IMG/VR virus record: IMGVR_UViG_3300042301_002170
Strand: one strand, 5' to 3'
Length of the DNA stretch: 64,000 bases
Source: a virus
Shown here: in pieces, positions 1 to 64,000 of the stretch
How positions within the stretch are numbered: position 1 is the first letter of the stretch
Layout: every line of letters starts with the position of its first letter
The notes under the pieces: model-generated
Told to the model about the DNA's origin: nothing
The model's input: only the letters and a program-made list of their open reading frames with translations
Database searches by the model: none
Position numbers and translations under genes: made by a program

Positions 1-117
1 ACTTTGAATATGGAGTATTGCTTTGAGATGGGTGCGATTTCTAATGAGAGATATGAACGTGCTAAGGCAGAGATGATGGTGCGTGCTAGAGAGATTTATT
101 TATTCGGACATGAATAG
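1..117 (+). CDS. 3' end of hypothetical protein (partial, runs off window start)
   Basis: Frame-1 open reading TLNMEYCFEMGAISNERYERAKAEMMVRAREIYLFGHE* ending at TAG 115-117, followed by a terminator. Confidence 0.5.
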   Translation, partial: TLNMEYCFEMGAISNERYERAKAEMMVRAREIYLFGHE

Positions 118-204
118 AAATAATTTTACCTAAGTCAGCAATAGACAGTATAGGTATAGAGATATAGATTTGTTTGTTACATTTTTTTTTGGGTTAGAGT
201 ACAG

Positions 205-236
205 AAAGCAGTAGGACGATGTTCTACTGCTTTTTT
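205..236 (+). terminator. Rho-independent terminator
   Basis: Stem aaagcagtag/ctactgcttt (10 bp perfect, extendable), loop gat, followed by T-run. Confidence 0.7.
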
Positions 237-272
237 ATGTCTAATCAACAGAGTTAGTTATCTGGCTAAGTA

Positions 273-285
273 TGACACGGTGTCA
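273..285. promoter_or_regulatory. Palindromic operator-like site TGACA-N3-TGTCA (copy 1)
   Basis: TGACACGGTGTCA, non-coding; same motif at 326-338 and 21224-21236. Confidence 0.5.
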
Positions 286-325
286 GTACCCTACCCCCCA
301 ACTGAATATCGTGTAGCTAGGAAAA

Positions 326-338
326 TGACAAGTTGTCA
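326..338. promoter_or_regulatory. Palindromic operator-like site TGACA-N3-TGTCA (copy 2)
   Basis: TGACAAGTTGTCA, non-coding. Confidence 0.5.
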
Positions 339-488
339 GAGCCCGGTCGGACACGTTTAAATACCGGGGCCGTATTTTTTGTGGTGGAAACCCTTTTTTA
401 TATACTGATGTGATACATCATACTTTGATTATACCTCCTATACGGTGTTTAAACGGTATTGAGGTAAAAAATAAATATCTAATAATGC

Positions 489-519
489 TTGGATATATGG
501 TTAGAATGTTGTATCTTTA
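489..519 (+). promoter_or_regulatory. Bacteroidota-type housekeeping-sigma promoter (early)
   Basis: TTG(489)-N20-TATCTTTA(512); matches the -33 TTG / -7 TAnnTTTG architecture. Confidence 0.65.
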
Positions 520-566
520 TTATATGAGAGTGAGAGATGGTTCTCCTCCTTTAAACCCCCTTTATT

Positions 567-971
567 ATGAACAACCTAAAATATTTATCCCAACAGAATT
601 ATCAGTTAAATAAAGAAATTGAGCGTGGTATCATCCACATCCCTTCTAACCGTAGAAAGAATAACAACACAGATTATGAGAAAGTAGATTTTTCATATGT
701 TGGTTTAGAAGAGGTTGAGCAGTTTGAATCTCAATCATCAGAGTTCAGAGGTTTTGAGCTTGAAGATATTCGTACCGAATTATCATTAGTTATGGGTTCG
801 GTACTTACCCCCAAAGAACAACACACCATTGAGATGTCATTCGGTCTGTTGAGTTATGATGAAATGAATGATGAAGAGATTGGTAATGAATTAGGAGTTA
901 TGCGTGAGAGAGCTCGTCAGATTAGGGTTCGTGCCATCACTAAACTTCAAAACTACTTCACTAAACTATAA
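567..971 (+). CDS. Truncated sigma-70-like protein (region 4 HTH, no region 2)
   Basis: C-terminus LTPKEQHTIEMSFGL..EMNDEEIGNELGVMRERARQIRVRAITKLQ is a typical RpoD region-4 HTH; only 134 aa. Confidence 0.8.
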   Translation: MNNLKYLSQQNYQLNKEIERGIIHIPSNRRKNNNTDYEKVDFSYVGLEEVEQFESQSSEFRGFELEDIRTELSLVMGSVLTPKEQHTIEMSFGLLSYDEMNDEEIGNELGVMRERARQIRVRAITKLQNYFTKL

Positions 972-976
972 TCCAT

Positions 977-1207
977 ATGACTACGAAAGAGTATTTAGAA
1001 CGATGCAAAGAGATTGATGCTACCATTAGTGTACTCAAAGCTCTACCTAATCCTAATAAAGACTTGTATTGGTTGTTAGAACGAAATACCGTTACTGCCT
1101 CCAAAACCAAATGGGATAAGATGATAGATGAGTTACACCAACAAAAGAAGATGTTGAAGCTAAAAAGAGATTTCTCCCTACGGTATGGGTATGGTTTTGC
1201 CGACTAA
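977..1207 (+). CDS. Hypothetical protein (76 aa)
   Basis: ORF tiling directly after the previous gene. Confidence 0.7.
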   Translation: MTTKEYLERCKEIDATISVLKALPNPNKDLYWLLERNTVTASKTKWDKMIDELHQQKKMLKLKRDFSLRYGYGFAD

Positions 1208-1225
1208 AAATAAACCATTAAATGC

Positions 1226-1256
1226 TTGACATTATCCTTAGAATTTCGTATATTGT
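1226..1256 (+). promoter_or_regulatory. Bacteroidota-type promoter (early)
   Basis: TTG(1226)-N20-TATATTGT(1249); -7 box less canonical. Confidence 0.55.
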
Positions 1257-1293
1257 ATTTTAATTGATTGATAACCCCTTAACCCCCTTTATT

Positions 1294-1533
1294 ATGAATA
1301 TTGACAAAATTCAAGAGTTGAAAGGTGTAATTGGTAAAGAATGTAGTGAGAACTTCTCACCTACCCTTAGAGCTAAATTAGTTGATTACGATGAGTTCCA
1401 TCACATATGTACTATGGAAATTGTTAAATCACCATATACATCTATGCTACAATCTGGCTCTCTTAACGAACATAGAGTTGGTGAGAGATACAAAGCTCAC
1501 GCATCTCGCATTTGGAATGTTTATTTTTATTAA
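1294..1533 (+). CDS. Hypothetical early protein (79 aa; start moved to ATG 1294)
   Basis: AACCCCCTTT leader precedes ATG 1294, as for neighbouring genes. Confidence 0.7.
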   Translation: MNIDKIQELKGVIGKECSENFSPTLRAKLVDYDEFHHICTMEIVKSPYTSMLQSGSLNEHRVGERYKAHASRIWNVYFY

Positions 1534-1552
1534 AACCCTAAACCCCTTACTT

Positions 1553-1792
1553 ATGAGTTACATTAGATTTGATAGACACACCAATATGAGTTCGGAAACC
1601 CGCAATGAGATATTGGATATTATTGGAGAGGTTGATTACAATACCGGCTTCGACCTTATGAATATGTTGTATGGTTTGTTCGATGGATACCTTTACGATG
1701 ATTTGCTTGAGGTAGCTAAAGGTGCAAAGATAGATAAGGCACTTTACAATAGAGTAGAAAATGTAGTTACGGTTATTAAAAATTATTTATAA
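1553..1792 (+). CDS. Hypothetical early protein (79 aa; start moved to ATG 1553)
   Basis: AAACCCCTT leader; the longer track ORF would overlap the upstream gene. Confidence 0.7.
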   Translation: MSYIRFDRHTNMSSETRNEILDIIGEVDYNTGFDLMNMLYGLFDGYLYDDLLEVAKGAKIDKALYNRVENVVTVIKNYL

Positions 1793-1809
1793 AATAATGA
1801 AGAAAAGAC

Positions 1810-1840
1810 TTGACATTGTGGTTAGAATTTCGTATCTTTA
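1810..1840 (+). promoter_or_regulatory. Bacteroidota-type promoter (early)
   Basis: TTG(1810)-N20-TATCTTTA(1833). Confidence 0.65.
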
Positions 1841-1897
1841 TTATATGTGAGAGTCGTAGTACTCCACTTTAAACCTTCAACCTTAAACCCCTTTTAT

Positions 1898-2182
1898 ATG
1901 AACCTTTCCGAAACCCCCATCCCCGCATTAGTTAAAAGAAACTTCCTTACCGACCTCAATCTTTTCATTGAGTACTGTAACGATTTCTACAACATTAAGA
2001 CCGGTATGTACCCCATCGCAAAACGTAGTGAAATTATCAACGCAATCGGTGAGTACCTTACAGAACCACATCCCTTTGATATTCAGTTTGATTCAATAGA
2101 TAGAGAGAATGTTCGTATGATTTTAGAACCTTCTTACTCTCCGTTCGGTCCTGCTACTGAATTTACAGTTGTTGAACAATAA
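1898..2182 (+). CDS. Hypothetical early protein (94 aa; start ATG 1898)
   Basis: AAACCCCTTTT leader before ATG 1898. Confidence 0.7.
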   Translation: MNLSETPIPALVKRNFLTDLNLFIEYCNDFYNIKTGMYPIAKRSEIINAIGEYLTEPHPFDIQFDSIDRENVRMILEPSYSPFGPATEFTVVEQ

Positions 2183-2208
2183 TCTTTAAACTTTAAACCC
2201 CTTTCCAA

Positions 2209-2673
2209 ATGGCTACTTCAAACTTCCACAATGTTAATGCTTCTCACATCTTCGCAGTTCAATTAGAAGATACCTATGAGTACGATGATTTAATTGATAA
2301 CGTTAAATACTCCCTTAAAGAAACAGGTTACTTTAACTTACTTACAAAATCAGACCCTAACGAATTACGCTCTTACCCATCCACTTCAATTGGTTCATTA
2401 GATTCTTATGTAGAAGATACAGAAGGTAACGGTATCTACATTCAAATTACGGCAGTTGTCCGTTCAGGTTATTACGATGGTGTTAATTTAGATTGGCATC
2501 TACACTTTGAAGAGTACGGTGAGACGGTAGAACATTTACTACCACAAGCAGAGCAGGAGCAAAATCGTTTGATAGAGTTAGTTGAAACGGTGTTCGCAGA
2601 GTTCTCTACTCCTTTAGGTGTTACTGCTCAATTCTCTAACGGAGAAACGATTTATCACCCTGTAAATTATTAA
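2209..2673 (+). CDS. Hypothetical early protein (154 aa, acidic)
   Basis: ORF with AAACCCCTTT leader. Confidence 0.75.
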   Translation: MATSNFHNVNASHIFAVQLEDTYEYDDLIDNVKYSLKETGYFNLLTKSDPNELRSYPSTSIGSLDSYVEDTEGNGIYIQITAVVRSGYYDGVNLDWHLHFEEYGETVEHLLPQAEQEQNRLIELVETVFAEFSTPLGVTAQFSNGETIYHPVNY

Positions 2674-2691
2674 TCTTAATCCCCTTATATT

Positions 2692-2922
2692 ATGAATCCT
2701 ATTACTATTCCCCTTATTTATGGTGCTGCTTTATGTAACGATGCTGCTGGTTTCGATGCTTGGTGTGATAAGAACAAAGTTGATGTTACTTGGTTAGATG
2801 TTACCTTAACCGATTTTAACGATGGATACTACAACGTAGAGTTACCTGCTTATAATTTAGAGGTGTGTTACTGCGATGGTTTGTTAGAACACTTTTTTGA
2901 AACTGAACTTGAAGAAAACTAA
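2692..2922 (+). CDS. Hypothetical early protein (76 aa, acidic)
   Basis: ORF with AATCCCCTT leader. Confidence 0.7.
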   Translation: MNPITIPLIYGAALCNDAAGFDAWCDKNKVDVTWLDVTLTDFNDGYYNVELPAYNLEVCYCDGLLEHFFETELEEN

Positions 2923-2927
2923 AAGAT

Positions 2928-3164
2928 ATGAATATGTTAGAATTAGTTGGTTACGTTGCTATGGGATTATCAATCCTTTCATTTGCCTTTTCTAAACAAA
3001 GGTTAGTTAGAATCACCAATAGTATTGCTTGTTTAGTGTGGGTGTACTATGGATTCTTAATTCAAAACAATCCTACTATAATAGTCAACGTTATGGTATG
3101 TATGGTACATATCCATTGGTTTGTGAATAGATGGTGTAGAATTAATAAGTTAAACCGCAAATAA
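2928..3164 (+). CDS. Small 3-TM membrane protein, YgjV/SemiSWEET(PQ-loop)-like
   Basis: Three hydrophobic segments; ELVGYVA..SF, R..N.IAC.VWVYYG.LI..NPTII.N pattern. Confidence 0.55.
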   Translation: MNMLELVGYVAMGLSILSFAFSKQRLVRITNSIACLVWVYYGFLIQNNPTIIVNVMVCMVHIHWFVNRWCRINKLNRK

Positions 3165-3165
3165 G

Positions 3166-3462
3166 ATGAAAAAGATAACACAAGAATCGGTTAAAAAGTT
3201 CATAGAACGTAAACCATTTAAAAAAGGTAATATGGAGGTTGTAATAGATGGTAGTATAACCTACTTAGAATTACATGGTAATAGAATTGCTGCACTACTA
3301 TCGGATAATCGTATGTGGGTATCTAATGCTGCTTGGGCAACCAATACTACAAAAGAAAGATTAAACGGTTTACCTGGAGTAAACGTTGTCCAACGAAATT
3401 GGCAATGGGTTTTGAACGGAATGCCGTGGGATGGAAAACCAATTTTTATAGATAAAATTTAA
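3166..3462 (+). CDS. Conserved phage hypothetical protein (98 aa)
   Basis: Tiling ORF; LHGNRIA and W.TNTTKERLNGL motifs; no function recognised. Confidence 0.7.
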   Translation: MKKITQESVKKFIERKPFKKGNMEVVIDGSITYLELHGNRIAALLSDNRMWVSNAAWATNTTKERLNGLPGVNVVQRNWQWVLNGMPWDGKPIFIDKI

Positions 3463-3466
3463 TGAT

Positions 3467-3664
3467 ATGAAAAACAACAACGATAGTGTAGGTGAAGGAT
3501 TAGGTTTGCTATTACTCTTCACCTTTATAGTTTTGGTTATAATAAAGCTTGAATGGTATATCGATATACCTTGGATAGTTGTGTTTGCTCCCCTATGGTT
3601 GCCACTTATAACTATTTTCATAGTAGGTATGGTAATGGGATTTACTAATCCTCCTAAAGATTAA
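3467..3664 (+). CDS. Small membrane protein resembling phage 'transmembrane Fragile-X-F'-like family
   Basis: Two TM segments with IKL..YIDIPWIVVFAPLWLP signature. Confidence 0.55.
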   Translation: MKNNNDSVGEGLGLLLLFTFIVLVIIKLEWYIDIPWIVVFAPLWLPLITIFIVGMVMGFTNPPKD

Positions 3665-3668
3665 AAGA

Positions 3669-4034
3669 ATGCTAACAATACAAAACCCAAGAAGAGATGC
3701 ACATCACGATACTGGAATCGTAATAGGTTCATTCAAATTGGTAGATGGTGGTTTGTGTAATAAAGGAGGTGGTGTAGGTAATGGTTCTTCCATTGATTGT
3801 GATAGTTATTCATTCTATTGGAATTACAATGATGAACCCCGCCGTTTTAAATGCTTTTTAGAAAGAGAACCAATAGAGGGTACAACATCTATATACAAAT
3901 TTGAGATTTACGATAGTAAAGGAGTAGGGGGTGATACGTTAATATTCTCTACATCGGTGGGTACACATACGCACCTAAAAGATAGAATCGGATTTTATAC
4001 TTGGATGACAAATAAAATAGTAAACCATATGTAA
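3669..4034 (+). CDS. MLTI-family hypothetical protein 1
   Basis: Starts MLTIQN; shares FKLVDGGL..YSFYWN with 4357..4743. Confidence 0.75.
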   Translation: MLTIQNPRRDAHHDTGIVIGSFKLVDGGLCNKGGGVGNGSSIDCDSYSFYWNYNDEPRRFKCFLEREPIEGTTSIYKFEIYDSKGVGGDTLIFSTSVGTHTHLKDRIGFYTWMTNKIVNHM

Positions 4035-4035
4035 T

Positions 4036-4353
4036 ATGCTAACAATTGAAAACTACACTAAATTAGAAGGACGGTTATTAGAGTTTACCGGAGGTTGGAA
4101 GGTAGAGTTTTGCATGGCACAAAAGTCCGATTATGCAATACACATAAAGAACCCTGCTCAATTTCAAAATCATAGACAGGTAGTTCATTTAAGTAGAACA
4201 AAAGAAAGTTTGGGTAATGGGGAATGGAGATACTTCTTTTACTATGAAGGTAAAAAAATTGAATGGTGTGTAGATGTAGAATACCTTTCGAATATGAATA
4301 TGATGTTAGAAACTCTATGTAAAATAGTTAATACCAAATTCAATTCATTTTAA
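4036..4353 (+). CDS. MLTI-family hypothetical protein 2
   Basis: Starts MLTIEN. Confidence 0.75.
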   Translation: MLTIENYTKLEGRLLEFTGGWKVEFCMAQKSDYAIHIKNPAQFQNHRQVVHLSRTKESLGNGEWRYFFYYEGKKIEWCVDVEYLSNMNMMLETLCKIVNTKFNSF

Positions 4354-4356
4354 GAT

Positions 4357-4743
4357 ATGCTAACAATTCAAAACGTAAGAAAAGATATTCATTGGTTAGA
4401 TGGATATGAGTTCAATGGGTATAAACTGGTAGATGGTGGATTAAGTGGTGAGAAATCTCATACCGCACTATATAATCCGTTCTATTCATTTTATTGGAAT
4501 TTGGATGGAAAACCATATATTAAAGTTTTAATCAAAAGAAGTCCAATAACGGATGATAAAAATCATATAGAGTTATACGGTATAAGCTATGGTATCCGAT
4601 TTCATAAGAAGAATGCCGATGGTTCGGAATGGGAAGAAATATGGAAAGATATTATTAATCAAAATGATATAAAAGATTCAAATAAGTTTTATATGAAAGT
4701 GATTAGTTCAATTGAATGGTTAAAGAATAGGGGGTTATGCTAA
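4357..4743 (+). CDS. MLTI-family hypothetical protein 3
   Basis: Starts MLTIQN; paralog of 3669..4034. Confidence 0.75.
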   Translation: MLTIQNVRKDIHWLDGYEFNGYKLVDGGLSGEKSHTALYNPFYSFYWNLDGKPYIKVLIKRSPITDDKNHIELYGISYGIRFHKKNADGSEWEEIWKDIINQNDIKDSNKFYMKVISSIEWLKNRGLC

Positions 4744-4766
4744 CAATTAAAAATTACTATATATAG
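4737..4766 (+). pseudogene. Truncated fourth MLTI-family start (MLTIKNYYI*)
   Basis: ATGCTAACAATTAAAAAT start matches the three upstream genes, then TAG after 9 codons. Confidence 0.5.
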
Positions 4767-4771
4767 TTAAT

Positions 4772-5389
4772 ATGACACTCAACGTTTTCAATAAGCAAAT
4801 TCTAACTCCTCCAAAATGTGGTTCACGTTTTTTAGATGAAGTGTATGGTGTTGATAGAGAATATGTTGATTTGTTTGATATAATAAAAGTTCCACTAACT
4901 TCAAACGTTAAATGGATAGTATTGAGAAATCCATCCGATTTACTAATATCCGCATTACATACGGAGTTTATAGAGCGTTGGAATAAAGAAGGTAAATCTT
5001 TATTAGGTGGTTGGAGTAAAGAGGATAAATCTTTAAAAGAAAAAAAACTGTTAGATGGTATTATGAAGATTAATTCCAACTCACATTGGCATCATCAATT
5101 GTTTAAATATTTGTACTTATTTGGAGTCTCTTTACCTACACCACCTACTATCGTAATGTTGGATGATTTAAACGATTTTCTAACCAAAGAAATGGGTATT
5201 GAAAAATTACCTATTTTTGATGAAACAAAGTATAATTTCTCAAACGATTCAATATGGTTATCTAAATCCGAACTAAAATTGTATTTAATTGAAACATATC
5301 CCCAACAATGGGTTGAAATCAATACTTTGTTAAAAACTGATGAATTATTTTGGTATAAGATTCAAAACCAATTTCCCATTTGGAAGTAA
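4772..5389 (+). CDS. Sulfotransferase-like protein (PxKCGSR family)
   Basis: PPKCGSRFL resembles the 5'-PSB loop and WIVLRNP..L.SA the 3'-PB motif; paralog of 18788..19366 and of the C-terminal domain of 9638..11596. Confidence 0.5.
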   Translation: MTLNVFNKQILTPPKCGSRFLDEVYGVDREYVDLFDIIKVPLTSNVKWIVLRNPSDLLISALHTEFIERWNKEGKSLLGGWSKEDKSLKEKKLLDGIMKINSNSHWHHQLFKYLYLFGVSLPTPPTIVMLDDLNDFLTKEMGIEKLPIFDETKYNFSNDSIWLSKSELKLYLIETYPQQWVEINTLLKTDELFWYKIQNQFPIWK

Positions 5390-5491
5390 CTATCAATAGA
5401 ATCTATCTTAACGACCAAAATTTTCTTTTTGACTTTGGTTTACCCCCCCAACCCCCTCCCCAAAATAATTAAAATATATTTCAGAAAAGAC

Positions 5492-5522
5492 TTGACTTTG
5501 ATTGCGGAATTTTGTATCTTTA
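5492..5522 (+). promoter_or_regulatory. Bacteroidota-type promoter (early)
   Basis: TTG(5492)-N20-TATCTTTA(5515). Confidence 0.65.
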
Positions 5523-5563
5523 CTATGTAGTTCGGGTTGAGCTACTTTAAACCCCTTTCCGAT

Positions 5564-5923
5564 ATGAGCTTACCATTTAACCTTGCTTCCGTTTTAGAAA
5601 CCTCTTCTTTAGTTGAGGGTTATTCTGTTATTAAATCTGCTTTCCCTGTTAAGGGTCAGTTTGTTGACCGTACGATTACCTACACCGAAGCAGTATTTGA
5701 TGCTTTGGCAGATGTTGCTGAAGATTACCAAGACTGGCCTGAAGACCAGGGTTTTGGTTCATCTGATATGACTTATGTTCGTAAGTCGTTTATCGATTCG
5801 ATGATTTCAATTGCTAACCTACGTGGTTATTACGAAACCAAATTCCAACCCTACCTCAAAGTAGTTGAGTATTCAGAAGTTGAGTACCACGAACAACAAC
5901 TTCGTAGAGAGCAGGGATTGTAA
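5564..5923 (+). CDS. Hypothetical early protein (119 aa; start ATG 5564)
   Basis: AAACCCCTTT leader; the track GTG/TTG start lies in the leader. Confidence 0.7.
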   Translation: MSLPFNLASVLETSSLVEGYSVIKSAFPVKGQFVDRTITYTEAVFDALADVAEDYQDWPEDQGFGSSDMTYVRKSFIDSMISIANLRGYYETKFQPYLKVVEYSEVEYHEQQLRREQGL

Positions 5924-5952
5924 TTATTTTTAAACCTTAAACTTTAAACGTT

Positions 5953-6198
5953 ATGTCAAATTTTGAATTTACTTTTAAAAAACACGCCGAATACTTTACA
6001 GAAAGAATGACCGGTTATATTGAAGAATACAAATGTGTTAGGATGGAGATTATTTCCGCAGAGGGTTGGCATATGGATTTCCCTTTACATTCCGAAGAGG
6101 AGTATAATAACTACCTAAACAACTATTTGAAGGAAGGAGATAGAATCCTTAAAACCTATCCATCTACTACTTTTTACGAATCAAAATATAATTATTAA
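5953..6198 (+). CDS. Hypothetical protein (81 aa)
   Basis: Tiling ORF with AAACTTTAAAC leader. Confidence 0.7.
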   Translation: MSNFEFTFKKHAEYFTERMTGYIEEYKCVRMEIISAEGWHMDFPLHSEEEYNNYLNNYLKEGDRILKTYPSTTFYESKYNY

Positions 6199-6222
6199 AC
6201 TTAAAACTTAAATCATAAAATT

Positions 6223-6678
6223 ATGGGATTAGACATGTATTTAGAAAAACGTACCGATGTTAGACATTGGAGTTTTCAGAAAGAAGAAGAACAATTTGAG
6301 GTTGTTGTTAAAAAGGGTGGTGTAACCTATCCAAAAATCAACCCTAAAAATGTTACAACTATCGTAGAGGAAGTTGGTTACTGGCGTAAAGCAAACCAAA
6401 TCCACCGTTGGTTTGTAGAGAATGTACAAGATAATGTGGATAACTGTGGGGAATACTTTGTTCCAATAGTTAGGTTAAAGGAGTTGTTAGAACTTTGTTT
6501 GGCAGTTAAATTAAACCCTGAACAAGCAGGAACATTATTACCTACCGGTAGTGGTTTCTTCTTTGGTGGTGAAGAATATGATGAGTGGTATTTCAACGAT
6601 ATTGACAACACCATTGAGGTTCTAAAGGAAGCATTATCCGATGATGATGCAAGTTATTATTATTCTTCATCTTGGTAA
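6223..6678 (+). CDS. Conserved phage hypothetical protein (MGLDMY / YWRKANQIH family)
   Basis: MGLDMYL, GYWRKANQIHRWF, GFFFG..EYDEWY motifs. Confidence 0.75.
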   Translation: MGLDMYLEKRTDVRHWSFQKEEEQFEVVVKKGGVTYPKINPKNVTTIVEEVGYWRKANQIHRWFVENVQDNVDNCGEYFVPIVRLKELLELCLAVKLNPEQAGTLLPTGSGFFFGGEEYDEWYFNDIDNTIEVLKEALSDDDASYYYSSSW

Positions 6679-6679
6679 T

Positions 6680-6916
6680 ATGGATTATGTAGATTGTATA
6701 AAATGTGGGTGTGATATGCCCACATTACGATTTGTTATCTATGGATTCAAATCATGTGTAAGTTGTAGTACAACCGAAAGGGTAGGTGGTGTCCCTATTA
6801 CAAACCACAAAACAGGAAATACTATTCAGATTGTTCCTAAATCAGTTGCCGAAAATCTTATCCGTTTATCACAACGACAAGGGTATGGTGTATGTAAGGG
6901 AATGAAACACAATTAA
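6680..6916 (+). CDS. C4 zinc-finger protein, DksA/TraR-like finger (start ATG 6680)
   Basis: CIKCG.DMP.LR....G..SCVSCS spacing resembles the TraR/DksA finger. Confidence 0.5.
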   Translation: MDYVDCIKCGCDMPTLRFVIYGFKSCVSCSTTERVGGVPITNHKTGNTIQIVPKSVAENLIRLSQRQGYGVCKGMKHN

Positions 6917-6926
6917 AAATTAAATT

Positions 6927-7289
6927 ATGGAAGGTATATTATTGGCATTTTTTATTAGTTTTATAGGTATTGTATTTGCATTTGAGATGGCAGCATTTGC
7001 TAGTTGCGGGTGGTTTATCCCAAACGATTTATTAAATGAAGCATTGGATAAACATATCCCAAATGGAACTAGATTGAATATGTTTGATGATGATATAATC
7101 ACCATTGGAAATATGCACCAAATTTCAACTCTTCCTGGTGGATTTTTTGGTAGATATTATGTGCAGAGTGTGGGTAGAGTATTTAGGTTTTCATCGGCAC
7201 ATAGACGTATCAAAAGATTACATAATGAGTTGAAACCGGCGGTTATTAAACCAAAAAGAAACATCCGAAAGGAATTAAACATAGATTAA
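6927..7289 (+). CDS. Hypothetical protein with N-terminal TM helix
   Basis: Hydrophobic N-terminus, basic C-terminus. Confidence 0.7.
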   Translation: MEGILLAFFISFIGIVFAFEMAAFASCGWFIPNDLLNEALDKHIPNGTRLNMFDDDIITIGNMHQISTLPGGFFGRYYVQSVGRVFRFSSAHRRIKRLHNELKPAVIKPKRNIRKELNID

Positions 7290-7290
7290 T

Positions 7291-7626
7291 ATGAAACTAT
7301 TAAGTGGAATAGGACTGATTATAATTGCCCAAATCATGTCTTTTATACAATTACAAGGTCAAGTCAAATGGCCCTGGGCAAAGGATAACCCGTTGGTTAT
7401 GATGTTATTTGGACTACCTATTGGGTTTCTATTCATCAAATCCACCGGAGTTATAAACGAACTTACTGGTGAAACTTGGCCTGGCCGTTTAATCGGACAA
7501 GGTATTGGTATCATTATGTTTTCTATAATGAGTTGGATTATGTTTAGAGAACCCCTAACAATCAAAACGGGTGTGTGTATTGCATTGGCACTATCGGTGG
7601 TTGTTATACAAATCTTTTGGAAGTAA
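7291..7626 (+). CDS. 4-TM membrane protein, SMR/DMT-superfamily-like
   Basis: 111 aa, four hydrophobic helices, W.MFREPLT.KT.VC.AL C-terminal pattern. Confidence 0.5.
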   Translation: MKLLSGIGLIIIAQIMSFIQLQGQVKWPWAKDNPLVMMLFGLPIGFLFIKSTGVINELTGETWPGRLIGQGIGIIMFSIMSWIMFREPLTIKTGVCIALALSVVVIQIFWK

Positions 7627-8117
7627 TGGAGAAAAAGGAATACGAGATTTATATAGCACAACAAATATCAGCATTGAATTCCAAATATAAAATGGAAGTA
7701 GCACAACATTGGCAAGATGTATTACTAAAATCTCTAGAAGATGAGGAGAATCCTGGTATACTGGTGGATACTCTTTCAAAACTTTTAGATGATGCTACTA
7801 AAAAGGATGTAGAAAAACCTATAAAATTATCCAACCCTGAAAAGTTGGCAAGAGATTATGCATTAATGAGTGGGGATAGTGTTAATATAAAATATGTGGA
7901 TGAGGATAATTCCCAATATTACTACAAATATACAATAAGAACTAGACCAACTGCTTCCGGAAAGATGTTTATTAGAAAGAAAAAGTTAAATGGTAGAGTT
8001 TATATTGAGTTTCATCACGACAATGGGGGGTCTGAAAGTAGGAATTATGAAATGGATGAATTTACGGACTTCCAAAAGTTTATGGAATTGATTATAAATG
8101 TAATACGAAAATTTTAA
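7626..8117 (+). CDS. Hypothetical protein (163 aa; start ATG 7626)
   Basis: TAATG stop/start overlap with the upstream gene. Confidence 0.7.
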   Translation: MEKKEYEIYIAQQISALNSKYKMEVAQHWQDVLLKSLEDEENPGILVDTLSKLLDDATKKDVEKPIKLSNPEKLARDYALMSGDSVNIKYVDEDNSQYYYKYTIRTRPTASGKMFIRKKKLNGRVYIEFHHDNGGSESRNYEMDEFTDFQKFMELIINVIRKF

Positions 8118-8129
8118 AATGATATTTAT

Positions 8130-8486
8130 ATGTATAATTCGGAGGATATGTTAAGAGAGGAAGTATATGACCGTTTGATAGAAGAATTCGGTGTAACTAT
8201 TGCGGTTGCAGAGATTCTTGGTTATAAACACATTGAGGATGAGAAAGAAGATTACGAACCAATTGAGTATCGTAGTATGAAATCTCAATTAGATGTCAAT
8301 TGGATTATATCTGAATCAATTGAAACAAATAAATACCAGGTTCTTCAAAGAGAGTTATTCCGATTAAAAGGTAAAACTTCTCCAAAAATCAAAGAAACCA
8401 CTATTTATAATAAAGTTTGGAAAGATATAAATGGCAAAGCAACCAATAGAGCAAAATCCCGAGAGATACAAAAAGAAAGAAGATAA
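8130..8486 (+). CDS. Hypothetical protein
   Basis: Tiling ORF; alternative start ATG 8148. Confidence 0.65.
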   Translation: MYNSEDMLREEVYDRLIEEFGVTIAVAEILGYKHIEDEKEDYEPIEYRSMKSQLDVNWIISESIETNKYQVLQRELFRLKGKTSPKIKETTIYNKVWKDINGKATNRAKSREIQKERR

Positions 8487-9495
8487 GTGGGTTATATCCG
8501 CACTTCCTGAAACTCCTACAAAGGAACAAATTGCAATAATAAAACCATTAGAGTTAGAAGTTGGAAAACCTATCGATAAAGATAAGTTAATTCCACTTTT
8601 GGCTGTCGATGGTATTGTTGTTAAAGTAAATGATTTATACATCATATCCCCACAAACTCTTTCGGATATAAAAGATTCCAATAATCCCCATTATGATATT
8701 GTTGAAAACGGTAAAGTGCTTGAGGTTTCCATTGGTAAAACTGTACCTATTATAGAAATATCCGATAAACAGTTAGAAGCAATTGGTAATACAAGAGACA
8801 TTGCAAACAAAAACGCAGGAGTATTAGAAGTTGATTATATCTATGAAACTGAACTTGAAAAAGGAATACCTATTGGATTGGTCAATCAAATCAATTATAC
8901 CCTATCACCTGATATTTCTAGACCATCTGATAAATTCAAAACGTTAGATTGGGCATTACAATCGGAAAGAAATCCTACTGCATACGATTTAAGTCAATTA
9001 AAAATTGATACTTCACAAGATAAATCAAAATCATTAGATACTAAAAAAATGGAAACATTTTTAAAAGGTGTAGAATCTGGTTTAAAAATAATAAGAAAGG
9101 ATTTTGATGATATTAAACAATGTTTTATGGATGCCGTACTTCCTGGACTATCATCTACTACTTGGGATTTGGTTGCAACAACTGATACATCAAATGATAC
9201 ATCTGAAAAACCACAAACTATTTCAACAACATCTACCATAGTATCCGTTGGAGATACACCTCTGGTTGCTAAAGAAACTGTATTAAAGAAAGACCAAGAA
9301 GAAATAAAGACAGAAGCTGAACAAGCTAAAACTACTTTAGAAGAAAAGATTGGTAGACAATCCGATGAATTTAGAAGAGCACAAGAAGGAGATACTGAAG
9401 CACAAGATAGATTGAGAGAAGAAATTGCAGCTGCTAGAAATGCAACTTCTGATGTTTATAGTAAGTATGAAGCGTTGAGTAAGAATACTAGATAA
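8431..9495 (+). CDS. Hypothetical protein with C-terminal coiled coil (354 aa)
   Basis: Long ORF; 56-nt overlap with the upstream ORF makes the start uncertain. Confidence 0.7.
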   Translation: MAKQPIEQNPERYKKKEDKWVISALPETPTKEQIAIIKPLELEVGKPIDKDKLIPLLAVDGIVVKVNDLYIISPQTLSDIKDSNNPHYDIVENGKVLEVSIGKTVPIIEISDKQLEAIGNTRDIANKNAGVLEVDYIYETELEKGIPIGLVNQINYTLSPDISRPSDKFKTLDWALQSERNPTAYDLSQLKIDTSQDKSKSLDTKKMETFLKGVESGLKIIRKDFDDIKQCFMDAVLPGLSSTTWDLVATTDTSNDTSEKPQTISTTSTIVSVGDTPLVAKETVLKKDQEEIKTEAEQAKTTLEEKIGRQSDEFRRAQEGDTEAQDRLREEIAAARNATSDVYSKYEALSKNTR

Positions 9496-9539
9496 TGAAA
9501 CGGTTTAAAATAAATGCTAAATTAATATCTGATATAATT

Positions 9540-9641
9540 ATGAGTATTATTATGATACCATTTGTTTTAATAAGTGCGATTATAGTATCATTTGCAACAA
9601 TACTTCATTTTGGAATTTGGTGGATTAATAGAAAATTATGA
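9540..9641 (+). CDS. Small hydrophobic peptide (33 aa), not in ORF track
   Basis: MSIIMIPFVLISAIIVSFATILHFGIWWINRKL*; ATGA overlap with the start of 9638. Confidence 0.45.
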   Translation: MSIIMIPFVLISAIIVSFATILHFGIWWINRKL

Positions 9642-11596
9642 GTGATTTGAGTTTTAATTTGGTTTTTGATAATTTTGAAGAAAACGGAAACCCAATTCCT
9701 AATGGGTTAGATATTTCCAAATTAGGGGCAAAAAATAGCGATTGGAATTGGATTACATACGACCCAAAATTAAATCAAAAATTTTATAAAGTAAATGATG
9801 TTACTACAGATGCCAATTTTTTCTATGTAGTTTCCTACAATACTAATCAGTTAAAAGATATATTAGATGATACGTTTATAGTATCAAATGAAGCAATAGA
9901 GTGTTGCAAAAATAAAAATTTAAAAATTTTATTTGTAAACTTTCATGAGGTAAATGATGAAGAATTTTATGTATTAAAACGGATAGTTAAATATATATCG
10001 GATTTAGGATTGGATGAGAATAATTTTTACTATATAAACAATAATAGCAAATTAAACGTATATAAAAAAACACTAAATAGTAAAATTAACACATATACTT
10101 CTGTGTCTCTATTTGAAATGCTAGCAAAAAAATTAAATAGAAACAAACCGGTTTTTAAAGAAGATAAGGAATTTTTATTTTCATGCCATAATAGAGCAAC
10201 AAGAAAACATAGACTTGAAATTTTATGTTTTTTAAAAAAATATAATATATTAGAAAATACCGATTGGTCATTTATAGATACTTATCAAGTTCCACTTCAA
10301 CAAATTCAGTTGGGCGAAATAACTGGATATTTTACATTTGTAGCCGATGAAATTGATTGGCTTAAAACGGTAGGATTAAAATATTCTAAATATGAAGTTG
10401 GTAAATTAGATTTACTTCAATTAGATGGTGGGCATATTACCAATGTAGTTACACCAGAATGTTACATAAATTGTTATATTAATATTATAACCGAAACAAA
10501 TTTTTACATACCAGAAATACACATATCTGAAAAATCATTTCGTCCATTTTATTATATGCAATTGCCAATATTTCTTGCAACGGACAGACATGTTGAAAAT
10601 TTAAGAAAAAAATTTGGATTTGATATGTTTGATGATTTAATAGACCATAGTTACGATTTAGTAAGAAATAACCAAAAACGTATGAAAATGGTTTTTGAAG
10701 AAATAAAACGTTTAAATGATAATAAAGATTTAGTAATTGAATTTTATAAACAAAATAAACATAGATTTGAAAAAAATTTAGAGTTGTTTCAAACAGCATA
10801 TAATAAAGAAGAAACTATAAATTTTTTTAAAAGTTTATCAAATAGAAATATTAACATATTAGATACTATAGATGATATAAATAAAAATATTAAGAAAGCA
10901 AATAATATGAATGATGTAGATTTAAATTTTAAAGGTGATGGTTTTAAAATATATCACGATATAATTGTACCAAACAAATGTGGTACGAGATATTTAAGAG
11001 AATATATTTCATTAAATACGGATGATGATTACAATACTCCAATTGATATAGAACATATTTGGGATTTTCCTAATTTAAATTGGATTGTAATTAGACATCC
11101 TGAAGAATATTTAAAATCTGCTTTAAAAACTGATTTAATAAGTGTTTGGAATAATACTCCTAAGTTAAATGAATTAGATGTAATAAACAGATATTTAAAT
11201 GATGGTACAAACCATTATTTTAATAATCTATATAAAACATTATATTCGTACTCTTTAGATAATAAAAATAAAAAATTTGTTTTTTTAAAAGATTTGAGTG
11301 ATTTTTGTTTATTTAGATTTGCTAATATGAAAAATTATAGTTATGATTCAACTAAATATAATATGGTAGGTAAATATTATATGGACATAGAAACAATAAT
11401 TGATTATGTAAAAGAGTTTTATCCATCTCAATGGGATACTATTCAGTTAAATTTAAAAAAAGAAATGTTTTTTTATAATAAAATAATTGAAAATTGTATT
11501 TTTTTTAATAAAATATCACATCCTCCCATAATTGTTAAAAATCAGGAAACTATTAAAGAAGTTATTGAAAAAAATAGTTGGTTAAAAACTATATAA
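9638..11596 (+). CDS. Glycosyltransferase-like (GT10/GT-B-related) domain fused to sulfotransferase-like domain
   Basis: N-part FSCHNR..HR, INIITET..ISEKSFRP..QLPIF (GT10-like TEK..P motif); C-part PNKCGTRYL / WIVIRHP. Confidence 0.55.
   Translation: MSDLSFNLVFDNFEENGNPIPNGLDISKLGAKNSDWNWITYDPKLNQKFYKVNDVTTDANFFYVVSYNTNQLKDILDDTFIVSNEAIECCKNKNLKILFVNFHEVNDEEFYVLKRIVKYISDLGLDENNFYYINNNSKLNVYKKTLNSKINTYTSVSLFEMLAKKLNRNKPVFKEDKEFLFSCHNRATRKHRLEILCFLKKYNILENTDWSFIDTYQVPLQQIQLGEITGYFTFVADEIDWLKTVGLKYSKYEVGKLDLLQLDGGHITNVVTPECYINCYINIITETNFYIPEIHISEKSFRPFYYMQLPIFLATDRHVENLRKKFGFDMFDDLIDHSYDLVRNNQKRMKMVFEEIKRLNDNKDLVIEFYKQNKHRFEKNLELFQTAYNKEETINFFKSLSNRNINILDTIDDINKNIKKANNMNDVDLNFKGDGFKIYHDIIVPNKCGTRYLREYISLNTDDDYNTPIDIEHIWDFPNLNWIVIRHPEEYLKSALKTDLISVWNNTPKLNELDVINRYLNDGTNHYFNNLYKTLYSYSLDNKNKKFVFLKDLSDFCLFRFANMKNYSYDSTKYNMVGKYYMDIETIIDYVKEFYPSQWDTIQLNLKKEMFFYNKIIENCIFFNKISHPPIIVKNQETIKEVIEKNSWLKTI
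10523..10750 (+). repeat. Direct-repeat blocks, copy 1 (copy 2 at +4082 nt)
   Basis: 51-nt (10523-10573), 35-nt (10619-10653) and 47-nt (10704-10750) stretches identical to 14605-14655, 14701-14735, 14786-14832. Confidence 0.85.
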
Positions 11597-11615
11597 TTTG
11601 ATATTTAAATATGTT

Positions 11616-11918
11616 ATGAATATATCGGTTTTAGACACATTTGAAAGAGGTTATGTTAAGTTGGATTGGAACGAGTATATAAATCGTGTCCAATTAACAT
11701 TAGAACATATGGAAACCATTGTAGATATGATTGATACTTTTAAATTATCAAAATCTGCAAAAGAGTTGGTTGTATTTAGGTTTGAAAACATTCCCGCATA
11801 CATCACTATAAAAAAAGATGAATATCTAAATTTACTAAATTGGATATACGATAAAGCATTAGAACTTGAAATATACGAATTGTGTAAGAAAGTCATGGAT
11901 GTAAAAACTTCTTTATGA
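11616..11918 (+). CDS. Hypothetical protein (100 aa; start ATG 11616)
   Basis: Tiling ORF; C-terminal W..KALELEIYELC motif. Confidence 0.7.
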   Translation: MNISVLDTFERGYVKLDWNEYINRVQLTLEHMETIVDMIDTFKLSKSAKELVVFRFENIPAYITIKKDEYLNLLNWIYDKALELEIYELCKKVMDVKTSL

Positions 11919-12154
11919 ATAAAATAACAGAAATAGCAGTAAGTTGGTGGAGAGCTGAAAATCCTACAAAGGAACAATCTGATTTAGCACAAAAACGATT
12001 GGATATTTGTGTAGGTTGTGATTCACGTAAAGAATCAATTGTGTTCGGATTTGTATGTGGGGAATGTGGTTGCCCAATAGGTAAGAAAATATTTACACCT
12101 AAGTTGGGTACCTGTGATTTAAAAAAATGGAACAACATAGAAGGATTATCTTAA
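11915..12154 (+). CDS. Cys-rich small metal-binding protein (DUF6171-like)
   Basis: RLDICVGC..10..CGECGC..13..CDLKKW; six Cys. Confidence 0.6.
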   Translation: MNKITEIAVSWWRAENPTKEQSDLAQKRLDICVGCDSRKESIVFGFVCGECGCPIGKKIFTPKLGTCDLKKWNNIEGLS

Positions 12155-12192
12155 AATCTTATATTTATGGGTATAAACAAAACTAAATAATT

Positions 12193-13575
12193 ATGAAGAG
12201 TGTTTTAATCGGTGTAGATTATATTAAGAATACGGATGGTATAAAATTATTAGAATTAAATACGGATATTCAAATATCAAATTTAAAAGCTTCTTATTTT
12301 GACCACGATGTGTTAATGCAGTATCTTGCAACAAATAACCTAACAAAAATACACATTATATATAAGGAAATATACACCTCTCCGTTATTTATTGGTACTT
12401 TAAAAGAAAAATGTTTAACAAATAATATTGAGTATTTTGAAACTAAAATTAGTGTTAATAGTATTTTGATTGATGAGATTGCGGATGATACCGAAACTTT
12501 ATTTTTAAGATTAGCATACAATGCACAGGCGATATTAGATGAGTATTATTGCAGAGAAAATGGTGAATTGATTAATTTACTATTTGAAAATGGAAAGGAA
12601 TCTTATATACCTAAAACATATTTACAATATTCTAATGAACTTTTACATGATAATGTTGATTCTATAAATAATAATGGAAATTATCCAAATATAATAGTTA
12701 AAAAAAATTATTCAGATGCTAATAAAACGTTATATCCTGCGTTTTATAATCTTTCAAACGAAACGGAACTAAACAATTTAAAATCAAATTTACCAAACAA
12801 TATATTTTTACAAGAGTACTTATTTTCTTCTGAAAATATTGAATCTGATTTAATTGTAAATCATATTAGAAAATGGTATATTATTGCAAACTCTATGGAA
12901 GATGTAGTTGATTGTGGTGGATATTTACATTCAAACCAAGTTCCGTTAAATAACGATAACATTAATTATACCGATAGTAAATTGGATAATGCAGGTAGAG
13001 CTATGTTTTACTCTAATCCAAATAGATTATCATCTGCGGGTGTTATTTCCCATTATAAAGTTAATAAGTTAGATAGTGAGCAAAACTATCAACCAATCGA
13101 AGTTTCTCAAATTGAATATGGAGATACAATACAGGCATTAAACATTGATACATTAGATGTTGATATGGCTGAATTAAAAATGTTAGAATGGAGATATACT
13201 GGTTCGGTTGAGGATTTAATGACATATACCACCGCATCTGTTGTTAGAAATATTAAATATGATATAGAAGATTGGTTCAATAAAATTGAATATATTAGTG
13301 CAAATCAAACAACTGGTTCATTTTTATTACAAATGAACAAAATGGTATTAACTGAAAAAGATGGTATCGTTAAATTTACAAACGCGCAAGATTTAGAAGT
13401 TGGTATTAATGTTTTTAACACTACTAATAGTGTTTCTGCAATAACGGCGGTAGGTAACGAATATTTTTCTGGTTCAATATATTTACTAGATATAGAACCT
13501 ATTGATGTTTTTATAGCGGGAACTGCTGATAATGAAATTCTTAATTCAACAATAATAATGCATAACTTTAAATAA
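12193..13575 (+). CDS. Circularly permuted ATP-grasp-like ligase fused to C-terminal Hint (intein-like) domain
   Basis: N-terminal GVDY..DG.KLLELNT, IPKTY, IIVK, FLQEY; residues ~283-458 show Hint blocks (IEVSQIEYGDTI, AQDLEVG, IYLLDIEP..VFIAG, IIMHN). Confidence 0.6.
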   Translation: MKSVLIGVDYIKNTDGIKLLELNTDIQISNLKASYFDHDVLMQYLATNNLTKIHIIYKEIYTSPLFIGTLKEKCLTNNIEYFETKISVNSILIDEIADDTETLFLRLAYNAQAILDEYYCRENGELINLLFENGKESYIPKTYLQYSNELLHDNVDSINNNGNYPNIIVKKNYSDANKTLYPAFYNLSNETELNNLKSNLPNNIFLQEYLFSSENIESDLIVNHIRKWYIIANSMEDVVDCGGYLHSNQVPLNNDNINYTDSKLDNAGRAMFYSNPNRLSSAGVISHYKVNKLDSEQNYQPIEVSQIEYGDTIQALNIDTLDVDMAELKMLEWRYTGSVEDLMTYTTASVVRNIKYDIEDWFNKIEYISANQTTGSFLLQMNKMVLTEKDGIVKFTNAQDLEVGINVFNTTNSVSAITAVGNEYFSGSIYLLDIEPIDVFIAGTADNEILNSTIIMHNFK

Positions 13576-13576
13576 T

Positions 13577-13687
13577 ATGGCACAGAATATAATACAAATC
13601 AATAGACCCGTAACTTCTACACAAAACACAACTTGTTTAAATATAATTACTGATATAATTTCTTTAATTAAAGCGAAACACAGTTAA
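13577..13687 (+). CDS. 36-aa peptide, not in ORF track
   Basis: MAQNIIQINRPVTSTQNTTCLNIITDIISLIKAKHS*; fills the gap 1 nt after the upstream stop and 11 nt before the next ATG. Confidence 0.65.
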   Translation: MAQNIIQINRPVTSTQNTTCLNIITDIISLIKAKHS

Positions 13688-13698
13688 TATATTTTTAT

Positions 13699-14988
13699 AT
13701 GAGTGAATCTGTTATAAATTTGGTTTTCGATAATTTCGACCAAGATGGAAATCCTATTCCAAATGGTTCACATATTACAGAATTAAAAGCAACATTATCA
13801 AACGAGTTTTTAAACAAAAACTCATTGAGAAATTTTAATTTTAATATAAAAACAAAATTCTATCACATAAATGATATTACTAACGATGATATATTTTATT
13901 ATATAGTCGGTTACACCACTACTCAGTTAAAAACAATATTAGACGATACATTCATACTATCTAATGAAGCAATAGAATTTTGTAAAAATAAAAATTTAAA
14001 AATTTTATTTGTAAATTTTCATGAAGTAAATTATGAAGAATTTTATTCATTAAAACAAATAGTTAAATATATTTCATATTTAGGATTAGAAGAAGATAAT
14101 TTTTATTATATAAATAATAATAGCAAATTAGAAGAGTATAGAAATATATTAAACAGTAAAATCCATACATATAATTCTATGGTTTTATTTGAATTTATTG
14201 CAAATATATTATGTGAAACTAAAACATTTTTTAAAGAAAATAAAGAATTTTTATTTTTATGCCATAACAGAATTTTTAAAAAACATAGAATTGAAACTTT
14301 ATCTTTTTTAAAAACACACAATATATTAGAAAATACAGATTGGTCAAATTTAAATCAACAGTATAAACATGTAGTCTCCGAAAAATACGCACTTGGCTCG
14401 CGGCGTGGGGAAACTATGGATATACAAGAAGATAAATCAATTTCAAACAAAATAGGATTAAAATATTCTAAATACGAAATTGATAAAACGGATTTACTTC
14501 AATTAGGTCAACCGGAATTTGGCGTTGCGGTTACTCCTGAATGCTATTTAAATTGTTATATTAATATTATAACCGAAACACTTTTTTATTCTACAGAAGT
14601 ACATATATCTGAAAAATCATTTCGTCCATTTTATTATATGCAATTGCCAATATTTGTTGCAACACGCAATCATGTAAAATATTTGAGAAAACAATTTGGT
14701 TTTGATATGTTTGATGATTTAATAGACCATAGTTATGATTTAGAAATAGACCATATAAAACGTATGAAAATGGTATTAGAAGAAGTAAAACGTTTAAATG
14801 ATAATAAAGATTTAGTAATTGAATTTTATAAAAACAATAAAGATAGATTTGAAAAAAATTTAGAGTTGTTTCAAACGGCATGTAATAAAAAAGAAACTTT
14901 AAATTTTTTTAAAAATATTAATACATTAAATAAAATAAATGACACTAATGATTATTTTGATAAAAGCCAAAAGAAATCATTAGTGTAA
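13699..14988 (+). CDS. Glycosyltransferase-like protein (paralog of the 9638 N-domain)
   Basis: FLCHNR..HR, INIITET, ISEKSFRPFYYMQLPIF. Confidence 0.6.
   Translation: MSESVINLVFDNFDQDGNPIPNGSHITELKATLSNEFLNKNSLRNFNFNIKTKFYHINDITNDDIFYYIVGYTTTQLKTILDDTFILSNEAIEFCKNKNLKILFVNFHEVNYEEFYSLKQIVKYISYLGLEEDNFYYINNNSKLEEYRNILNSKIHTYNSMVLFEFIANILCETKTFFKENKEFLFLCHNRIFKKHRIETLSFLKTHNILENTDWSNLNQQYKHVVSEKYALGSRRGETMDIQEDKSISNKIGLKYSKYEIDKTDLLQLGQPEFGVAVTPECYLNCYINIITETLFYSTEVHISEKSFRPFYYMQLPIFVATRNHVKYLRKQFGFDMFDDLIDHSYDLEIDHIKRMKMVLEEVKRLNDNKDLVIEFYKNNKDRFEKNLELFQTACNKKETLNFFKNINTLNKINDTNDYFDKSQKKSLV
14605..14832 (+). repeat. Direct-repeat blocks, copy 2
   Basis: Identical to the blocks in 10523-10750 at a constant offset of 4082. 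Confidence 0.85.
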
Positions 14989-15545
14989 TGTATAATCAAA
15001 AAATAATTTTTAATGAATTAGAATGTAAACAAATTTTATCAGAATTTGTTGGAAATAATCACGTTGCTTACAAAATTCGCTATGATGGTGTTTTTTATGA
15101 AAAAGGATGTAGCGCTACTTCACATGATTTAAAATGGGATTCAAATAATAAATGGATTTTTAATAAAATTAAAAATTGGACAGATGAATTAAATTTGGGT
15201 TTAAAATGGAAAAAACCACCATCTGCAAGTTTTAGAAAATATAAAAAAGGAGATTTTTTTTTAAAACATACGGATGATGTAAAAGGTGATTATGTTAGAA
15301 GTGAAAGAGGTATTAGAATTTTAACAATAGGAATACAGTTAAATGATAAATTAGATTATTTTGGTGGCGATTTTTTTGTGTGGGATAATAGTAATAAAAT
15401 TCATATTGGTAAATCTTTGGGCAATTGTGCATTATATACCACTAATATGCCACACGAGGTTACTGAAATAACGGAAGGTGAAAGAAATTCATTAATATTA
15501 TTTATTACAGATATGCACGCTACTTTTACTAAAAGTATAATATAA
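14988..15545 (+). CDS. 2OG-Fe(II) oxygenase (prolyl-hydroxylase/PKHD-like)
   Basis: HTD..LTIGIQLN..Y.GG.F...HEVTEITEGERNSL: HxD...H iron triad plus 2OG-binding Arg. Confidence 0.85.
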   Translation: MYNQKIIFNELECKQILSEFVGNNHVAYKIRYDGVFYEKGCSATSHDLKWDSNNKWIFNKIKNWTDELNLGLKWKKPPSASFRKYKKGDFFLKHTDDVKGDYVRSERGIRILTIGIQLNDKLDYFGGDFFVWDNSNKIHIGKSLGNCALYTTNMPHEVTEITEGERNSLILFITDMHATFTKSII

Positions 15546-15546
15546 T

Positions 15547-16221
15547 ATGAATAAACTTTGGACATTTGGGGATAGCTTCACTGCAGGTCATGGTTGTACT
15601 TCAGAATTTGAGTATTATAAAAAATATTATAAAGAAGGTGATAAACTTTGGGCTGAGTTACTTTCTGATGAATTAAATTTAGAATTATCAAATATTGGTA
15701 AAAGTGGTGCAAGTAATGATTATATTATAGATTCTATAATTTTAAATTGGAACAAAATAAAACAAAATGATTTTGTTGTAATAGGGAAAACATTTAGTTA
15801 TAGATTTGATGTGCCAATAAAATCAGAAAAATCTATTATCGATACAATATCTAATAGTTGGCAATCACTTGGTATTTCTGAAAGAGAATTTAGAACAATT
15901 GGGTCACCTAATTATGTGGTTTTGGATAATGTAAATGAAGAATTTGAAACAATTATAAATTTTAATTATCATTTTGCGGCAAATCCATTGTATAAAGAAC
16001 GACAAGATTTAAGATATGACTTCTTAGTAAATGAGTTGGAGCAAAAACAAATTAAAGTTTATTTATGGGATATTGAGTCCTCACACAGAAAACTAAAGTT
16101 TAACACCATAAAAATGGATACTAAAAATGAAATAGATGACGGTCATTTTTCTTTTAAAGGACACATTGAATTTTATAGATGGATTTCTAAAAAAATAAAA
16201 AATGAAAATAAAATAATTTAA
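15547..16221 (+). CDS. SGNH/GDSL-fold hydrolase or acyltransferase
   Basis: FGDSFTAG block I, GKSGASND block II, DGH block V. Confidence 0.7.
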   Translation: MNKLWTFGDSFTAGHGCTSEFEYYKKYYKEGDKLWAELLSDELNLELSNIGKSGASNDYIIDSIILNWNKIKQNDFVVIGKTFSYRFDVPIKSEKSIIDTISNSWQSLGISEREFRTIGSPNYVVLDNVNEEFETIINFNYHFAANPLYKERQDLRYDFLVNELEQKQIKVYLWDIESSHRKLKFNTIKMDTKNEIDDGHFSFKGHIEFYRWISKKIKNENKII

Positions 16222-16281
16222 ATATGTTATGAAAATAATAAAAATAAATACACGAACCTAAAAGTAAAATCAATTATTTAA
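16222..16281 (+). pseudogene. Start-less relic 3' end of a tagged gene (ICYENNKNKYTNLKVKSII*)
   Basis: The 60-nt spacer is fully open in the upstream gene's frame and ends in the cluster tag KSII* just before ATG 16282. Confidence 0.4.
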
Positions 16282-16980
16282 ATGGAAATACATCATTTTG
16301 GGGACAGTTATTGTTTTACTAATATGGGACCTGTGTTTTGTCAAATTATGGCAAAAAATATTGAATACCAATATAATCTGTATGGACGAAGTGGATACTC
16401 TAATGAACAAATAATTAATAGTGTTATAAAAAATTTAGATAAATTTAAAAGTGGAGATAAAATATTTATAAATTTTTCATTTTTTACAAGAGGGTGTTGG
16501 TATGATGATAAATCTAAATCAATACAATCGTTAAATACGTTTTATAATGATTTAAAAAAAACAAAAAAGGATTTAGGACAAATACAAATTGAAAAAATAA
16601 TGCCATTAGTTGATTATTATTTGGTAAATACTGAAGACAACGCAAGAAAATTATTCACTATAATGGATTCCATTTTTGAATATATTGAAAAATTAGGTGT
16701 AAAAGTATTTTACATATTTGTAGATGAGTATGATTGGTCAGATGAATTATTAAACAATGGAATTAATATTAAATTTAAAAATGGGTTTGGATTTTGGTTA
16801 AAAAAGAATAATTTTCATTTAGGTACGGATGGACACTATACAAAAGGAATACAAGATATGTTAGCAGATATTATACTTAAAAAAACAAATAATTTAGAAG
16901 AAACAATTAATAAAAAGATTAATATAGATATGGTAGATGTTAATTTAGAATTAATAACAAAACCATCAAAAATAATTTAA
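16282..16980 (+). CDS. SGNH-fold protein
   Basis: FGDSY, GRSGYSN, DGH motifs. Confidence 0.65.
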   Translation: MEIHHFGDSYCFTNMGPVFCQIMAKNIEYQYNLYGRSGYSNEQIINSVIKNLDKFKSGDKIFINFSFFTRGCWYDDKSKSIQSLNTFYNDLKKTKKDLGQIQIEKIMPLVDYYLVNTEDNARKLFTIMDSIFEYIEKLGVKVFYIFVDEYDWSDELLNNGINIKFKNGFGFWLKKNNFHLGTDGHYTKGIQDMLADIILKKTNNLEETINKKINIDMVDVNLELITKPSKII

Positions 16981-17547
16981 ATGGTAATTACAATTTTAGC
17001 AGAACCCAGAAGTGGTTCAACCAATTTAACAAATTGGTTTTATTATAATAAAAATTTTACCACATTATTTGAACCATTAAATCCTATGTCAAAGTGGTTT
17101 CAAAAAGATATACCCCCAATCAATTATCTGTACGATACTGAACATTTATGTATCAAAGAAGTATATTATCCACATAAGGATTGGGAGGATATTATAGAAG
17201 TATCTAATAAAATAATTATATTATATAGAAACGATTACACAAAACAATTAGAATCATTTTTAAATGCGGTAAGAACCTCCAATTGGGGCGGTGAATATAT
17301 ATACAAACATATTGATACAACATTTATTAAAGAAAATACTGATTATTTTAATGAATTAAAAACTAAATTTAAAGAAAAATACATAGATATGGATTTTTTT
17401 AAAATATCATATGAAGAATTATATAATGAAAACGGATTTCAAAAAATAGTTGATTATATCAATTTAGACTGTGTTGAAAATAAAAATTTTCCATATGGTC
17501 AAAAATACCGCATAGAATTTAATGAAAAATCCAAAACTTTAATTTAA
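16981..17547 (+). CDS. Sulfotransferase-like protein (Stf0-like P-loop)
   Basis: AEPRSGST 5'-PSB loop, FEP, ILYR..QLES, ISYEEL. Confidence 0.65.
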   Translation: MVITILAEPRSGSTNLTNWFYYNKNFTTLFEPLNPMSKWFQKDIPPINYLYDTEHLCIKEVYYPHKDWEDIIEVSNKIIILYRNDYTKQLESFLNAVRTSNWGGEYIYKHIDTTFIKENTDYFNELKTKFKEKYIDMDFFKISYEELYNENGFQKIVDYINLDCVENKNFPYGQKYRIEFNEKSKTLI

Positions 17548-18786
17548 ATGGAAATACAATTCTGGTACTGTGATTTTTATTCTAATTATACAAATATTAA
17601 AGAAACAATTCAAAAAATAGATAATACTATTTTATTTAAAAATATTTCTACTGATAAGATAGACCCCACAAAATTAAATTTTTTAGTTTTTTTATTAGAA
17701 ACTGAATGGGAAAATTCAGATGCCGATAAAATTAAAGGATTTTCAAAAAATATAAAAACATCAAATACCAATTCTAATGAATTTATAAATTTATTAATTG
17801 AATTACAACATAAAAATTTTTATTTTTTAATGGATAATACCGGAGAGGCTGTGCTTTGGTTGGACGAAAAATATTTAAATTTTATTAATAAATTAAACAG
17901 AAATAAAATTGATTCTAATAGATTAATTATTGCAAATAATGATTCATCTGATATTGGTATAAATAAAAGAAATAAGTATAATCCAATCCATAACTTAGCA
18001 AAATATGGTAGTTTTATATTAAATACGTGTTTTTTTCCTAAATTTTTTTTATCAACCTATAATCATATGAGTGGTTATATTGAAGATATTACTATTAAAA
18101 CGGTAATCAAACCAGATAAAACATTTTTATGTTTGAATAGAAGAATGAATTTTAAAAAATATCAAATTATTGAAGAATTATTTAATAAAGGGTTATTAAG
18201 AGATACTCGATTTACTTGGGTACACAACGCGGTACCCACTAATCGAATAAATAAAAAATTATTATCAGAACTAAATATAAATGTAGATAACTTTAAATCA
18301 ATTCAATTGGAAGATGATGTAATGTATGGTAGTCAATTATCATATTTAGATGAGTTTTTATACACCATAAACCCAAACTGGTATTATAAAAGTAAAGTTA
18401 ATATCATAACAGAAACTATGTTATATAAAAATTCAATACACCTTACAGAAAAAACATGGAAAGCAATCTATTTAGGTGTTCCATTTGTTATATATGCACC
18501 ATCAAAACATTACCTTAAAACATTAAGGGATATGGGATTTAAAACATTTAATTCGGTTATTAATGAGGACTATGATGAAATGGATGGTGATGGTAAAATA
18601 AAAAAAATTATAGATAGTGCATTAGAATTATCAAATATTTATGATAGTAAAGAAGTATTAGAAATATGTAAATTTAATCAGGAATTATATTTTAATTTAG
18701 AGTATCGTAAAAAAATATATAAAGAAACTTTTTTAGACAAACTATATGATATTAAAACCACATTTGTTTCTAAAACTTTAATTTAA
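17548..18786 (+). CDS. Glycosyltransferase-like protein (third GT10/GT-B-related paralog)
   Basis: FLCLNRR, VNIITET, LTEKTWKAI..GVPFV, LRDMGFKTF..VINEDYD. Confidence 0.6.
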   Translation: MEIQFWYCDFYSNYTNIKETIQKIDNTILFKNISTDKIDPTKLNFLVFLLETEWENSDADKIKGFSKNIKTSNTNSNEFINLLIELQHKNFYFLMDNTGEAVLWLDEKYLNFINKLNRNKIDSNRLIIANNDSSDIGINKRNKYNPIHNLAKYGSFILNTCFFPKFFLSTYNHMSGYIEDITIKTVIKPDKTFLCLNRRMNFKKYQIIEELFNKGLLRDTRFTWVHNAVPTNRINKKLLSELNINVDNFKSIQLEDDVMYGSQLSYLDEFLYTINPNWYYKSKVNIITETMLYKNSIHLTEKTWKAIYLGVPFVIYAPSKHYLKTLRDMGFKTFNSVINEDYDEMDGDGKIKKIIDSALELSNIYDSKEVLEICKFNQELYFNLEYRKKIYKETFLDKLYDIKTTFVSKTLI

Positions 18787-18787
18787 A

Positions 18788-19366
18788 ATGGATATAAAAA
18801 TATATAATAATACAGTAATGGTTCCAGTAAAATGTGGTAGTAGATATTTGGATAAAATTTGGGAAAGTGAAAGAGTTAAATTTAATCATTATGAATACTT
18901 AGAATTTCCAAAAGTGAAATACATTGTGGTGAGAGACCCAATGAGTCATTTGATAACGGCACTACACACAGAAACGCTTGAATTTATAAATAAGTCAGGA
19001 GAAATAAATAATTTTTATGAAAAACTAAAAGAGTTTATTAGTCCGCATAATGACACTCATGGTGTTGCGCATTGGTGTGTTCGTTTTTATGAATACTTTT
19101 ATTATTACAAAAAAAAATATGGTGAAGATATTCAAGTAGTAAAATTAGAAAATTTAACCGAATTATTAAAAAATTTAGGTTATACCATTGAATACAATCC
19201 GGATGAATATAATTTTAACAACTATAAAATATGGTGGTCAAAAGAAGAGTTATTTCAAATATTAAAAGATACACATCCAAATGAAATTAATTGGTTAATA
19301 GATAAAGTTGCAATTCAAAATGTTTATTATAACAAACTTTTAAATAACAATTCCAGTTTAATATGA
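18788..19366 (+). CDS. Sulfotransferase-like protein (PxKCGSR family)
   Basis: PVKCGSRYL, YIVVRDP..L.TA. Confidence 0.5.
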   Translation: MDIKIYNNTVMVPVKCGSRYLDKIWESERVKFNHYEYLEFPKVKYIVVRDPMSHLITALHTETLEFINKSGEINNFYEKLKEFISPHNDTHGVAHWCVRFYEYFYYYKKKYGEDIQVVKLENLTELLKNLGYTIEYNPDEYNFNNYKIWWSKEELFQILKDTHPNEINWLIDKVAIQNVYYNKLLNNNSSLI

Positions 19367-20124
19367 AATCTATAAAGTATTGGAAAAAAGATGAGTTCGA
19401 TGTTGCTACCTATAAATGGAATTTAGCGGAAAGACGAAATCAAACATTTAATGGCTCTGGTTCAGATGAAAGTGGAACTAATGTTTACACTTATAACGAA
19501 ATGGGATTTAGAGGAGATTCAATTTATAAAGATGGATTTAGAATTCTATCAGTTGGTTGCTCTCATACAGAAGGAGTTGGTGTATCCGATAATCAAACCT
19601 GGCCTCATTATTTTTCAAGATTAATAAAAAAAGGAGTTGATTTAAATGCTGGCTTTGGTGGCAGAAGTAATGATTATATAACAAGATGTGTAGTTTCATT
19701 GGTAGATACATTTAGACCAAATATTGTAAACATTATGTACACATACCCATCGAGAAAAGAATATTATAGATATGGTGGAGAATTAGAACCATTTCATATG
19801 AATCCGTGGGGATATTTTGAAGAAAACAACGAAGGTAAAGAAGAATATAAAGCAATTGCCAGAATAACACATGATGAAAATGATTTAATAAATTGGTATA
19901 AGAATCATTTGTTGATAACGAATTTATTACAAAATAAAAAAATACCATACACTTGGAACGGTTCTTTTTTGAATGATGATAGTGTAATGGATGATTATAG
20001 ATTCGATGGTGAGTATGGTAACTTTAGAGAATTCTCAATAGATGGTAAACATGCAACTGATATTCACAACGAAGAATATGCTAATAAATTGTTTGATTTT
20101 TGTAAACATAAAAAGTTAATTTAA
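19363..20124 (+). CDS. SGNH-fold protein
   Basis: GCSHTEG, N.G.GGRSND, DGKH. Confidence 0.65.
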   Translation: MKSIKYWKKDEFDVATYKWNLAERRNQTFNGSGSDESGTNVYTYNEMGFRGDSIYKDGFRILSVGCSHTEGVGVSDNQTWPHYFSRLIKKGVDLNAGFGGRSNDYITRCVVSLVDTFRPNIVNIMYTYPSRKEYYRYGGELEPFHMNPWGYFEENNEGKEEYKAIARITHDENDLINWYKNHLLITNLLQNKKIPYTWNGSFLNDDSVMDDYRFDGEYGNFREFSIDGKHATDIHNEEYANKLFDFCKHKKLI

Positions 20125-20125
20125 T

Positions 20126-20156
20126 TTGTTAATTTCAAAAACTTTTCGTATCTTTG
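20126..20156 (+). promoter_or_regulatory. Bacteroidota-type promoter
   Basis: TTG(20126)-N20-TATCTTTG(20149). Confidence 0.7.
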
Positions 20157-20159
20157 GAT

Positions 20160-20477
20160 ATGATTATAGTTCCACAAACACCCATAACAGAATCTAGCTT
20201 TCAAAAATGGAAGTCTCATAGATTAGAAGTAGAAGATGGTATCGATTCATACCACTACTATGTAATTCCTTTAATTGATATTGATGAAGAAGAAATACCA
20301 GATATAGAAAGAATACCTGCATTATTTAGTTCCGAATCTGATGCGTATTTTAATGATGATGGTAAAGCAGAATATACTTTACGATTATTCGATGATGACC
20401 TGCCTGAATTAGAATTTGAAGAGGAGGTTGAAATACTTTATAAAATTTTAACAAAAAAAGAAATTTATTTAAAATAA
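20160..20477 (+). CDS. Acidic hypothetical protein (start ATG 20160)
   Basis: ORF immediately after the promoter. Confidence 0.7.
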   Translation: MIIVPQTPITESSFQKWKSHRLEVEDGIDSYHYYVIPLIDIDEEEIPDIERIPALFSSESDAYFNDDGKAEYTLRLFDDDLPELEFEEEVEILYKILTKKEIYLK

Positions 20478-20478
20478 C

Positions 20479-20509
20479 TTGGAAAAGTTAAAAATATTTC
20501 GTATATTTG
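20479..20509 (+). promoter_or_regulatory. Bacteroidota-type promoter
   Basis: TTG(20479)-N20-TATATTTG(20502). Confidence 0.7.
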
Positions 20510-20546
20510 ATTTATCTTTTTTACTATACTTAAACTTTAAAGCAAC

Positions 20547-21194
20547 ATGAAAGAAAAAACAGAACAAGAATTAGAAGCAAATTACAACAAATTTATAGAA
20601 ATCCTTAAAAAATACTTTACAGGAGAAAGATTAGAAAAGTTGTTGTTTATGTATTCTCCAGACGAGTTAGGATTAAATCTAACGGTCTCTCCAGCATCCG
20701 GTAACAAAGGATTCCATAATGCATACGATGGTGGATATATTGACCATATTTTTAATGTTTGTAAGAATGCTCTAAAAGTAAAAGAGTTATTTGTATCAGC
20801 GGGAGGTAAGATTGATTTTACAGATGAAGAATTATTATTTGCAGCATTGCATCATGATTTAGGTAAATTAGGAATCAAAGGAGAGTTACACTATGTAGCT
20901 AATGATTCAGATTGGCACATTAAGAACAGAGGTGAGTTTTATAAACGTAATGAAAATATTACATTTATGACAATTACTGACAGAACTTTTTATACTCTTA
21001 ATCATTATGGTATTATTTATAATGAAAAAGAATATTTTGGAATTAAACTTACAGATGGTTTATTTGATGAAGATAATGAAAAGTATTATAAAACATTTGA
21101 TTTATCCAAATCTTTAAAATACACTATTCAGTATGTACTACATTGGGCAGATTATATGTCTACCATTATAGAAAGACAAGATTTGATAAGATAA
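20547..21194 (+). CDS. HD-domain metal-dependent phosphohydrolase
   Basis: H.AYDGGYIDH, ALHHDLGK, LTDG, HWAD. Confidence 0.8.
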   Translation: MKEKTEQELEANYNKFIEILKKYFTGERLEKLLFMYSPDELGLNLTVSPASGNKGFHNAYDGGYIDHIFNVCKNALKVKELFVSAGGKIDFTDEELLFAALHHDLGKLGIKGELHYVANDSDWHIKNRGEFYKRNENITFMTITDRTFYTLNHYGIIYNEKEYFGIKLTDGLFDEDNEKYYKTFDLSKSLKYTIQYVLHWADYMSTIIERQDLIR

Positions 21195-21219
21195 TAAATT
21201 ATATGACACTTTTACAGAA

Positions 21220-21240
21220 AGTATGACATTTTGTCATACT
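21220..21240. promoter_or_regulatory. Operator-like inverted repeat upstream of Hsp20 (TGACA-N3-TGTCA core)
   Basis: AGTATGACA-TTT-TGTCATACT, 9-bp perfect arms; degenerate copy TGACA-CTT-TTACA at 21204-21216. Confidence 0.6.
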
Positions 21241-21297
21241 TTTTTGTTTTGGTGTAGAAATTGAAATATTATATTTAAACTTTAAACAATTATTATT

Positions 21298-21690
21298 ATG
21301 AGCACATTCAACAGTAAAACTAGCTACAAAGCAAATTTAGACGATTTATTTTTAGATTGGGATAATCTATTCACCCACGCTAAACAAAACGTATTTTCCG
21401 ATTATACCACAAAAGAATTAGAAGATGGTAAAATTGAATTATCGGTAAATGTATTGGGACACAACCCAAAAAATATCTTATTAGAAGTAACTGAAGATAA
21501 GATTACAATTAAATCAAATAAGCCAGAAGGAGAATCTGATTTAATTAAAGATATTGATTTTAGCTTCAAATTAGGTAAAGATTACGATGGTACTAAATCG
21601 GAAGCTAAGTTCAATAATGGAGTACTTTCAATCACCATCGATAAGAAGGATGAAAGAAAGGCAAAAAAATTATCTATTAATATTAGGTAA
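21298..21690 (+). CDS. hsp20: Small heat-shock protein (Hsp20/alpha-crystallin)
   Basis: VLGHNPKNILLEV, FSFKL, AKFNNGVLSITI..K...KKLSINI. Confidence 0.85.
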   Translation: MSTFNSKTSYKANLDDLFLDWDNLFTHAKQNVFSDYTTKELEDGKIELSVNVLGHNPKNILLEVTEDKITIKSNKPEGESDLIKDIDFSFKLGKDYDGTKSEAKFNNGVLSITIDKKDERKAKKLSINIR

Positions 21691-21715
21691 TATAAGTTAT
21701 TTTTCGTATATTTAG

Positions 21716-21747
21716 AAGGTAGGAGCATTTAGTTCCTACCTTTTTTT
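21716..21747 (+). terminator. Rho-independent terminator after hsp20
   Basis: aaggtaggagc/gttcctacctt stem (one G-U), 5-nt loop, T-run. Confidence 0.75.
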
Positions 21748-21767
21748 ATAAATAAATATTTATTACT

Positions 21768-21953
21768 ATGAGTATGATGTACAAAAATCAAGTCCAAAAC
21801 CTATTGGTTGTATTGGATGGTAAATTAAGAGTTTTAGAAGGAGCAGCATCTGGTGCTATGAAACTAGAACCAAGAGATGTTATTCAATTAGTTCATGATA
21901 TTAGAAAAGTTTCCGATAGAATGGCTGAATTAATAAACATTGAAAGAGATTAA
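21768..21953 (+). CDS. Hypothetical protein (61 aa, helical)
   Basis: Tiling ORF abutting the next gene. Confidence 0.65.
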   Translation: MSMMYKNQVQNLLVVLDGKLRVLEGAASGAMKLEPRDVIQLVHDIRKVSDRMAELINIERD

Positions 21954-23024
21954 ATGAATTGGCTTAAATACTTAGTAGGTATATCTGCAATATTAGTTGC
22001 AGGATGTGCGGCTTATTTCTCTGTAACTGGTTTGGGTGTTCTTTTTGCAGGAGCATCTACTGAGGTTATGGTAATGGCGGGTTCTTTGGAATTTGCCAAA
22101 TTAGTAACTGCTACTTATTTAAAACAAGTATGGGATGACATTAAGGGTTTCAACAAAGTATATTTAACTATATCTGTTGTAATTCTTATGTTAATCACAT
22201 CAGCGGGTATTTTTGGTTATCTATCAAATGCGTTTCAGGCACAATCACTCCAACTACAACAAGTGGATAGAGAGATTTCAGTTCACCAAACTAAAATAGA
22301 CCAAAATACTACTCAAATTACTCAACTTTCTACTCAAATTACCGAATTTAACACCAATCAGGGTAAATTATTAGATGGTGGTAATGTGAATAGAAGATTA
22401 ATTCGTTCTATTGATAATAGAGATAAACAAATTGCTAAAATTAACGATAAAATCTCTAATTTACAAACCGAAAATGCTCTCGAAACTGAAAAAATCAATC
22501 AAATTAAGATTTCTAACTTAGGTTTAGAAAAAGAAGTGGGTGGATTTCGTTTTGTTGCTGATGCATTTGGTATAGAATTGAAAAATGTTGTAAAATTCTT
22601 CATTTTTATCATTGTTATAGTGTTTGACCCTCTTGCAGTAGCTCTTATTATTGCATTCAATGGGTTGGTTGGAGTAAAAATCCGAAAAGAGGAAGAAAAT
22701 TTAACAGAAAATGTCAAAAATGAAGAGGTAACTCGGACAAATTCCGAATTAGTGGATAAAATTTATCAAGTTTACGGAGATAGTGGAAAAAATTTGACAG
22801 AAGAGGAAAAACCAGAAATTTTAGTGGAAAATAATTTACCAACGGAAAATGAAACTTTAAGTTTACAATGGGAAGAATATATGCATCCAAATTTTCCATG
22901 GGAAAATCGTAAATTATGGATAAATAATCCAAAAGCGGTTAATTATTGGTTATCAACTAAAAAAGGTACAGTCAGAGCCTTATCTCAAATCAGAAACGAA
23001 GAGGACAATATAAAAATTTACTAA
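21954..23024 (+). CDS. Membrane protein with coiled coil
   Basis: Three N-terminal TM helices, coiled coil, further TM (FFIFIIVIVFDPLAVALII). Confidence 0.75.
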   Translation: MNWLKYLVGISAILVAGCAAYFSVTGLGVLFAGASTEVMVMAGSLEFAKLVTATYLKQVWDDIKGFNKVYLTISVVILMLITSAGIFGYLSNAFQAQSLQLQQVDREISVHQTKIDQNTTQITQLSTQITEFNTNQGKLLDGGNVNRRLIRSIDNRDKQIAKINDKISNLQTENALETEKINQIKISNLGLEKEVGGFRFVADAFGIELKNVVKFFIFIIVIVFDPLAVALIIAFNGLVGVKIRKEEENLTENVKNEEVTRTNSELVDKIYQVYGDSGKNLTEEEKPEILVENNLPTENETLSLQWEEYMHPNFPWENRKLWINNPKAVNYWLSTKKGTVRALSQIRNEEDNIKIY

Positions 23025-23028
23025 AAGC

Positions 23029-23059
23029 TTGTTTTTTTAAAATAAATTTTGTATATTTG
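23029..23059 (+). promoter_or_regulatory. Bacteroidota-type promoter
   Basis: TTG(23029)-N20-TATATTTG(23052). Confidence 0.7.
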
Positions 23060-23063
23060 TTTT

Positions 23064-23966
23064 ATGAATATAGGATATGCTTGCATCAATATGACATTAG
23101 GAGAACAGACTCCTCGCATCACTACAAATCGTAGTATGGTTAAGAAAACCTTTACTCAAAAAGGTATTTCTTATGCTTCCGAATTAGCACTACAAAACTC
23201 TCGTGATTTATTTGAGATTCTAAAATGGAATGTAGCAAATAACATCAAAATGTTTCGTATTTCATCCGATATGTTTCCGTGGGCAAGTGAATACAATTTA
23301 GAAGATTTACCCGATTACACTAAAATATCAAATATACTTAGAGGTTGTGGTACTTATGCCAAAGAAAATGGTTTGCGTATCAATTCTCATCCAGGTCCGT
23401 TTAATGTATTAGTTTCTCCTAATCCAAAAGTAGTTGCTAACACTATTATAGATTTAGAGTTACATGGTAAATTATTTGACCTTATGGGTTTATCTTTAAC
23501 TCCATACAACAATATTAATATTCATTGTAACGGTGTCTACGGAGATAAAATCTCTGCAATGGATAGATTCATCACTAACTTTGAGAAACTCTCTGAGAGT
23601 GTAAGGAAACGATTGACATTGGAGAATGATGATAAGGTATCGATGTATTCCGTTTCAGACTTAATGTATATTCATCACAAAACAGGTATTCCAATTGTAT
23701 TTGATTACCATCACCACCAATTTTGTACAGGTGGTTTATCGGAAAGACAAGCATTGTTACTTGCAACATCTACTTGGAGAAAAAGTGGAGTAACACCAGA
23801 AGTTCACTATTCAGAATCAAAGGCATTACATGAAGAAAATAGTAAACTTAAACCACAAGCACATTCAGATTATATTACTTCATTACCAAATACATACCGT
23901 ATCAATGTAGATATTATGGTAGAAGCAAAAGCAAAAGAATTAGCAATATTACCATTTATTAATTAA
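23064..23966 (+). CDS. uvsE: UV-damage endonuclease (UvsE/UVDE; start ATG 23064)
   Basis: IGYACIN, FRISSD.FPWAS, HPGPFNVL.SP, LENDD, FDYHHH, HYSES, AHSD, MVEAKAKE. Confidence 0.92.
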   Translation: MNIGYACINMTLGEQTPRITTNRSMVKKTFTQKGISYASELALQNSRDLFEILKWNVANNIKMFRISSDMFPWASEYNLEDLPDYTKISNILRGCGTYAKENGLRINSHPGPFNVLVSPNPKVVANTIIDLELHGKLFDLMGLSLTPYNNINIHCNGVYGDKISAMDRFITNFEKLSESVRKRLTLENDDKVSMYSVSDLMYIHHKTGIPIVFDYHHHQFCTGGLSERQALLLATSTWRKSGVTPEVHYSESKALHEENSKLKPQAHSDYITSLPNTYRINVDIMVEAKAKELAILPFIN

Positions 23967-23969
23967 ATT

Positions 23970-24308
23970 ATGAAAAAGTACGCATTATTCATTGGAAGAT
24001 GGCAAACTTGGCACGAAGGGCATCAATGGTTGATAGACCAACAATTTCAAAAAGGTAAAAATGTATGGATTGCCATTAGAAATGTAAATACGGATAAAGA
24101 TAATCCAAAAACGGCACATGAAGTAATGATGGAATTAACCCAAAAGTTAAGAGGTTATGTTTCAACAGGTAGATTATATATCTCAATTATACCTGATATT
24201 GAATCGGTGAATTACGGTAGAGGTGTAGGATACGATGTAATCTACCACGAACCACCAACGGAAATAGGTAAAATAAGTGGAACTTCTATAAGAAATGGTA
24301 CATTATAA
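23970..24308 (+). CDS. HxGH nucleotidyltransferase (cytidylyltransferase/NadM-like)
   Basis: FIGRWQTWHEGH and C-terminal ISGTSIR. Confidence 0.75.
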   Translation: MKKYALFIGRWQTWHEGHQWLIDQQFQKGKNVWIAIRNVNTDKDNPKTAHEVMMELTQKLRGYVSTGRLYISIIPDIESVNYGRGVGYDVIYHEPPTEIGKISGTSIRNGTL

Positions 24309-24498
24309 GAGACATATACTAAAATCCATCTCATATAGAATTATAAGTACTTTAATTGGATTTTTATTGATGTGGTGGATAAGTGGTTCAATTACAATTG
24401 GAACTGCTTTTGGAGTAGTAGAATTGATATATAAACCAATTCAATACTATATTCATGAGAGAATATGGTATAAATGGATTAAATATGGTAGAAAATGA
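24295..24498 (+). CDS. DUF2061-like small membrane protein
   Basis: KSISYRIIST...E..YKP..YY.HERIW..IKYG. Confidence 0.75.
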   Translation: MVHYKRHILKSISYRIISTLIGFLLMWWISGSITIGTAFGVVELIYKPIQYYIHERIWYKWIKYGRK

Positions 24499-25292
24499 TT
24501 AAAGAAATACATTGTTTTGGTACTTCTCATACAGAAGGGGGTGGTTTTGAGTTTATGAATCGAGAAAAAAACACACAATTAAAAAAATTCTATACAGAAG
24601 AGCCATTTACAAAAGAAAATTATTCGTATCCTGGTAATTTACAAAAATTAGTTGGTAAAGATATAAAAGTTTATAATCATGCTAAATCTGGTTATGGCAA
24701 TGAAAGAATGTATCGTTTGGTATATGAAGTATTAAACGATGGAAAGCCAAATGATGAAAAATTATTATTATTAGAATTTTCTTATGTTGGTAGAAAGGAA
24801 TATTATTCAAAATCTATAAATGATTATTTTATTGCAAATTATTCATTTGATGAAAAGGGCAATGTTGATTATTTAGATGTAGCTCAAACATATTTTGCTT
24901 CATCTTATAAAAGTGTTGAGAAATTACTTAAACCATTAGTTTTAGATTTTATGAAAGAAACTATTGATTTTGACATTCAAGAAAAAACTATGAAAATGAA
25001 TAATGATTTTTTTATAGATTATTTACTTTATAACAAAATTAATTTTTTACTAACATCTCCTCCATTTTTTTTACAAATAGGAAGAGGTGTAACCGAAAAA
25101 ATACAAAATAATTTAATAGAATTTGCAGAAGATTTTGAATATGATTTATATTCTTTTGCAGTAAAAAAGAAATTAACTGTAACAGATGAAACCAATGGAG
25201 AAATAATCGATGGTCATCCTGGATTAGAAGCAAATAAAAAAATAGCAAAAATAATTTTTGATAAAATTAATAATTTAAATTTAAACAAATGA
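24495..25292 (+). CDS. SGNH-fold protein
   Basis: FGTSHTEG, N.AKSGYGN, DGHP. Confidence 0.65.
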   Translation: MIKEIHCFGTSHTEGGGFEFMNREKNTQLKKFYTEEPFTKENYSYPGNLQKLVGKDIKVYNHAKSGYGNERMYRLVYEVLNDGKPNDEKLLLLEFSYVGRKEYYSKSINDYFIANYSFDEKGNVDYLDVAQTYFASSYKSVEKLLKPLVLDFMKETIDFDIQEKTMKMNNDFFIDYLLYNKINFLLTSPPFFLQIGRGVTEKIQNNLIEFAEDFEYDLYSFAVKKKLTVTDETNGEIIDGHPGLEANKKIAKIIFDKINNLNLNK

Positions 25293-25936
25293 AATTAATT
25301 ACTGACAAAAGTACAAATGGTTTAACATCCAAAGAGTTTACAGAATTCTTAAAAACACCCACACCATATTCTACTTTTACAAAAGAGGAAGCAGAAGAAT
25401 TAGAACAAACACTTAAAAAAGGATTAGAAACGTATCCAGGTTTAGGTATTTCTGCAACTCAATTGGGGCTTAAGAAGAGAGTGTGTTATATTAAATTTGG
25501 AGATGATGAGAATGGTGTAGAATTATTTTTATTAAATCCAATTATCAAAGAACGTAGTAAAGATGGGTTTTTATTTTACGAAGGGTGTTTATCTATTCCA
25601 AAAACAGTAACATCTCCATTAAGAACCATTCGTTCTACTAAAGTTGTTGTAATGACAGATAATTTGGGTGAATTAACATTTGAAATTAATCCAGAAGGAG
25701 ATAAAGCAAACGATAGAGTTTCACAGGAAACAATGATGACAGTTATTGTTCAACATGAAATTGACCACTTAGATGGTATTACAATTAAAGATAGAATCTA
25801 TTCAACTACTCGTACTGTTCGTAAGAATTATGGTAGAAATGATTTAGTTGTAATGAAATCACCAAATGGTGAAATGATTGAAGTTAAATATAAGAAAGCA
25901 AATGAATTCTTTTTAAAAGGATACGAAGTAGTTTAA
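25289..25936 (+). CDS. def: Peptide deformylase
   Basis: GLGISATQLG, EGCLS, QHEIDHLDG (all three PDF motifs). Confidence 0.95.
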   Translation: MKLITDKSTNGLTSKEFTEFLKTPTPYSTFTKEEAEELEQTLKKGLETYPGLGISATQLGLKKRVCYIKFGDDENGVELFLLNPIIKERSKDGFLFYEGCLSIPKTVTSPLRTIRSTKVVVMTDNLGELTFEINPEGDKANDRVSQETMMTVIVQHEIDHLDGITIKDRIYSTTRTVRKNYGRNDLVVMKSPNGEMIEVKYKKANEFFLKGYEVV

Positions 25937-25937
25937 T

Positions 25938-26189
25938 ATGATAGGATTATATATAACAGTTGGGTTTTTATTTGCACTATCCTTAGTATTAGGATATGTT
26001 ATTATTATTAACTTGCAAAAGTTAGAAAGTTACGAAGACTTTATTGAAAAAGAAATTACCAGAAACGAAGCATTACTGGAGGCATTAAGACAAATAGATG
26101 AACGTCAAATGTTTGAGAAGGATGATGATGTAGGTTCAATATTTTACCAAATAAAAGAAACCATCGAAAGATTCAAACAATTTAACTAA
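25938..26189 (+). CDS. Small membrane-anchored protein
   Basis: N-terminal TM, DDDVGSIF motif. Confidence 0.7.
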   Translation: MIGLYITVGFLFALSLVLGYVIIINLQKLESYEDFIEKEITRNEALLEALRQIDERQMFEKDDDVGSIFYQIKETIERFKQFN

Positions 26190-26190
26190 T

Positions 26191-26880
26191 ATGCCAAGAA
26201 AAGCCAAAAGTAAACAGTATTTCACTAAAGATACAGAAGATGCAATCATTGAGTACAACTCAACTGAAGACCAACGTATTAAAGATAGGGTATATAGAGA
26301 TAGAATTAAACCTGCATTTGATAAACTCGCAGAGATTGTTTATAACAAATGGAAATTCTCATACTTCGATGATGACCCGAGAGATGTAATGAGTGAGGTT
26401 GTTACATTTATGATTGAAAAGATTCATATGTACAAAGAGGGTAAAGGAAAAGCATTCTCTTACTTTACTATTGTTGCTAGAAACTATTTGATTTTAAATA
26501 ATAACGCAAATTATAAAAGATATAAAGATACTGATATTATATCAAATTTACCTGACCATTGGGATACGGAAAATAATTGGGAAGAAGAAAATATTAATGA
26601 TGAATTCCGTACATTCAATAAAAGAATGTTAGCATATTGGGATATTCATTTAGAAAACCACTTTCCAAAGAAACGGGATATGCAGATTGCAGATGCCGTT
26701 TTGGAGTTATTCAGAAGAGCAGAATACATAGAAAGTTTCAATAAAAAATCTTTATACCTACTTATTAGAGAGATGACTGGTCATCCCACACATTATATAA
26801 CCAAGATTGTCAATAAAATGAAAGACAAACAAATGGAGTTATATAGTGAATTTGACAGAACAGGAGACTTAACTATGTAG
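26191..26880 (+). CDS. Phage sigma-like factor (T4 gp55-like late sigma)
   Basis: N-terminal YFT and region-2-like IEKIHMYKEGKGKAFSYFTIVARNYL resembling gp55 (F)AYFT. Confidence 0.6.
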   Translation: MPRKAKSKQYFTKDTEDAIIEYNSTEDQRIKDRVYRDRIKPAFDKLAEIVYNKWKFSYFDDDPRDVMSEVVTFMIEKIHMYKEGKGKAFSYFTIVARNYLILNNNANYKRYKDTDIISNLPDHWDTENNWEEENINDEFRTFNKRMLAYWDIHLENHFPKKRDMQIADAVLELFRRAEYIESFNKKSLYLLIREMTGHPTHYITKIVNKMKDKQMELYSEFDRTGDLTM

Positions 26881-26883
26881 ATT

Positions 26884-28578
26884 ATGATTAAATTAGGAAT
26901 ATCTGCGTTTTACCACGATTCAGCAGCAGCAATAGTAATAGATGGTGAAGTAATAGCAGCAATAGAAGAGGAAAAGTTTACAAATATCAAACATGATAAT
27001 TCATTTCCCTTACAAGCAATAGAATGGTGTTTAAAATCAGCAAAAATATCAATTGATAAAGTTGATATGATTTGTTGGTATGAAGAACCAAAACTAAAAT
27101 ACGATAGAGTAGAAGCTACTTTAGGTAAAAGTTGGTTAAAGAACTTTAAAAAATGGACAACATTTAAAAAGGAATTTTCAAACGGTGAAGGAAACTTAAA
27201 GGATTACTTTAAAACACAGATTGGTTATACAGGACCAATAACCTATGTAAAACACCATTTATCTCATTTAGCACTATCTTTTTACACTTCCCCTTTTGAG
27301 GAAGCTATTGGTATGTCTATTGATGGAGTTGGTGAGTGGGATACTGTAGTTGTAGCAGATTGTGATAAAAGTGGTATTAAAGAAAAACATTCAATAAAAT
27401 TCCCAAACTCATTGGGATTGGTATATTCTAGCATAACTGCTTATTTAGGATTCAAACCAAACGGTGGTGAATATAAAGTAATGGGGTTAGCACCTTATGG
27501 TAATCCAACAAAATACTCTCATATATTTAACAAAATATCAAAAGTTAATGAAGATGGTACAATTGATATAAAACAAAAGTATTTTACTTGGAGAACATCC
27601 AACACAGATATGTACAATTTTTATTTGGTTGAACTCATTGGGTTTGAACCAAGACCATCGGAATCAAAGATTGAGCAAGAACATATGGATTTAGCTTCTT
27701 CATTGCAACAATGGTATGAATCACAATTATACTTCTTAATAAGAAACGAATTAAAGGGTACTGACAAACGTAATTTAGTATTGGGTGGTGGTTGTGCATA
27801 TAATGGAACTGCTAACGGCAAAATCAAAGCAAACACCGAAATAGAGAACGTATGGATTCCATATGCACCATCGGATGCAGGTTCTGCTATTGGAGCTTGT
27901 TTGTATTATTGGCACGATATACTTGCTCACCAAAAAGTTGAAGGTGGTAATAATATATCTCCTTATTTAGGTCCATCTTATACGGATTACGATATACAAC
28001 TTGCCATTAGAGAAAATTTAGATGATATTGTTGTTCGCAAATTATCCGATGAAGATTTATTAAAAGAAACTGCACAAATGATTAACAATGGTTCAATTGT
28101 TGGTTGGTTTCAAGGTAGAACGGAATTTGGTGCAAGAGCGTTGGGTAATCGTTCTATATTGGCAAATCCCCACATATCGGATATTAGAGATAAGATAAAT
28201 AGAGTTGTAAAGAAAAGAGAAATGTTTAGACCATTCGCTCCATCTGTCACAGTTGAAGATTATCAAACTTATTTTATATCAGAGAGTGAAGTTCCTTATA
28301 TGAATCAAGTGGTTAAAGTTACTGATTTTAAAAAAATACCATCCGTAACCCATGTAGATAAATCAGCAAGGATACATACGGTTAGAAGAGAACAAAATGA
28401 AAAATATTACGATTTATTAAAAGAATTTGAAAAAGTAAGTGGTACTCCAATTCTGTTAAACACATCATTTAATTTGAGAGGTCATACAGTAACAAATGAC
28501 CCAAAGAAAGCAATCTGGACTTTCTTAAATTCAGAAATGGATTATCTTATAATAGAGAATTATTTGATTAGTAAATAA
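26884..28578 (+). CDS. Carbamoyltransferase (NodU/CmcH/TobZ family)
   Basis: YHDSAAA, HHLSH, DGVGE, GGCAYN, DAGSAIGA, FQGRTEFGARALGNRSILA, KREMFRPFAPS, LLNTSFN. Confidence 0.93.
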   Translation: MIKLGISAFYHDSAAAIVIDGEVIAAIEEEKFTNIKHDNSFPLQAIEWCLKSAKISIDKVDMICWYEEPKLKYDRVEATLGKSWLKNFKKWTTFKKEFSNGEGNLKDYFKTQIGYTGPITYVKHHLSHLALSFYTSPFEEAIGMSIDGVGEWDTVVVADCDKSGIKEKHSIKFPNSLGLVYSSITAYLGFKPNGGEYKVMGLAPYGNPTKYSHIFNKISKVNEDGTIDIKQKYFTWRTSNTDMYNFYLVELIGFEPRPSESKIEQEHMDLASSLQQWYESQLYFLIRNELKGTDKRNLVLGGGCAYNGTANGKIKANTEIENVWIPYAPSDAGSAIGACLYYWHDILAHQKVEGGNNISPYLGPSYTDYDIQLAIRENLDDIVVRKLSDEDLLKETAQMINNGSIVGWFQGRTEFGARALGNRSILANPHISDIRDKINRVVKKREMFRPFAPSVTVEDYQTYFISESEVPYMNQVVKVTDFKKIPSVTHVDKSARIHTVRREQNEKYYDLLKEFEKVSGTPILLNTSFNLRGHTVTNDPKKAIWTFLNSEMDYLIIENYLISK

Positions 28579-28598
28579 TTATTAATAAAGAATAAAAT

Positions 28599-29003
28599 AT
28601 GGCATCTGAATTTCAGTTATTTGATGGTAAAAACTTATCATCATTATTTAAAGATATTTACGATAATCAACAAGTAAAAAAGAAGAATATATCAGATATG
28701 ATTGAATCTCTTCGTAAGTTGATTCGTAATGTAGGTGAAGCAACAGTTCTTGCACCTATAATTAGAGATTTAATTGATTCATCCATTAAGAACGATGACC
28801 ATTTAATTAAATTGGCAACAATTGCTCAAAGATTGGCAGCTGCCGAAGCAAAGGGCATTGGTGAAGATGGGTGGTTGAGTGAGCATGAGAAAGCACAATT
28901 ATTAACAGAATTGGAAGATACTGTTAATGAGATTGATAAGAAGAACGATGAAAAGTTATTAGATATTCAAGTTGAAATAGAAGATATAAAAACTAAATTA
29001 TAA
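28599..29003 (+). CDS. Hypothetical helical protein
   Basis: Tiling ORF ahead of the baseplate genes. Confidence 0.75.
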   Translation: MASEFQLFDGKNLSSLFKDIYDNQQVKKKNISDMIESLRKLIRNVGEATVLAPIIRDLIDSSIKNDDHLIKLATIAQRLAAAEAKGIGEDGWLSEHEKAQLLTELEDTVNEIDKKNDEKLLDIQVEIEDIKTKL

Positions 29004-30223
29004 TGGAAACATTTTTAGCAACGGTAGATGTAGTTTATCCAACAAATAAAGAATTTGATGCATACGAAAAGGTAAGTGGTTCTATAGATGATACCGTTTC
29101 TGTTTATAACAGAAATAAAACTAAAGATTTTGGAGATTTGGATGCAAGTTTATACGGTGCAATAACTTATAGATTTGAAGGTAGTAGTGCTAAAAATGAA
29201 TTTGCAAAACCATTTGATAGAAATAATTTTACATTCCCAATTAAAGGAGAAACTGTTGTAATTTTAAAAATGTTTGAACCAAATAATCAAACATTTTGGC
29301 TACCATATACCAACACCCCATACCCAAATTATAGAAAAGATTATACAACCGATAAAAACACTAAGCCTGATACTAGTAGTGATTCGGGTGATGGGATTGA
29401 CCGTAAAAAAGCAGACGCAGCCGGTGGTGTTACAAATTCACCTGGTGAAAAGACGGATGATATTGGTTATAAAATAAATGAAAAAATTAAATTTTTAAAA
29501 CCAAAAAATGGTGATACTATTTTAAGTGGTAGAGTTGGTAATACAATTCGTTTATCTGAATTTTTTTTATCTTCCGATGATAAATCTTATCCTGGTATAT
29601 TCATTCGTAACAAACAAAATACAGAATTAGATTCTAAAAAAATAGGTGAGACCGTTGATGAAGATATAAATAAAGATGGTACATCTGTTTATTTCGTTTC
29701 AGGTAAAATCAAAGTTCCATTTAAGGAAACAATCACTAAAACTAAAATTGCATTTAAAGAATACCCATCGGATTTTAGTGGAGACCAATTATTTTTAAAT
29801 TCCGATAGAGTTATTTTTTCTTCAAAAGCAAATGAATTTATTATTTTTGGTAAAGGTAATACGGGAGTAATAACAGATGGTAATTATTCAATAGACAGTG
29901 CAAAAGATGTTTATATTAATTCGGATAAAAATATAATATTGCATTCTAATAAATCTAATCAAATATTTTTAAATTCCGAAAATGGTAAAATATTTTTAGG
30001 TAAAGATAAAGGAGTGGGTGGAGCGGGTGCAGATGTTCAAAAAATGGTATTAGGTGGTGAATTGGTTGAAATAATGAAAGAATTATTAGAAGCAATCAAA
30101 AACCAAATATACGCTGGGTCTTGTGGTCCATCAACTCTTTCTTCTGCTAATAAATTTGAATTTGATATTATTAAAGCAAAATTAAACAGATTATTATCTG
30201 CGAACAATTATTTAAGTAAATAA
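29003..30223 (+). CDS. Baseplate hub/spike-like protein (gp5/gpV-type)
   Basis: OB-like FPIKGETVV, GD..LSGR.GNTIR, beta-repeat C-terminus ending MVLGGELV; upstream of the gp25-like gene. Confidence 0.55.
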   Translation: METFLATVDVVYPTNKEFDAYEKVSGSIDDTVSVYNRNKTKDFGDLDASLYGAITYRFEGSSAKNEFAKPFDRNNFTFPIKGETVVILKMFEPNNQTFWLPYTNTPYPNYRKDYTTDKNTKPDTSSDSGDGIDRKKADAAGGVTNSPGEKTDDIGYKINEKIKFLKPKNGDTILSGRVGNTIRLSEFFLSSDDKSYPGIFIRNKQNTELDSKKIGETVDEDINKDGTSVYFVSGKIKVPFKETITKTKIAFKEYPSDFSGDQLFLNSDRVIFSSKANEFIIFGKGNTGVITDGNYSIDSAKDVYINSDKNIILHSNKSNQIFLNSENGKIFLGKDKGVGGAGADVQKMVLGGELVEIMKELLEAIKNQIYAGSCGPSTLSSANKFEFDIIKAKLNRLLSANNYLSK

Positions 30224-30224
30224 A

Positions 30225-31454
30225 ATGTCTTGGATATTATTTAAAGTAAATGTATTGGAGGCAATGATAACCGGCGGGTTTGCAAATGACTCAGATGGGT
30301 TTGCTTCATTTTATGCCAATGAATATGATAAATGCATAAAACGAGGTGGTGATATGATGTATGGAGTACCTGTTATAAACGGAAATGTTCAAGGTATGAC
30401 GGATGCTATAAAAGCTGCTTTTAAAAAAGGACAAGAAAGTGATGGAGAAAATTTTAATTTATTACAAGAAATTTACCCTTCTGCATTTGATGCATATTGG
30501 TTAGGTGCAGAAATGTCTCCGTTTCCAAGTCCACTATTAAGACCAGCAGGTTGGCAATCAACCCCACCTGCACCAGGTACACTTATGAATATTGGTCCAA
30601 ATCCAATAAAATTGGCAACATCTGCTGCAATAAACAAAGCATTAAAAGAAGCAGCTCAGTTATTAGTTGATGAACTGAAAAAACAAACAATTGAGATTGG
30701 TGGTATTTTTATAAATGTATATGATACAATTGTAAAAATATTAAAAAAAGAAATTGTTTCTGATGAAATTAAAAACCATCCTGCAATTATAACTGGAAAA
30801 GCAGTAGTTGAAAAATATGATGAAATAAAAAAGAAAAAACCATCAATTGGTTCTCAATTTAAACCATCTATTAAATTTCCATTTCCTGAATTACCAAAAA
30901 GAAAAGATTTAATTGAAAAAGCTAGAAAGAAATTATTAGATGAAGCAATTGAAGAAATTAAAAAAGGATTAATCCCACCAATTCAAGAACAAATATTACA
31001 ACCAATAATAGCACCTATACTGGTTGCGGTAGAAATATCAAAATCAATCCCATCGCCAAAACCTACAAAAGAACAAATTAAACAATTTGTAGTAGATATG
31101 ATAAATGGAGTAAAACCACAGATAAATTTACCTGATATTAATACACCCAAACTACCAACAAAAGCAGAATTACAAAAACAAATAGAAGATGGATTACCAA
31201 CAAAAGAGGAATTGATGGCAATGGCGTTTGATACGATTAAAGGGTTAATACCCAAGATTCCCAATATATGGTTTGTACCACCAACTTTACTTTTAACTCC
31301 ACCTACAAATATATTATTAGACCATTTTGTTAATTTAGCAAAAGTACATTTGTTAGGAACTAGTGGTACTATGATGGTTTTTGCTCAGTATCCACCACCT
31401 GCACCACCCGCTCCTGCAATAATAATGTGGTCTGGATATAATATCATTGGATAA
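30225..31454 (+). CDS. Putative baseplate-associated structural protein
   Basis: Between spike-like and gp25-like genes; Pro-rich segments. Confidence 0.5.
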   Translation: MSWILFKVNVLEAMITGGFANDSDGFASFYANEYDKCIKRGGDMMYGVPVINGNVQGMTDAIKAAFKKGQESDGENFNLLQEIYPSAFDAYWLGAEMSPFPSPLLRPAGWQSTPPAPGTLMNIGPNPIKLATSAAINKALKEAAQLLVDELKKQTIEIGGIFINVYDTIVKILKKEIVSDEIKNHPAIITGKAVVEKYDEIKKKKPSIGSQFKPSIKFPFPELPKRKDLIEKARKKLLDEAIEEIKKGLIPPIQEQILQPIIAPILVAVEISKSIPSPKPTKEQIKQFVVDMINGVKPQINLPDINTPKLPTKAELQKQIEDGLPTKEELMAMAFDTIKGLIPKIPNIWFVPPTLLLTPPTNILLDHFVNLAKVHLLGTSGTMMVFAQYPPPAPPAPAIIMWSGYNIIG

Positions 31455-31498
31455 TTTGAACTTATTATATTTATTAACATAACGAATACATTTTTACT

Positions 31499-32038
31499 AT
31501 GAAATCAGACATTTTATTATCACTTATTAAAGAAGTGGTTAAGAATGAAGTTAAGACACAAGTTAGACAACAAGTTATTTCAGAAATAACAAAATTGGTT
31601 AAATCGGGTGCAGTTACATTAAATTCTAACAGAAAACCACAAGCTCCTACATTAAAGGAGGCAATTGCAACTACAGACCCATTTGCTGCGGCAAGTGCTG
31701 CTTTACAAAAGAGTAGAGCATCTGTACCACAACAAAGGGTTGAACAACCTCAAAGGGAATATACAAAGAATACGGCATTAAACGAAATTCTTAATATGAC
31801 AACTCCATTTACATCTGCACAAAGAGCAGAAGGTGGTGGTAGTGGTGGTAGTGTATTAGATATGTTACAACCACAAATGAGTGTTGAAGAAGGTGGTTGG
31901 GAAACTATGGATTATAGAGATTCTGGAATTCCACAAAGTATGCCACAACAAATAGAATCAACGGGAGATGCGTTGCAAGATGCAACAATGAAAGCATTAA
32001 CAAGAGATTATTCTGAATTAGTGAAAAGATTTAAATAA
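31499..32038 (+). CDS. Hypothetical protein in structural module
   Basis: Tiling ORF, ATATTTAT upstream. Confidence 0.7.
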   Translation: MKSDILLSLIKEVVKNEVKTQVRQQVISEITKLVKSGAVTLNSNRKPQAPTLKEAIATTDPFAAASAALQKSRASVPQQRVEQPQREYTKNTALNEILNMTTPFTSAQRAEGGGSGGSVLDMLQPQMSVEEGGWETMDYRDSGIPQSMPQQIESTGDALQDATMKALTRDYSELVKRFK

Positions 32039-32475
32039 TGGCTTTAGAACTAGGTAAAGTAAAAGTACAAGATTTAACGGAAAACGATTATAAAGTATTA
32101 GGAATTGGCATAAATACAACTTCTAATTCTAATGGTGTATTTTCCGTTAATTATACTACTTTAACCCAAGCTAAAGATAATTTAAAAAGTTTAATTCTTA
32201 CACATAAAGGTGAAAGATTAATGAATCCTGAATTTGGTTGTGATATTTGGAAATTATTATTTGAACCAATTGTTGAAGGTGATATTGATTCAAAAATAGA
32301 AAGAACAATTATAGATGCAGTATCTATCTGGTTACCATATTTAAACATAGACCAAATAATTTTTGATTATGATGATAATGATATAGATAATCATACAATT
32401 GGTTTAGATATTAAATTTTCATTGGCATCAAACCCAAATTTAGGTGATTCAGTACAAATAAATGTAAATAATTAA
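32038..32475 (+). CDS. Baseplate wedge subunit, gp25/GPW-like
   Basis: NLKSLILTHKGERLMNPEFGC.I..LLFEP, I..AV..WLPY. Confidence 0.9.
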   Translation: MALELGKVKVQDLTENDYKVLGIGINTTSNSNGVFSVNYTTLTQAKDNLKSLILTHKGERLMNPEFGCDIWKLLFEPIVEGDIDSKIERTIIDAVSIWLPYLNIDQIIFDYDDNDIDNHTIGLDIKFSLASNPNLGDSVQINVNN

Positions 32476-32477
32476 TA

Positions 32478-34508
32478 ATGGCAATTAAACCGATAGATAA
32501 AAATTGGGGAAACGATAATAAAAAGATAAACTATCTTGGTAAAGATTTTGCTACATTAAAGCAAAACCTAATAGAATATACTAAAACTTATTTTCCAAAT
32601 ACATATTCCGATTTTAATGAAGCATCACCTGGTATGGTGTTTGTTGAGCAAGCGGCCGCAATTGGTGATTTACTATCATTCTATCAAGATGTTCAATTAA
32701 AAGAATCAATGTTAGCTTATGCTACTGAACGTAAAAACGTTATAGCATTAGCACAAGCAATGGGGTATAAACCAAAAGTAACAACACCCGCAGTAACTAC
32801 AATGACAGTTTATCAATTAGTTCCATCTGTTGGTGTTGGAGCAGAAAGTGTACCCGATAGTAGGTTTTATTTAAGAGTAAAAGAGGGTATGGAAATTCAA
32901 TCTTCTACCAACTCATCGGTAATATTTAGAACAACTGATTCTGTTAATTTTGCAGAAACTGGTAGTAATTCTGTTAGTGTATTTGAAAGAAATGCACAAG
33001 GAAATCCAACAAGATATTTGATTTCAAAAACAGTTAAAGCAATATCCGCAAGGCAAATTTCTACTTCAATTGTATTTCAAGGAACAGATACTGATTACCC
33101 AACGGCAACATTGGCAGATACTAATATTATAGGAATAACTTCTATTATAGATTCAAATACAAATGAATTATGGTACGAAGTTCCTTATTTGGCACAAGAA
33201 AGTGTTTTTGTTGAAAAACAAAATACATCATATAATTCGGATTTAAATGAATTTTCTGGTTCCGTTCCTTATATTTTAGAAATACAAAAAGTACCTCGTA
33301 GATTTTCAGTAAAAGTAAATTCTGATAATACTATGGATTTACAATTTGGAAATGGCGGAGGTAGTGGTTTAACAGACGAACAAATTTTACCAAATACTAA
33401 AAATATAGGATTGGGATTAGCCAATTCAGTACAACGATTAAATCAAGGCATTGACCCATCTAATTTTTTAAAAACAAATACATTTGGAATATCCCCTGCA
33501 AACAAAACTCTATCAATAAATTATTTAGTTGGTGGAGGAATTGAATCAAACGTAAATACAGGCGATTTAACTACAATAAGAAGAATTGAATTTGAAGAAG
33601 ATGTTCTATCAATTCCATCTAATATATTAAGTGCATATAATGATACCAAAACAACAGTTGCGGTTGAAAATTTAGAAGCTGCGGTTGGTGGAAGAAGTTC
33701 CGAATCAATTGAAGAAATTAGACAAAATGCATTAGGTTCATTTGGTTCTCAAAATAGAGCAGTAACAAGACAAGATTATATTGTAAGAGCATTATCAATG
33801 CCGGAAAGATATGGTAGTATTGCAAAGGTATATGTATCACCCGATGGAGAGATTGATAATAATTCACCATCATCTATTCTTGCAAATCCAAAATATATTA
33901 CTGAATTTGTTGGATTAGTTGAAGGATTAAAAGGAAAACCATCTTCCGAAGTTCAAAAAGAATTAGTTAAATATCTTTCCCAAAAACGTTCTGCAATATC
34001 GGAAGTAAATAACCCATTTGCAATTAATATGTATGTATTGGGTTATGATGAAAATAAAAAATTAACAAATTTAAATACTGCAATTAAACAAAATCTTAAA
34101 ACTTATTTAGGTGAATATCGTTTAATGACTGATTCTGTAAATTTATTAAATGGATTTATAGTAAATATTGGTTGTGATTTTGAAGTAGCATGTTATTCTA
34201 ATTATAATAAAAATGAAGTAGTAGCAAGTTGTTTATTACAATTGCAAGATTATTTTAATATTGAAAATTGGACATTCAATAAACCAATAAATCTTTCAGA
34301 AATAGAATTAATATTAGCAAACGTAGAAGGAGTTATGAGTGTACCATCGGTTAAGATATATAATCTTTGTGGTGGTGATGGAAATTATTCTACAAACAAA
34401 TATAATATAGACCAAGCAACTAAAGATAAGATTGTATATCCATCTTTAGACCCTTGTGTTTTTGAAATTAAGTACCCAAATAAAGATATTAAAGGAAGAG
34501 CACTATAA
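32478..34508 (+). CDS. Baseplate wedge subunit, gp6/baseplate-J-like
   Basis: KDFATLK.NL, ATERKNV..LA..GYKP, YLVGGG..SNV, GG...ESIEEIR, QNRAVT..DY. Confidence 0.88.
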   Translation: MAIKPIDKNWGNDNKKINYLGKDFATLKQNLIEYTKTYFPNTYSDFNEASPGMVFVEQAAAIGDLLSFYQDVQLKESMLAYATERKNVIALAQAMGYKPKVTTPAVTTMTVYQLVPSVGVGAESVPDSRFYLRVKEGMEIQSSTNSSVIFRTTDSVNFAETGSNSVSVFERNAQGNPTRYLISKTVKAISARQISTSIVFQGTDTDYPTATLADTNIIGITSIIDSNTNELWYEVPYLAQESVFVEKQNTSYNSDLNEFSGSVPYILEIQKVPRRFSVKVNSDNTMDLQFGNGGGSGLTDEQILPNTKNIGLGLANSVQRLNQGIDPSNFLKTNTFGISPANKTLSINYLVGGGIESNVNTGDLTTIRRIEFEEDVLSIPSNILSAYNDTKTTVAVENLEAAVGGRSSESIEEIRQNALGSFGSQNRAVTRQDYIVRALSMPERYGSIAKVYVSPDGEIDNNSPSSILANPKYITEFVGLVEGLKGKPSSEVQKELVKYLSQKRSAISEVNNPFAINMYVLGYDENKKLTNLNTAIKQNLKTYLGEYRLMTDSVNLLNGFIVNIGCDFEVACYSNYNKNEVVASCLLQLQDYFNIENWTFNKPINLSEIELILANVEGVMSVPSVKIYNLCGGDGNYSTNKYNIDQATKDKIVYPSLDPCVFEIKYPNKDIKGRAL

Positions 34509-35596
34509 TGCATAAATTTTTCACATCATCATTTGACGCAAGTATATACTTACAACAACCAGACCAAAATACAGGTAGGGATGAAATGTTGGAAGTTGGT
34601 AAATTATATTATGGTTCTACCAAAGACATTGCTAGAACTTTAATTAAATTTGATACAGGCTCAATTAAGTCAGAAATAACATCAATAGGGACAGGTAGTT
34701 ACTCTGTATTTTTAAATTTAAAAACGGCAAAATCCGAAGAGATACCTTTACAATATACATTATATGCAAACGCGGTTTCTCAAAGTTGGGCAATGGGAAC
34801 TGGTACTAAGTTTGATAACATAACATCAGATGGTGTTAGTTGGTATTACAAAGATGGCATTAATAAATGGATGAACTACACAGTAACTCCAGATTCTTAT
34901 GTAAGTGGCTCTGATACTGGTTCAATATCAAATGGTGGTGGTGGTACTTGGTACACTGCTTCAATAGCATCACAATCATTTGATTATGAAAATGATGATG
35001 TTAGAATGGATGTTACTAATTTAGTTAAATTATGGGTAAGTGGTTCTGTTCCAAATAATGGGTTTGTAGTACATCATGGATTAATAAATGAAGCAGATAC
35101 GTTGGATTATGGTGTTATTAAATTCTTTTCAAAAGAAACTAATACAATATATGAACCAAAATTAGAATTAGTTTGGGATGATAGTTCATTTTTAACTGGA
35201 AGTTTATCACCAGTAACCGGTTCAGCACAAGAAGGATATAAAGTAGTTATTAGCAATTTAAAAAATGAATATGTTAATAATACAAAGGTAAAAATTAGAT
35301 TAAAAGGTAGAGATATGTATCCATCAAAAACATTTGATAGAACTTTCTCATATGACCAAGTTAAATATTTACCATCCGGTTCAACTCAGTATCAAATAGA
35401 AGATTACATAACAGGAGAAGCAATATTTCCATTTGGTAATTATACAAAAGTAAGTTGTGATTCTACATCTAATTATTTTATAATGGATTTATCAACACTA
35501 TCTATTAATAGAACATATAGATTAAAAATAAAAATAATAGAAAGTGGAATATCTACAATTGTAGATGATAAGTATATATTTGAAATAGTATCCTAA
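34508..35596 (+). CDS. Structural protein with DNRLRE-like beta domain
   Basis: D.SIY...P..NTG.DE.LEV, R.LIKFD, NNGF, F.SKE...PKLELVW. Confidence 0.6.
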   Translation: MHKFFTSSFDASIYLQQPDQNTGRDEMLEVGKLYYGSTKDIARTLIKFDTGSIKSEITSIGTGSYSVFLNLKTAKSEEIPLQYTLYANAVSQSWAMGTGTKFDNITSDGVSWYYKDGINKWMNYTVTPDSYVSGSDTGSISNGGGGTWYTASIASQSFDYENDDVRMDVTNLVKLWVSGSVPNNGFVVHHGLINEADTLDYGVIKFFSKETNTIYEPKLELVWDDSSFLTGSLSPVTGSAQEGYKVVISNLKNEYVNNTKVKIRLKGRDMYPSKTFDRTFSYDQVKYLPSGSTQYQIEDYITGEAIFPFGNYTKVSCDSTSNYFIMDLSTLSINRTYRLKIKIIESGISTIVDDKYIFEIVS

Positions 35597-36756
35597 TGAC
35601 TACACCAGAAACAATTTCTGAAAAATTACAAAATATAAAAGATACACGTTTAGAAGAAATTTTAAAAGTATCAGGCTCAGCCGCAATTACTAAAAATGAA
35701 TATGGTGTTACCATTGTTAATGAAAATGATTCTGCATCTTCTTTAATTTTTAAATCTTTAACTAAAGATAAATACGATAATACAGAATTACAAAAAGCAA
35801 TTGATGTTGTAGTTAAAGAATTAAAACCAAATATTCCAAAACCAAATTTAGATTTAGTTCCAAGGCCACTATACGATGAAAAAGTAGTTGAAAATGAAGA
35901 TTTAAGAAAACAGGTAGAAGATTTAACTGCAACCGTTTCTGATTTAAATACTCAAATTACTACATTAAAATCTGAAGTTGAAACGCAGATAAATAACAGA
36001 TTAAATATAGAGCAAACCAATGATGCGTTAGTAAATCAATTAGAAATTTTATCAAAAACTATTTCAGAATTTGCAATGCAAATATCAAATGCGGTTCAGA
36101 AATCTATTGATGAATCTATTTTAAGAGCATCTTTACAGGCACAGAACAAAGGTTTCTTTGCACAGATTACTGCATTAATTAAACAAATTGATTCATTAAA
36201 CTCAATTATTGAAGGTTTACAGGCTCAATTAGGTGCATCTCAACAACAACAAGCAATTGTACAAGGAACAAGAGCAACTGCATTAGCATCTGGTGCAGAT
36301 ATGGTATTAGATGTAGCATTAATTAAGTTAGAACCATCTACTGCCAAATCAGAACCACCAATTAAAGCAAATATTAGTTCTGAATTAATTGGTAAATGGA
36401 TTAATGGTCAAACTATTAAATTTACAAATAATGATAAAGAACCAATAAAAGTTGAAATATCTGTAACATACCCACAAGGTGTTAGATTCTTTAACGTACC
36501 AGAAACATCATTTAGTGTTCCTGCTGGTGGTTCAAAGGATATAACACTTACTCTCGATACACGAGCTACAGAGGGAAAAAGTTCTCATTGGAGAAGAAAT
36601 GGTTGGGGCTTTTTAACAGAAAGAGATTCATCAGATTATACAGGTGGTTCTATGAACATAACAGTAACTAATTCACAAGGGAAAAGTGAAGTAAAGACTT
36701 ACGGAATAAAATTATCCAAAAAGACTAAAGAAGATTATGCAAATCATCAAACATAA
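35596..36756 (+). CDS. Putative structural protein with long coiled coil
   Basis: Heptad-rich centre, Ig-like C-terminus. Confidence 0.65.
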   Translation: MTTPETISEKLQNIKDTRLEEILKVSGSAAITKNEYGVTIVNENDSASSLIFKSLTKDKYDNTELQKAIDVVVKELKPNIPKPNLDLVPRPLYDEKVVENEDLRKQVEDLTATVSDLNTQITTLKSEVETQINNRLNIEQTNDALVNQLEILSKTISEFAMQISNAVQKSIDESILRASLQAQNKGFFAQITALIKQIDSLNSIIEGLQAQLGASQQQQAIVQGTRATALASGADMVLDVALIKLEPSTAKSEPPIKANISSELIGKWINGQTIKFTNNDKEPIKVEISVTYPQGVRFFNVPETSFSVPAGGSKDITLTLDTRATEGKSSHWRRNGWGFLTERDSSDYTGGSMNITVTNSQGKSEVKTYGIKLSKKTKEDYANHQT

Positions 36757-36762
36757 TAATTT

Positions 36763-38319
36763 ATGAGTATTACAAAATATACTAACTTTGAGCAAATTGA
36801 TTCTAGAAAAGAAAATAAAGGTGATTTTCTTTTAAAGGATGACTTACTCATTGTGTCCAAAACTGAGATAGAAGAAGCGGATTTTGGTGATTGTAAACAT
36901 GATGTAATGGAAGTATCTATATACGATGTTAATAATGTTTTATTACCAAATAAGGCAGGAAATAACGTTGCTTATATAAAACCAAACGATATAAAAAACT
37001 ATATGTACGATATAGTTAATGCGGGTGGTCAAAAAGAACTTGCTATAAATGTTGAAAAATTATTAAATGATTTAGGATATTCAAATGGTGTTCTAAAAGT
37101 TAATTTAAATTTTGTTCGTAATAAAATAGGAACTGATAATGATTTAACAAGAGTTTGGATTCAAGAAATATCACCTTCAAGAGAAGAAGTTCGTATAATT
37201 CCATTAAAAACAAAAGATAATAATATAAACAAAATTACAAATAATGAATTTAAAAATATTCATAATTTAAGTAAAGATTTTAAATATTATAAAAAAAATA
37301 TATTGGATGCATTAGATAAGTTTGAAGCAAGTTCATTAACTGTAATAGATGATGCATTGGTTGCTAAATTTGGAAATGATTTTAGAAGTGTACTAAGAAA
37401 AGATTTTGGATTGAGAGATTTAGATATTTTTCATAAAAGAATATTTGATAATTTTAGAGATAGCATAAAAAATTGGGCAAACAATAGATACTACGATGTA
37501 TCACAATCTACATTTGGTAAACCATCTGAAATAAGATTTGAAAGTTGTGGACAATATGATTTTAATATGTTGTTGGGTGAAATTCAAAGTATATTAAATA
37601 ACTGTATCCAATTTAATACAAAAGCATTACAAAGAAGACAAGTTGATATTAAGCAATTACCAAAAGAATTTGGAATAGTTGAATTAAGAAAACAAATACA
37701 AAATAATTTAGATTCATTTGGTACTAAAATTGATATTAAACGAAATATCTATATGCCAGATAAAGTGGATGTAACTGTTACAGGTACAAGTGAATTACCA
37801 CCAATTAAAACTGTAAGAGAAGTTGCAGTTGTGGAAACCCCATCCGAACCAACTCCACCACCTAAACCACCATCTCCACCATCTCCATCAGCACCATATG
37901 AAATTGCATATGAATATGTATTGAGTAACTACCATCCAACGGGTAATAGAACGTTTATTTTACGTCAATTAGGTACAAATGGTGTTATTTCGTATATATT
38001 ATCTCCAGGTCAAGAAAGAACTGTTTGTGCAATTGAAAATAGTGTAAGTGTTGCAGAAGGCGGATATGGTAATATAAGTAAACGTAGTGTTTGTGGCACT
38101 ACTCCATCAAATACAAGTCAAATAACACCCACTACACAAACTAAACCAAACTTACAAGATACTAGATTTAGTACTGCAGAGCAACAAGCAATTGGTTTAA
38201 CTGTAACAAATTCAGGTAATAGGAGTTATGCTCAATATGTACCTGTAGGATTAGATGGAACTACTAATAATAGTAGTTTGGCAAATGTAGAAAACGACCC
38301 AACTGGTAGAGATTATTAA
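36763..38319 (+). CDS. Putative structural protein with Pro-rich linker
   Basis: EISPSREEVR motif; PSEPTPPPKPPSPPSPSAP linker. Confidence 0.65.
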   Translation: MSITKYTNFEQIDSRKENKGDFLLKDDLLIVSKTEIEEADFGDCKHDVMEVSIYDVNNVLLPNKAGNNVAYIKPNDIKNYMYDIVNAGGQKELAINVEKLLNDLGYSNGVLKVNLNFVRNKIGTDNDLTRVWIQEISPSREEVRIIPLKTKDNNINKITNNEFKNIHNLSKDFKYYKKNILDALDKFEASSLTVIDDALVAKFGNDFRSVLRKDFGLRDLDIFHKRIFDNFRDSIKNWANNRYYDVSQSTFGKPSEIRFESCGQYDFNMLLGEIQSILNNCIQFNTKALQRRQVDIKQLPKEFGIVELRKQIQNNLDSFGTKIDIKRNIYMPDKVDVTVTGTSELPPIKTVREVAVVETPSEPTPPPKPPSPPSPSAPYEIAYEYVLSNYHPTGNRTFILRQLGTNGVISYILSPGQERTVCAIENSVSVAEGGYGNISKRSVCGTTPSNTSQITPTTQTKPNLQDTRFSTAEQQAIGLTVTNSGNRSYAQYVPVGLDGTTNNSSLANVENDPTGRDY

Positions 38320-38347
38320 TAATACGATATTTATAATAAAATATTAA

Positions 38348-41300
38348 ATGGCATTAACGGAAGAACAAAAAAAAGAAGCGGACAAGCTTGGTCTTACATA
38401 CGAATTGTATGAGAAGTTAAGCAATATAACAATTGACCCAAATGCTCTTTCTGGTTTAAATGAAACTCTTGCCCAAATTAATTCTCCTGCTGGCCAAGCC
38501 GAATTACGAACTGCAATTGCTGCAAATATAGGACCTATAAATCCACTTACAATGTTGGGTTCTGATACAATTGGACCAATATATCAACCATTAACGTTTA
38601 CAGATGTTAATGGTGACCCAATTACTATTAATGAAAGAAATCCTACAAACGTAGAACAAACATTAAAAGCATTACAAGATTTAGAAGTACCTAAAATTGC
38701 AGATGTTCCTGTTCCTCAACCACCTGCTACTAAAAAAAAAATAGATAGATTAGAAACAATAGTCCCAAACCCAAATAGTGAGTATGAAATTTCATTTGGT
38801 AGTAATTTTAAAAACGAACTAGGTGGTAATGTATCTTTAACATACGAAATTGTATCAAACGATTTTAAACACGATAGTGGTGTTTTGTTTTTAGATGGTA
38901 CTAGGAGTGCTATTAAAAAACAATTATCAAAAGATGTTTTACAGAACGGTGTTGTTTTATTTAAAATAGAAGGAAATTTACCAGACGGATTTACGTTTAG
39001 TGGTATATATGAAGGTAATTCATCTTTAGTAAAAAATGAAGGTAGAGATTTATCTGCACTAACTCAAGTTAATGGTACTGTATTTTCTGTACCTGCAAAT
39101 AAATTATTTAGTAGTTTTGTTGTTATTGCAAATTTCCAAAAAGAAATAAAATACGCAGAACCAAAAATTTCATTACCAAATGGAAGTCAATTTAATGTTT
39201 CTGTAAAAGATTCGGATTTAGAAAAATCAATTGCAATTCCATTTAATACAGAGCAAGCTGATAGAGTAATTGTATATTTAGGACCTAATAATACAATAGA
39301 AGTTCCTGCATCGGATAGACAGGCAATTATTTATTTCCAAAAAGATTTTCAAGAAGTATATGGTACTAAAAAAATAATATTAGTAGCAGTTGGTGATGCG
39401 TATGGTACTGGTGGTAGAGTGGAGGTGAATGTTACGTTTACTGCTATTAATGATTTTCCATCTATTACCGAAACTACTTTTGCCGAACTAATAGATGTTC
39501 CATCATTTTCAGATTATAATATATCATACGATGTAACTTGGAATACGTTTGCAGCAACAAGTGTAGATATACATTTAAAATTAAGAGATAATTCATTTGT
39601 TCCATTATTTGTAAATCAACCTACAAATGGAAGAACTAGCATACATCTTAAAACATTAAGAGAAAACTTTCCAAATTGGGCAGGTAGTGATAATGTAACT
39701 TTAAAATTAATACCATATAATAGGGGTGGTGCTGAATCACTTACTGGTAATGATTATGAAATTGTTACCAAACTTATATTACCTTTATTAGAAATTAATG
39801 AAGAGATTTTTGGTAAAGCAATGTTTGATGCTTTTATTCAAAAGTTACAAATAATTGAACCAGAAAAAGAAAGTAAAAATTTAACTCACCTTGCTAACTT
39901 TGGTAATGATGAGCAAGTATTAATTTCATCTTGGGAATCGGATGATTGGACTTTATCTAAAAAATCAGTAGATAATTTAGGTAATGAGTTTGTTAAAGAA
40001 ACCGATAAGGTTGAATCTATAATATTAAAATTATATTCACCAATACCCGCATCCGTAACGCCAAATTCAACATTTTGGGTTACTAAATTATTAACAAGTC
40101 CATTAGTAGAAACTGTAATACTTACAGAACAAGATAACTTATTATGTCCTCCAATAAAAGGACCTAATTTTTCTATTGAAGTTGATTACATAAAAGGTAG
40201 TGCTACTAATTATGAATCATTGGATGATTTAATATTAACAAATACATCATCTGCACAATTAGTTGGGTTATACCTAAGTTCATCTTTAGTTAGTACGGAT
40301 GATTTAAATATTGAATACACAACTGGTTCTACATATGCTTGGGATAATTTTGTACATTTTAGTTCGGCAAAAGAAAGAGTAGATAATTTTGTTTATAAAG
40401 TTCAATTAATTGAAAATTATGAATCATTAATTTCTGCATCTTATAATGACCCATATTCTTCTGGTCATACAAATACCCTTTCTGCAATTCAGGAAAGAGA
40501 AAAACAACAATTAAAGAAAAATCAATTAGTAAATGGATTTGATGGATTTGAAAAATTCTTATATACATCATCATCTTTAAGTTGGCCGTACAATGGTAGT
40601 ATTAGAAAATTAAGTACAACTAGTGAAGTAACTAATTGGTATGAAACCGTTATAACGTTAGCTGAAGATTTTGATATAGAAAATCAAAATTGGGTTCAAA
40701 ATAATATTCCACAATTTATTGTAAATAATACAGACAACGAAAGTATGTTGTTATTTTTATCAATGATTGGACAACATTTTGATAACATATATTTTTATAC
40801 AAAATCAATTGAAAAAAGTAGAGGTTTAGGTTATAAATCAAAAAATGGTATTTCAGATAAACTTTTATTTGAAACTCTTAAATCATTTGATTGGGATGCT
40901 AAAAACTTAGCTTCAGATTCTAAACTTTGGAATTATGTATTTGGAAAAAATATAGATGGTAATATTGTAAACTCTTCACCTGGTAAAGAAAGAACCAATG
41001 AAGTGTGGAGAAGAATTGTAAATAATATACCGTATTTATTAAAACACAAAGGTACACGAAGGGGTGTATATGCGTTATTGAGTTGTTATGGTATCCCATC
41101 ATCAAATCTTTCTATTTTAGAATTTGGAGGACCTGAAGTAACGGATACCAATAGGAGTAAATTGGTAATGGATAACATTACAACTGCTCTTAAAATGACA
41201 AATGGTTCTAAAATTGATTTTGAATGGAAAAACACAGAAAGAAATAGAAAACCGGATACGATTGAATTTTTTGTAAAACCATCAACAAGTGGAGAATATA

Positions 41301-43264
41301 CTTTAATTTCAGGTAGTGGTTGGGATGTAAAAATAAGTGGTTCTTATAATAATAACAACGGACGTGTATTATTTGATTATGGTTCAAATGTAATTAGTTC
41401 ATCTTTATTACCGATATTTAATGGTTCATTCTTTGGTATATCTGTAAGTAGAGAAGTAATTGGTAGTTTACATAATTTTGAATTAAATGTTAGACAAGCT
41501 GATAAAGAAAGAACTTTGTTTCAAAATAATACATCAACAAGTGTTGCAATTGGAGATTCTAATTGGAATAATGGTTCTTATATTACATTAGGTGGTAATT
41601 TTGTTGGTAGTATAGATGAATTCCGTTTATGGTCTACACCATTGGAAAAAGAAAGATTCTATGAGCACGTTTCATTTCCAGAAATGGTTAATGGAAACCA
41701 CATATCAGCATCTACTGATGATTTGTTTTTCCGTTTAGATTTTGAATATCCTAAAAATTTATATGGTACAGTTGGTTCATCTTCATTAATGAATGTTGAT
41801 AGTAACATTTATTTTAGTGGTAGTTTGACAAGAAATGATTATGAAAATGGAAGTAATGCTGTATTATATTCAGAAAATCCTTCCGCATCATATTCGGCTA
41901 GTGCGTATGGATTTACTTCAATAGCATCATATCCATATAATTTTGAAGCAATAGATAGAACGGTTGTATTAGATATACCGGATGTTGGTTCATCTAGATA
42001 TTCAACTAATAAGATTCGTTTTGAAGAACAAACACTAGTAACTGATTTATCGGTTAATAGTAGAGCAACTAAAAAATCATTAGACCAAGCACCTACGGAT
42101 TCTAATAGAGTTGGTTTATTCTTTTCTCCTACAAAAGAGTTGAATATTGATATTGCTAAATCGTTTGGTGGTATTAATTTAGATAATTATATTGGTGACC
42201 CATCGGATAGATATAAAACAAATTATAGAGGTTTAGATGATTTAAGAAAGTATTATTTTAAAAGATTTAATAATATAGACATATATGCTTATATTAACTT
42301 AATTAAGTTGTATGAGAAATCTATGTTTGAAGATATTAAAAATATGTTGCCCGCTAGAGTTAAAGCAACAACAGGTCTTTTAATTGAACCACACTTTTTA
42401 GAAAGAAGTAAAATTGCTCAAAAGAAACCAATTGGTGAAAATACTCAATATGAATCGGTAATACATTATGATGATTCAACTATATTAAGTTCAGAAAACT
42501 TTCAGCAAGAAGTAACATTAGATGCAAATTCTCAATATTTATTAGTTGGTGAAAATAATCAAAAAGAAACTTTAATTGATGCAAATTTAAGTGAAAATTT
42601 AATTGCCGAAAATTATCAATATGATACTAAAATTGTAGCTACGGAAACTACATTAGTAGAAGCCGAATCTTATCAAAGAGAAATTACAATAGATGCAGGA
42701 TTGGCAGACCCAACAATACTTACTGAAATTGATTTAATTAATAGTAGTGTTACGATTGGTCAAACTGATTATGAAAATATTGGATTTGGATTGTACGCAC
42801 AAAATGGTCATTCAATCAGAACGTATTTTGATAAAAACGGAAGAAGAGTAAAAGAAAGAGTTAAAGTTGATTTAATTAAAGAACAAAAAACAAGAAAAAC
42901 TTTAAAATATAAAACAACAATAAATGGTGTTGGTGATATAAGAGATGGGTTTGTATTAACTTCATCTGTTTATTTTGAAACCAATTTAAACATACAACCA
43001 TTTTCTGGTTCTAAAACAATTAACGCAGGAACAGGTAGTATAGTTGAGGTAACTCCTTTAAATGGATATTTACCAACTCACTATAGAAACACAACGGATT
43101 TGACAAGAGGATTGCAAAATTCTTTTTATAATGGTTCAAAAAATACGGCAGCAACTACATTAGATGGTTCTTCTCCTATTGAAACATTTGTATCTAATCC
43201 TAATACATTAAAGGTTAATAAAGCAGGTAGAAGTGCAAACGAACCAATTTTGGAAGTAGAGTAA
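38348..43264 (+). CDS. Large baseplate-wedge-type structural protein (gp7/P2-gpI-like KGT motif, LamG-like domain)
   Basis: YLLKHKGTRRGV..LLSCYG; LamG-like TIEF..F.GSIDEFRLWS; 1638 aa. Confidence 0.6.
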   Translation: MALTEEQKKEADKLGLTYELYEKLSNITIDPNALSGLNETLAQINSPAGQAELRTAIAANIGPINPLTMLGSDTIGPIYQPLTFTDVNGDPITINERNPTNVEQTLKALQDLEVPKIADVPVPQPPATKKKIDRLETIVPNPNSEYEISFGSNFKNELGGNVSLTYEIVSNDFKHDSGVLFLDGTRSAIKKQLSKDVLQNGVVLFKIEGNLPDGFTFSGIYEGNSSLVKNEGRDLSALTQVNGTVFSVPANKLFSSFVVIANFQKEIKYAEPKISLPNGSQFNVSVKDSDLEKSIAIPFNTEQADRVIVYLGPNNTIEVPASDRQAIIYFQKDFQEVYGTKKIILVAVGDAYGTGGRVEVNVTFTAINDFPSITETTFAELIDVPSFSDYNISYDVTWNTFAATSVDIHLKLRDNSFVPLFVNQPTNGRTSIHLKTLRENFPNWAGSDNVTLKLIPYNRGGAESLTGNDYEIVTKLILPLLEINEEIFGKAMFDAFIQKLQIIEPEKESKNLTHLANFGNDEQVLISSWESDDWTLSKKSVDNLGNEFVKETDKVESIILKLYSPIPASVTPNSTFWVTKLLTSPLVETVILTEQDNLLCPPIKGPNFSIEVDYIKGSATNYESLDDLILTNTSSAQLVGLYLSSSLVSTDDLNIEYTTGSTYAWDNFVHFSSAKERVDNFVYKVQLIENYESLISASYNDPYSSGHTNTLSAIQEREKQQLKKNQLVNGFDGFEKFLYTSSSLSWPYNGSIRKLSTTSEVTNWYETVITLAEDFDIENQNWVQNNIPQFIVNNTDNESMLLFLSMIGQHFDNIYFYTKSIEKSRGLGYKSKNGISDKLLFETLKSFDWDAKNLASDSKLWNYVFGKNIDGNIVNSSPGKERTNEVWRRIVNNIPYLLKHKGTRRGVYALLSCYGIPSSNLSILEFGGPEVTDTNRSKLVMDNITTALKMTNGSKIDFEWKNTERNRKPDTIEFFVKPSTSGEYTLISGSGWDVKISGSYNNNNGRVLFDYGSNVISSSLLPIFNGSFFGISVSREVIGSLHNFELNVRQADKERTLFQNNTSTSVAIGDSNWNNGSYITLGGNFVGSIDEFRLWSTPLEKERFYEHVSFPEMVNGNHISASTDDLFFRLDFEYPKNLYGTVGSSSLMNVDSNIYFSGSLTRNDYENGSNAVLYSENPSASYSASAYGFTSIASYPYNFEAIDRTVVLDIPDVGSSRYSTNKIRFEEQTLVTDLSVNSRATKKSLDQAPTDSNRVGLFFSPTKELNIDIAKSFGGINLDNYIGDPSDRYKTNYRGLDDLRKYYFKRFNNIDIYAYINLIKLYEKSMFEDIKNMLPARVKATTGLLIEPHFLERSKIAQKKPIGENTQYESVIHYDDSTILSSENFQQEVTLDANSQYLLVGENNQKETLIDANLSENLIAENYQYDTKIVATETTLVEAESYQREITIDAGLADPTILTEIDLINSSVTIGQTDYENIGFGLYAQNGHSIRTYFDKNGRRVKERVKVDLIKEQKTRKTLKYKTTINGVGDIRDGFVLTSSVYFETNLNIQPFSGSKTINAGTGSIVEVTPLNGYLPTHYRNTTDLTRGLQNSFYNGSKNTAATTLDGSSPIETFVSNPNTLKVNKAGRSANEPILEVE
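42437..42721 (+). repeat. Five 19-residue (57-nt) degenerate protein repeats
   Basis: Units start at 42437, 42494, 42551, 42608, 42665: ENTQYES, ENFQQEV, ENNQKET, ENYQYDT, ESYQREI. Confidence 0.7.
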
Positions 43265-43312
43265 TAATTTTTAAAAAAACTATATTTATATTAAAGATAA
43301 TACATTAACACT

Positions 43313-43936
43313 ATGGGATATTTAAGTAATACCGAATTAACAGTAGATGCAATCCTTACAAAAAAAGGTAGAGAAAAACTGGCAGCGGGACAGGGTTTAA
43401 ACATCACTCAATTTGCGTTAGCAGATGATGAGATTGATTATTCATTATACGAACCGGCACATCCACTTGGTTCGGCTTACTACGATGCGGCAATTAAAAA
43501 TATGCCTGTATTAGAAGCTAATCCTGATGAAACACAGGTAATGAAGTATAAATTGGTAACTTTACCAAAGAATACTACAAGAATACCAATTGTTGAATTT
43601 GGAGTTCCTAATATTGCAGTTAATCAAAAAAGTGGTGAAGTTGCATTATCACCAACAACATCTCCAGCAGGAAATAGAAGTTTAGGATACACTATTGTGT
43701 TATCAAACAAAAACGCAGGAGATATTATTGGTTCAGGAGTATCATCTGAAGTAGGTTCAGTACCTATCTTTATTGGAGATGATGTATCTGCAACGGCAGC
43801 AGTATCTAAAGGATTAACATTTAAATTTATACCGAATCCATCTTTAACATCTACCATTAGAACTACAATTACAGTTTATGGTAATGAAACAGGGGGTTCT
43901 CAAACTATTCCAATAACCGTAACTTACGTTCAATAA
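43313..43936 (+). CDS. Structural protein carrying N-half of a gpH/DUF3751-like fibre-attachment domain
   Basis: ILTKKGREKLAAGQGLNITQFALAD resembles the P2 gpH N-terminus. Confidence 0.5.
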   Translation: MGYLSNTELTVDAILTKKGREKLAAGQGLNITQFALADDEIDYSLYEPAHPLGSAYYDAAIKNMPVLEANPDETQVMKYKLVTLPKNTTRIPIVEFGVPNIAVNQKSGEVALSPTTSPAGNRSLGYTIVLSNKNAGDIIGSGVSSEVGSVPIFIGDDVSATAAVSKGLTFKFIPNPSLTSTIRTTITVYGNETGGSQTIPITVTYVQ

Positions 43937-43945
43937 TAAATAACA

Positions 43946-45205
43946 ATGGCAGTAATAAGAGATAATAGGGGGGCACTTTTAGCAAGTAATATTTCACAAT
44001 ATTTGGCAGGTGCAGCCAATACGGCAGGAACTCCGGTAGATACTAGCGAATTAGTTAGAATCGTGAATCAATTTTTAGGAACTGGTGAGCAAATTAGTTC
44101 TGATATAACTACCATTACAAATGGTATTTATAAAAAGTTTGGAGCAATTGATAAAGTAACTAACAGAACTGAAATTGTAACTTCTGGAATATGGAGTGGT
44201 GATACTGGTTCATTATCAGTAAATGCAACATATACTTCTTCTTTACAAATCGCATCTACAAGTGGTAAATATTATATAGATGTTTATAATGGTGTAACAT
44301 CATCAACTTCATCTGAAGTTCAATTCTCAATTGCGTATGGTGATGTTGCCGGAAACGGAGCACCTACATTAACACAAGATGATTCATCTACTTTACCAAC
44401 TAAAGCAACTTACAATCAATATCGTAATATTTTATTAGATTCTGCTGACCCTTACTTTAGTGTATATAGCGGTTCAACTGCGGGAGCTCATAATTTAGAA
44501 AACTTCTACGCGATTAACATCAACAGAGCAAGATATAAAGAAAGATTAGACCCAGGTAATATTTCAATTAAATTAGCAGGTACAATTGGAGACGTTAATT
44601 TAATTGATGATTCAGGTGGAACTGATGAAAATGTAACTACATCTGGAAGAGTTTATAATTTAGTTAGTGGTTCATTAAACATTGGTTCGGCATTAAGTGC
44701 ATCAATTCAATCATATACATCTTCAAACGGACAAGGTTGGGGATTATTCTATCCAGATATGGGTATTATATTGTTGAATCCTGCAGCATTAGCAGCTAAA
44801 GTTAATGAAAACTTATCAGCAGCAACCGGTTCAATTGCAGGTGTATATCACAATAACTCAACATCGGCATCGGTAACAGTTGGTACATCTGGTTCAATTG
44901 CATTATTAAAAGCATTAGCAAGTGGTAATGATTTCCAAGTTCGTAGAACTGAAAACGTTTCAACATCTCACTACTTTGTAAGAGCAAACAACAGAGAGTT
45001 TAACTTCTCAAACAACCCAACATTCGTAACTGGCTCTGTTGGTCAATTTGTTCAACCATTATTTGAAAGAGACCCTAGGGTTTATATAACAACTGTAGGC
45101 TTATACGATGATGCTAACGAATTATTAGCAGTAGCAAAAACTTCTAAACCTGTTGAGAAATCATTTGATAAAGAAGTAGCAATCAAAGTTAAATTAGATT
45201 TTTAA
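43946..45205 (+). CDS. Structural protein with C-terminal GLYD..LLAVA (DUF3751 C-half-like) motif
   Basis: YITTVGLYDDANELLAVAK. Confidence 0.55.
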   Translation: MAVIRDNRGALLASNISQYLAGAANTAGTPVDTSELVRIVNQFLGTGEQISSDITTITNGIYKKFGAIDKVTNRTEIVTSGIWSGDTGSLSVNATYTSSLQIASTSGKYYIDVYNGVTSSTSSEVQFSIAYGDVAGNGAPTLTQDDSSTLPTKATYNQYRNILLDSADPYFSVYSGSTAGAHNLENFYAININRARYKERLDPGNISIKLAGTIGDVNLIDDSGGTDENVTTSGRVYNLVSGSLNIGSALSASIQSYTSSNGQGWGLFYPDMGIILLNPAALAAKVNENLSAATGSIAGVYHNNSTSASVTVGTSGSIALLKALASGNDFQVRRTENVSTSHYFVRANNREFNFSNNPTFVTGSVGQFVQPLFERDPRVYITTVGLYDDANELLAVAKTSKPVEKSFDKEVAIKVKLDF

Positions 45206-45229
45206 TTTAGAGTAATTTATAAACTACTG

Positions 45230-45250
45230 ACCCACCTTTTGGTGGGTTTT
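45230..45250 (+). terminator. Rho-independent terminator
   Basis: acccacc-tttt-ggtgggt stem-loop plus T-run. Confidence 0.8.
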
Positions 45251-45276
45251 TAGTTTATGAGATATTTATTACTGAT

Positions 45277-46482
45277 ATGTTAAAAAGAATACCAAAATCG
45301 GATATTAGTGTAAGACCATTCAAAGCTTACAAAGACTGGGCATTTGATAATGACTCTACAGAAATTACTGTATTACAAGCAGTTAATGGAGATTATACAT
45401 CAACTGATTCAAATGTATTAACTTCCGGTAGTTTAAGTGGTTCATCATATAATAAACATTCTGTTTATGGACAATTAAGAGCTCAATTTTATAATGGACA
45501 TGAAGATAATCCGTTTGTTAGAATTGGAAATAAAAGTAAAAATTATACAGATTCTTTAAATGCAAAAGAAAGGTTTTTAAGTGGTTCTGCAAAAGTTATA
45601 TCGATACCAAATATATACGTTGGTGAAGGTATTAAAAAAGGTTCGGTAACTTTATATGAAAATAATACTGCATTTACTGATGATAGTAACGGTAATTTAT
45701 TTGATATAAGAGATGAAATAATAATTTCTTTAATAAATAACGGAAACGAATCTGCTACAGGTGTTATGTTATTTGAAGATATAATTGGAAATACTTATTC
45801 TGCAACAATAAATAGTTATTTTTTTGATGTAGAATCAAAACAAATATATTTAACTATAGGTTCTACACAATATAGTGCTTTAGTTGATACATTTGATTTA
45901 GAAACTGGTAGAATGATTGCAAATAATTTTACATTTTTACCTGAAGATGCAAGTGGTATTAGAATTGGTAATGTTTTTTATAATCATGGGTTAGTTGCAA
46001 TAACAAGAAATTCTGATATACGATTAATTAATACGTGGGATTTAACATTTAAATCAACTGAAACTATTTACGAACATGAATATCTTTTAATTGTAAATGA
46101 ATCTGATTATAATGTATCTACCAATCCAACGGCAGTAGAATCAGTAGGTGGTTCATTTTCAACATTTATTGATGATTATGGTAAAGCTAAAAGAGTATAT
46201 ACAGAACAACCTGTAAAATATATTAAAAAATTAACTACATTAGAAAACGGAAATATTTTAGACAAAAGATTTAGTGGTTCGGTTGGAAATAAATTAGCAG
46301 GATTTGAACACTATGATTTAAGTGGTTCTGTAGATTCAACTGGCTCATTCCTTGCACCATTTATAACAACAATTGGTTTATATGATGATGATTGTGATTT
46401 GGTTGCAGTAGCTAAATTACCTAAACCAATAAAATCAGACCCGGAACTTCCGGTAAACTTTATTGTCCGTTTTGATACTTAA
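45277..46482 (+). CDS. Structural protein, paralogous C-terminus to 43946..45205
   Basis: FITTIGLYDDDCDLVAVAKLPKP. Confidence 0.55.
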   Translation: MLKRIPKSDISVRPFKAYKDWAFDNDSTEITVLQAVNGDYTSTDSNVLTSGSLSGSSYNKHSVYGQLRAQFYNGHEDNPFVRIGNKSKNYTDSLNAKERFLSGSAKVISIPNIYVGEGIKKGSVTLYENNTAFTDDSNGNLFDIRDEIIISLINNGNESATGVMLFEDIIGNTYSATINSYFFDVESKQIYLTIGSTQYSALVDTFDLETGRMIANNFTFLPEDASGIRIGNVFYNHGLVAITRNSDIRLINTWDLTFKSTETIYEHEYLLIVNESDYNVSTNPTAVESVGGSFSTFIDDYGKAKRVYTEQPVKYIKKLTTLENGNILDKRFSGSVGNKLAGFEHYDLSGSVDSTGSFLAPFITTIGLYDDDCDLVAVAKLPKPIKSDPELPVNFIVRFDT

Positions 46483-46507
46483 TTGATATTTATTATAAAA
46501 TAAAACT

Positions 46508-46753
46508 ATGGAACTAGAATTAAAAGCATTTGATTACTTTTTAGGTAGTGAAAGTAATACTCAATTAATTAACGATAAATTATTTGGTATTCTTGTATTG
46601 GAAAATGAAGAATTAACAACTCAATTTATATTAGAAGAAGATTTTAATAAATATTCTCATATATTTTTAACGGATGAATATCCAAATATAGAAGATATAA
46701 GAGTTAAAATACCAGATAATTCAACTGGATTCCCAATAGTAACATTAAAATAA
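46508..46753 (+). CDS. Acidic hypothetical protein
   Basis: Tiling ORF, ATATTTAT upstream. Confidence 0.65.
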   Translation: MELELKAFDYFLGSESNTQLINDKLFGILVLENEELTTQFILEEDFNKYSHIFLTDEYPNIEDIRVKIPDNSTGFPIVTLK

Positions 46754-46764
46754 ATAATACAAAA

Positions 46765-46971
46765 ATGCCAACAATAGAAGAATTATACAAAGCACAGCAA
46801 TCAGCATTAGGTGTTGATAAAATTGGATTTGCAGCAGGAGAATCTGCTAAAACACCATATACTACAGATGATTTAAAAAAAGCAGATGAGCAAATATTAA
46901 CTGCTGATAAGTTCAAAACAGGTAGAGGTGGTTCAATTAGTGAAAAAAAGTATTCTGATACTTTCAAATAA
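46765..46971 (+). CDS. Hypothetical protein (68 aa)
   Basis: Tiling ORF. Confidence 0.7.
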   Translation: MPTIEELYKAQQSALGVDKIGFAAGESAKTPYTTDDLKKADEQILTADKFKTGRGGSISEKKYSDTFK

Positions 46972-46973
46972 TA

Positions 46974-47390
46974 ATGGCTAAAAAGGTTACATCAAAAAAA
47001 CCAACCAAAAAAGGTTGGGTGGCAAGGAAGCATGGTTTCAAATCAGGCTTGGAAGAATCAATATCAATTCAAATAGATAGTAAAGGTATTCCCGTACAAT
47101 ATGAATCAGAAAAGATTCCATACATTGTACCTGCTTCAAAACATACATACAATCCAGATTTTAAATTACCAAATGGTATTTTTATAGAAACTAAAGGTAG
47201 GTTTGTTCCTGCTGATAGAAAGAAACATCTATTTATAAAAGAACAACATCCCGAATTTGATATTAGGTTTGTATTCACATCATCCAAAAACAAAATTTCA
47301 AAAAATTCAAAAACATCTTACGCAGATTGGTGTGATAAGAATGGGTTTTTGTATGCAGATAAATTTATTCCAGAAGAATGGTTTAATTAA
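46974..47390 (+). CDS. T7 endonuclease I-like Holliday junction resolvase
   Basis: FKSGLEE, YE..IPY.VP..HTYNPDFKLPNGIFIETKGRF..DRKKH..IKEQHP..DIRFVF. Confidence 0.9.
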   Translation: MAKKVTSKKPTKKGWVARKHGFKSGLEESISIQIDSKGIPVQYESEKIPYIVPASKHTYNPDFKLPNGIFIETKGRFVPADRKKHLFIKEQHPEFDIRFVFTSSKNKISKNSKTSYADWCDKNGFLYADKFIPEEWFN

Positions 47391-47391
47391 T

Positions 47392-47422
47392 TTGGAAATT
47401 TGAAATAATTGTTGTATATTTG
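47392..47422 (+). promoter_or_regulatory. Bacteroidota-type promoter
   Basis: TTG(47392)-N20-TATATTTG(47415). Confidence 0.7.
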
Positions 47423-47426
47423 TATC

Positions 47427-48368
47427 ATGCTGAATAATACAGATAAGACAAAAATAACTACAACACTATCTAATGTGTTAGGGAGTTTTTCCGTTCTAAG
47501 GGGAAATGAATTAGCATTCTACTGTCCATTTTGCCATCATCACAAACAAAAATTACAAGTAAATACCGAAACACAACATTGGCATTGTTGGACGTGTAAT
47601 AGTGGTGGTAAGAAACTCACATCCTTATTAAAGAAGTTAGATGTTGATAGAAAAACTATTGCAGTTATTAGGGAGATATATGGTGATTCACACTATAACC
47701 CACAAAATGAAGATGGTGATGCTAAAATATTCATATCATTACCAAAAGAGTTTATTTCTCTAGCAGAACAACCAAAAGGATTCAATCCAGAATACAAACA
47801 AGCAATGAATTACCTTATTCAAAGAGGTATAACAGAAAAACAAATTGTAAAGTATGGTATTGGGTATTGTAAAGAAGGTTTATATAGTAGAAGAGTAATT
47901 ATCCCATCTTACAATTGTGATGGTTCGTTAAACTACTTTGTTTCTCGTTCTTATTATGTAGATGAAAAAATGAAATATAAAAACCCACCAATCAGTAAAA
48001 ATGTAATTTGTTTTGATTCACAAATAAATTGGAATGAACCTATTATCTTATGTGAGGGTGTATTTGATGCAATTACAATTAGAAGAAACGCAATTCCCCT
48101 TTTAGGTAAGTTTCCATCTAAAACATTAGTTGAAAAAATCTTTATGAATGGGGTTAGTGATATTGTTATCTCATTAGATAATGATGCTAAAACAGAAGCA
48201 TTGAAAGCATCTGAATATTTTAGGAAGCAAGGAATAAATGTTAAGTTTATGAATCTAAAAGATAAAGATGCTGCCGATATGGGATATAATAAGTTTTACG
48301 AAGAATTAAATTCTACAAAAGAGTTTGGAATAGAGGAGTTGTTATTAACAAAAATTAATAGTTTATGA
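47427..48368 (+). CDS. dnaG: DNA primase (DnaG-like: Zn-binding + TOPRIM; start ATG 47427)
   Basis: CPFC.H..HCWTC zinc module, YFVSR, CEGVFDA, LDND, KDAAD. Confidence 0.88.
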   Translation: MLNNTDKTKITTTLSNVLGSFSVLRGNELAFYCPFCHHHKQKLQVNTETQHWHCWTCNSGGKKLTSLLKKLDVDRKTIAVIREIYGDSHYNPQNEDGDAKIFISLPKEFISLAEQPKGFNPEYKQAMNYLIQRGITEKQIVKYGIGYCKEGLYSRRVIIPSYNCDGSLNYFVSRSYYVDEKMKYKNPPISKNVICFDSQINWNEPIILCEGVFDAITIRRNAIPLLGKFPSKTLVEKIFMNGVSDIVISLDNDAKTEALKASEYFRKQGINVKFMNLKDKDAADMGYNKFYEELNSTKEFGIEELLLTKINSL

Positions 48369-51300
48369 GTTTAAAGAAAATCTATCACATTGCCGATGTT
48401 CATATTCGTAATGTGAAAAGACACAATGAGTATCGTCAAGTATTTAATAAAATGTTTGATGAGATTCGTAAAAGAGGAACAGAAGATTCAATCATTTATT
48501 TAGCAGGAGATATTGCCCATGCTAAATTAGAATTATCTCCTGAATTAGTGAGAGAGATTAGTTGGTTATTTACAGAGTGTTCTAAACTATGTGAAACTAT
48601 TCTTATTACGGGTAATCACGATTGTAATATGAATAACTCCGATAGATTGGATGTTCTTACTCCAATTGTGGAAGCATTGAACTTACCAAACTTTACATAC
48701 CTACGAGATACTCAGGTTTACTCTATTGGTGGAGTAGATTTTTCCGTATTTTCTATTTTTGATAAAAGAGATAATTGGATTCCTGCAAATAAATTATTTG
48801 GTAATAAAAAGATTGCTCTTTTTCACGGACCATTGGATACATCTCAAACAGATATTGGGTATGTAGTTTCATCTCGTCATTTTACACCAGATATGTTTGA
48901 TGGATATGACTTAGCTTTATTAGGTGATATTCATAAACGACAAATTATCACATCTCCCAAAGGATGTACGATTGCGTATGCGGGTTCATTGGTTCAACAA
49001 AACTTTGGAGAAACTTTAGATAAGCATGGATTACTTGTTTGGGATTTGGATAAAATGAGTTATGAGGAAATTGATATTCAAAATGATTATGGATATTACA
49101 CAATGGATATTGATAATGGTAATGTTCCAAAGGTTTCCGATATGCCAAAGAATCCTCGTTTAAGAGTTCGTTTATCTAATACCGATACTGCCGATACAAA
49201 GAAAGTAATTTCAGAAATTAAACAACTATATGGTGTAGACGATTTTACAATTATCAGAACCGATTCTCTTTCTAAATCAAAAACTGGAAATAGAAATAAT
49301 AGATTAGATTTTGAAGATATAACGGATGTAAACTATCAGAACTCTCTTATAAACGATTATATTGGGAGAATGATGCCATTCGTTAGTAAAGAAGATTTGG
49401 ATGGATTAGAAGCAATTAATAGAGATATTAATAGTAGAATAACTCACGATGATATACAAAGAAACATACATTGGAAACCAGTTAAGTTTGAGTTTTCTAA
49501 TATGTTTTCTTACGGAGAAAATAACAAAATTGATTTTACCAAAGTTGGTGGGTTAATGGGGTTGTTTGCACCAAACGCAGCAGGTAAATCTTCTTTATTT
49601 GATGCAATCTCATTTTGTTTATATGATAAGTGTAGTAGAGCATTCAAAGCATCTAATATTTTAAATAATCGTAAATCTGAATTTATCTGTCATTTACATT
49701 TTCAAATAGATGGAATTGATTACCATATTGAAAGAACCGCCAAAACGATTAACAAAGGTAAGAATGTTAAAGTTGATGTTCAGTTTTGGAAAGAAGAGGG
49801 TGGATTAAATACTATATTAAACGGAACAGAAAGAAGAGATACAAATAATATTATTGAACAATATGTAGGAAAATATGAAGATTTTATTTTAACTGCATTA
49901 TCTTTACAAGGAAACAACGCTTTATTCATTGATAAATCTCAATCAGAAAGAAAAGATTTATTAGCACAATTTATGGGTATCAATGTATTTGATAAATTGT
50001 ACGATATAGCAAGTGAGGATATTAAAGAAGTTTCAATATTAATTAAAAACTTTAAGAAAACAGATTTTACATCCGAATTAGCCGAAAAGAAAATTGAATT
50101 TATTAGTAAAACTGCTGAACTTAAAGATTTAGAAAAAACATTAGGTAGTAGAACATATGATAGAGATGATTTAGGAGAAAGAATTGTTGGATTAAGTGCT
50201 CAATTAGTTCCAATTGATGGTAATTTAAATATAGATGAATTAACTGCAAATAAATCTAAATTAGAAACTACATTAAATAATTACACATCTTCATTTGAAA
50301 AAAAGGAAGTAACTATTGTAGATTATAGTAAATTAGTTGCAGAAGTTTCTCAATCAATGGAGAATACTAAAAAGTTTTATGTTTCAGAAGAAGAACATAT
50401 TGATATTGAAGAAGCACACTCTAATTACGTTCAAGCAGAAAAAGATTTTAGTGAAGCGGATACTAAACACCAATTATTAAAACAAAAAATACAATCTATT
50501 AAAGATAAAATTGCTCATTTAGAAACACATGAGTATGACCCTAATTGTAAGTTCTGTTGTGATAATGTTTTTGTAAAAGATGCATTAAAAGCAAAAGAAG
50601 AATTGGAAGGATTAGAAGATAGTTTGGATTATAGTTTAGATGATGTAAATGGTTCTCTAAATGTAATGAGTCTTTTTGAAACATCCAAAGAACAATACAA
50701 AAATTTACAAACATTAAAATTAAAATATCAAAAAGGATATTCTACAATAGAAACTGAAAAAGCAGAACTAAACGGATTAACAACTAAAATAGAATTGACA
50801 AAGCATCAATTAGAAGTAGTTGAGGAAAATATCCGTAAGTATTATGAGAATGAGGAAACTATTAAACGTAATACTCAGATAGAAACTATAATAAATGGTT
50901 TGCAAAGAACCAAAAAAGAAATAGAATCTGAAGTATCTGAATTGAGTAGAAAGATTGGTGATACAAAGGGTGTTATTGCCTCCATATCTTCGTTTGTAGA
51001 GGGGATAAAAGGTAGGATGAATGAAGTTAAAGACTTAGAGGAAAAGAATCGTTTATACACCTACTATTTGGATTCTGTAAAGAGAGATGGAATACCTTAT
51101 GAATTGATTTCAAAAGCATTACCTGTTATTGAAAATGAAGTAAATAATATTCTTGCACAAGTAGTTGATTTTGGTTGTGTAATGGAAATGGATGGAAAAT
51201 CAATCAATGCTAAGATAGTTTATGATGACCAAGAATGGCCATTAGAGATGTGTAGTGGAATGGAGAAATTTGTAAGTGGGTTGGCTATTAGAGTTGCTCT

Positions 51301-51523
51301 TATTAACATATGTAACTTACCTCGTCCAAACTTCTTAGTAATAGATGAGGGGTTTGGTACATTGGATTCGGATAACTTATCATCTTTATTTATGATGATG
51401 CAGTATCTTAAAACTCAATTTGATTTTATATGGGTAATTTCTCACTTAGAACAAATGAGAGATATTGTAGATGGATTAATTGAAATTAAAAAAGTGGATG
51501 GGTTTAGTAAGATTAATTTCTAA
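48365..51523 (+). CDS. Mre11(SbcD)-Rad50(SbcC) single-chain fusion nuclease/ATPase (T4 gp47+gp46 equivalent)
   Basis: ADVH, GD, GNHD, FHG, GDIH phosphoesterase motifs; Walker A APNAAGKS; CKFC hook; CSGME signature; IDEGFGTLD; no internal stop. Confidence 0.92.
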   Translation: MSLKKIYHIADVHIRNVKRHNEYRQVFNKMFDEIRKRGTEDSIIYLAGDIAHAKLELSPELVREISWLFTECSKLCETILITGNHDCNMNNSDRLDVLTPIVEALNLPNFTYLRDTQVYSIGGVDFSVFSIFDKRDNWIPANKLFGNKKIALFHGPLDTSQTDIGYVVSSRHFTPDMFDGYDLALLGDIHKRQIITSPKGCTIAYAGSLVQQNFGETLDKHGLLVWDLDKMSYEEIDIQNDYGYYTMDIDNGNVPKVSDMPKNPRLRVRLSNTDTADTKKVISEIKQLYGVDDFTIIRTDSLSKSKTGNRNNRLDFEDITDVNYQNSLINDYIGRMMPFVSKEDLDGLEAINRDINSRITHDDIQRNIHWKPVKFEFSNMFSYGENNKIDFTKVGGLMGLFAPNAAGKSSLFDAISFCLYDKCSRAFKASNILNNRKSEFICHLHFQIDGIDYHIERTAKTINKGKNVKVDVQFWKEEGGLNTILNGTERRDTNNIIEQYVGKYEDFILTALSLQGNNALFIDKSQSERKDLLAQFMGINVFDKLYDIASEDIKEVSILIKNFKKTDFTSELAEKKIEFISKTAELKDLEKTLGSRTYDRDDLGERIVGLSAQLVPIDGNLNIDELTANKSKLETTLNNYTSSFEKKEVTIVDYSKLVAEVSQSMENTKKFYVSEEEHIDIEEAHSNYVQAEKDFSEADTKHQLLKQKIQSIKDKIAHLETHEYDPNCKFCCDNVFVKDALKAKEELEGLEDSLDYSLDDVNGSLNVMSLFETSKEQYKNLQTLKLKYQKGYSTIETEKAELNGLTTKIELTKHQLEVVEENIRKYYENEETIKRNTQIETIINGLQRTKKEIESEVSELSRKIGDTKGVIASISSFVEGIKGRMNEVKDLEEKNRLYTYYLDSVKRDGIPYELISKALPVIENEVNNILAQVVDFGCVMEMDGKSINAKIVYDDQEWPLEMCSGMEKFVSGLAIRVALINICNLPRPNFLVIDEGFGTLDSDNLSSLFMMMQYLKTQFDFIWVISHLEQMRDIVDGLIEIKKVDGFSKINF

Positions 51524-51683
51524 TCTTATCCACTTTTAAAATATTTACAGATGGTTTATGAACTCCAACGTGTTTCTTAATTAGATTTTCAACTAAACTA
51601 CCCATTTTAAACCCATGTTCTTCACAATATTCTTTGAGAAGTTCGTGGGTTTCTTTTTTTATTTGTAACATTGCATATTTCAT
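51513..51683 (-). CDS. Ribbon-helix-helix-like small DNA-binding protein (56 aa), not in ORF track
   Basis: MKYAMLQIKKETHELLKEYCEEHGFKMGSLVENLIKKHVG...; beta-alpha-G-alpha pattern; fills the only large gap here. Confidence 0.65.
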   Translation of the reverse strand: MKYAMLQIKKETHELLKEYCEEHGFKMGSLVENLIKKHVGVHKPSVNILKVDKIRN

Positions 51684-51717
51684 ATTAGTTTTCTTTAGTA
51701 ATTATTAGTTTTCTTTA
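51683..51717. repeat. 15-nt direct repeat, 20-nt period
   Basis: TATTAGTTTTCTTTA at 51683-51697 and 51703-51717. Confidence 0.8.
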
Positions 51718-51770
51718 TATAATTATGTAATTTATATTTTTTTGGAATATTTATAATAAAGATATTACGA

Positions 51771-54700
51771 ATGGCAATTACTAAAAAAACATTATTTGCG
51801 GACAATTTAGATAAGTACAATACATTTGTCACAGATACAGACCCGTTAAGTAAATATTTTAAATTAACAGAACTCCCTGATACATTTACTGGTGGTAAAA
51901 ACGCATTCCTTATACAGGGTTCGGAATATTTAGTTGCCGATAGTTTAATAAAAATTGAATTAAAAGATGCAAAAGGTGATATAATTTATCACGAACCAGG
52001 TGAAGGTATAATATCGGCATCCGTTGGTGGAGAGCCAATTATAACTGAATATTATGAGGGTGTATCTAAATTGGTTTCAGTTTATATATACCCAGATACT
52101 GCATATGGTCCTTGTACATTAACAATATTAGGTGAATTATCTTCATATGATAATAATGGAGTAAATACTTTAATACCCGCTAATTGGGAAGGTAGTTATA
52201 ATGTTAAATGGCAAAAAGAAATAAATGTAGTTCCATCTTTAGCGAATACTACAAAAATTCGTTTTTATAAAAGACCAACTGCCAAAATTACCGAAATATT
52301 AAGTCCAATTTATAAAATTGAAAATGATTTAAAAGTAGCATCGGCAGTTACTCAATCTTTTGCAAATATAAAACTTTCAAATTTAGAAACATTTGCAGGT
52401 GATGTAAAACGAATAAAAGTTTTTAGAACATCGGTTGGGGATATTTCTGATTATGATATGATTCAAGATATATTAGTTGAATCAAAAGAACTATTAACAT
52501 CGTTTGGTTTAAGTGGTAGTGTAGTTGGTAATACGGGTATATTTACATCCGAAGTATTAAAAAATCAATGGAATAGTGGTTCTTTAAATGCAACATTAAA
52601 TTCAACAAGAGTTGAAGCGGGTGTAAGATTAACGGGTAGTGGTTTATTTACATATACCCAATCATTAGATTTAAAAAGTACAAATACTTACGAATTAAAT
52701 TTAGATGCATTTTATTCATCATCTACAAGTAGCAATTTAGGAATTTATTTAGTATCCGGCTCAACGAGTAGTAATATTGGAACATTAATAGGAACACAAC
52801 CTACTAAAAATTTATTAGATACAAATATACCATTTAAAATAGATAGAGATTACCCAACTGCATCTTTATATTTTTCTCAATCACAAGGTGAATGGCATGT
52901 TGGTAATGTTAGTTTAAAATTATCAGAAGATACTGCATTTTCACCAGATGAAGTTTCATTTATAACAACAATGCCAACTGTATTGGGTAATGAAACATTT
53001 AATTTTAAATTTGAATTTTATGATGTAAATAATAATTATGTTCCTGTTGCAGTAACGCAATCGGCATTATTTAATGGTGGTAATACAAATATTGGTGGTA
53101 CTATTTTATTAATTAGTTCATCAACATCTCAATCTTTAGCAGATTTAAATAGAGTATCACAATCAATTAGTGGAACGGCTACATTATATAGTTCATCTGC
53201 TAATACTACAATCGTAACACTAAGTGGTAGTGTGAGTGGCACAATTGGAACAGTTAGTGGTTCTGTATTTACTTTAAGTGGTTCTGTAAGTAGTTCAATT
53301 ACTACAGTATCTCAAAGTGTTGCATTAACTCTATCATCATCTCTTTCAAAAGTTCAACAATTAGCAGATGGAAATTATACTGGTGTTTTTATAGATGGTA
53401 CAACCGTTTTTGCACCTGTAATTGGAGGTACAACGGGATATATTAGTGGTAAATTTACGGTAGGTGCTCCACCTAATTCAATTGTATTAGATGCAACTAC
53501 ATCTACTCGTAGAATATACATTGGAACGGGTACATATGGTAATACAAATACAAATGTTTATTTAGATAGTACTGGTAAGTTTTCATTAGGAGATAAATTA
53601 AGTTGGAGTGGAACTGCATTGAGTTTAACTGGCGAAGTTATTATTACAAGTGGTACAACTAAAACTGCAATTGATAATGCAGCTAGTGCCGCAAGTACCG
53701 CGCAAACTACGGCAGATACTGCAAACGCAGCGGCAATAGCAGTTGATGGAAAGGTATTTACTGATTCAACTGGTAAATTATCAAAAACCCCATCACTAAC
53801 ATCTTCTGGACTTTATTTAGGTTCAACTTTTTTGGGTTATTACAATGGTAGTGCGTGGAAAACCTATATGGCTAACAATGGTAATTTCTTTTTAAGTGGT
53901 ACGGGAGATAATGGATTAAGTTGGAATGGAACTACGTTAAATATAACAGGTGAAGTTGTTATTACAAGTGGTACAACTAAAACTGCAATTGATAATGCAG
54001 CTAGTGCCGCAAGTAATGCACAAGGAACTGCAAATAGTGCAGCTACTGCAGCAAGTAATGCACAAGGAACTGCAAATTCCGCAAACGCTACCGCTATAGC
54101 AGTTGATGGTAAAGTATTTACTGATTCAACTGGTAAATTATCTAGAACACCATCACTAACATCTTCTGGATTGTTTTTAGGTTCAGAATTTTTAGGTTAC
54201 TATAACGGAAGTAATTGGAAAACTTATATGAGTAATACTGGTAACTTTTTTTTAAGTGGTGCTGGTACTAATGGATTAAGTTGGAATGGAACTACGTTAA
54301 GTATAACTGGAGAAATAAGTGTTACGGGTGGAAATGCAGCAACAACTACACAAGTTAATGGTAAAATATCAGCAGGTGGCGCAGCATCGGATGTTAATTC
54401 AAATTCAACTACTATAAGTGGTGGGAAGATTAGAACGGGAGTAATTGAATCAACGGGTTATGCATATTCATCTGGTGATTATTCAACAACAGGTACACAA
54501 ATAGATTTAGATAATGGATTAGTTCGTTCTAAAAACTTTGTTATTACATCTGCCGGAGATGCCAAATTTAGAGGAAATATAACTGCAACCGGTGGTTCAT
54601 TTACAGGTGATGTAACTGCTGGTGGTGTAACGATAGGAACTAGTGGTATAAATGTAACTGGTACATATGGTATCAACGTAAACTCTTTGTTAGGTCTAAG

Positions 54701-55277
54701 TATTCAAGGTGATAGAGCTATATCTGGTTATACAAGTTTACGAGAGTTTGAAAATGGTAGGGAAGCGAACACAGGAGAGAACATAGGAGAACAAAATAAC
54801 ACATTATTTACATGGTATACTAGAAATCAAAACGCAGGACAAGGTGCAATATGTGGTATTGCAGCAAGTACGGGTAATCTGAGTTTTTATGGTAATGGTG
54901 GAGTACGTGCTTATCGATTCACTCAAGATGGTGGTGGATACCAAACCGGTTCTGATAGAAGTCTTAAAGATAATATAAATAAACTAAATGACAAATTTGG
55001 AATAGAATTTATTAATAAATTAAATCCCGTAGAATTTGTATATAAAAGAGACCCCCAATATAAAAAGTTTGGATTTATAGCACAAGAAGTATCATCTTCT
55101 TTATTGGAGTATGATATGAATATGGATAATTCAACAATAGTTCAATGTGATGAAAACAATAAAGATAAAACATTAACTATAGATTATACAGAATTTATAA
55201 CTCCATTGATAAAATCAGTACAACAATTATCAGCAAGAATAGAAGAATTAGAAGCAAAACTTAGTGGTTCTATATGA
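51771..55277 (+). CDS. Tail fibre/spike protein with C-terminal intramolecular chaperone (peptidase S74)
   Basis: Gly/Ser/Thr-rich beta repeats, Ala-rich coiled coils, SDRSLKDNI..LNPVEF.YK..GFIAQEV..IDY.EFI..L..SVQQL. Confidence 0.88.
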   Translation: MAITKKTLFADNLDKYNTFVTDTDPLSKYFKLTELPDTFTGGKNAFLIQGSEYLVADSLIKIELKDAKGDIIYHEPGEGIISASVGGEPIITEYYEGVSKLVSVYIYPDTAYGPCTLTILGELSSYDNNGVNTLIPANWEGSYNVKWQKEINVVPSLANTTKIRFYKRPTAKITEILSPIYKIENDLKVASAVTQSFANIKLSNLETFAGDVKRIKVFRTSVGDISDYDMIQDILVESKELLTSFGLSGSVVGNTGIFTSEVLKNQWNSGSLNATLNSTRVEAGVRLTGSGLFTYTQSLDLKSTNTYELNLDAFYSSSTSSNLGIYLVSGSTSSNIGTLIGTQPTKNLLDTNIPFKIDRDYPTASLYFSQSQGEWHVGNVSLKLSEDTAFSPDEVSFITTMPTVLGNETFNFKFEFYDVNNNYVPVAVTQSALFNGGNTNIGGTILLISSSTSQSLADLNRVSQSISGTATLYSSSANTTIVTLSGSVSGTIGTVSGSVFTLSGSVSSSITTVSQSVALTLSSSLSKVQQLADGNYTGVFIDGTTVFAPVIGGTTGYISGKFTVGAPPNSIVLDATTSTRRIYIGTGTYGNTNTNVYLDSTGKFSLGDKLSWSGTALSLTGEVIITSGTTKTAIDNAASAASTAQTTADTANAAAIAVDGKVFTDSTGKLSKTPSLTSSGLYLGSTFLGYYNGSAWKTYMANNGNFFLSGTGDNGLSWNGTTLNITGEVVITSGTTKTAIDNAASAASNAQGTANSAATAASNAQGTANSANATAIAVDGKVFTDSTGKLSRTPSLTSSGLFLGSEFLGYYNGSNWKTYMSNTGNFFLSGAGTNGLSWNGTTLSITGEISVTGGNAATTTQVNGKISAGGAASDVNSNSTTISGGKIRTGVIESTGYAYSSGDYSTTGTQIDLDNGLVRSKNFVITSAGDAKFRGNITATGGSFTGDVTAGGVTIGTSGINVTGTYGINVNSLLGLSIQGDRAISGYTSLREFENGREANTGENIGEQNNTLFTWYTRNQNAGQGAICGIAASTGNLSFYGNGGVRAYRFTQDGGGYQTGSDRSLKDNINKLNDKFGIEFINKLNPVEFVYKRDPQYKKFGFIAQEVSSSLLEYDMNMDNSTIVQCDENNKDKTLTIDYTEFITPLIKSVQQLSARIEELEAKLSGSI
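53598..54275 (+). repeat. Tandem module duplication in tail fibre (106 aa + 120 aa)
   Basis: Units 53598-53915 and 53916-54275, partial third from 54276; 57-nt identical stretch at 53641 and 53959. Confidence 0.9.
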
Positions 55278-56263
55278 TAGTATTCATAACAACAGGTTAC
55301 GGAAAAAATATAGTAGGAGGTTCGGATATATGGTGTAACAACTTTGTAGAAAACATCTTACCATTAGTTACAGAAGATTACAAAATTGTAGTTGATGGTA
55401 GACCTTTATTACCAGAAAAAGATGCAATTTACACTTTCCAAAACGATGAAGAAATCGATAGGATATTGGATGAGTGTGATAAGATAGTGTTTCTACATCA
55501 TTCTTACAAACCAAATCCTATAATCAAAAAGTATCTTCACAAAACTCACACAACTTTTGTTCATGCTTTCATTCCTGATATGTTGGGATTGAATGATGAA
55601 TATGAAAACCTAATGACACGATTAGATTGGCATTGGCAAAAGGATATTTTGGATAATTCTAAAAATATCGTTTGGATAGGTTATGAGAAAGATACAATAC
55701 ATACTTACTTTCCAAACACAATTACTATTCCAAATTATTATGAATGGAAACACAACAAACCATATGAGGATGTTCAGAGTAATAAGATAGGGTATGCTGC
55801 AAGATGTGAAACAAGAAAGAACGCACATTACTTAGATGCAATACCTGCTTTTGTATTCTCAAACAAATATGATTACAAACGAATGTTAGAGGGTAGTAAG
55901 ATAAACGCAGATGTTCATACATTTATAGAGTTTGATTACCGTTTTCACGACAAATTTTTTAAAAAACAATTTAAGATATTTCACGGTTGTTACACCAAAG
56001 AACCATTTGGATACGCAATCTTTGATGCAATAGATAATGGGAAATTACCAATAATACATTCTGATTGGATGAAAGGAATTAAATATAGATACAGAGCAAT
56101 GAATAAAAGACAATTTCATTATCAGTATTTAAGAATATTAGAAGATGGATTTGAAAAAAATAAAAAACAATTTGATAGATTGAAAAAAGGATTAGAAATT
56201 TATACTGATAAAAATAAATGGATAGAAAAAGTTGTTAATCTGAATTTTTTTTCGTATATTTGA
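55274..56263 (+). CDS. Glycosyltransferase, GT4/GT-B-like
   Basis: N-terminal GG..IW, C-terminal EPFGYAIFDA..GKLPI. Confidence 0.65.
   Translation: MIVFITTGYGKNIVGGSDIWCNNFVENILPLVTEDYKIVVDGRPLLPEKDAIYTFQNDEEIDRILDECDKIVFLHHSYKPNPIIKKYLHKTHTTFVHAFIPDMLGLNDEYENLMTRLDWHWQKDILDNSKNIVWIGYEKDTIHTYFPNTITIPNYYEWKHNKPYEDVQSNKIGYAARCETRKNAHYLDAIPAFVFSNKYDYKRMLEGSKINADVHTFIEFDYRFHDKFFKKQFKIFHGCYTKEPFGYAIFDAIDNGKLPIIHSDWMKGIKYRYRAMNKRQFHYQYLRILEDGFEKNKKQFDRLKKGLEIYTDKNKWIEKVVNLNFFSYI
56232..56262 (+). promoter_or_regulatory. Bacteroidota-type promoter
   Basis: TTG(56232)-N20-TATATTTG(56255). Confidence 0.7.
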
Positions 56264-56296
56264 TATACTTTTAATTACCAAGCTAAAAAACTGACA

Positions 56297-57064
56297 ATGC
56301 TACCAGTACTACAAGATATAAACTACTTAAAAAGTTACTTAACAAATAATTTAGAATTTAATGAACATCAGGAAGAAGAAGTAATACCAGTTCCTTACAG
56401 ATGGTCACATGGAGCAACTGATACTCATTTAGGTGATGGTTTAATTATTTATTCTCTCATTCAGTATATGAGAGCAAAAGTTTGTGTTTGCTTAGGTAGT
56501 GGAGGCGGTTTTGTGCCTAGATTAATGACACAAGCCAGATATGATTTATACAGACAGGGTATATTAGAAGGAGATGCTAATTTAAATTGGGGAGATATTG
56601 GAGTTACTTATGTAGTTGATGCTATGAATGGTATCGGTGGTAAAGTGGATTGGTTTAAAGAAGAATCTTTTTTTAGAAGAACATTTCATCCTCGTATTTT
56701 ATCAACTACTACAGAAGAAGCATTCCATAACCATTTTGTTTTAAATGATATTAAAATAGATTACTTACATATAGATGCAGGACACAGTTATGAAAATGTT
56801 AAAGAAGATTTTGAATTATATTCCCAACTTATATCCTCAAATGGAATTATTTCTATTCACGATACTGACCCTAATTTTGCGGATAGTTACTTAATAACAG
56901 ATGAAGTAAAAGATAGAGGTGATTTTGAAGATTGGCATGGTCCTATTCAGTTTGTAAAAGAATTAAAAGAAAATCCAAAATGGGAAACGTTTGATTTATT
57001 TAATTTTGGAATAGTAAAAAATAAACCGTCATCAACGGGTCTTACATTAGTTAAAAGAAAATGA
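56297..57064 (+). CDS. Class I SAM-dependent methyltransferase (Methyltransf_24-like)
   Basis: CLGSGGG motif I, IDYLHIDAGHSYE.VK.D, GIISIHDT. Confidence 0.85.
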   Translation: MLPVLQDINYLKSYLTNNLEFNEHQEEEVIPVPYRWSHGATDTHLGDGLIIYSLIQYMRAKVCVCLGSGGGFVPRLMTQARYDLYRQGILEGDANLNWGDIGVTYVVDAMNGIGGKVDWFKEESFFRRTFHPRILSTTTEEAFHNHFVLNDIKIDYLHIDAGHSYENVKEDFELYSQLISSNGIISIHDTDPNFADSYLITDEVKDRGDFEDWHGPIQFVKELKENPKWETFDLFNFGIVKNKPSSTGLTLVKRK

Positions 57065-57909
57065 TTAGATTAGTTACAGTAACGGGTTCTAGAACAACAA
57101 CATTAAAACATATGTTAAATCACTACAAAGATAAAGTAGATGAAATGCATATTGTTGTGTATGATTGGGAAGAACAATCCAATTTATCAGAAGTTCAAAC
57201 CATAGTATCTCAATTTCCAAATGCTAAAATAGTAAAAGTAGTAGTTGAAGAACTATATAATTGGGAAAAAGTAACTAAACTTTATAATGAAGTAAAATCA
57301 ACACACCCAAATGATTGGTGGGTAATATCCGATGATGATGAATTTCATGTCTATCCTGATTCACTGCAAAGTATTATATCCAATTGTGATGCAAATGGTT
57401 GGGAAATGGTTAGAGGTGGATTTATAGATAGAATTGGTGAAGATGGTGAAATGGTTGAACTATTAGATACCGATGATATATTTGAAAAGTTCCCATACGC
57501 TGGATTTTTTAGACATCCTTTAAGTGGGGCAAACCCAAACAAAATATGTTTAGTAAAAGGTAACATAGAGATTACAAACGGGCAACATTATGCTAAAATA
57601 GATGGACATACGACTTGGAGATGGCAAGGTTGGAATCACCCACTAATTGCACCGATTAAAAAGATTAGTGTGCAAGTTCATCATTTTAAATGGGATAGCA
57701 CTTGTGCCGGTAGAATTAGACACGTTGCGAATCAAAATAAAGATTACTCATATTCGGAAGAATACAGAGTTATGTATAGAGCATTATCAAAGTATAGATT
57801 TAAATTACCATTAGATGATGAAAGATTTGGTTTTGAATTATCACCAACTTATCATTATTTAGGTTACTCAAAATGGAAACAATTAATTAATAAAATAATA
57901 TCAATATGA
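57061..57909 (+). CDS. Glycosyltransferase, GT2/GT-A-like
   Basis: WWVISDDDEF DxD motif, G.FIDR, G.H, VHHFKW. Confidence 0.7.
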   Translation: MIRLVTVTGSRTTTLKHMLNHYKDKVDEMHIVVYDWEEQSNLSEVQTIVSQFPNAKIVKVVVEELYNWEKVTKLYNEVKSTHPNDWWVISDDDEFHVYPDSLQSIISNCDANGWEMVRGGFIDRIGEDGEMVELLDTDDIFEKFPYAGFFRHPLSGANPNKICLVKGNIEITNGQHYAKIDGHTTWRWQGWNHPLIAPIKKISVQVHHFKWDSTCAGRIRHVANQNKDYSYSEEYRVMYRALSKYRFKLPLDDERFGFELSPTYHYLGYSKWKQLINKIISI

Positions 57910-58082
57910 CGGACGAAGAATTATTATTAGAACAAAGAAAAGTAAAAGCATTAGAAAAGATTTCAAATTCATTAGATGCACTAACTGTTTGGTTTGAAGA
58001 AATAGATAAAGATGAATGGAGTAATAGAGTTCAATATTATTTATCTGAGTGGCATAAAACTGTTGAAAATACTGAAGAATAA
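57906..58082 (+). CDS. 58-aa helical protein, not in ORF track
   Basis: MTDEELLLEQRKVKALEKISNSLDALTVWFEEIDKDEWSNRVQYYLSEWHKTVENTEE*; overlaps both neighbours' stop/start. Confidence 0.75.
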   Translation: MTDEELLLEQRKVKALEKISNSLDALTVWFEEIDKDEWSNRVQYYLSEWHKTVENTEE

Positions 58083-59497
58083 TGAAGTTAGGTATAATAG
58101 TACCATACAGAGATAGATACGAGCATCTACAAACTTTTAAAAAATCTATTATAAATTATTTTGAATCTAAAAAAATAGATTACGAATTAATTATAGTAGA
58201 GCAAGATGATGCAAAAGTATTTAATCGTGGAAAACTACTTAATATTGGTTTCAAATATGCAAAAAGACTTAAATGCGATTACGTTGCATTGCATGATGTA
58301 GATATGCTTCCAGTTGATGTAGATTATTCATATTCAGATGTTCCAATACATTTGGCATCTAGATTTGTATCTACACCTGAATTTAAGAGAATTGTATTTG
58401 ATGAATATTTTGGAGGTGTTACATTATTTCCCGTAGATGTATTTGAAAAAATAAACGGATACTCTAACGAATATTGGGGATGGGGTTATGAAGATAACGA
58501 TTTACTACATAGATGTAAACATTATAATGTTGATTTAGATAAAAAGGAAATAAAAACAATGGGTGGTAATACTGCTGCATTGAAGTTTAATGGAAAAAAC
58601 GCATATGTTACTGGTAAAAATCCAATAAATACTAAATCACCTATAACAATTTTTACTACATTTTACGCAGATGAATTGCAATGTAATCATGAAGCATACG
58701 ATGATATATTATCTGTGTTTTCTATTCCAGGATACGATTGTTTAATATCATACAATTCATATAAAAGATATAACTTTGAAATGTATGATTCTCGTAAAGA
58801 AGTTATTTATGTAAACTCAAATATTAAAACAAACTATAAAACTAATATTGCAGTAACAATCGATTTTGATGTTAGAAAAGTAAAAATGTATCAGGATGGA
58901 AATTTAGTAGGTGAAACTACATTTTCAGGTAGAGCGTATCCATATGATAAAGTTGAGAATTTTTATTTAGGAGTTGGTGACCCTAATAGAGAAGAAAATA
59001 ATAAATATTTTAAAGGATTAATAAGTTCTTTTTCAATTTTTTCTAAACTATTAGATGAAGATGAAATAAAAGAAATATCAAATAATCAATTCTTTTCATT
59101 GAGCCAAAATTTTGGAAATTACAAATCATCACATGCATTGGAAGTTTGTTATGATGCTAAATTTATAAAAGATTACGAATTAATTGATTTATCTGGTAAT
59201 AATAACAATGGTATTTTAAATGAATGTGAAATGGTAGGCTATACTTTTGATGATTCTAAAATAATAGAAATACCATTCAGAAGAGATTGTACATTTAAAT
59301 TATTGGCACATGATGAAAATGGTTATGTTGGAAATGGTTGGAAAAATATAACAACTAGATACAATCAATTAAAATATCATAATGAAGTTGCAAAGGGTTA
59401 TAAAGACCCTAAATTTGATGGGTTAAGTAATTTAGAATACAAAGAACATACATTTGCCCATACAAATAATCAAACTCACGTTTTAGTAGGAATATGA
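58082..59497 (+). CDS. GT7 (beta-1,4-galactosyltransferase-like) with inserted LamG domain
   Basis: IVPYRDR, FNRGKLLNIG, HDVD, YFGG, NGYSN.YWGWGYED.D; LamG ~58571-59233; resumes with LAH...DGLSNLEY. Confidence 0.85.
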   Translation: MKLGIIVPYRDRYEHLQTFKKSIINYFESKKIDYELIIVEQDDAKVFNRGKLLNIGFKYAKRLKCDYVALHDVDMLPVDVDYSYSDVPIHLASRFVSTPEFKRIVFDEYFGGVTLFPVDVFEKINGYSNEYWGWGYEDNDLLHRCKHYNVDLDKKEIKTMGGNTAALKFNGKNAYVTGKNPINTKSPITIFTTFYADELQCNHEAYDDILSVFSIPGYDCLISYNSYKRYNFEMYDSRKEVIYVNSNIKTNYKTNIAVTIDFDVRKVKMYQDGNLVGETTFSGRAYPYDKVENFYLGVGDPNREENNKYFKGLISSFSIFSKLLDEDEIKEISNNQFFSLSQNFGNYKSSHALEVCYDAKFIKDYELIDLSGNNNNGILNECEMVGYTFDDSKIIEIPFRRDCTFKLLAHDENGYVGNGWKNITTRYNQLKYHNEVAKGYKDPKFDGLSNLEYKEHTFAHTNNQTHVLVGI

Positions 59498-60954
59498 AAA
59501 AACATAAATTAGGTGTATGTGTTCCATATCGTAATAGAGAAGAACATCTAAATAAATTTATACCAATCGTATCTAAATTCTTAAAAGAAAGAGATATAGA
59601 TTTTAAAATTTATTTTGGACATCAGGTAGATGACAAATTATTTAATAGAGGTGCAATGAAAAATGTTGCAGCCAAACATGCGTTTGAGGATGGTTGTGAT
59701 TATATAGTTTGGCATGATATAGATATGGTTCCAGAAGATGATACCTGTGATTATTCGTATCCATCGGATGTACCTCAACATATTGCCGTAAACATATCTC
59801 AATCCGATTATATGTTAAAATACGAACAATACTTTGGTGGGGCAGTGGTGTTTACTAAAGAACAAGCTGAAGCAACAAACGGTTATTCTAATGATTATTG
59901 GGATTGGGGTATGGAAGATGATGACTTATTTTGGAGATGTGTTAAAGAGAATATGGTTAATACTACTACTTTAGATTATCACGTAGAAAAAACTATAGCT
60001 GAATTTAATGGTACATCTTCTTTTATAAAAATTCCTAATAGATTTGGAAATGTATTAAATAACTCACATACCATTTCAATTTTAGTAAATTCTGCACAAC
60101 AAATTGAAAAAGTTGCAATCTGGTTAATAGGAGATGGTAATAGAAGATTTGTTGAATATCCTATATTTAGAAAACCAGGATATGATTGGGGTATATCATT
60201 TAACAATAGTAGAGCATATACTGCTATGTTATGGAGTGCTAATAAAGACCAAATTTATCAATGGTTTAAAAGATACGAAGGTGAATGGACTTGGGTTACT
60301 ATGGTAGTAGATACTGGTAGTAATAATATGCATTTTTATTTAAATGGTAGAGAAAGTTCTGCAAGAAATGGAACAGGTACTTCATCTCCAATAACATTTA
60401 ATTCTCCATTAAAACATTATGGTTCAGAGCCATATTATATTGGTAGAACTCCATCTGTTTTAGGATACGAACCAAACGCGTTTTTTAAAGGAAAAATATC
60501 TGATATAAAATTTTGGAATAGAGCATTAACTCAAACTGAAATATCAAATTTACATACTTCACATCCTACTGATAATCTAATATTACATTATGATTTTGAA
60601 AATATAGATAATACAAATCAAAAAGTAATAGATGCAAATGATGGAGTAAATGGTACATTCTATAACGTAGAATTTAAAAAAGAAAAAATATCAATTCCGT
60701 ATGTAATTTTACCACATAGAAAAAATGGTAGATTTTTATGTTTACCACATCAAACAGAAGGATTAATTACAGTAGGTGGCATAGATAAGTGGGCAAAGGG
60801 TGAAACTACTGCTAGAAATGAAAGGAGATACGTTTTAGAAATGCAACAAGATAAAATTGATTATAAAAACGATGGATTAAGTACCTTAAAATATGAATTA
60901 ATCGAAATAAAAGAATTAGATGAAAATTCTGTTATGATAAATGTAAAACTATAG
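59494..60954 (+). CDS. GT7 with inserted LamG domain (paralog)
   Basis: VPYRNR, FNRGAMKN, HDID, YFGG, NGYSN.YWDWGMEDDD; LamG ~59991-60675; resumes with LPH...DGLSTLKY. Confidence 0.85.
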   Translation: MKKHKLGVCVPYRNREEHLNKFIPIVSKFLKERDIDFKIYFGHQVDDKLFNRGAMKNVAAKHAFEDGCDYIVWHDIDMVPEDDTCDYSYPSDVPQHIAVNISQSDYMLKYEQYFGGAVVFTKEQAEATNGYSNDYWDWGMEDDDLFWRCVKENMVNTTTLDYHVEKTIAEFNGTSSFIKIPNRFGNVLNNSHTISILVNSAQQIEKVAIWLIGDGNRRFVEYPIFRKPGYDWGISFNNSRAYTAMLWSANKDQIYQWFKRYEGEWTWVTMVVDTGSNNMHFYLNGRESSARNGTGTSSPITFNSPLKHYGSEPYYIGRTPSVLGYEPNAFFKGKISDIKFWNRALTQTEISNLHTSHPTDNLILHYDFENIDNTNQKVIDANDGVNGTFYNVEFKKEKISIPYVILPHRKNGRFLCLPHQTEGLITVGGIDKWAKGETTARNERRYVLEMQQDKIDYKNDGLSTLKYELIEIKELDENSVMINVKL

Positions 60955-62346
60955 ATGCAAAATAATATTTTTGAAGAAACAAAAAAAAGTTTAGATTCGG
61001 TAGGTTGTGGGTTTTGTTTAGCAAAGTGGACACAAGTTACTATGCATTTGGGTACAGGATTAACTCACTCATGCCACCACCCAACTGCACATAAAATTCC
61101 AATAGCAGAAATACAAAGAAATCCATCTGCATTGCATAATACTAAGTTTAAAAAGTATAAAAGAAAAGAAATGTTGGATGGTAAAAGACCAGCAGAATGT
61201 GATTATTGTTGGAATATAGAAGATAATTCGGATAATTATTCGGATAGAGTTTATAAATCATCGGAACCCTGGTCTAAACCCCATTTGGATGAAATAACTC
61301 ATTCAGATTGGAGAGCAGATTTTAATCCAAGATATGTTGAAGTTAGTTTTTCTAACACTTGTAATTTTAAATGTTCATATTGTGGACCTGAATACTCATC
61401 TCAATGGTTACAAGAAGTTAAACAATTAGGTGGATTTCCAACTTCGGATTCATTTAACAGTTATGATAAACTGGTTGAAAAAAATAAATTACCAATACTA
61501 CAAAGTGAATATAACCCATATGTAGAAGCATTTTGGAAATGGTGGCCAGATTTATATTCCGATTTAAATACTTTTAGAATAACAGGAGGAGAACCTCTTT
61601 TATCAAAAGATACTTGGAAAGTTTTGGATTATATTATAGAAAACCCAAATCCAAATAGAGAATTAAAGTTTGCAATAAACTCTAATTTAGGAGTTACTGA
61701 TGAATTAATTAATAAATTAATCAATAAATTGGATAGAATAATTTCAGAAGATAGAATTAAAGAAGTTATTATTTTTACATCAGTAGATGCGTATGGAGAG
61801 CAAGCGGAGTATATCCGTAATGGTTTAAACTTTAATAAATTTTGGGATAATGTAAACAAAATACTTTATAAACTACCTAAAGTTACAATAACCATAATGT
61901 CTACTTATAATATTTTAAGTCCATTTAGTTATAATAAGTTAATAGAAAAAGTTTGGGAAACCAAAAAAGAACATCAAAATTTAGAAAGATATTGGCAACA
62001 CCCCATCTTATTAGATACATCTTATTTAAGATTTCCACAACATCAAAGTGTTAAGTTATTATTTGATGAACAGAAAGAAACAATATTAGATAACGCTAAA
62101 ACTGCTTTATATTTAGGTGTTCCAATTTTTACAAATACTCATATGGGAATGACTGAAGTTGAAACAGAAAAAATTAAACGAATATATGATTGGGCAATAT
62201 CAAATACAAATTCTGATATTTTAAACACAAATAGAAAAGATTTTGTAAAATTTGTAGATGAACATGATAAACGAAGAGGAACTAATTTTGTAAAAACATT
62301 TCCAGAATTAGAAGAATTTTATAAAAAAATTAAGAATGGTAATTAA
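60955..62346 (+). CDS. Radical SAM enzyme with N-terminal twitch/SPASM-like domain
   Basis: N-terminal C..KW....G...SCHH and C..CW; CNFKCSYC cluster motif; TGGEP. Confidence 0.88.
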   Translation: MQNNIFEETKKSLDSVGCGFCLAKWTQVTMHLGTGLTHSCHHPTAHKIPIAEIQRNPSALHNTKFKKYKRKEMLDGKRPAECDYCWNIEDNSDNYSDRVYKSSEPWSKPHLDEITHSDWRADFNPRYVEVSFSNTCNFKCSYCGPEYSSQWLQEVKQLGGFPTSDSFNSYDKLVEKNKLPILQSEYNPYVEAFWKWWPDLYSDLNTFRITGGEPLLSKDTWKVLDYIIENPNPNRELKFAINSNLGVTDELINKLINKLDRIISEDRIKEVIIFTSVDAYGEQAEYIRNGLNFNKFWDNVNKILYKLPKVTITIMSTYNILSPFSYNKLIEKVWETKKEHQNLERYWQHPILLDTSYLRFPQHQSVKLLFDEQKETILDNAKTALYLGVPIFTNTHMGMTEVETEKIKRIYDWAISNTNSDILNTNRKDFVKFVDEHDKRRGTNFVKTFPELEEFYKKIKNGN

Positions 62347-62995
62347 AGAAGGAGAACCCTGGTTATTATGGCCAAGTATGGTTTCATATGGTATTAATAC
62401 TGGTGAAATTGGTAAAACATTTGAAGGTGATACCGATTTTACATTATCTATGAATATAAAAATACTAACCAAATCATCTGAAAAAAGGACAGTATTTGCA
62501 AAACTCCCAAATTATATGGGGTTAGATATTGAAAAAGAAAATAACAATTTAATGTTAATTCTTAATTTAAATAAAAACGGTGAAACTGAATGGAAGTATT
62601 TATTTTCCGAAACAGAAATTGGTTATGATTTTAATTTATTATCATTTAGGTATAATAAATCAAATCGTACATTGGATATATTAGTTAATTATATACCTGC
62701 AATAGAATATAAGTTAGAAGATGATGAGGAGTTAAGTGTTGGATATGAACCACATATTTTGTTTGGTGGTGGTAATTTTCCACATAACGGATTTAACTTA
62801 AATTATTGTTCTTACGAACTAGATTTTTTAATGATTTCAAAAGACCATAAATCTTATAATCAGATATATAATATTAAGGAAGATGGTAATTTAGATACAT
62901 CTATAATTGGTTTATATGATTTTAAAAAACATACCGATTATAAGGTTTTTGATAATTCACATAATTGCAACTTTTTACATAAAATAATTTACTAA
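62336..62995 (+). CDS. Stand-alone LamG/concanavalin-like protein
   Basis: FTLSM.I, RYN, LVN, ILFGGG, GLYDFK pattern resembling the GT7 inserts. Confidence 0.5.
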   Translation: MVIKEGEPWLLWPSMVSYGINTGEIGKTFEGDTDFTLSMNIKILTKSSEKRTVFAKLPNYMGLDIEKENNNLMLILNLNKNGETEWKYLFSETEIGYDFNLLSFRYNKSNRTLDILVNYIPAIEYKLEDDEELSVGYEPHILFGGGNFPHNGFNLNYCSYELDFLMISKDHKSYNQIYNIKEDGNLDTSIIGLYDFKKHTDYKVFDNSHNCNFLHKIIY

Positions 62996-64000
62996 TGGGC
63001 ATAATTGCTAAAAAACCAGAAGAGTCTTATCAAGAATATAGAGATAGAGTTGTAAATCCAATTTCTCCCGCATTTTGTGGAGCAAAGTGGTATAACGCTA
63101 CAATATGGCTAGGAAACGGAACAACTGCAAGTTGTCATCACCCCCCTGCACATAAAATTCCATTAAATGAAGTTGCTATGAACTACAAAGCAATTCATAA
63201 TACTCAATATAAGAAGTTAATCAGAAAGCAAATGCTTGAAGGAGTTAGACCTAAAGAGTGTGAATATTGCTGGAAAATAGAAGATTTAGGTAAGGATAAT
63301 ATCTCAGATAGAGTTCATAAATCTATAATTTATACAGATGAGGAATTAGCCGAATGTAAATCTGCATTTAATTGGGAAAAGGATGTTGATTTGAAAACAT
63401 TAGAAATTGCGTTTGACCCAAATTGTAATTTTGCTTGTTCATATTGTAATTCATCTTTTTCTACAAGTTGGCAAAATGACATAAAGAAAAACGGACCTTA
63501 TCAAAATTTAGTATCAGATGGTGCAGGTGCATTTCAACATGATGGTGCACACGCAATGCCATATGGTAAAAAGAATGAAGGTAATCCATATGTTGCGGCA
63601 TTTTGGAAATGGTGGGAAGGAGAACTACAATACTCATTAAGAGAATTAAGAGTTACAGGTGGAGAACCAACAATGTCACAAGACTTTTGGAAGTTAATGA
63701 AGTGGTGGGAATCTAATAAAGATTGTGAAGTAGAATTTGCAGTTAATTCAAACTTAGGTCAAAAACAAGAGTTGTTTGAGCAATTGTTAAAAGCAAGTCA
63801 TAATATTAAATCATTCCATTTATATACATCTTGTGAAGCAACTGGTAAAGATGCGGAATATATTAGAGATGGATTAGTTTGGGAAGGTTGGTTAAAAAAT
63901 ATAGAACGAATGTTATCCGAAGGTAATATACAATCAATAAACTGTATGATGACAATTAACTCATTATGTTTATTTACTTTACCAGAATTTATGGATGAGA
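62995..64000 (+). CDS. Radical SAM enzyme with N-terminal twitch domain (partial, runs off window end)
   Basis: MGIIAKK..FCGAKW..G.TASCHHP..CEYCW..CNFACSYC..TGGEP; open to 64000. Confidence 0.88.
   Translation, partial: MGIIAKKPEESYQEYRDRVVNPISPAFCGAKWYNATIWLGNGTTASCHHPPAHKIPLNEVAMNYKAIHNTQYKKLIRKQMLEGVRPKECEYCWKIEDLGKDNISDRVHKSIIYTDEELAECKSAFNWEKDVDLKTLEIAFDPNCNFACSYCNSSFSTSWQNDIKKNGPYQNLVSDGAGAFQHDGAHAMPYGKKNEGNPYVAAFWKWWEGELQYSLRELRVTGGEPTMSQDFWKLMKWWESNKDCEVEFAVNSNLGQKQELFEQLLKASHNIKSFHLYTSCEATGKDAEYIRDGLVWEGWLKNIERMLSEGNIQSINCMMTINSLCLFTLPEFMDE

Follow-up and report, generated by a model that had tools for sequence, protein, structure and literature searches.

What do a dense run of tailoring-type enzymes, an ATP-grasp-Hint fusion and a very short peptide do together in the genome of an uncultured T4-like water phage? 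We addressed this question in the window, the whole stretch of 64,000 nucleotides that was analysed (IMG/VR record IMGVR_UViG_3300042301_002170). Positions 9638-20124 hold 13 densely packed plus-strand open reading frames, here lettered A to M, and most of their junctions have gaps of -4 to +1 nt. The GC content of this run is 0.22-0.26 compared to 0.28-0.35 in the flanks, and the AT-rich, tightly coupled run described in the initial annotation was thus confirmed. It encodes three GT-B-like, three sulfotransferase-like (weakly supported), three SGNH and one 2OG oxygenase domains, and inside the enzyme run lies a core made of a six-cysteine protein (C), the fusion of a permuted ATP-grasp domain with a Hint domain (D) and a 36-aa peptide (E). 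In the reading that we favor, to which we give a probability of roughly 45%, D and E form a ligase hub that recruits tailoring enzymes carrying a common C-terminal tag.

Enzymes and small proteins around the ligase

For F (429 aa, 13699-14988, ending KKSLV), the best 50 structural matches of an AF2 model (pLDDT 69.5; all structures for the region are predictions) were GT-B enzymes without exception, with VIA Z values from 10.8 to 6.9 and alpha-1,3-fucosyltransferases among them. By this model, F appears to be a GT-B glycosyltransferase-like protein closest to the alpha-1,3-fucosyltransferases. Residues 1-425 of A (652 aa, 9638-11596) share 63% identity with F, and the C-terminal half of K (412 aa, 17548-18786, ending SKTLI), which is common to A and F, matches F with an E-value of 1e-10. 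It was noted that A is a two-domain protein, in which the GT-B-like part (residues 1 to ~425) is followed by a P-x-K-C-G sulfotransferase-like domain (~437-625) with 24-34% identity to L-family proteins.

The sulfotransferase-like assignments of J, L and the C-terminal domain of A come without a match above threshold. J (188 aa, 16981-17547, ending SKTLI) carries a P-R-S-G-S-T motif and was matched in Pfam and PDB solely by sulfotransferases, all below threshold (Sulfotransfer_3, E 1.9e-3; NodH, 0.05). For L (192 aa, 18788-19366, ending NSSLI), a paralogue of the A domain for which a PDB sequence search returned zero matches, the assignment is tentative; the sole pointers for it and for the A domain are the P-x-K-C-G motif and an Atlas lead (for L, Sulfotransfer_2 on 20% of one neighbouring cluster). 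An APS kinase gene was found in related islands, where its untagged product would supply PAPS.

G (185 aa, 14988-15545, ending TKSII) is a 2OG-Fe(II) oxygenase (PF13640, E 2.5e-9; PHROG 61, E 9e-16). The SGNH/GDSL hydrolase-like H (224 aa, 15547-16221, ending ENKII) scored 23.6 bits against PF00657 (Lipase_GDSL), which is exactly the cut-off, and has 33 homologues within the first 16 loci. Its family was matched by hhalign to the divergent SGNH-like I (232 aa, 16282-16980, ending PSKII; 95%, E 4e-8) and, over block III, to the SGNH-like M (253 aa, 19363-20124, ending HKKLI; 87%, E 3.7e-6), for which a PDB sequence search returned zero matches. I and M share the GDS, G-x-S-N-D and D-x-x-H blocks, which read G-C-S-H-T, G-R-S-N-D and D-G-K-H in M. 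The enzyme inventory of the initial annotation (three glycosyltransferases, three sulfotransferases, three SGNH proteins and one 2OG oxygenase) was therefore mostly right, with the sulfotransferases as its weakly supported part.

Two small proteins precede the ligase. B (about 100 aa, 11616-11918) has no assigned function, with zero matches in Pfam and PHROG; the ATG at 11616 is a better start than the TTG at 11598, because the alignments of its 100-aa homologues begin at residue 7 of the TTG-started frame. C (79 aa, 11915-12154; PHROG 13558, E 3.5e-7) is zinc-ribbon-like, with the pattern CxxC...CxxCxC...C and six cysteines that are invariant in 13 homologues; its PDB matches were zinc fingers only, none of them significant. 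It is present in 79 of the IMG/VR loci.

This enzyme set raises the possibility, which we consider somewhat unlikely, that a glycan, the virion or the host surface is tailored, the modified molecule being a polysaccharide, a lipid-linked sugar, a tail fibre or the host envelope. The tag would then be an address (assembly site, compartment or capsid loading), and D and E would make an unrelated product or act as a scaffold. GT-B, sulfotransferase and SGNH proteins are as typical of glycan tailoring as of peptide tailoring, as is the NodU-type carbamoyltransferase encoded nearby at 26884-28578, and the fucosyltransferase-like GT-B and NodH-like P-loop matches recall Nod-factor and LPS tailoring. 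Bacterial operons of hydroxylase, sulfotransferase and PAPS synthetase genes have been linked to tail-collar and collagen-like proteins (Iyer et al. 2010, PMC2938197), and in four loci the island adjoins genes for giant proteins of 1307-2141 aa. On the other side, signal peptides or membrane anchors were informally noted on none of the enzymes.

The ligase-Hint protein and its peptide

D comprises residues 1-280 (12193-13032), a Hint domain at residues ~283-458 (13039-13566) and a tail of Phe-Lys with the stop codon (13567-13575). A Pfam search with D returned zero matches; by fold, its model (pLDDT 85.6) is a circularly permuted ATP-grasp domain joined to Hint. Foldseek matched residues 1-280 to human and yeast glutathione synthetase, GspS, YgiC and YjfC (E 5e-6 to 4e-4), which have the same fold (PDB 2io7, 7uk6, 7uk8, 2hgs, 1m0w). 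As in the circularly permuted eukaryotic glutathione synthetase, the Mg/ATP motif E-x-N is N-terminal, and the nucleotide-binding K and Q-E-Y of this group are likewise conserved; D9, E21-x-N23, R106, K170, K197, Q207-E-Y and R226 are invariant in the D family. Unlike these enzymes, D is phage-encoded, fused to Hint, accompanied by a helical peptide of 31-50 aa and without detectable sequence similarity to them. We regard it as a predicted ATP-dependent carboxylate-amine ligase of the permuted glutathione-synthetase/GspS type with a fused Hint domain.

The Hint domain was matched to the RadA intein, Tetrahymena BIL2, the C. thermocellum BIL and Hedgehog Hog (Foldseek, E 3e-6 to 1e-4). N458 is invariant and H457 nearly so, and the family comparison found no conserved Cys/Ser at the start of the domain. 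Since position 1 lacks Cys/Ser and the T-x-x-H block is also missing, C-terminal cleavage is the most that it could perform, and the residues retained (His-Asn) are those for cleavage at its own C-terminal end only; it may also be purely a structural remnant. BIL domains, Tetrahymena BUBL (PDB 2lwy, 6y75) and the PT-HINT domains of polymorphic toxins resemble D in fold, in the terminal His-Asn and in the absence of a +1 nucleophile after it, whereas these two missing features and the position behind an ATP-grasp ligase set D apart. In the D family, which comprises 324 clusters at 50% identity, the ATP-grasp domain always comes first and is followed by a Hint domain ending in HN, after which there is a tail of 2-8 aa, a Cys-rich tail, or a tail with one to three canonical Hint domains. 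Where the window has Phe-Lys, relatives carry a Cys/Trp-rich peptide of 25-120 aa and/or further Hint domains, including the BUBL layout of a short peptide between the HN-ending Hint and a canonical Cys-starting Hint; unlike BUBL, the window's D has only two residues after His-Asn.

E (13577-13687) starts 1 nt past the D stop codon, and in 89 of 91 IMG/VR and 41 of 49 metagenome loci D has an E-like ORF behind it. Its Thr/Ser-rich N-terminal half is followed by an amphipathic helix ending I-K-x-K-H-S. In the D-E complex model, this helix lies on the ATP-grasp domain with an ipSAE of 0.83 (runs 0.81-0.84; best of three controls, 0.01), contact agreement of at least 93% between runs and a partner pLDDT of at least 82. 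Among solved complexes, 58 of 80 attained this ipSAE mark, compared to 2 of 110 among mismatched pairs, counts that are only rough because the analysis's own alignments were used. The helix touches alternate residues of the strands bearing the invariant D9 and R226, and from this contact pattern, rather than from coordinates, we infer that it probably packs on the face opposite these residues.

An intriguing question is whether E is itself the product precursor, as the peptide-assembly option of the initial annotation would imply. In such a classical RiPP-like pathway, the ATP-grasp domain would bind the helix as a follower or recognition element, and the Thr/Ser-rich half would be the core, receiving hydroxyl, glycosyl, sulfate and acyl groups. 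E is universal beside D and modelled as its binder, residues 13-15 and 18 (T-S-T, T) lie outside the modelled interface, and E is retained in the tail-less clade, which needs some other substrate. Leader helices are known to bind and activate microviridin-type ATP-grasp ligases. We nevertheless consider a precursor role doubtful: within each clade conservation extends along all of E, the N-terminal I-E-R-P-x-Q-T-I-K of the sister clade included, and does not separate into a constant recognition part and a core that varies; the probable placement of the helix opposite D9 and R226 fits a structural subunit; E has no Trp for the halogenase encoded in 24 of 24 sister-clade loci; and it has few acidic residues for graspetide-type cross-links. 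Conserved end to end and modelled as a helix on the ATP-grasp domain, E is thus more suggestive of a subunit or adapter than of a classical precursor core.

A C-terminal tag that accompanies the ligase

The eight consecutive enzymes F to M all end in [KS]-x-[LI]-[IV], A ends in LKTI as a degenerate form, and C, D and E of the window have no tag. The tag, approximately K-x-x-K-[ST]-[LI]-[IV]-COOH, is a protein-level label found solely beside D. About 60 further genes of the window all lack it, among them the carbamoyltransferase, GT7-like (58082-60954) and radical SAM (60955 onwards) genes, which argues against an address for glycan or surface tailoring. Among 96 IMG/VR loci, at least 12 unrelated enzyme families were tagged at 88-100% compared to 0-13% for backbone families, with the SGNH family tagged in only 38%; for the metagenome loci of the short-tail clade, the tagged share was 61% among island-family genes and 6% among backbone genes. 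That the core genes lack the tag, as initially claimed, was correct for the window's clade (C tagged in 0 of 11 short-tail loci) but not for the larger sister clade, where C is tagged in 71 of 79.

We assessed whether the common ending could be a nucleotide-level signal (translational coupling, a promoter or a recombination site) translated by chance. Most tagged genes do adjoin the next start codon, and ATA is the commonest last codon, giving ATATGA or ATATAA overlaps. However, many of the other window genes are equally coupled and untagged, Ser at -3 is encoded by codons of two unrelated families, AGT (43) and TCN (64), five codons are used for Leu, and the tag is followed by each of the three stop codons. 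The untagged coupled genes and the codon diversity contradict this candidate, which has a negligible chance of being correct. Because of the mixed codons and stops, and of its retention ahead of gaps of 29-60 nt, at the ends of gene runs and on minus-strand genes, the tag appears to be selected at the protein level.

Short hydrophobic-ended C-terminal motifs on unrelated proteins are also the classic form of a degron, and ClpXP and Tsp read C-terminal tails. If a host or phage protease read the tag as a timing signal, with D and E as mere neighbours, the enzymes would be confined to one phase of infection. We judge this quite improbable, since the tag co-occurs strictly with D and E even between clades whose D proteins share only 28% identity, and C gains or loses it in step with the D tail. 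It is moreover absent from the homologous halogenases and 2OG oxygenases of four cultured phages of diverse hosts that have no D (HTVC008M, P-SSM2, S-H38 and S-SRM01), which also speaks against the glycan or surface reading. In form, the tag resembles peroxisomal PTS1 (-SKL) and PDZ class I ligands (S/T-x-hydrophobic-COOH), short C-terminal motifs bound by one receptor: it makes up the last 4-8 residues of unrelated proteins, includes a basic and a hydroxyl residue and has a hydrophobic end. It differs in that the neighbouring genes include none for a TPR or PDZ reader and in that this phage system is tied to one ligase-Hint gene.

Tail variants and the proposed hub

Co-occurrence of the core genes with the enzymes, which had been named beforehand as a refuting test of the initial proposal, holds across 176 related phage contigs. 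The small peptide is nearly always encoded behind the ligase-Hint gene in these contigs, and the tag goes with that gene. In most relatives, a Cys/Trp-rich peptide follows the terminal His-Asn and a tagged tryptophan halogenase (E 2.7e-84) is present; radical SAM enzymes and 2OG oxygenases are also tagged, all of them typical peptide tailoring enzymes. The window's module is a reduced, tail-less member of this widespread phage module, with a Phe-Lys tail, an untagged C and neither the halogenase nor family F04. The halogenase was found in 24 of 24 Cys/Trp-tail loci, 8 of 11 loci with a Trp/aromatic inter-Hint linker and 1 of 15 short-tail loci, and F04 in 24 of 24 Cys/Trp-tail compared to 1 of 15 short-tail loci; these correlations come from a few related lineages on two sides of one tree and are therefore not independent events.

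That the halogenase and F04 go with the D tail is a further point against glycan or surface tailoring, in whose favor it can be said that the module outlives loss of the fused peptide. The fused Cys/Trp-rich peptide of relatives is a better substrate candidate than E, but it is missing in the window and the module is kept, and the tail is therefore neither the sole nor an essential substrate.

In the ligase-hub reading, the tag would dock interchangeable enzymes onto D-E, where they would act on a substrate held by the hub. In most relatives this substrate would be the Cys/Trp-rich peptide behind His-Asn, which would first be tailored and then freed through cyclisation of the Asn; the ATP-grasp domain might also ligate or cyclise it. 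With the tail cut to Phe-Lys and the halogenase and F04 gone, the remaining enzymes of the window would need one of three substrates: the short aromatic-Lys tail itself, residues 13-18 of E, which form an exposed stretch rich in Thr/Ser, or a molecule from outside that is brought to the hub.

Borosins (OphMA) are fused enzyme-precursor RiPPs, and graspetides and microviridins are ATP-grasp systems. D relatives resemble the former as enzymes with their own core peptide at the C-terminus, and the modelled D-E pair resembles the latter as an ATP-grasp enzyme binding a helical peptide; halogenase, radical SAM, oxygenase and sulfotransferase genes around D in relatives add to the RiPP likeness. In contrast to both, the common recognition tag is on the enzymes rather than the substrate and release would be by Hint rather than a protease, and, in contrast to borosins, the fused core is wholly missing in the window's D. 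The tandem dioxygenase/halogenase arrays of cyanophages Syn9 and P-SSM2, and also of HTVC008M (Iyer et al. 2010, PMC2938197), are likewise clusters of 2OG oxygenase and tryptophan-halogenase-like genes with predicted peptide modification in T4-like aquatic phages, but they have no homologue of D, E or C and their enzymes are untagged. No paper on the ligase-Hint, peptide and tagged-enzyme layout was found in the literature, and the proposed ligase-hub module, with its unrelated enzymes that share one tag, appears to be undescribed.

The candidate late motif noted ahead of the ligase gene, ATATTTAT, is indeed present at 12161, although the window as a whole has no excess of this octamer (17 copies compared to 27.8 expected). 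On the plus strand, nine of 13 copies stand 8-32 nt ahead of a start codon, which in most cases belongs to a structural gene.

Genomic setting of the island and its C-terminal tag

The 13 tightly coupled genes examined here (A to M, 9638-20124) belong to an uncultured T4-like phage, and every gene of the window is encoded on the plus strand. Elsewhere in the window, a baseplate wedge protein, a nuclease of the SbcC-like type, and a carbamoyltransferase are encoded. The nearest cultured relatives were Microcystis phage Mel-JY01 and the Flavobacterium 'immuto' phages, whose baseplate wedge proteins reach an identity of only about 40%. The GC content of the island was 22-26%, compared to 28-35% in its flanks. 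Downstream, a conserved backbone block (20154-23966) encodes proteins of 107 aa and 215 aa, an Hsp20 (PF00011; E 7e-10), and then proteins of 61, 356, and 305 aa. The order of this block is constant in most related loci, which places the island at a fixed genomic site. Neither a nucleotide search of cultured phages with the island nor tblastn with the ATP-grasp/Hint fusion protein (D), the glycosyltransferase-like protein F, or D of a sister clade returned a match, so there is no isolate to serve as a model. Pfam and PHROG gave no match for A, B, D, F, I, K, L, and M.

The initial annotation had placed a candidate late motif, ATATTTAT, ahead of D at 12161. No overall enrichment of this motif was found in the window, and the T4 motif TATAAATA likewise showed none. 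It was noted that 9 of the 13 plus-strand copies of ATATTTAT sit 8-32 nt upstream of start codons, mainly those of structural genes (copies at 8122, 12161, 21756, 31467, 38327, 43282, 45262, 46486, and 51747), frequently extended to ATATTTAT[AT]A. This position is suggestive only, and ATATTTAT may be regarded as a candidate promoter element of this phage.

We then considered the short C-terminal tag carried by the island enzymes. The proteins end in KKSLV (F), TKSII (G), ENKII (H), PSKII (I), SKTLI (J and K), NSSLI (L), and HKKLI (M), and 418 non-redundant gene ends gave the consensus K(-7)-x-x-K(-4)-[T/S/K](-3)-L(-2)-I(-1). Such an ending was found in 0 of the approximately 60 other window genes, many of which equally overlap or abut the next start codon. 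The untagged genes include tailoring types, and these form a second set in the window comprising the NodU-type carbamoyltransferase (26884-28578) together with two GT7-like genes and the radical SAM genes (58082-64000). Within the tag, Ser at -3 is encoded by both AGT and TCN, five different codons are used for Leu, and each of the three stop codons occurs. A nucleotide-level signal as the cause of the tag was rejected, being contradicted by the untagged coupled genes and by the varied codons and stops; judging from this codon usage, selection on the tag is at the protein level. We also consider a role as a degron less likely than docking or addressing. It was also noted that gene B (11598-11918) probably starts at ATG 11616, giving a 100-aa protein that matches its homologues, rather than at TTG 11598, and that its C-terminus, K-T-S-L, is near the tag and one residue short.

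The tag is linked to D and its predicted 36-aa partner peptide E. When 1580 neighboring proteins were clustered, 88-100% of the members were tagged in at least 12 unrelated families, compared to 0-13% in the conserved backbone families. The tagged families included 2OG oxygenases, sulfotransferase-like proteins, a tryptophan halogenase (Pfam E 2.7e-84), a radical SAM enzyme, and several families of unknown function. The loci were selected through D, and the comparison with genomes lacking D covers four cultured phages (HTVC008M, P-SSM2, S-H38, and S-SRM01), whose homologous halogenases and oxygenases carry no tag.

The ATP-grasp/Hint protein D and its predicted partner peptide E

All structures discussed here, including that of the D-E complex, are predictions. 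The model of D (460 aa; pLDDT 85.6) consists of two halves. Residues 1-280 resemble eukaryotic glutathione synthetase, glutathionylspermidine synthetase, and E. coli YgiC/YjfC (Foldseek probability 1.00; E 5e-6 to 4e-4; 2hgs, 7uk6, 7uk8, 1m0w, and 2io7), with low TM values (0.27-0.32) because the alignment covers just half of D. This half is accordingly modeled as an ATP-grasp fold of the glutathione synthetase/GspS branch. E21 and N23 of the Mg/ATP-binding E-x-N motif are invariant, a phosphate-binding Lys and an adenine hinge were also recognized, and K170, K197, and Q207-E-Y are conserved in alignments of 11-20 sequences with identity down to 28%. The motif order is permuted, and the location of E-x-N at residues 21-23 is consistent with the circular permutation known from glutathione synthetase. 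Known relatives of this domain activate a C-terminal carboxylate, and the model would make D a putative ATP-dependent carboxylate-amine ligase.

The second half (residues ~283-458) resembles inteins, bacterial intein-like (BIL) domains, and the Hedgehog autoprocessing domain, with a Hint fold recovered by Foldseek (E 2.9e-6 to the RadA intein 4e2t; target-normalized TM 0.56-0.73). An intein-like block F (D-I-E-P-x-D-V-F-I-A-G) is present, and the domain terminates in His457-Asn458, of which the Asn is invariant. No Cys, Ser, or Thr nucleophile is conserved at residue 1, where the domain begins with the invariant Gly283, and the T-x-x-H block B is absent, with a conserved Y-T-T-A-S stretch that carries no His. 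Because both are missing, D was ruled out as a splicing intein, although cleavage at its own C-terminal end could still occur. The type-A BIL domain was also rejected: His-Asn is kept and Cys1 is missing, so that D would at most perform the C-terminal half-reaction of a BIL domain. No Cys, Ser, or Thr was found at +1, which is Phe here and F, Y, or R in the clade, while the sister clade has Cys at +2 after His-Asn. In the window's D, only Phe-Lys follows His-Asn.

The start codon of E lies 1 base after the D stop codon. In the complex model, the E helix (residues 19-32) and residues 6-12 sit on the ATP-grasp domain, contacting D at residues 8-22, 114-138, and 217-249. The D-E ipSAE was 0.83 (runs 0.81-0.84), compared to 0.01 for the best of three controls, with at least 93% contact agreement between runs and a partner pLDDT of at least 82. 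Among 80 solved complexes, 58 reached this ipSAE mark, as did 2 among 110 mismatched pairs; these counts are rough because our own alignments were used. The prediction supports binding of E to D. Along the strands, the D residues contacted by E alternate with the invariant D9 and R226, and this alternation pattern, taken without coordinates, suggests that the helix and D9/R226 lie on opposite faces. Such packing, together with the conservation of E over its full length within clades, leads us to favor the role of a small subunit or adapter for E over that of a classical precursor; the precursor reading is kept alive by an exposed T-S-T...T stretch. Downstream of D, an E-like ORF of 31-50 aa was present in 89 of the 91 IMG/VR loci and, under a strict pattern, in 41 of the 49 metagenome loci. 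An untagged DUF2061 membrane protein of 69-72 aa (Pfam E 2e-15; L006:11860-12069 and L007:7107-7316 in two related loci) is a frequent island member, with its family present in 44 loci, and in some loci it lies between D and E.

Tailoring enzymes and D tails across related loci

The initial annotation had described the island as carrying one 2OG-Fe(II) oxygenase and three domains each of the SGNH, GT-like, and sulfotransferase-like types. The oxygenase call holds for G (PF13640; E 2.5e-9). In H, I, and M, the SGNH/GDSL blocks I (G-D-S), III (G-x-N-D), and V (D-x-x-H) were readable in all three proteins; the Pfam Lipase_GDSL score of H exactly equals the curated cut-off, hhalign to the H family gave 95% for I and 87% for M, and a PDB profile search with the M family gave no match. 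F, the N-terminal domain of A, and K are GT-B-like, with a predicted two-Rossmann fold. The AlphaFold model of F (pLDDT 69.5) matched exclusively GT-B glycosyltransferases (VIA Z 10.8; rmsd 4.8; 286 aligned residues), and all 50 top chains listed were GT-B. Alpha-1,3-fucosyltransferases were among its best VIA rows and gave the top Foldseek match (E 3.7e-3). The N-terminal 425 residues of A share 63% identity with F, and the C-terminal half of K is common to A and F.

The sulfotransferase calls (J, L, and the C-terminal domain of A) were the weakest of these domain assignments. J has a P-R-S-G-S-T loop and sub-threshold matches only, all of them to sulfotransferases. L is a paralogue of the C-terminal domain of A; both have a P-x-K-C-G loop, their only lead came from the Atlas, and a PDB profile search with the L family gave no meaningful match. 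Sulfation is supported by an APS kinase gene in related islands, whose product would supply PAPS. At the thresholds used, no RRE-type Pfam match was found in the enzymes, a search that a divergent domain could escape; the enzymes share the tag instead. In the related locus L003, a tagged 831-aa protein (3385-5880, minus strand) consists of two F-like GT-B domains in tandem. Together with the GT-B/sulfotransferase-like fusion A, this indicates that domain fusion among island enzymes recurs. In several loci, an untagged SGNH gene (~280 aa) overlaps a tagged sulfotransferase-like gene (~175 aa) by ~29 nt (L003:13480-14833; L006:12850-14170; L007:9451-10822; L009:9388-10576), which could represent a conserved coupled pair or a frameshift fusion tagging the SGNH part.

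D had 110 close metagenome homologues, and a profile of its ATP-grasp half recovered 324 clusters at 50% identity. An IMG/VR pattern scan with the single D sequence returned nothing, whereas an alignment-based scan gave matches. We compared 16 IMG/VR loci of the window's clade, 80 of 309 IMG/VR loci of the sister clade, and 80 of 120 metagenome loci. Core genes and enzymes co-occurred across the compared loci, an outcome that does not refute the initial pathway proposal, and the architecture of the island is conserved.

Three types of D tail were found after the terminal His-Asn: 2-8 residues, usually aromatic-...-Lys; 25-120 Cys-rich residues; or 1-3 canonical Hint domains that start with Cys and are preceded by a short Cys/aromatic linker or a Cys-rich tail. 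The sister-clade tail is conserved as x-C-W-C-P-W-N-Y-C-G-H-W-C-x-S-x-Y-C-P-x-C...K-[LI]. A halogenase was present in 24 of 24 Cys/Trp-tail loci, 8 of 11 loci with an aromatic inter-Hint linker, and 1 of 15 short-tail loci; family F04, a neighboring protein family, was present in 24 of 24 Cys/Trp-tail and 1 of 15 short-tail loci. These correlations come from few lineages, so the events are not independent. In an unrooted D tree, the window falls in a 13-row short/Hint side that is split from the Cys-tail side (SH-aLRT 100%). C, a 79-aa protein with six invariant Cys (CxxC...CxxCxC...C), gave zinc-finger rows only in a PDB profile search with its family, none of them significant. It bears a 17-residue tagged extension in 71 of 79 cases in the Cys-tail clade and in none of 11 in the short-tail and Hint clades. 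The tail-less form in the window combines a reduced enzyme set with an untagged C. The tail comparisons suggest that, in relatives, the tagged enzymes act on the fused peptide. The fused Cys/Trp-rich peptide there tracks the halogenase, and the window has only Phe-Lys and E; with candidate precursors only, assigning the cluster to the RiPP class would be premature.

Proposed docking of tagged enzymes and candidate substrates

We propose that D and E would form a hub on which the tag docks the enzymes and which presents the substrate. In relatives, the substrate would be the fused peptide, released by Asn cyclization and possibly ligated by the ATP-grasp domain. Although only a vestige of the fused peptide is left in the window, its island retains His-Asn, E, the tag, and nine tailoring domains, so the substrate here would have to be the aromatic-Lys tail, E, or some external molecule. 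In its most general form, applied to large aquatic phages, D with its small subunit would be a universal socket, K-x-x-K-[ST]-L-I-COOH a plug recruiting any enzyme that bears it, and the enzyme sets freely swappable between phages; the tail-less form would then indicate that the socket also serves a substrate in trans (E, the dipeptide-sized tail, or a virion or host molecule), besides its own fused peptide. We give this tentative reading roughly a one-in-three chance of being correct.

If true, it would constitute a new principle of pathway assembly, with recognition residing in the enzyme tag and not in a substrate leader. It would also account for the shuffling of a dozen unrelated enzyme families by phages inside a single island and would supply enzyme engineering with a transferable docking pair. 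The tail-less variant separates the proposed hub (D, E, and tag) from the fused peptide and reveals the indispensable parts. The module is common (309 sister-clade IMG/VR and 120 own-clade metagenome loci) in abundant freshwater and marine T4-like phages. To our knowledge, the 'auxiliary' oxygenase, halogenase, and sulfotransferase genes of such phages have lacked a known substrate ever since their first mention in cyanophages.

The closest mechanistic analogues are the GspS/YgiC-type ligases, BIL domains and the BUBL layout, enzyme-fused RiPP precursors, and short C-terminal docking motifs. Our literature search found no paper linking 'bacterial intein-like' and 'ATP-grasp', and none on the ligase-Hint fusion, the partner peptide, or the tag; only the description of cyanophage dioxygenase/halogenase arrays, predicted to be peptide-modifying, surfaced (Iyer et al. 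2010, PMC2938197). Those arrays occur in phages without D, E, C, or the tag. An article on ribosomal peptides in prokaryote-phage interactions (PMC11118758) contains no phage-encoded system of this kind.

The main rival to docking on D-E is that the enzymes tailor glycans, virions, or host surfaces, with the tag serving as an address signal. In four related loci, the island is directly followed by a giant protein of 1307-2141 aa ending in SGR[VL]VV.. (L001:5536-10621; L005:9468-15987; L006:14228-20653; L014:14199-20485). In L001, L005, and L014, the next protein is ~380 aa long and ends in SGHCGWR[AT]. Both could be structural proteins of a fibre-like type and are possible candidates for an external substrate.

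Follow-up and report, generated by a model that had tools for sequence, protein, structure and literature searches.

Our analysis suggests that a T4-like phage encodes a single-use, self-processing peptide ligase that is fused to its own substrate, and we give this reading, which is drawn from sequence and predicted structure, a probability of about 0.5. The gene lies in the window (the whole 64,000-nucleotide stretch of viral DNA analysed here, IMG/VR virus record IMGVR_UViG_3300042301_002170), and its product joins a circularly permuted ATP-grasp ligase domain to a degenerate Hint domain. On the predicted structures, both domain assignments are highly probable. The fusion family is phage-borne and large, and no previous description of it was found. 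The fusion gene and the features of its ligase domain are:

12193..13575, plus strand: ATP-grasp-Hint fusion gene (P0001), 460 aa, from the open reading frame and its translation
12193..13038, plus strand: circularly permuted ATP-grasp ligase domain, residues 1-282, starting at the Mg-binding hairpin, from fold matches
12217..12261, plus strand: D9...E21-x-N23 beta-hairpin, presumed Mg/ATP-binding triad, from conservation and the match to the RimK tail
12700..12702, plus strand: Lys170, presumed ATP-binding lysine in the P-N-x-I-V-K-K strand, present in 173/174 relatives, role by analogy
12868..12870, plus strand: Arg226, near-invariant arginine of the ligase domain (173/174)

The whole fusion protein was predicted with a pLDDT of 88 and a pTM of 0.82 (AF2 model), and this prediction, together with fold searches, recovered both of the folds proposed in the initial annotation. 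The protein has 110 close homologues, and the representatives obtained by profile search form 381 clusters at 50% identity. A tblastn search of 50,697 cultured-phage records gave no match to the fusion protein, PHROGs contains no family for it, and a profile search of PDB sequences returned chance matches only. A viral structure library yielded matches to the Hint domain alone and no two-domain counterpart. Scanning 185,579 species genomes with two peptide patterns characteristic of close subfamily members detected no relative; since the search used these two patterns, the absence of the family from cells is weakly shown. No description of an ATP-grasp/Hint fusion was found in the literature searched, and an earlier mention in the amidoligase survey (Iyer et al. 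2009) is possible.

The N-terminus of the fusion protein reads G7-V-D9 ... L20-E21-L-N23-T24. In classical ATP-grasps, the D..E-x-N hairpin sits near the C-terminus. The D..ELN motif is thus located at the opposite end, as the initial annotation had stated, and the sole Pfam match of the protein, a sub-threshold one (E 0.038; 14 bits, where the cut-off is 21), aligns residues 1-31 with positions 142-172 of the 188 in the RimK profile, which is the end of that model. We take D9, E21, and N23 to be metal-binding residues by analogy with known ATP-grasps.

The ligase domain modelled alone had a pLDDT of 92.5. It aligned with enzymes of the permuted clade from model residue 1 (1..251-279) with Z values of 7-9 (VIA-align), the best alignments being those with GSS22 (5oeu, Z 8.9), YgiC (7uka, Z 8.8), and GspS (2io7, Z 8.5) over 205-213 residues. 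The Z values are moderate; the top rows are all enzymes of this single clade, and their alignments span the entire domain. A Foldseek search likewise retrieved human and yeast GS, YgiC, and YjfC (E 1e-5 to 2hgs). In contrast, the classical ATP-grasps RimK, ArgX/LysX, E. coli GshB, and the RiPP ligase 7mgv gave Z values of 5-6 and aligned from model residue ~50: RimK paired residues 49..278 with -1..217 and GshB paired residues 50..278 with 1..239, leaving the hairpin unmatched. These alignments bear out the proposal of a permuted ATP-grasp of the glutathione/Gsp-synthetase type. Curated Pfam models (GSP_synth, GSH_synth_ATP, CP_ATPgrasp, or similar) gave no significant match. With none in the PDB profiles either, the domain represents a new sequence family within the ATP-grasp fold that belongs to no named family.

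The GS/GspS/YgiC-YjfC clade and the fungal Cp1B of E-64 biosynthesis have the same fold and the same permuted order, with the hairpin before the Rossmann-like subdomain. The phage domain differs from them in having no sequence-level match to them (Pfam, PDB profiles), in lacking the ~95-145 residues that precede the hairpin (~310 in bifunctional GspS) so that it starts at the hairpin itself, and in being fused to a Hint domain. Characterised members of the clade, including Gsp/trypanothione synthetase and Cp1B, convert a C-terminal or free carboxylate into an acyl phosphate, which is passed to an amine, giving an amide bond. YgiC and YjfC are peptide-spermidine ligases, and Cp1B condenses a carboxylate with an amino acid (PMC12568646).

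Among the 174 complete relatives, with identity down to 20%, D9, E21, N23, R106, and D116 are invariant, and K170 and R226 are each present in 173. The invariance of the first five and of Asn458 of the Hint domain over this range is far beyond chance. Judging from the sequences, the ligase domain is likely to be active, because its catalytic-type residues are kept in 173-174 of the 174 proteins.

The remainder of the fusion protein comprises the following features:

13039..13566, plus strand: degenerate Hint domain, residues 283-458, from the fold and hhalign
13561..13566, plus strand: His457-Asn458, presumed Asn-cyclisation (C-terminal cleavage) site, from conservation
13567..13575, plus strand: tail Phe459-Lys460 and stop codon, the minimal form of a variable Lys-bearing tail, from family comparison

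The Hint domain matched known inteins with Z values of 16-17 and an rmsd of 1.9 Å over ~136 residues, and in many structure entries model residue 283 (codon starting at nucleotide 13039) fell on intein residue 1 and residue 458 on the terminal Asn. An hhalign comparison with canonical Hints of the same family gave a probability of 98.8% (E 1.2e-16), which agrees with the Hint domain annotated initially from Gly283 to His-Asn458. In this alignment, Gly283 falls on Cys1, the block-B Thr/His on a non-conserved Met..Met, and the F:13 His on Asp438. The stretch Y345-T-T-A-S was considered as block B and rejected, as hhalign places this block ~35 residues downstream.

The core Hint lacks the features of a class 1 intein (Cys/Ser/Thr at position 1 and a block-B Thr-x-x-His), and has neither a Cys/Ser/Thr at +1 nor the class 3 Cys at block F:4; the three splicing mechanisms are reviewed in PMC4031507. 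Position 1 is Gly in 125/174 relatives and Ser or Thr in 14/174. The +1 residue is Phe in the fusion protein and Tyr or Phe in 101 of 210 family members, with Cys in 6/210, and residues 283-460 contain no Cys. Splicing by class 2 or class 3 chemistry was ruled out, because Cys is missing both at +1 and throughout the domain. Since Cys1, the block-B Thr/His, and a +1 nucleophile are all missing, splicing of the core Hint is excluded, as the initial annotation had expected. With the machinery for the N-terminal acyl shift lost, Asn cyclisation is the sole chemistry left, and the domain can probably only cut off its own tail.

Cleavage after Asn458 by Asn cyclisation is, from the conservation pattern, probable. 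Asn458 is present in 174/174 relatives and His457 in 159/174, with Tyr in its place in 13/174. A block-F His usually assists Asn cyclisation. Because this position is Asp438 here and the penultimate His is Tyr in those 13 proteins, cleavage could be slow or absent.

The top structural matches of the Hint domain were bacterial intein-like domains (BILs) of type A, namely the Clostridium thermocellum BIL (2lwy, Z 16.9) and Tetrahymena BUBL BIL2 (6y75, Z 15.9). Like these, the core Hint ends in His-Asn and is followed by no +1 nucleophile. Unlike them, it starts with Gly and is devoid of the block-B Thr/His, so that formation of the N-terminal thioester, a step common to all BILs, is impossible, which makes it a Hint for C-terminal cleavage only. 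Within the family, a BIL-type Cys1 is found in the additional Hints of longer homologues and not in the core Hint.

The initial annotation also noted three (S/T)GS motifs in the Hint part and likened them to those of virion proteins. These three motifs are indeed present (residues 336, 374, and 426) and show moderate conservation. The fusion protein has 0.65 of them per 100 aa, a density that modestly exceeds the mean of the window (0.24) and falls short of that in fibre-like proteins (1.4-2.2), so that a functional link to virion proteins is unsupported.

None of 210 family members ends at the terminal Asn, which, together with the conservation of His457-Asn458, points to selection on the cleavage site. 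The short tails are YK in 33 proteins, FK in 17, and other sequences in the rest, and all 112 contain Lys, against 18 expected. Longer tails after His-Asn, for which a search among homologues had been proposed at the outset, were found as Cys-rich peptides, extra canonical Hints, and S74 domains. The tails are hypervariable, and many relatives carry 20-85 Cys-rich residues that are presumed to be disulfide-rich. All 53 mid-length tails contain Lys and an even number of Cys (4-12), and the Cys content is 16.5% in the tails compared with 0.55% in the core. In group-A tails, a Lys is one of the final 1-4 residues. In group B, the tail finishes with Cys, give or take 1-2 residues, and the conserved Lys lies further inside as part of a C-P-K motif. 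We rejected the idea that the terminal Lys codon is a by-product of an A-rich start of the downstream gene, as Lys is kept at gaps of 5-38 nt and inside the C-P-K motif of group B.

Some members carry one to three canonical Cys1 Hints after the tail, and in others a self-cleaving Peptidase_S74 domain follows it (8/10 members, best E 1.2e-6), so that in some proteins one or the other module closes off the far side of a Cys-rich segment. The extra Hints run from Cys1 to HN-K, which fits a type A BIL, and are named PT-HINT by Pfam. In some members, Cys1 of the extra Hint directly follows HN with no intervening peptide. Where a canonical Hint adjoins HN in this way and the protein ends in HN-K, the tail may be regenerated by BIL-type splicing, a case that is uninformative on the ligase. 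From its sequence, the tail looks like a product, because it is hypervariable, Cys-rich with even Cys counts, Lys-bearing, and bracketed by a second self-cleaving module.

These tails bear on two other readings of the Hint domain. It could be a catalytically dead relic that now serves only as a scaffold or substrate-binding domain, with the tail never cleaved. The ligase would then, in the manner of YgiC/YjfC or Cp1B, form a small-molecule or peptide-amine conjugate, perhaps using the small peptide encoded downstream. The loss of three usual catalytic positions (Cys1, block-B His, and block-F His), the 13/174 relatives without the penultimate His, and the ligase residues being the most conserved part of the protein all favour this view. 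We consider it improbable: Asn458 is retained in every relative down to 20% identity, always before a variable tail and never at the very end, and hypervariable add-on tails bracketed by self-cleaving domains make sense only if they are released. The Lys tail could instead block the ligase site until a slow Asn cyclisation removes it, so that ligase activity, whether directed at the small peptide or at host targets, would be held back to a set time in infection. Such a timer or zymogen would suit a universal Lys that could mimic the amine substrate, and both inteins and BILs work slowly and turn over once (PMC4031507). It leaves the even-count tails with 4-12 Cys and the second self-cleaving domains unexplained, and we regard it as very unlikely.

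The fusion gene is accompanied by a partner peptide gene and by two further genes of the neighbourhood:

13577..13687, plus strand: partner peptide gene, 36 aa, ending ...L-I-K-A-K-H-S, with its ATG 1 nt after the fusion-gene stop codon
11915..12154, plus strand: 79-aa CxxCGCP small Cys-rich protein (phrog_13558, E 3.5e-7)
14988..15545, plus strand: 2OG-Fe(II) oxygenase, a recurrent but looser neighbour (PF13640, E 2.5e-9)

The link to the 36-aa peptide suggested in the initial annotation was upheld by synteny: a homologous ORF of 24-46 aa lies 3' of the fusion gene in 34/34 non-redundant loci, with a gap of 1-38 nt in 31 of them. In the aligned peptides, an Ile located 5-6 residues before the C-terminus is invariant, and (H/N)(S/T) forms the ending in most of them. 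The micro-peptide gene is of a kind that gene callers tend to overlook. A split-intein C-fragment was considered for the small peptide and ruled out, as the alignment is hydrophobic and probably helical and the terminal Asn is missing in most copies. The C-x-x-C-G-C-P..K(I/V)(F/Y) protein is a frequent third member of the neighbourhood (34/49 loci). Similar oxygenases or an Asp/Asn beta-hydroxylase occur 3' of the peptide gene at L007, L020, L029, and L033, and the tailoring-type neighbours include dioxygenases, a halogenase, esterases, and sulfotransferase-like enzymes.

No co-variation is seen between the small peptide and the tail class of the preceding fusion protein. Near-identical peptides with ...ILQILFAAIKAKHS follow tails with extra Hints (L002, L010, and L014) and a tail with an S74 domain (L013), and the peptide behind the two-residue FK tail is related to them. 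This pattern argues against the logic of polymorphic toxins, in which the tail would be a toxin cassette released by the Hint, as by PT-HINT, and the small ORF an immunity protein. The arrangement does recall such toxins in its variable C-terminal cassettes behind a Hint, in the small gene immediately 3', and in the PT-HINT name of the extra Hints. However, a secretion or trafficking domain is absent, the N-terminal enzyme has intact catalytic residues, and the family is phage-borne, with no cellular copy in the pattern-limited genome search. Thus, we judge this explanation highly improbable.

The ligase could also act on the tail alone, by head-to-tail closure of the freed tail (a cyclic disulfide-rich peptide in relatives, a Phe-Lys diketopiperazine here) or by adding an amino acid or amine to the tail carboxylate, the small peptide being an accessory such as a chaperone, scaffold, or regulator. 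Enzymes of the GS/GspS/YgiC type do use C-terminal carboxylates, and the Lys within the last 1-4 residues of group-A tails gives the impression that the C-terminal end is recognised. The order HN - peptide - Cys1-Hint in some members would permit intein-type cyclisation, the layout known from SICLOPPS. This explanation is nevertheless unlikely, as it does not account for the strict C-terminal conservation of the small peptide across 34/34 loci, group-B tails end in Cys give or take 1-2 residues with their Lys internal in C-P-K, and there is nothing to cyclise where Cys1 of the extra Hint directly follows HN.

We therefore favor the self-processing ligase. In the proposed mechanism, Asn cyclisation would cut after Asn458 and free the tail with a new alpha-amine, the Hint domain serving as a built-in release protease. 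The freed tail would be Phe-Lys in the fusion protein and a disulfide-rich mini-protein of 20-85 aa in many relatives. It would be the covalently tethered substrate of the ligase, and the 24-46-aa downstream peptide would be the co-substrate. The ligase would activate the C-terminal carboxylate of the small peptide and join it either to the epsilon-amine of the tail Lys, which chemically resembles the polyamine amine that GspS/YgiC use, or to the alpha-amine that cleavage uncovers. Neighbouring dioxygenases, halogenase, esterases, and sulfotransferase-like enzymes may then tailor the product. Type A BILs cleave via Asn cyclisation, and the alpha-amine that is freed can form a peptide bond (PMC4031507).

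The ligation of peptide to tail is a tentative part of this proposal. With a two-residue tail, the product would be the peptide extended or branched by Phe-Lys, which is odd for a 460-aa single-turnover protein and counts against the proposal. A wider formulation, which we consider doubtful, is that the system is an ATP-driven stand-in for protein trans-splicing, in which a thioester-less Hint would free the tail and the helical peptide would be stitched on by its C-terminus via an acyl phosphate. The two-chain or branched products, tailored by neighbouring oxygenases, halogenases, and transferases, would then form a new phage-specific class of ribosomal peptide products.

Known systems share parts of this arrangement. 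In borosin RiPP precursors (OphMA-like), the core peptide is the C-terminal part of the modifying enzyme itself; the enzyme is a methyltransferase, and a separate protease is needed. The phage protein resembles them in having an enzyme that is fused to a substrate tail and, as proposed here, would act once before the tail is released. It differs in that the enzyme is an ATP-grasp ligase with release built in through the Hint, and the two are not homologous. Graspetide (microviridin-type) ligases are also ATP-grasps and make Lys-involving amide and ester links on ribosomal peptides. In contrast to the phage ligase, they are classical RimK-like enzymes (7mgv aligns from model residue 50 with Z 5.4) and act in trans on separate leader-bearing precursors. 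A Hint fusion is not mentioned in the phylogenomic survey of graspetides (PMC8939145).

If the proposed mechanism is true, the release step of a substrate-carrying enzyme would be a fourth natural use of the Hint fold, besides splicing, cholesterol transfer, and toxin release. A Hint that works by Asn cyclisation only, without thiol chemistry, would be a tag-free self-cleaving module for protein engineering, and the phage ligase may offer a new means of joining peptides at their C-termini. Whatever errors of detail the mechanism may contain, the family remains a well-defined, highly conserved, and unannotated three-part system: it comprises 381 clusters, its catalytic residues are invariant, and a micro-peptide gene obligatorily accompanies it. 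The tiny conserved peptide gene, which always follows, suggests a new viral way to make modified peptides, and large environmental phages would then encode a widespread, diversifying, and unexamined family of disulfide-rich modified peptides.

Our analysis suggests that a phage ligase, a Hint domain and a small peptide may act together as a single-turnover fusion of an enzyme with its own substrate: the ligase would join the small peptide to the tail of the fusion protein, and the crippled Hint would free the product. Two adjacent genes are concerned.

12193-13575, + strand: fusion ORF, 460 residues
13577-13687, + strand: 36-aa peptide ORF, starting 1 nt past the fusion-gene stop codon

The fusion protein begins M-K-S-V-L-I-G-V-D9 ... 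L-E21-L-N23-T, the Gly283 codon begins at nt 13039, and the C-terminus is His457-Asn458-Phe-Lys, as the initial annotation had accurately described. The sole Pfam match was sub-threshold, placing residues 1-31 on the last part of the RimK ATP-grasp profile (positions 142-172/188, E 0.038), and a PHROGs search gave no match; sequence libraries, to judge from these searches, could not have decided that description. AlphaFold2 confidently predicted two domains from a 41-sequence alignment (pLDDT 88, pTM 0.82).

The N-terminal domain was modelled separately (pLDDT 92.5) and compared against 48,161 PDB representatives. The best fold matches belonged to a single enzyme clade, namely GSS22 (glutathione-synthetase-like; Z 8.9), YgiC (8.8), Gsp synthetase (8.5) and 3n6x (8.3), together with Cp1B, trypanothione synthetase and the glutathione synthetases of trypanosome, soybean and yeast. 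All matches of this GS/GspS clade aligned starting at model residue 1. In contrast, classical ATP-grasps (RimK, ArgX/LysX, E. coli GshB, DcsG, TTLLs and the graspetide ligase 7mgv) scored Z 5-6, with their own residue ~1 on model residue ~50 and the N-terminal hairpin without a counterpart. In the model, this pattern reads as the signature of a circular permutation in common with the GS/GspS clade, and the annotated permuted ATP-grasp of glutathione/Gsp-synthetase type is thereby supported. The phage domain begins exactly at the hairpin, whereas the clade enzymes have about 95-145 residues ahead of it and bifunctional GspS about 310. Although the Z values are moderate, we trust the predicted ATP-grasp assignment because the matches form one coherent clade and extend over the entire domain, and because the catalytic residues to be expected do not vary. 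Among 174 complete relatives, with identity to the query as low as 20%, D9, E21, N23, R106 and D116 were kept in 174/174, and K170 and R226 in 173/174. This conservation indicates that the predicted ligase is almost certainly active.

The C-terminal domain has a Hint fold (Z 15-17, rmsd about 1.9-2.0 A, about 136 residues), matching the C. thermocellum BIL domain, Hedgehog, Tetrahymena BUBL BIL2 and many mini-inteins. Time and again, model residue 283 aligned with the first intein residue and residue 458 with the terminal Asn, in agreement with the annotated Hint domain up to the terminal His-Asn. Asn458 was found in 174/174 relatives and His457 in 159, with Tyr there in 13; position 283 was Gly in 125/174, and Cys was in none of its common variants. 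A profile-profile alignment with the canonical Hints of longer family members (98.8% probability, E 1.2e-16) aligned Gly283 with Cys1 and Asp438 with the block-F His; the block-B Thr and His correspond to non-conserved Met residues. Residues 283-460 contain no Cys. Judged by the splicing and BIL mechanisms reviewed in PMC4031507, class 1, 2 and 3 splicing are excluded for a domain lacking Cys1, the block-B Thr/His and any Cys, as the annotation had expected, and BIL-type thioester formation is likewise excluded by the Gly at the Cys1 position and the Cys-free 283-460. Asn cyclisation would then be the sole Hint reaction left to the query, and we consider cleavage by this Hint probable. A Hint retained as a dead scaffold would explain fewer of the conserved features than the single-turnover fusion.

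A word-indexed search yielded 110 relatives, each of them an unnamed metagenomic sequence, the longest contig measuring 273 kb. When 1.84 billion cluster representatives were searched with a profile, 381 matched (163 at E <1e-30), nearly all aligning from their own residue 1. No relative was found in cultured-phage records or in a pattern-limited scan of 185,579 cellular species. None of the 210 proteins with a complete core (ligase and Hint up to the terminal Asn) ended exactly at the core Asn.

Tail classes after the core Asn
Stubs, 1-9 residues: 112 proteins; YK 33, FK 17, others; Lys in 112/112 (18 expected by composition)
Peptides, 10-100 residues: 53 proteins; 16.5% Cys vs 0.55% in the core; Lys in 53/53
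1-3 canonical Hints: start Cys-(Phe/Val)-x-x-Gly-Thr; usual end ...His-Asn-Lys(x0-3)
Cys-rich peptide plus Peptidase_S74: consensus ...K-S-D-x-R-L-K-E-N-I...; 8/10 match PF13884, best E 1.2e-6

The survey of longer post-HN tails that had been suggested thus found Cys-rich peptides, extra Hints and S74 domains, and the query Phe-Lys is the minimal version of the family tail. The Cys count of the 10-100-residue tails was even in 53/53 (4, 6, 8, 10 or 12), which is characteristic of disulfides that are all paired. The additional Hints are type-A-BIL-like, and a Cys-rich peptide sometimes lies between the core HN and their Cys1. In phage tail spikes, Peptidase_S74 serves as the intramolecular chaperone that cleaves itself. 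For a Cys-rich segment flanked by two predicted self-cleaving modules, an excised product would be by far the easiest reading. A tail that cyclises itself, or one that serves as an autoinhibitory timer, would each account for fewer of the conserved features.

In P0102-P0108, P0112 and P0114 (616-617 aa), the extra Hint looks N-cleavage-only (Hedgehog or type-B-BIL-like), behind a C-cleavage-only Hint, because it keeps Cys1 and ends ...V-L-V-Y-D-E-(E/Q)-K, not His-Asn. In P0210 and P0229 (904-906 aa), the core is followed by three tandem canonical Hints; such arrays at one site are unusual.

A homologous 24-46-aa ORF lay downstream in 34/34 non-redundant loci with downstream DNA, 31 by a strict end-motif search and three (L001, L007, L012) with variant endings seen by direct inspection. 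Gene callers would tend to skip a gene this short (window 13577-13687; equivalents L004-L046). Gaps to the fusion gene were 1-38 nt except in three loci; a 69-aa hydrophobic (membrane-like) ORF intervenes in two loci of the extra-Hint subgroup (L002 9856-10065, L009 5860-6069), and L010 of this subgroup has the same 232-nt spacing. The peptides align by their C-termini, with a probably helical hydrophobic stretch, an invariant Ile 5-6 residues before the end, and the terminus (K/R/V)-x-x-(H/N)-(S/T). In group-B loci, whose tails end in Cys +/- 1-2 residues, the peptide is a near-invariant 29-mer (M-A-x-I-I-T-N-T-E-I-N-T-L-N-T-T...L-I-V-x-A-N-S). A toxin-immunity pair would explain fewer of the conserved features, and the two peptide types (…IKAKHS and …IVTANS) track the phylogeny of the big protein, not tail class, which argues against an immunity protein.

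Characterised enzymes of the permuted clade activate a carboxylate as its acyl phosphate, which then goes to an amine. The carboxylate is, for example, that of the Gly at the glutathione C-terminus, of a peptide C-terminus (YgiC/YjfC) or of epoxysuccinate (Cp1B), and the acceptor is frequently a primary amine of a polyamine (PMC12568646; Pederick 2023 as cited there). Here, the one conserved free carboxylate on offer is the small-peptide end. Two amines are candidates: that of the tail Lys, which is always present, and the alpha-amine bared by Asn cyclisation. We propose the single-turnover fusion because of this clade chemistry, carboxylate and pair of amines, and give this peptide-to-tail ligation a probability of about 0.35.

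Other genes recur nearby: a 79-99-aa CxxCGCP protein (window 11915-12154) in the fetched flanks of 34/49 loci, peptide-type dioxygenases (2OG-FeII_Oxy_3; Asp/Asn beta-hydroxylase in L033) and GDSL-like esterases. In L002, a Trp halogenase adjoins a gene with a Trp-rich tail. There (5735-7994), as in L003, three genes lie between the CxxCGCP and ligase-Hint genes: the halogenase (408 aa), a 154-aa ORF and a zeta-toxin/AAA_33-like kinase; the post-HN linker of this phage's 616-aa homologue is Trp- and Cys-rich (K-C-I-Y-S-W-W-C-C). The L033 beta-hydroxylase (6124-6717; PF05118, E 4e-12) follows the peptide gene at a distance of about 0.5 kb, past a 176-aa ORF. Enzymes of this class hydroxylate disulfide-rich EGF-like domains, and by analogy such an activity would fit Cys-rich tails.

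The window has low G+C (22-35%), with essentially every gene on the + strand; among its products are a T4-type baseplate wedge, a Nol-like carbamoyltransferase, UvdE, peptide deformylase and a 2OG-Fe(II) oxygenase. Microcystis phage Mel-JY01 and Flavobacterium phage immuto have baseplate proteins with 40% identity to the one encoded here; these gene matches point to a piece of a large uncultured T4-like myophage genome. ORFs 9638-11596 (652 aa) and 13699-14988 (429 aa), on either side of the ligase-peptide pair, are paralogues that share their first ~420 residues, begin M-S-(D/E)-(L/S)-...-N-L-V-F-D-N-F and have no significant Pfam match. Across 11596-18786, successive enzymes of different folds have similar C-termini (ORFs 9638, 13699, 14988, 15547, 16282, 16981 and 17548: …LKTI, …KSLV, …KSII, …NKII, …SKII, …KTLI and …KTLI), which may reflect a common tag or may simply arise from A/T-rich stop/start junctions.

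The literature and structure sources that were searched gave no prior description of the four-part combination: a permuted ATP-grasp beginning at the hairpin, a Hint cut down to its Asn-cleavage half, diversifying tails bearing Lys and disulfides, and an obligatory micro-peptide gene. Chemistry new in kind seems rather unlikely. The separate parts are known folds, and the module relates to two known kinds of system, Hint autoprocessing proteins and enzyme-fused peptide precursors.

Follow-up and report, generated by a model that had tools for sequence, protein, structure and literature searches.

The genes considered here lie on the + strand of a 64,000-nucleotide stretch of DNA from an uncultured large phage (IMG/VR record IMGVR_UViG_3300042301_002170), the whole of which we call the window, and are arranged as follows.

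9638-11596, +, GT-like domain fused to a PxKCG domain; ends WLKTI, tail at 11582-11593
11915-12154, +, Cys-rich small protein of 79 aa; ends EGLS, untagged here
12193-13575, +, ligase-Hint core gene (ATP-grasp plus Hint/BIL domain), without a tail
13577-13687, +, basic 36-aa peptide, untagged; ends KAKHS
13699-14988, +, GT-like protein; tag KSLV at 14974-14985
14988-15545, +, 2OG-Fe(II) oxygenase; tag KSII at 15531-15542
15547-16221, +, SGNH/GDSL-like protein; tag NKII at 16207-16218, then a 60-nt gap
16282-16980, +, SGNH-like paralogue; tag SKII at 16966-16977
16981-17547, +, sulfotransferase-like P-loop enzyme; tag KTLI at 17533-17544
17548-18786, +, GT-like protein; tag KTLI at 18772-18783
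18788-19366, +, PxKCG-domain protein; tag SSLI at 19352-19363
19363-20124, +, SGNH-like protein; tag KKLI at 20110-20121

The products of the eight consecutive genes from 13699 to 20124 end in KKSLV, TKSII, ENKII, PSKII, SKTLI, SKTLI, NSSLI and HKKLI. A first-pass annotation had read these ends, together with the WLKTI of 9638-11596, as a C-terminal (K/S)-x-(L/I)-(I/V) tag on eight unrelated enzymes, and all of these termini are present in the sequence, as are the ends PFIN, YEVV, LISK and NVNN that it had quoted from elsewhere in the window for comparison. The strict pattern describes seven of the eight, ENKII having Asn at the first position, and "eight unrelated enzymes" is overstated because the products sort into five families, with two GT-like and three SGNH-like paralogues beside one each of a 2OG oxygenase, a sulfotransferase-like and a PxKCG-domain protein. 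Among the folds proposed, sulfotransferase is supported by the structural matches given below, 2OG oxygenase by Pfam (PF13640 at 2.5e-9 over residues 81-173 of 14988-15545, with the tag 12 residues past the domain), and GDSL was recovered at the Pfam cut-off, but the GT-like assignment was unconfirmed, as this family matched no Pfam or NCBIfam entry and no PDB sequence (single sequence or profile) and gave a weak, sub-threshold embedding lead to GT10. The fusion protein 9638-11596 is a paralogue of both 13699-14988 and 18788-19366; its WLKTI end is a weak variant of the tag, which is missing at the internal end of its GT-like domain. The tag can be written as a flexible Lys-rich linker followed by [K/N]-[S/T/K]-[L/I]-[I/L/V]-COOH, 4-8 residues long; its four final positions hold 2.2, 2.2, 0.8 and 1.2 bits of information.

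Comparison of terminal residues, which covered non-abutting genes as well, bore out the proposed enrichment: an [LI][IVL] ending is found in 8/8 cluster genes and in 0/63 other + strand genes of the window (Fisher p 9.4e-11). As had also been claimed, genes that abut one another elsewhere in the window lack the tail (0/34). Within the eight proteins the same dipeptide stands at 3.5% of the internal positions, from which the chance of 8/8 is about 2e-12, and the tail motif is 55 times commoner at the C-terminus than internally. A second enzyme island of the window (55274-62995), with a methyltransferase, a GT2, two GT7 and a radical SAM protein, has no tagged gene among its seven, and the structural genes of the window carry no related motif.

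Conservation of the tail is at the amino acid level. It is retained in orthologues at 55-67% identity, and the best 120 listed homologues of 17548-18786 (55-100% identity) all end in [LI][IF]. In L001 and L002, relatives that are 90-95% identical, 16282-16980 is missing; the L001 orthologue of 13699-14988 (96% identity) has an identical tail, and the L001 counterpart of SSLI in 18788-19366 reads VDII, a patch of three substituted codons in which the aliphatic pair is kept. Codons vary, as had been remarked: tail Ser is encoded by both AGY and TCN, the Leu, Thr and Lys codons vary like those of the gene bodies, and all three stop codons occur after tails, so that synonymous change is free while the residues are kept. 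The last tail codon alone is skewed, to ATA, which by our reading putatively reflects ATGA overlaps. Nor is the tail lost where no gene abuts, as it is present in 106/113 genes (94%) followed by a gap of at least 30 nt versus 373/386 abutting genes (97%); in the window itself, no gene abuts the end of 19363-20124, where a 29-nt spacer contains a promoter-like site. Since the conservation is at the amino acid level and independent of the gap, the alternative offered in the first-pass annotation, an overlap with the initiation region of the next gene, is rejected, and its main suggestion, a signal read by a partner at the protein level, gains support from these sequence patterns.

The tail also behaves as an add-on. 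In the AlphaFold2 model of 16981-17547, which by Foldseek matches Stf0, SULTs and TPST, the core has a pLDDT of 85-95 and residues 176-188 fall below 50, and the linker ahead of the tag varies in length in the alignment. As noted for the 2OG oxygenase, the tag lies beyond the Pfam domain, and cyanophage homologues of that enzyme are without it. The tag is thus real, selected at the amino acid level, disordered and terminal.

Hundreds of enzymes in related phages bear the tail. Families are bimodal by a loose aliphatic-pair test, 25 being tagged in at least 75% of members and 54 in at most 25%; about 22 of the former carry the real tag and three are false positives. The roughly 22 BLAST-distinct families tagged in 80 related loci include Trp halogenase, SET, methyltransferases, 2OG oxygenases, GDSL and sulfotransferase-like enzymes. 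The 2OG oxygenase family is 99% tagged, as counted from the loci (a word-based homologue search returned 10 close matches), and the family of the Cys-rich protein 11915-12154 is 87% tagged in relatives, the clade of the window (e.g. L018) being without the tail. Counted from the ligase-Hint gene, itself tagged in 1%, gene offsets -5 to +4 show tags in 72-95% of genes. The complete relative G006 has half of all its [LI][LI] ends in the 23 kb around the core. Of 11 partial records containing a GT-like homologue, 10 encode a ligase-Hint protein as well; in G003 the two are 60 kb apart, and remote multi-Hint variants keep the order core, small peptide, tagged genes. Adjacency to the core is not required, because tagged GT-like genes are distant from it in L004, L005, L008 and L010. 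The tag is therefore specific to the island and linked to the core pair at both the gene and the genome level. All these phages possibly form one lineage, in which case the co-occurrence of tag and core may reflect shared ancestry.

In Flavobacterium phage immuto, a control without the ligase-Hint gene, 3/81 ORFs of the first 50 kb end in [LI][LIV] and none of those ORFs has the Lys motif. By megablast, neither the island nor 16 kb of the window matched any deposited phage. A shuffle test within families revealed no concerted switching of the I/L tip residues (last and second-last positions) within genomes, and hence no signal of co-evolution toward a reader, because the tips of one genome's enzymes do not switch together.

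The tagged families flank a constant, tail-less pair, the ligase-Hint gene (12193-13575) and the basic peptide (13577-13687). The former encodes a predicted enzyme with an N-terminal ATP-grasp ligase domain of the glutathione-synthetase/GspS/YgiC type and a Hint/BIL domain that ends in His-Asn, after which only Phe-Lys follows. Its AlphaFold2 model (pLDDT 91.7) matches 2hgs (GSH synthetase), 7uk8 (YgiC) and 2io9 by Foldseek, and the Hint domain matches 6y75 (BIL2), 2lwy and 1at0. Across 79 homologues there is no variation at E21, N23, R106, D116 and R226, and K170, H457 and N458 are conserved to at least 90%; the protein thus shows both the permuted ATP-grasp fold and the conserved residues for metal and nucleotide binding. 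Hint splicing needs an N-terminal Cys, Ser or Thr nucleophile. As no conserved column of this kind was found in the homologues, C-terminal cleavage alone is plausible and splicing is not. The protein is strongly acidic, with a net charge of -30 in the window and a family median of -38, the most negative of 74 families, in contrast to the basic tails and small peptide. The peptide always directly follows the ligase-Hint gene, most of its relatives end in K-x-K-H-L-(S/G/N/GE), and about 70 of 81 sources, namely the 80 related loci and the window, have a small ORF of its family or of a variant family beside the ligase-Hint gene. In relatives the Hint His-Asn is followed by a hypervariable Cys-rich peptide (median 31 aa, 17% Cys) that tends to end in K-[LIV]; the ligase-Hint proteins of the window's clade are without it. 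Searches with the ligase-Hint protein by tblastn against deposited phages and by a pattern scan of 185,579 prokaryote genomes, the latter of limited sensitivity, found no match and no relative, respectively. Long ligase-Hint variants contain extra Hint domains and one BACON domain; fused tailoring domains, sought in these variants as a Rosetta-stone test, were not found.

We surmise that the eight termini are copies of one protein-level motif that would mark interchangeable tailoring enzymes of one phage island. The tag would then be a C-terminal short linear motif, a docking handle that brings unrelated enzymes onto one island-encoded partner for joint action on one substrate, and the partner would most plausibly be the ligase-Hint protein, with or without the small peptide. 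We consider this a serious possibility, somewhat short of probable, and docking on the ligase-Hint core is our best guess. Glutathione-synthetase/GspS/YgiC-type enzymes bind the C-terminal carboxylate of a peptide, and the core is a candidate partner because its ATP-grasp domain matches such carboxylate-binding enzymes and because it is acidic versus the basic tails and peptide. In relatives the substrate would likely be the Cys-rich peptide released after the Hint His-Asn. Binding to a single partner, the choice of the ligase-Hint protein and the nature of the substrate are inferences. Against this reading stand the tip residues that do not switch in concert, the tagged GT-like genes distant from the core, the possible common lineage and the lack of a Cys-rich peptide in the window's clade; the reader may also be encoded by the host. 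A more specific version, which we regard as unlikely, is that the tag is the enzyme half of an undescribed system by which large phages recruit enzymes for peptide tailoring, and that the ligase domain of the putatively self-cleaving ligase-Hint scaffold would grip or chemically activate the free carboxylate at the ...K-[S/T]-L-I end of every exchangeable enzyme. The address label would then be carried by the enzymes and not by the substrate, inverting the logic of leader peptides, and new enzymes could join the pathway by gaining four residues.

It is unlikely that the tag is a degron, a basic-then-aliphatic C-terminus by which a host AAA+ or tail-specific protease would keep the enzymes short-lived or remove them at a set time. 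The bacterial C-terminal degrons of MuA (...RRKKAI, a ClpX C-motif 2 with basic residues before a small or aliphatic C-terminus) and ssrA (...LAA) resemble the tail in sequence, the tail is disordered, terminal and aliphatic-ended, and no phage-encoded reader was found in the PDZ_2 and S41 searches of five large relatives. However, a general host protease gives no reason for confinement to one island, for the 0/63 and the untagged second island, or for the tight tracking of the ligase-Hint gene, and Ser/Thr at -3 with Lys at -4 suggest a specific pocket.

We also think it quite unlikely that the enzymes themselves are substrates of the ligase, with the ATP-grasp domain activating the tag carboxylate and joining it to an amine (an amino acid, a polyamine, the small peptide or, once released, the Cys-rich peptide), so that they become covalently modified or tethered. 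The fold match to enzymes that phosphorylate peptide C-terminal carboxylates, the invariant catalytic-type residues and the K-[LIV] ends of the Cys-rich peptides would suit such a reaction, as would the need for the motif to be at the extreme C-terminus, illustrated by its loss where the GT-like domain ends inside the fusion 9638-11596. Against it, the small peptide and the Cys-rich peptide are simpler substrates, and we know of no precedent for more than 20 enzyme families as stoichiometric substrates of one ligase.

An address that sends the enzymes to the membrane, a phage compartment or the capsid is very unlikely. The Lys-rich linker and aliphatic tip would fit a polybasic, hydrophobic-tipped signal, and encapsulins, whose shells share the HK97 capsid fold, have C-terminal cargo peptides. 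Yet the enzymes need the cytoplasmic cofactors FADH2, 2OG, SAM and PAPS, an amphipathic membrane helix would need more than 4-8 residues, and the link is to the biosynthetic core rather than to head genes, the window's structural genes being without a related motif; nothing speaks for the packaging role suggested earlier. We give practically no credence to a nucleotide or compositional artefact arising from AT-rich starts of abutting genes, cassette-recombination junctions or low GC, which the island GC of 22-26%, the many junctions that read TTAATTTAAATG and the ATA skew might suggest, as it is refuted by the gap, codon and enrichment counts given above (both Ser codon types, all three stops, 0/34 abutting genes and about 2e-12).

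To our knowledge, no C-terminal address tag for a phage biosynthetic island has been described, and our literature search found no description of a shared C-terminal tag of this kind, so the tail looks like an undescribed docking label. Textbook examples of short C-terminal tags common to unrelated enzymes come from eukaryotes (PTS1, KDEL), and encapsulins have such tags too. Across more than 20 families in hundreds of uncultured large aquatic phages, an enzyme's four-residue tag predicts that it belongs to one pathway. This offers a simple sequence rule for finding pathway enzymes and, in the tag peptide, a testable handle for fishing out the reader; phages might also use the tag to exchange the tailoring enzymes of a pathway. 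Were the ligase-Hint protein the reader, peptide modification would be organised in a new way, and the tag might serve as a portable label for enzyme scaffolding. Cyanophage dioxygenase arrays with halogenase and sulfotransferase contexts have been reported, the passages on these arrays making no mention of a shared C-terminal tag (Iyer et al., 2010, PMC2938197).

Several known systems resemble the tag in part. Like PDZ class I ligands and Prc/Tsp substrates, 5/8 window tails have Ser/Thr two residues before the aliphatic end, but Lys often takes this place (Ser/Thr in 43% and Lys in 20% of family-weighted tails). The PDZ-like or protease reader first proposed is unsupported, as PF13180 (PDZ_2, the one PDZ family searched) and PF03572 (S41) had no match in five large relatives (completeness 95-100% for four), while control genomes were matched. 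The eukaryotic, organelle-targeting PTS1 (-SKL-COOH, read by the TPR protein Pex5) is likewise a free C-terminal signal of 3-4 residues common to many unrelated enzymes of a single compartment or pathway, but its [SAC]-[KRH]-[LM] differs from [STK]-[LI]-[ILV]. Encapsulin cargo peptides, also disordered C-terminal extensions on unrelated enzymes with the partner encoded nearby, are about 10 residues long, Gly/Ser/Leu-rich and bound by a shell, in contrast to the Lys-rich tag of 4-8 residues; the neighbours here are enzymes, the ligase-Hint gene and the small peptide, and no encapsulin shell gene adjoins. RiPP pathways bring many tailoring enzymes (halogenase, hydroxylases, methyltransferases, sulfotransferases) to one ribosomal peptide by a leader and RRE, and the island likewise has tailoring enzymes, with a hypervariable Cys-rich peptide in relatives, whereas here the common element sits on the enzymes, the "precursor" would be the ligase-Hint protein of about 460 aa, whose window copy is without a core peptide, and no RRE was seen among the Pfam matches. 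Several phage proteins share a short docking tail on one hub in T4 (gp45 clients) and T7 (gp2.5 and gp4), but those tails are acidic or aromatic and belong to DNA-handling proteins, while the tag is basic/aliphatic on enzymes that modify small molecules or peptides. The IxI/V anchor of small heat-shock proteins, which docks in the beta4-beta8 groove, has its aliphatics split by one residue, unlike the adjacent, terminal pair of the tag; Hsp20 is found in 5/5 large relatives, near the core in three of them, and within 10 kb of it in 22 of the 81 sources.

All eight genes of the cluster 13699-20124 were found, by ORF listing and by direct reading of the junctions, to encode the shared termini listed in the first-pass annotation (KKSLV, TKSII, ENKII, PSKII, SKTLI, SKTLI, NSSLI and HKKLI), and the gene 9638-11596 likewise ends in WLKTI. 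An [LI][IVL] ending is carried by 8/8 cluster genes versus 0/63 other plus-strand genes (71 in the window; Fisher p 9.4e-11), and with this dipeptide at 3.5% of the internal positions of the eight cluster proteins, the chance of 8/8 is ~2e-12. The shared termini are real and well beyond chance expectation. As had been claimed, abutting genes elsewhere in the window do not end this way, the tail being absent from 34/34 of them. The GC content of the cluster is 22-26%, compared with about 30% in the rest of the window. The description as eight unrelated enzymes was too generous, as the proteins fall into only five families (two GT-like, three SGNH-like, one 2OG oxygenase, one sulfotransferase-like and one PxKCG-domain protein). 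The proposed GT-like fold has only a weak GT10 lead behind it. The proposed sulfotransferase fold was matched by an AlphaFold model of 16981-17547.

Relatives were taken from IMG/VR with two queries, the GT-like protein and the neighbouring 460-aa protein. The tail is kept in orthologues at 57-67% identity (NPKTLI, HPKTLI and TYKTLI among others), and the 120 best database homologues listed for the GT-like protein all end in [LI][IF]. Among 532 non-redundant genes from tagged families, Ser at the third-last position is encoded by AGY and TCN with usage close to that of the gene bodies, the Lys, Asn, Leu and Thr codons of the tail vary, and all three stop codons are present. Codon skew is limited to the last codon, towards ATA, which we read as a probable result of the frequent ATGA overlaps. 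In the same set, the motif does not vanish where no gene abuts: the tail is found in 373/386 genes whose downstream neighbour abuts and in 106/113 followed by a gap of at least 30 nt, and the window itself offers 15547-16221 and 19363-20124 as examples of tailed genes without an abutting neighbour. A three-codon substitution patch between the window and the related locus L001, which are about 92% identical across the junction, turns SSL-I into VDI-I and retains the aliphatic pair. Codon freedom, gap independence, orthologue conservation and the kept aliphatic pair together reject both the overlap with the AT-rich initiation region of the next gene, which had been the stated alternative, and a DNA element at cassette junctions. 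They support the tag as a signal that would be read at the protein level, as originally suggested.

With each family weighted equally, the last four positions read, from the C-terminus inward, I>L>V, L>I, S/K/T and K>N, with information contents of 2.16, 2.17, 0.84 and 1.15 bits; Lys enrichment at -5 to -8 is weak. The four-residue pattern is 55 times as frequent at the C-terminus as internally in the same proteins. For 16981-17547 the model gives pLDDT values of 85-95 in the core, while residues 176-188 fall below 50 and are unstructured, and in the sulfotransferase-like family a linker of variable length precedes the tag. The tag of the 2OG oxygenase lies 12 residues past the end of the Pfam domain and is absent from the C-termini of its cyanophage homologues (S-SSM7, S-CAM7). 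The fusion protein 9638-11596 carries a tag-like end at its true C-terminus alone, the internal end of its GT-like domain having none.

Across 81 sources (80 related loci and the first 30 kb of the window), tagging is sharply bimodal by family, with 25 families at 75% or more and 54 at 25% or less; the upper class was scored by a loose aliphatic-pair test, so that the genuine tag is present in about 22/25, the other three being false positives. Among the tagged families are a tryptophan halogenase (PF04820, 3.7e-89), SET-domain proteins, FkbM- and CmcI-type methyltransferases, several 2OG oxygenases, GDSL proteins, a radical-SAM-like protein, DUF6734 and several families without a match, a mix that suggests the tailoring of peptides or proteins and not glycan work alone. 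The second enzyme island of the window (55274-62995: a methyltransferase, GT2, two GT7-LamG and radical SAM) has overlapping genes and no tag. In the complete relative G006 (288.7 kb), [LI][LI] ends occur in 22/383 ORFs versus about 10 expected, 11 of the 22 within 23 kb around the core. Judged from these distributions, the tag is specific to the island, not to an enzyme class. The loci L001 and L002, which are 90-95% identical to the window, lack the SGNH-like gene 16282-16980 together with its 60-nt leader (window 16222-16980), and their flanking genes abut directly (L001:2737-2738); near-identical phages differ here by the gain or loss of a whole tagged gene. Beside the tagged island in some relatives (L003:13876-20332; L014, which is 71578-79914 of genome G003) stands a protein of ~1,650-1,760 aa ending RVVVVR, accompanied by one to three ~370-aa paralogues, each with the terminus GHCGWR[AGT]; this is another C-terminal ending that several proteins have in common.

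The constant core is the ligase-Hint gene 12193-13575: at gene offsets -5 to +4 from its homologues 72-95% of genes are tagged, compared with 1% for the gene itself. Its model (pLDDT 91.7) shows a Hint/bacterial-intein-like domain fused to an N-terminal ATP-grasp domain, the latter with matches to glutathione synthetase, glutathionylspermidine synthetase and YgiC/YjfC. E21, N23, R106, D116 and R226 are invariant in 79 homologues, and the terminal His-Asn is nearly so. The family comprises 432 clusters at 50% identity; no relatives were found by tblastn in deposited phages, nor by a pattern scan of limited sensitivity in 185,579 prokaryote genomes. The gene is present in 10/11 partial viral records with a GT-like homologue, and 60 kb separates the two in G003. 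Most members carry a hypervariable Cys-rich peptide after His-Asn (median 31 aa, 17% Cys), at times with one or more canonical Hint domains behind it. In the clade of the window this stretch is down to 2-7 residues, and the window copy, with Phe-Lys (HN-FK), has lost the peptide. Cys/Trp/Tyr-rich peptides of 20-150 aa follow His-Asn in L003:6145-7620, L007:7620-9137, L011:5211-6707 and in the proteins P0133, P0135 and P0138-P0140, and some of these continue beyond the peptide into a second Hint domain of canonical type, which begins C-F-x-A-G-T. Lying between two self-cleaving domains, such a peptide could come free bearing a reactive C-terminus, which might serve in cyclisation. Remote variants of 600-900 aa (L169:9914-12649 in G013; L167:8033-10246 in G017) have two or three tandem canonical Hint/intein-type domains after the ligase (Pfam Intein_splicing 3e-24, PT-HINT, Vint); their gene order is unchanged, namely core, small peptide and tagged genes. 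The small basic peptide is conserved directly 3' of the ligase-Hint gene (window 13577-13687; about 70/81 sources). It ends in K-x-K-H-L-(S/G/N/GE) in most relatives and in KHS in the window's clade; the usual end is similar to the K-x-K-[S/T]-L-I of the enzymes but lacks the terminal Ile.

The best explanation of the tag, which we hold tentatively, is a docking handle that would plug interchangeable tailoring enzymes into the core of the island; no description of such a tag was found in the literature searched. The PDZ-like scaffold or protease first suggested as its reader fared poorly, as neither a PDZ_2 domain nor an S41 protease is encoded in the five large relatives searched, of which four are 95-100% complete. 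A degron, the degradation signal among the initial proposals, is unlikely. Hsp20 is encoded in 5/5 of these relatives, near the core in only 3/5, and lies within 10 kb of it in 22/81 sources; the tag is not of the sHSP IxI form. These results give Hsp20 no special standing as the hub. No concerted switching of tip residues was seen within genomes. Glutathione synthetase and GspS, of the same ATP-grasp family as the ligase-Hint protein, bind the C-terminal carboxylate of peptides. Among 74 families, that of the ligase-Hint protein carries the strongest negative net charge (median -38; -30 for the window copy), against basic tails and a basic small peptide. These two points favour the protein, indirectly, as the candidate reader. 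That the tag would be a substrate of this ligase seems quite improbable, and a localisation or packaging address very much so.

A promoter-like motif, TTCGTATNTTTR, occurs five times in the window versus 0.3 expected:

1829-1840, + strand, copy of TTCGTATNTTTR
20145-20156, + strand, copy of TTCGTATNTTTR
20498-20509, + strand, copy of TTCGTATNTTTR
21703-21714, + strand, copy of TTCGTATNTTTR
56251-56262, + strand, copy of TTCGTATNTTTR

All copies lie just upstream of genes and none within the tagged cluster. The motif includes TAnnTTTG, which we take to resemble the Bacteroidota -7 promoter element, a likeness that would be in keeping with a Flavobacteriia-type host. The window's baseplate wedge shares 40% identity with its counterparts in Flavobacterium phage immuto and Microcystis phage Mel-JY01. 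Directly after the last tagged gene, 20154-20477 encodes a very acidic protein of 107 aa (net charge about -18), which together with a 215-aa gene without a Pfam match (20547-21194) and Hsp20 (21298-21690) forms a set of conserved neighbours in 21/81 sources. The Lys-rich tails could conceivably have this acidic protein as another partner; otherwise it may just mark the conserved edge of the island.
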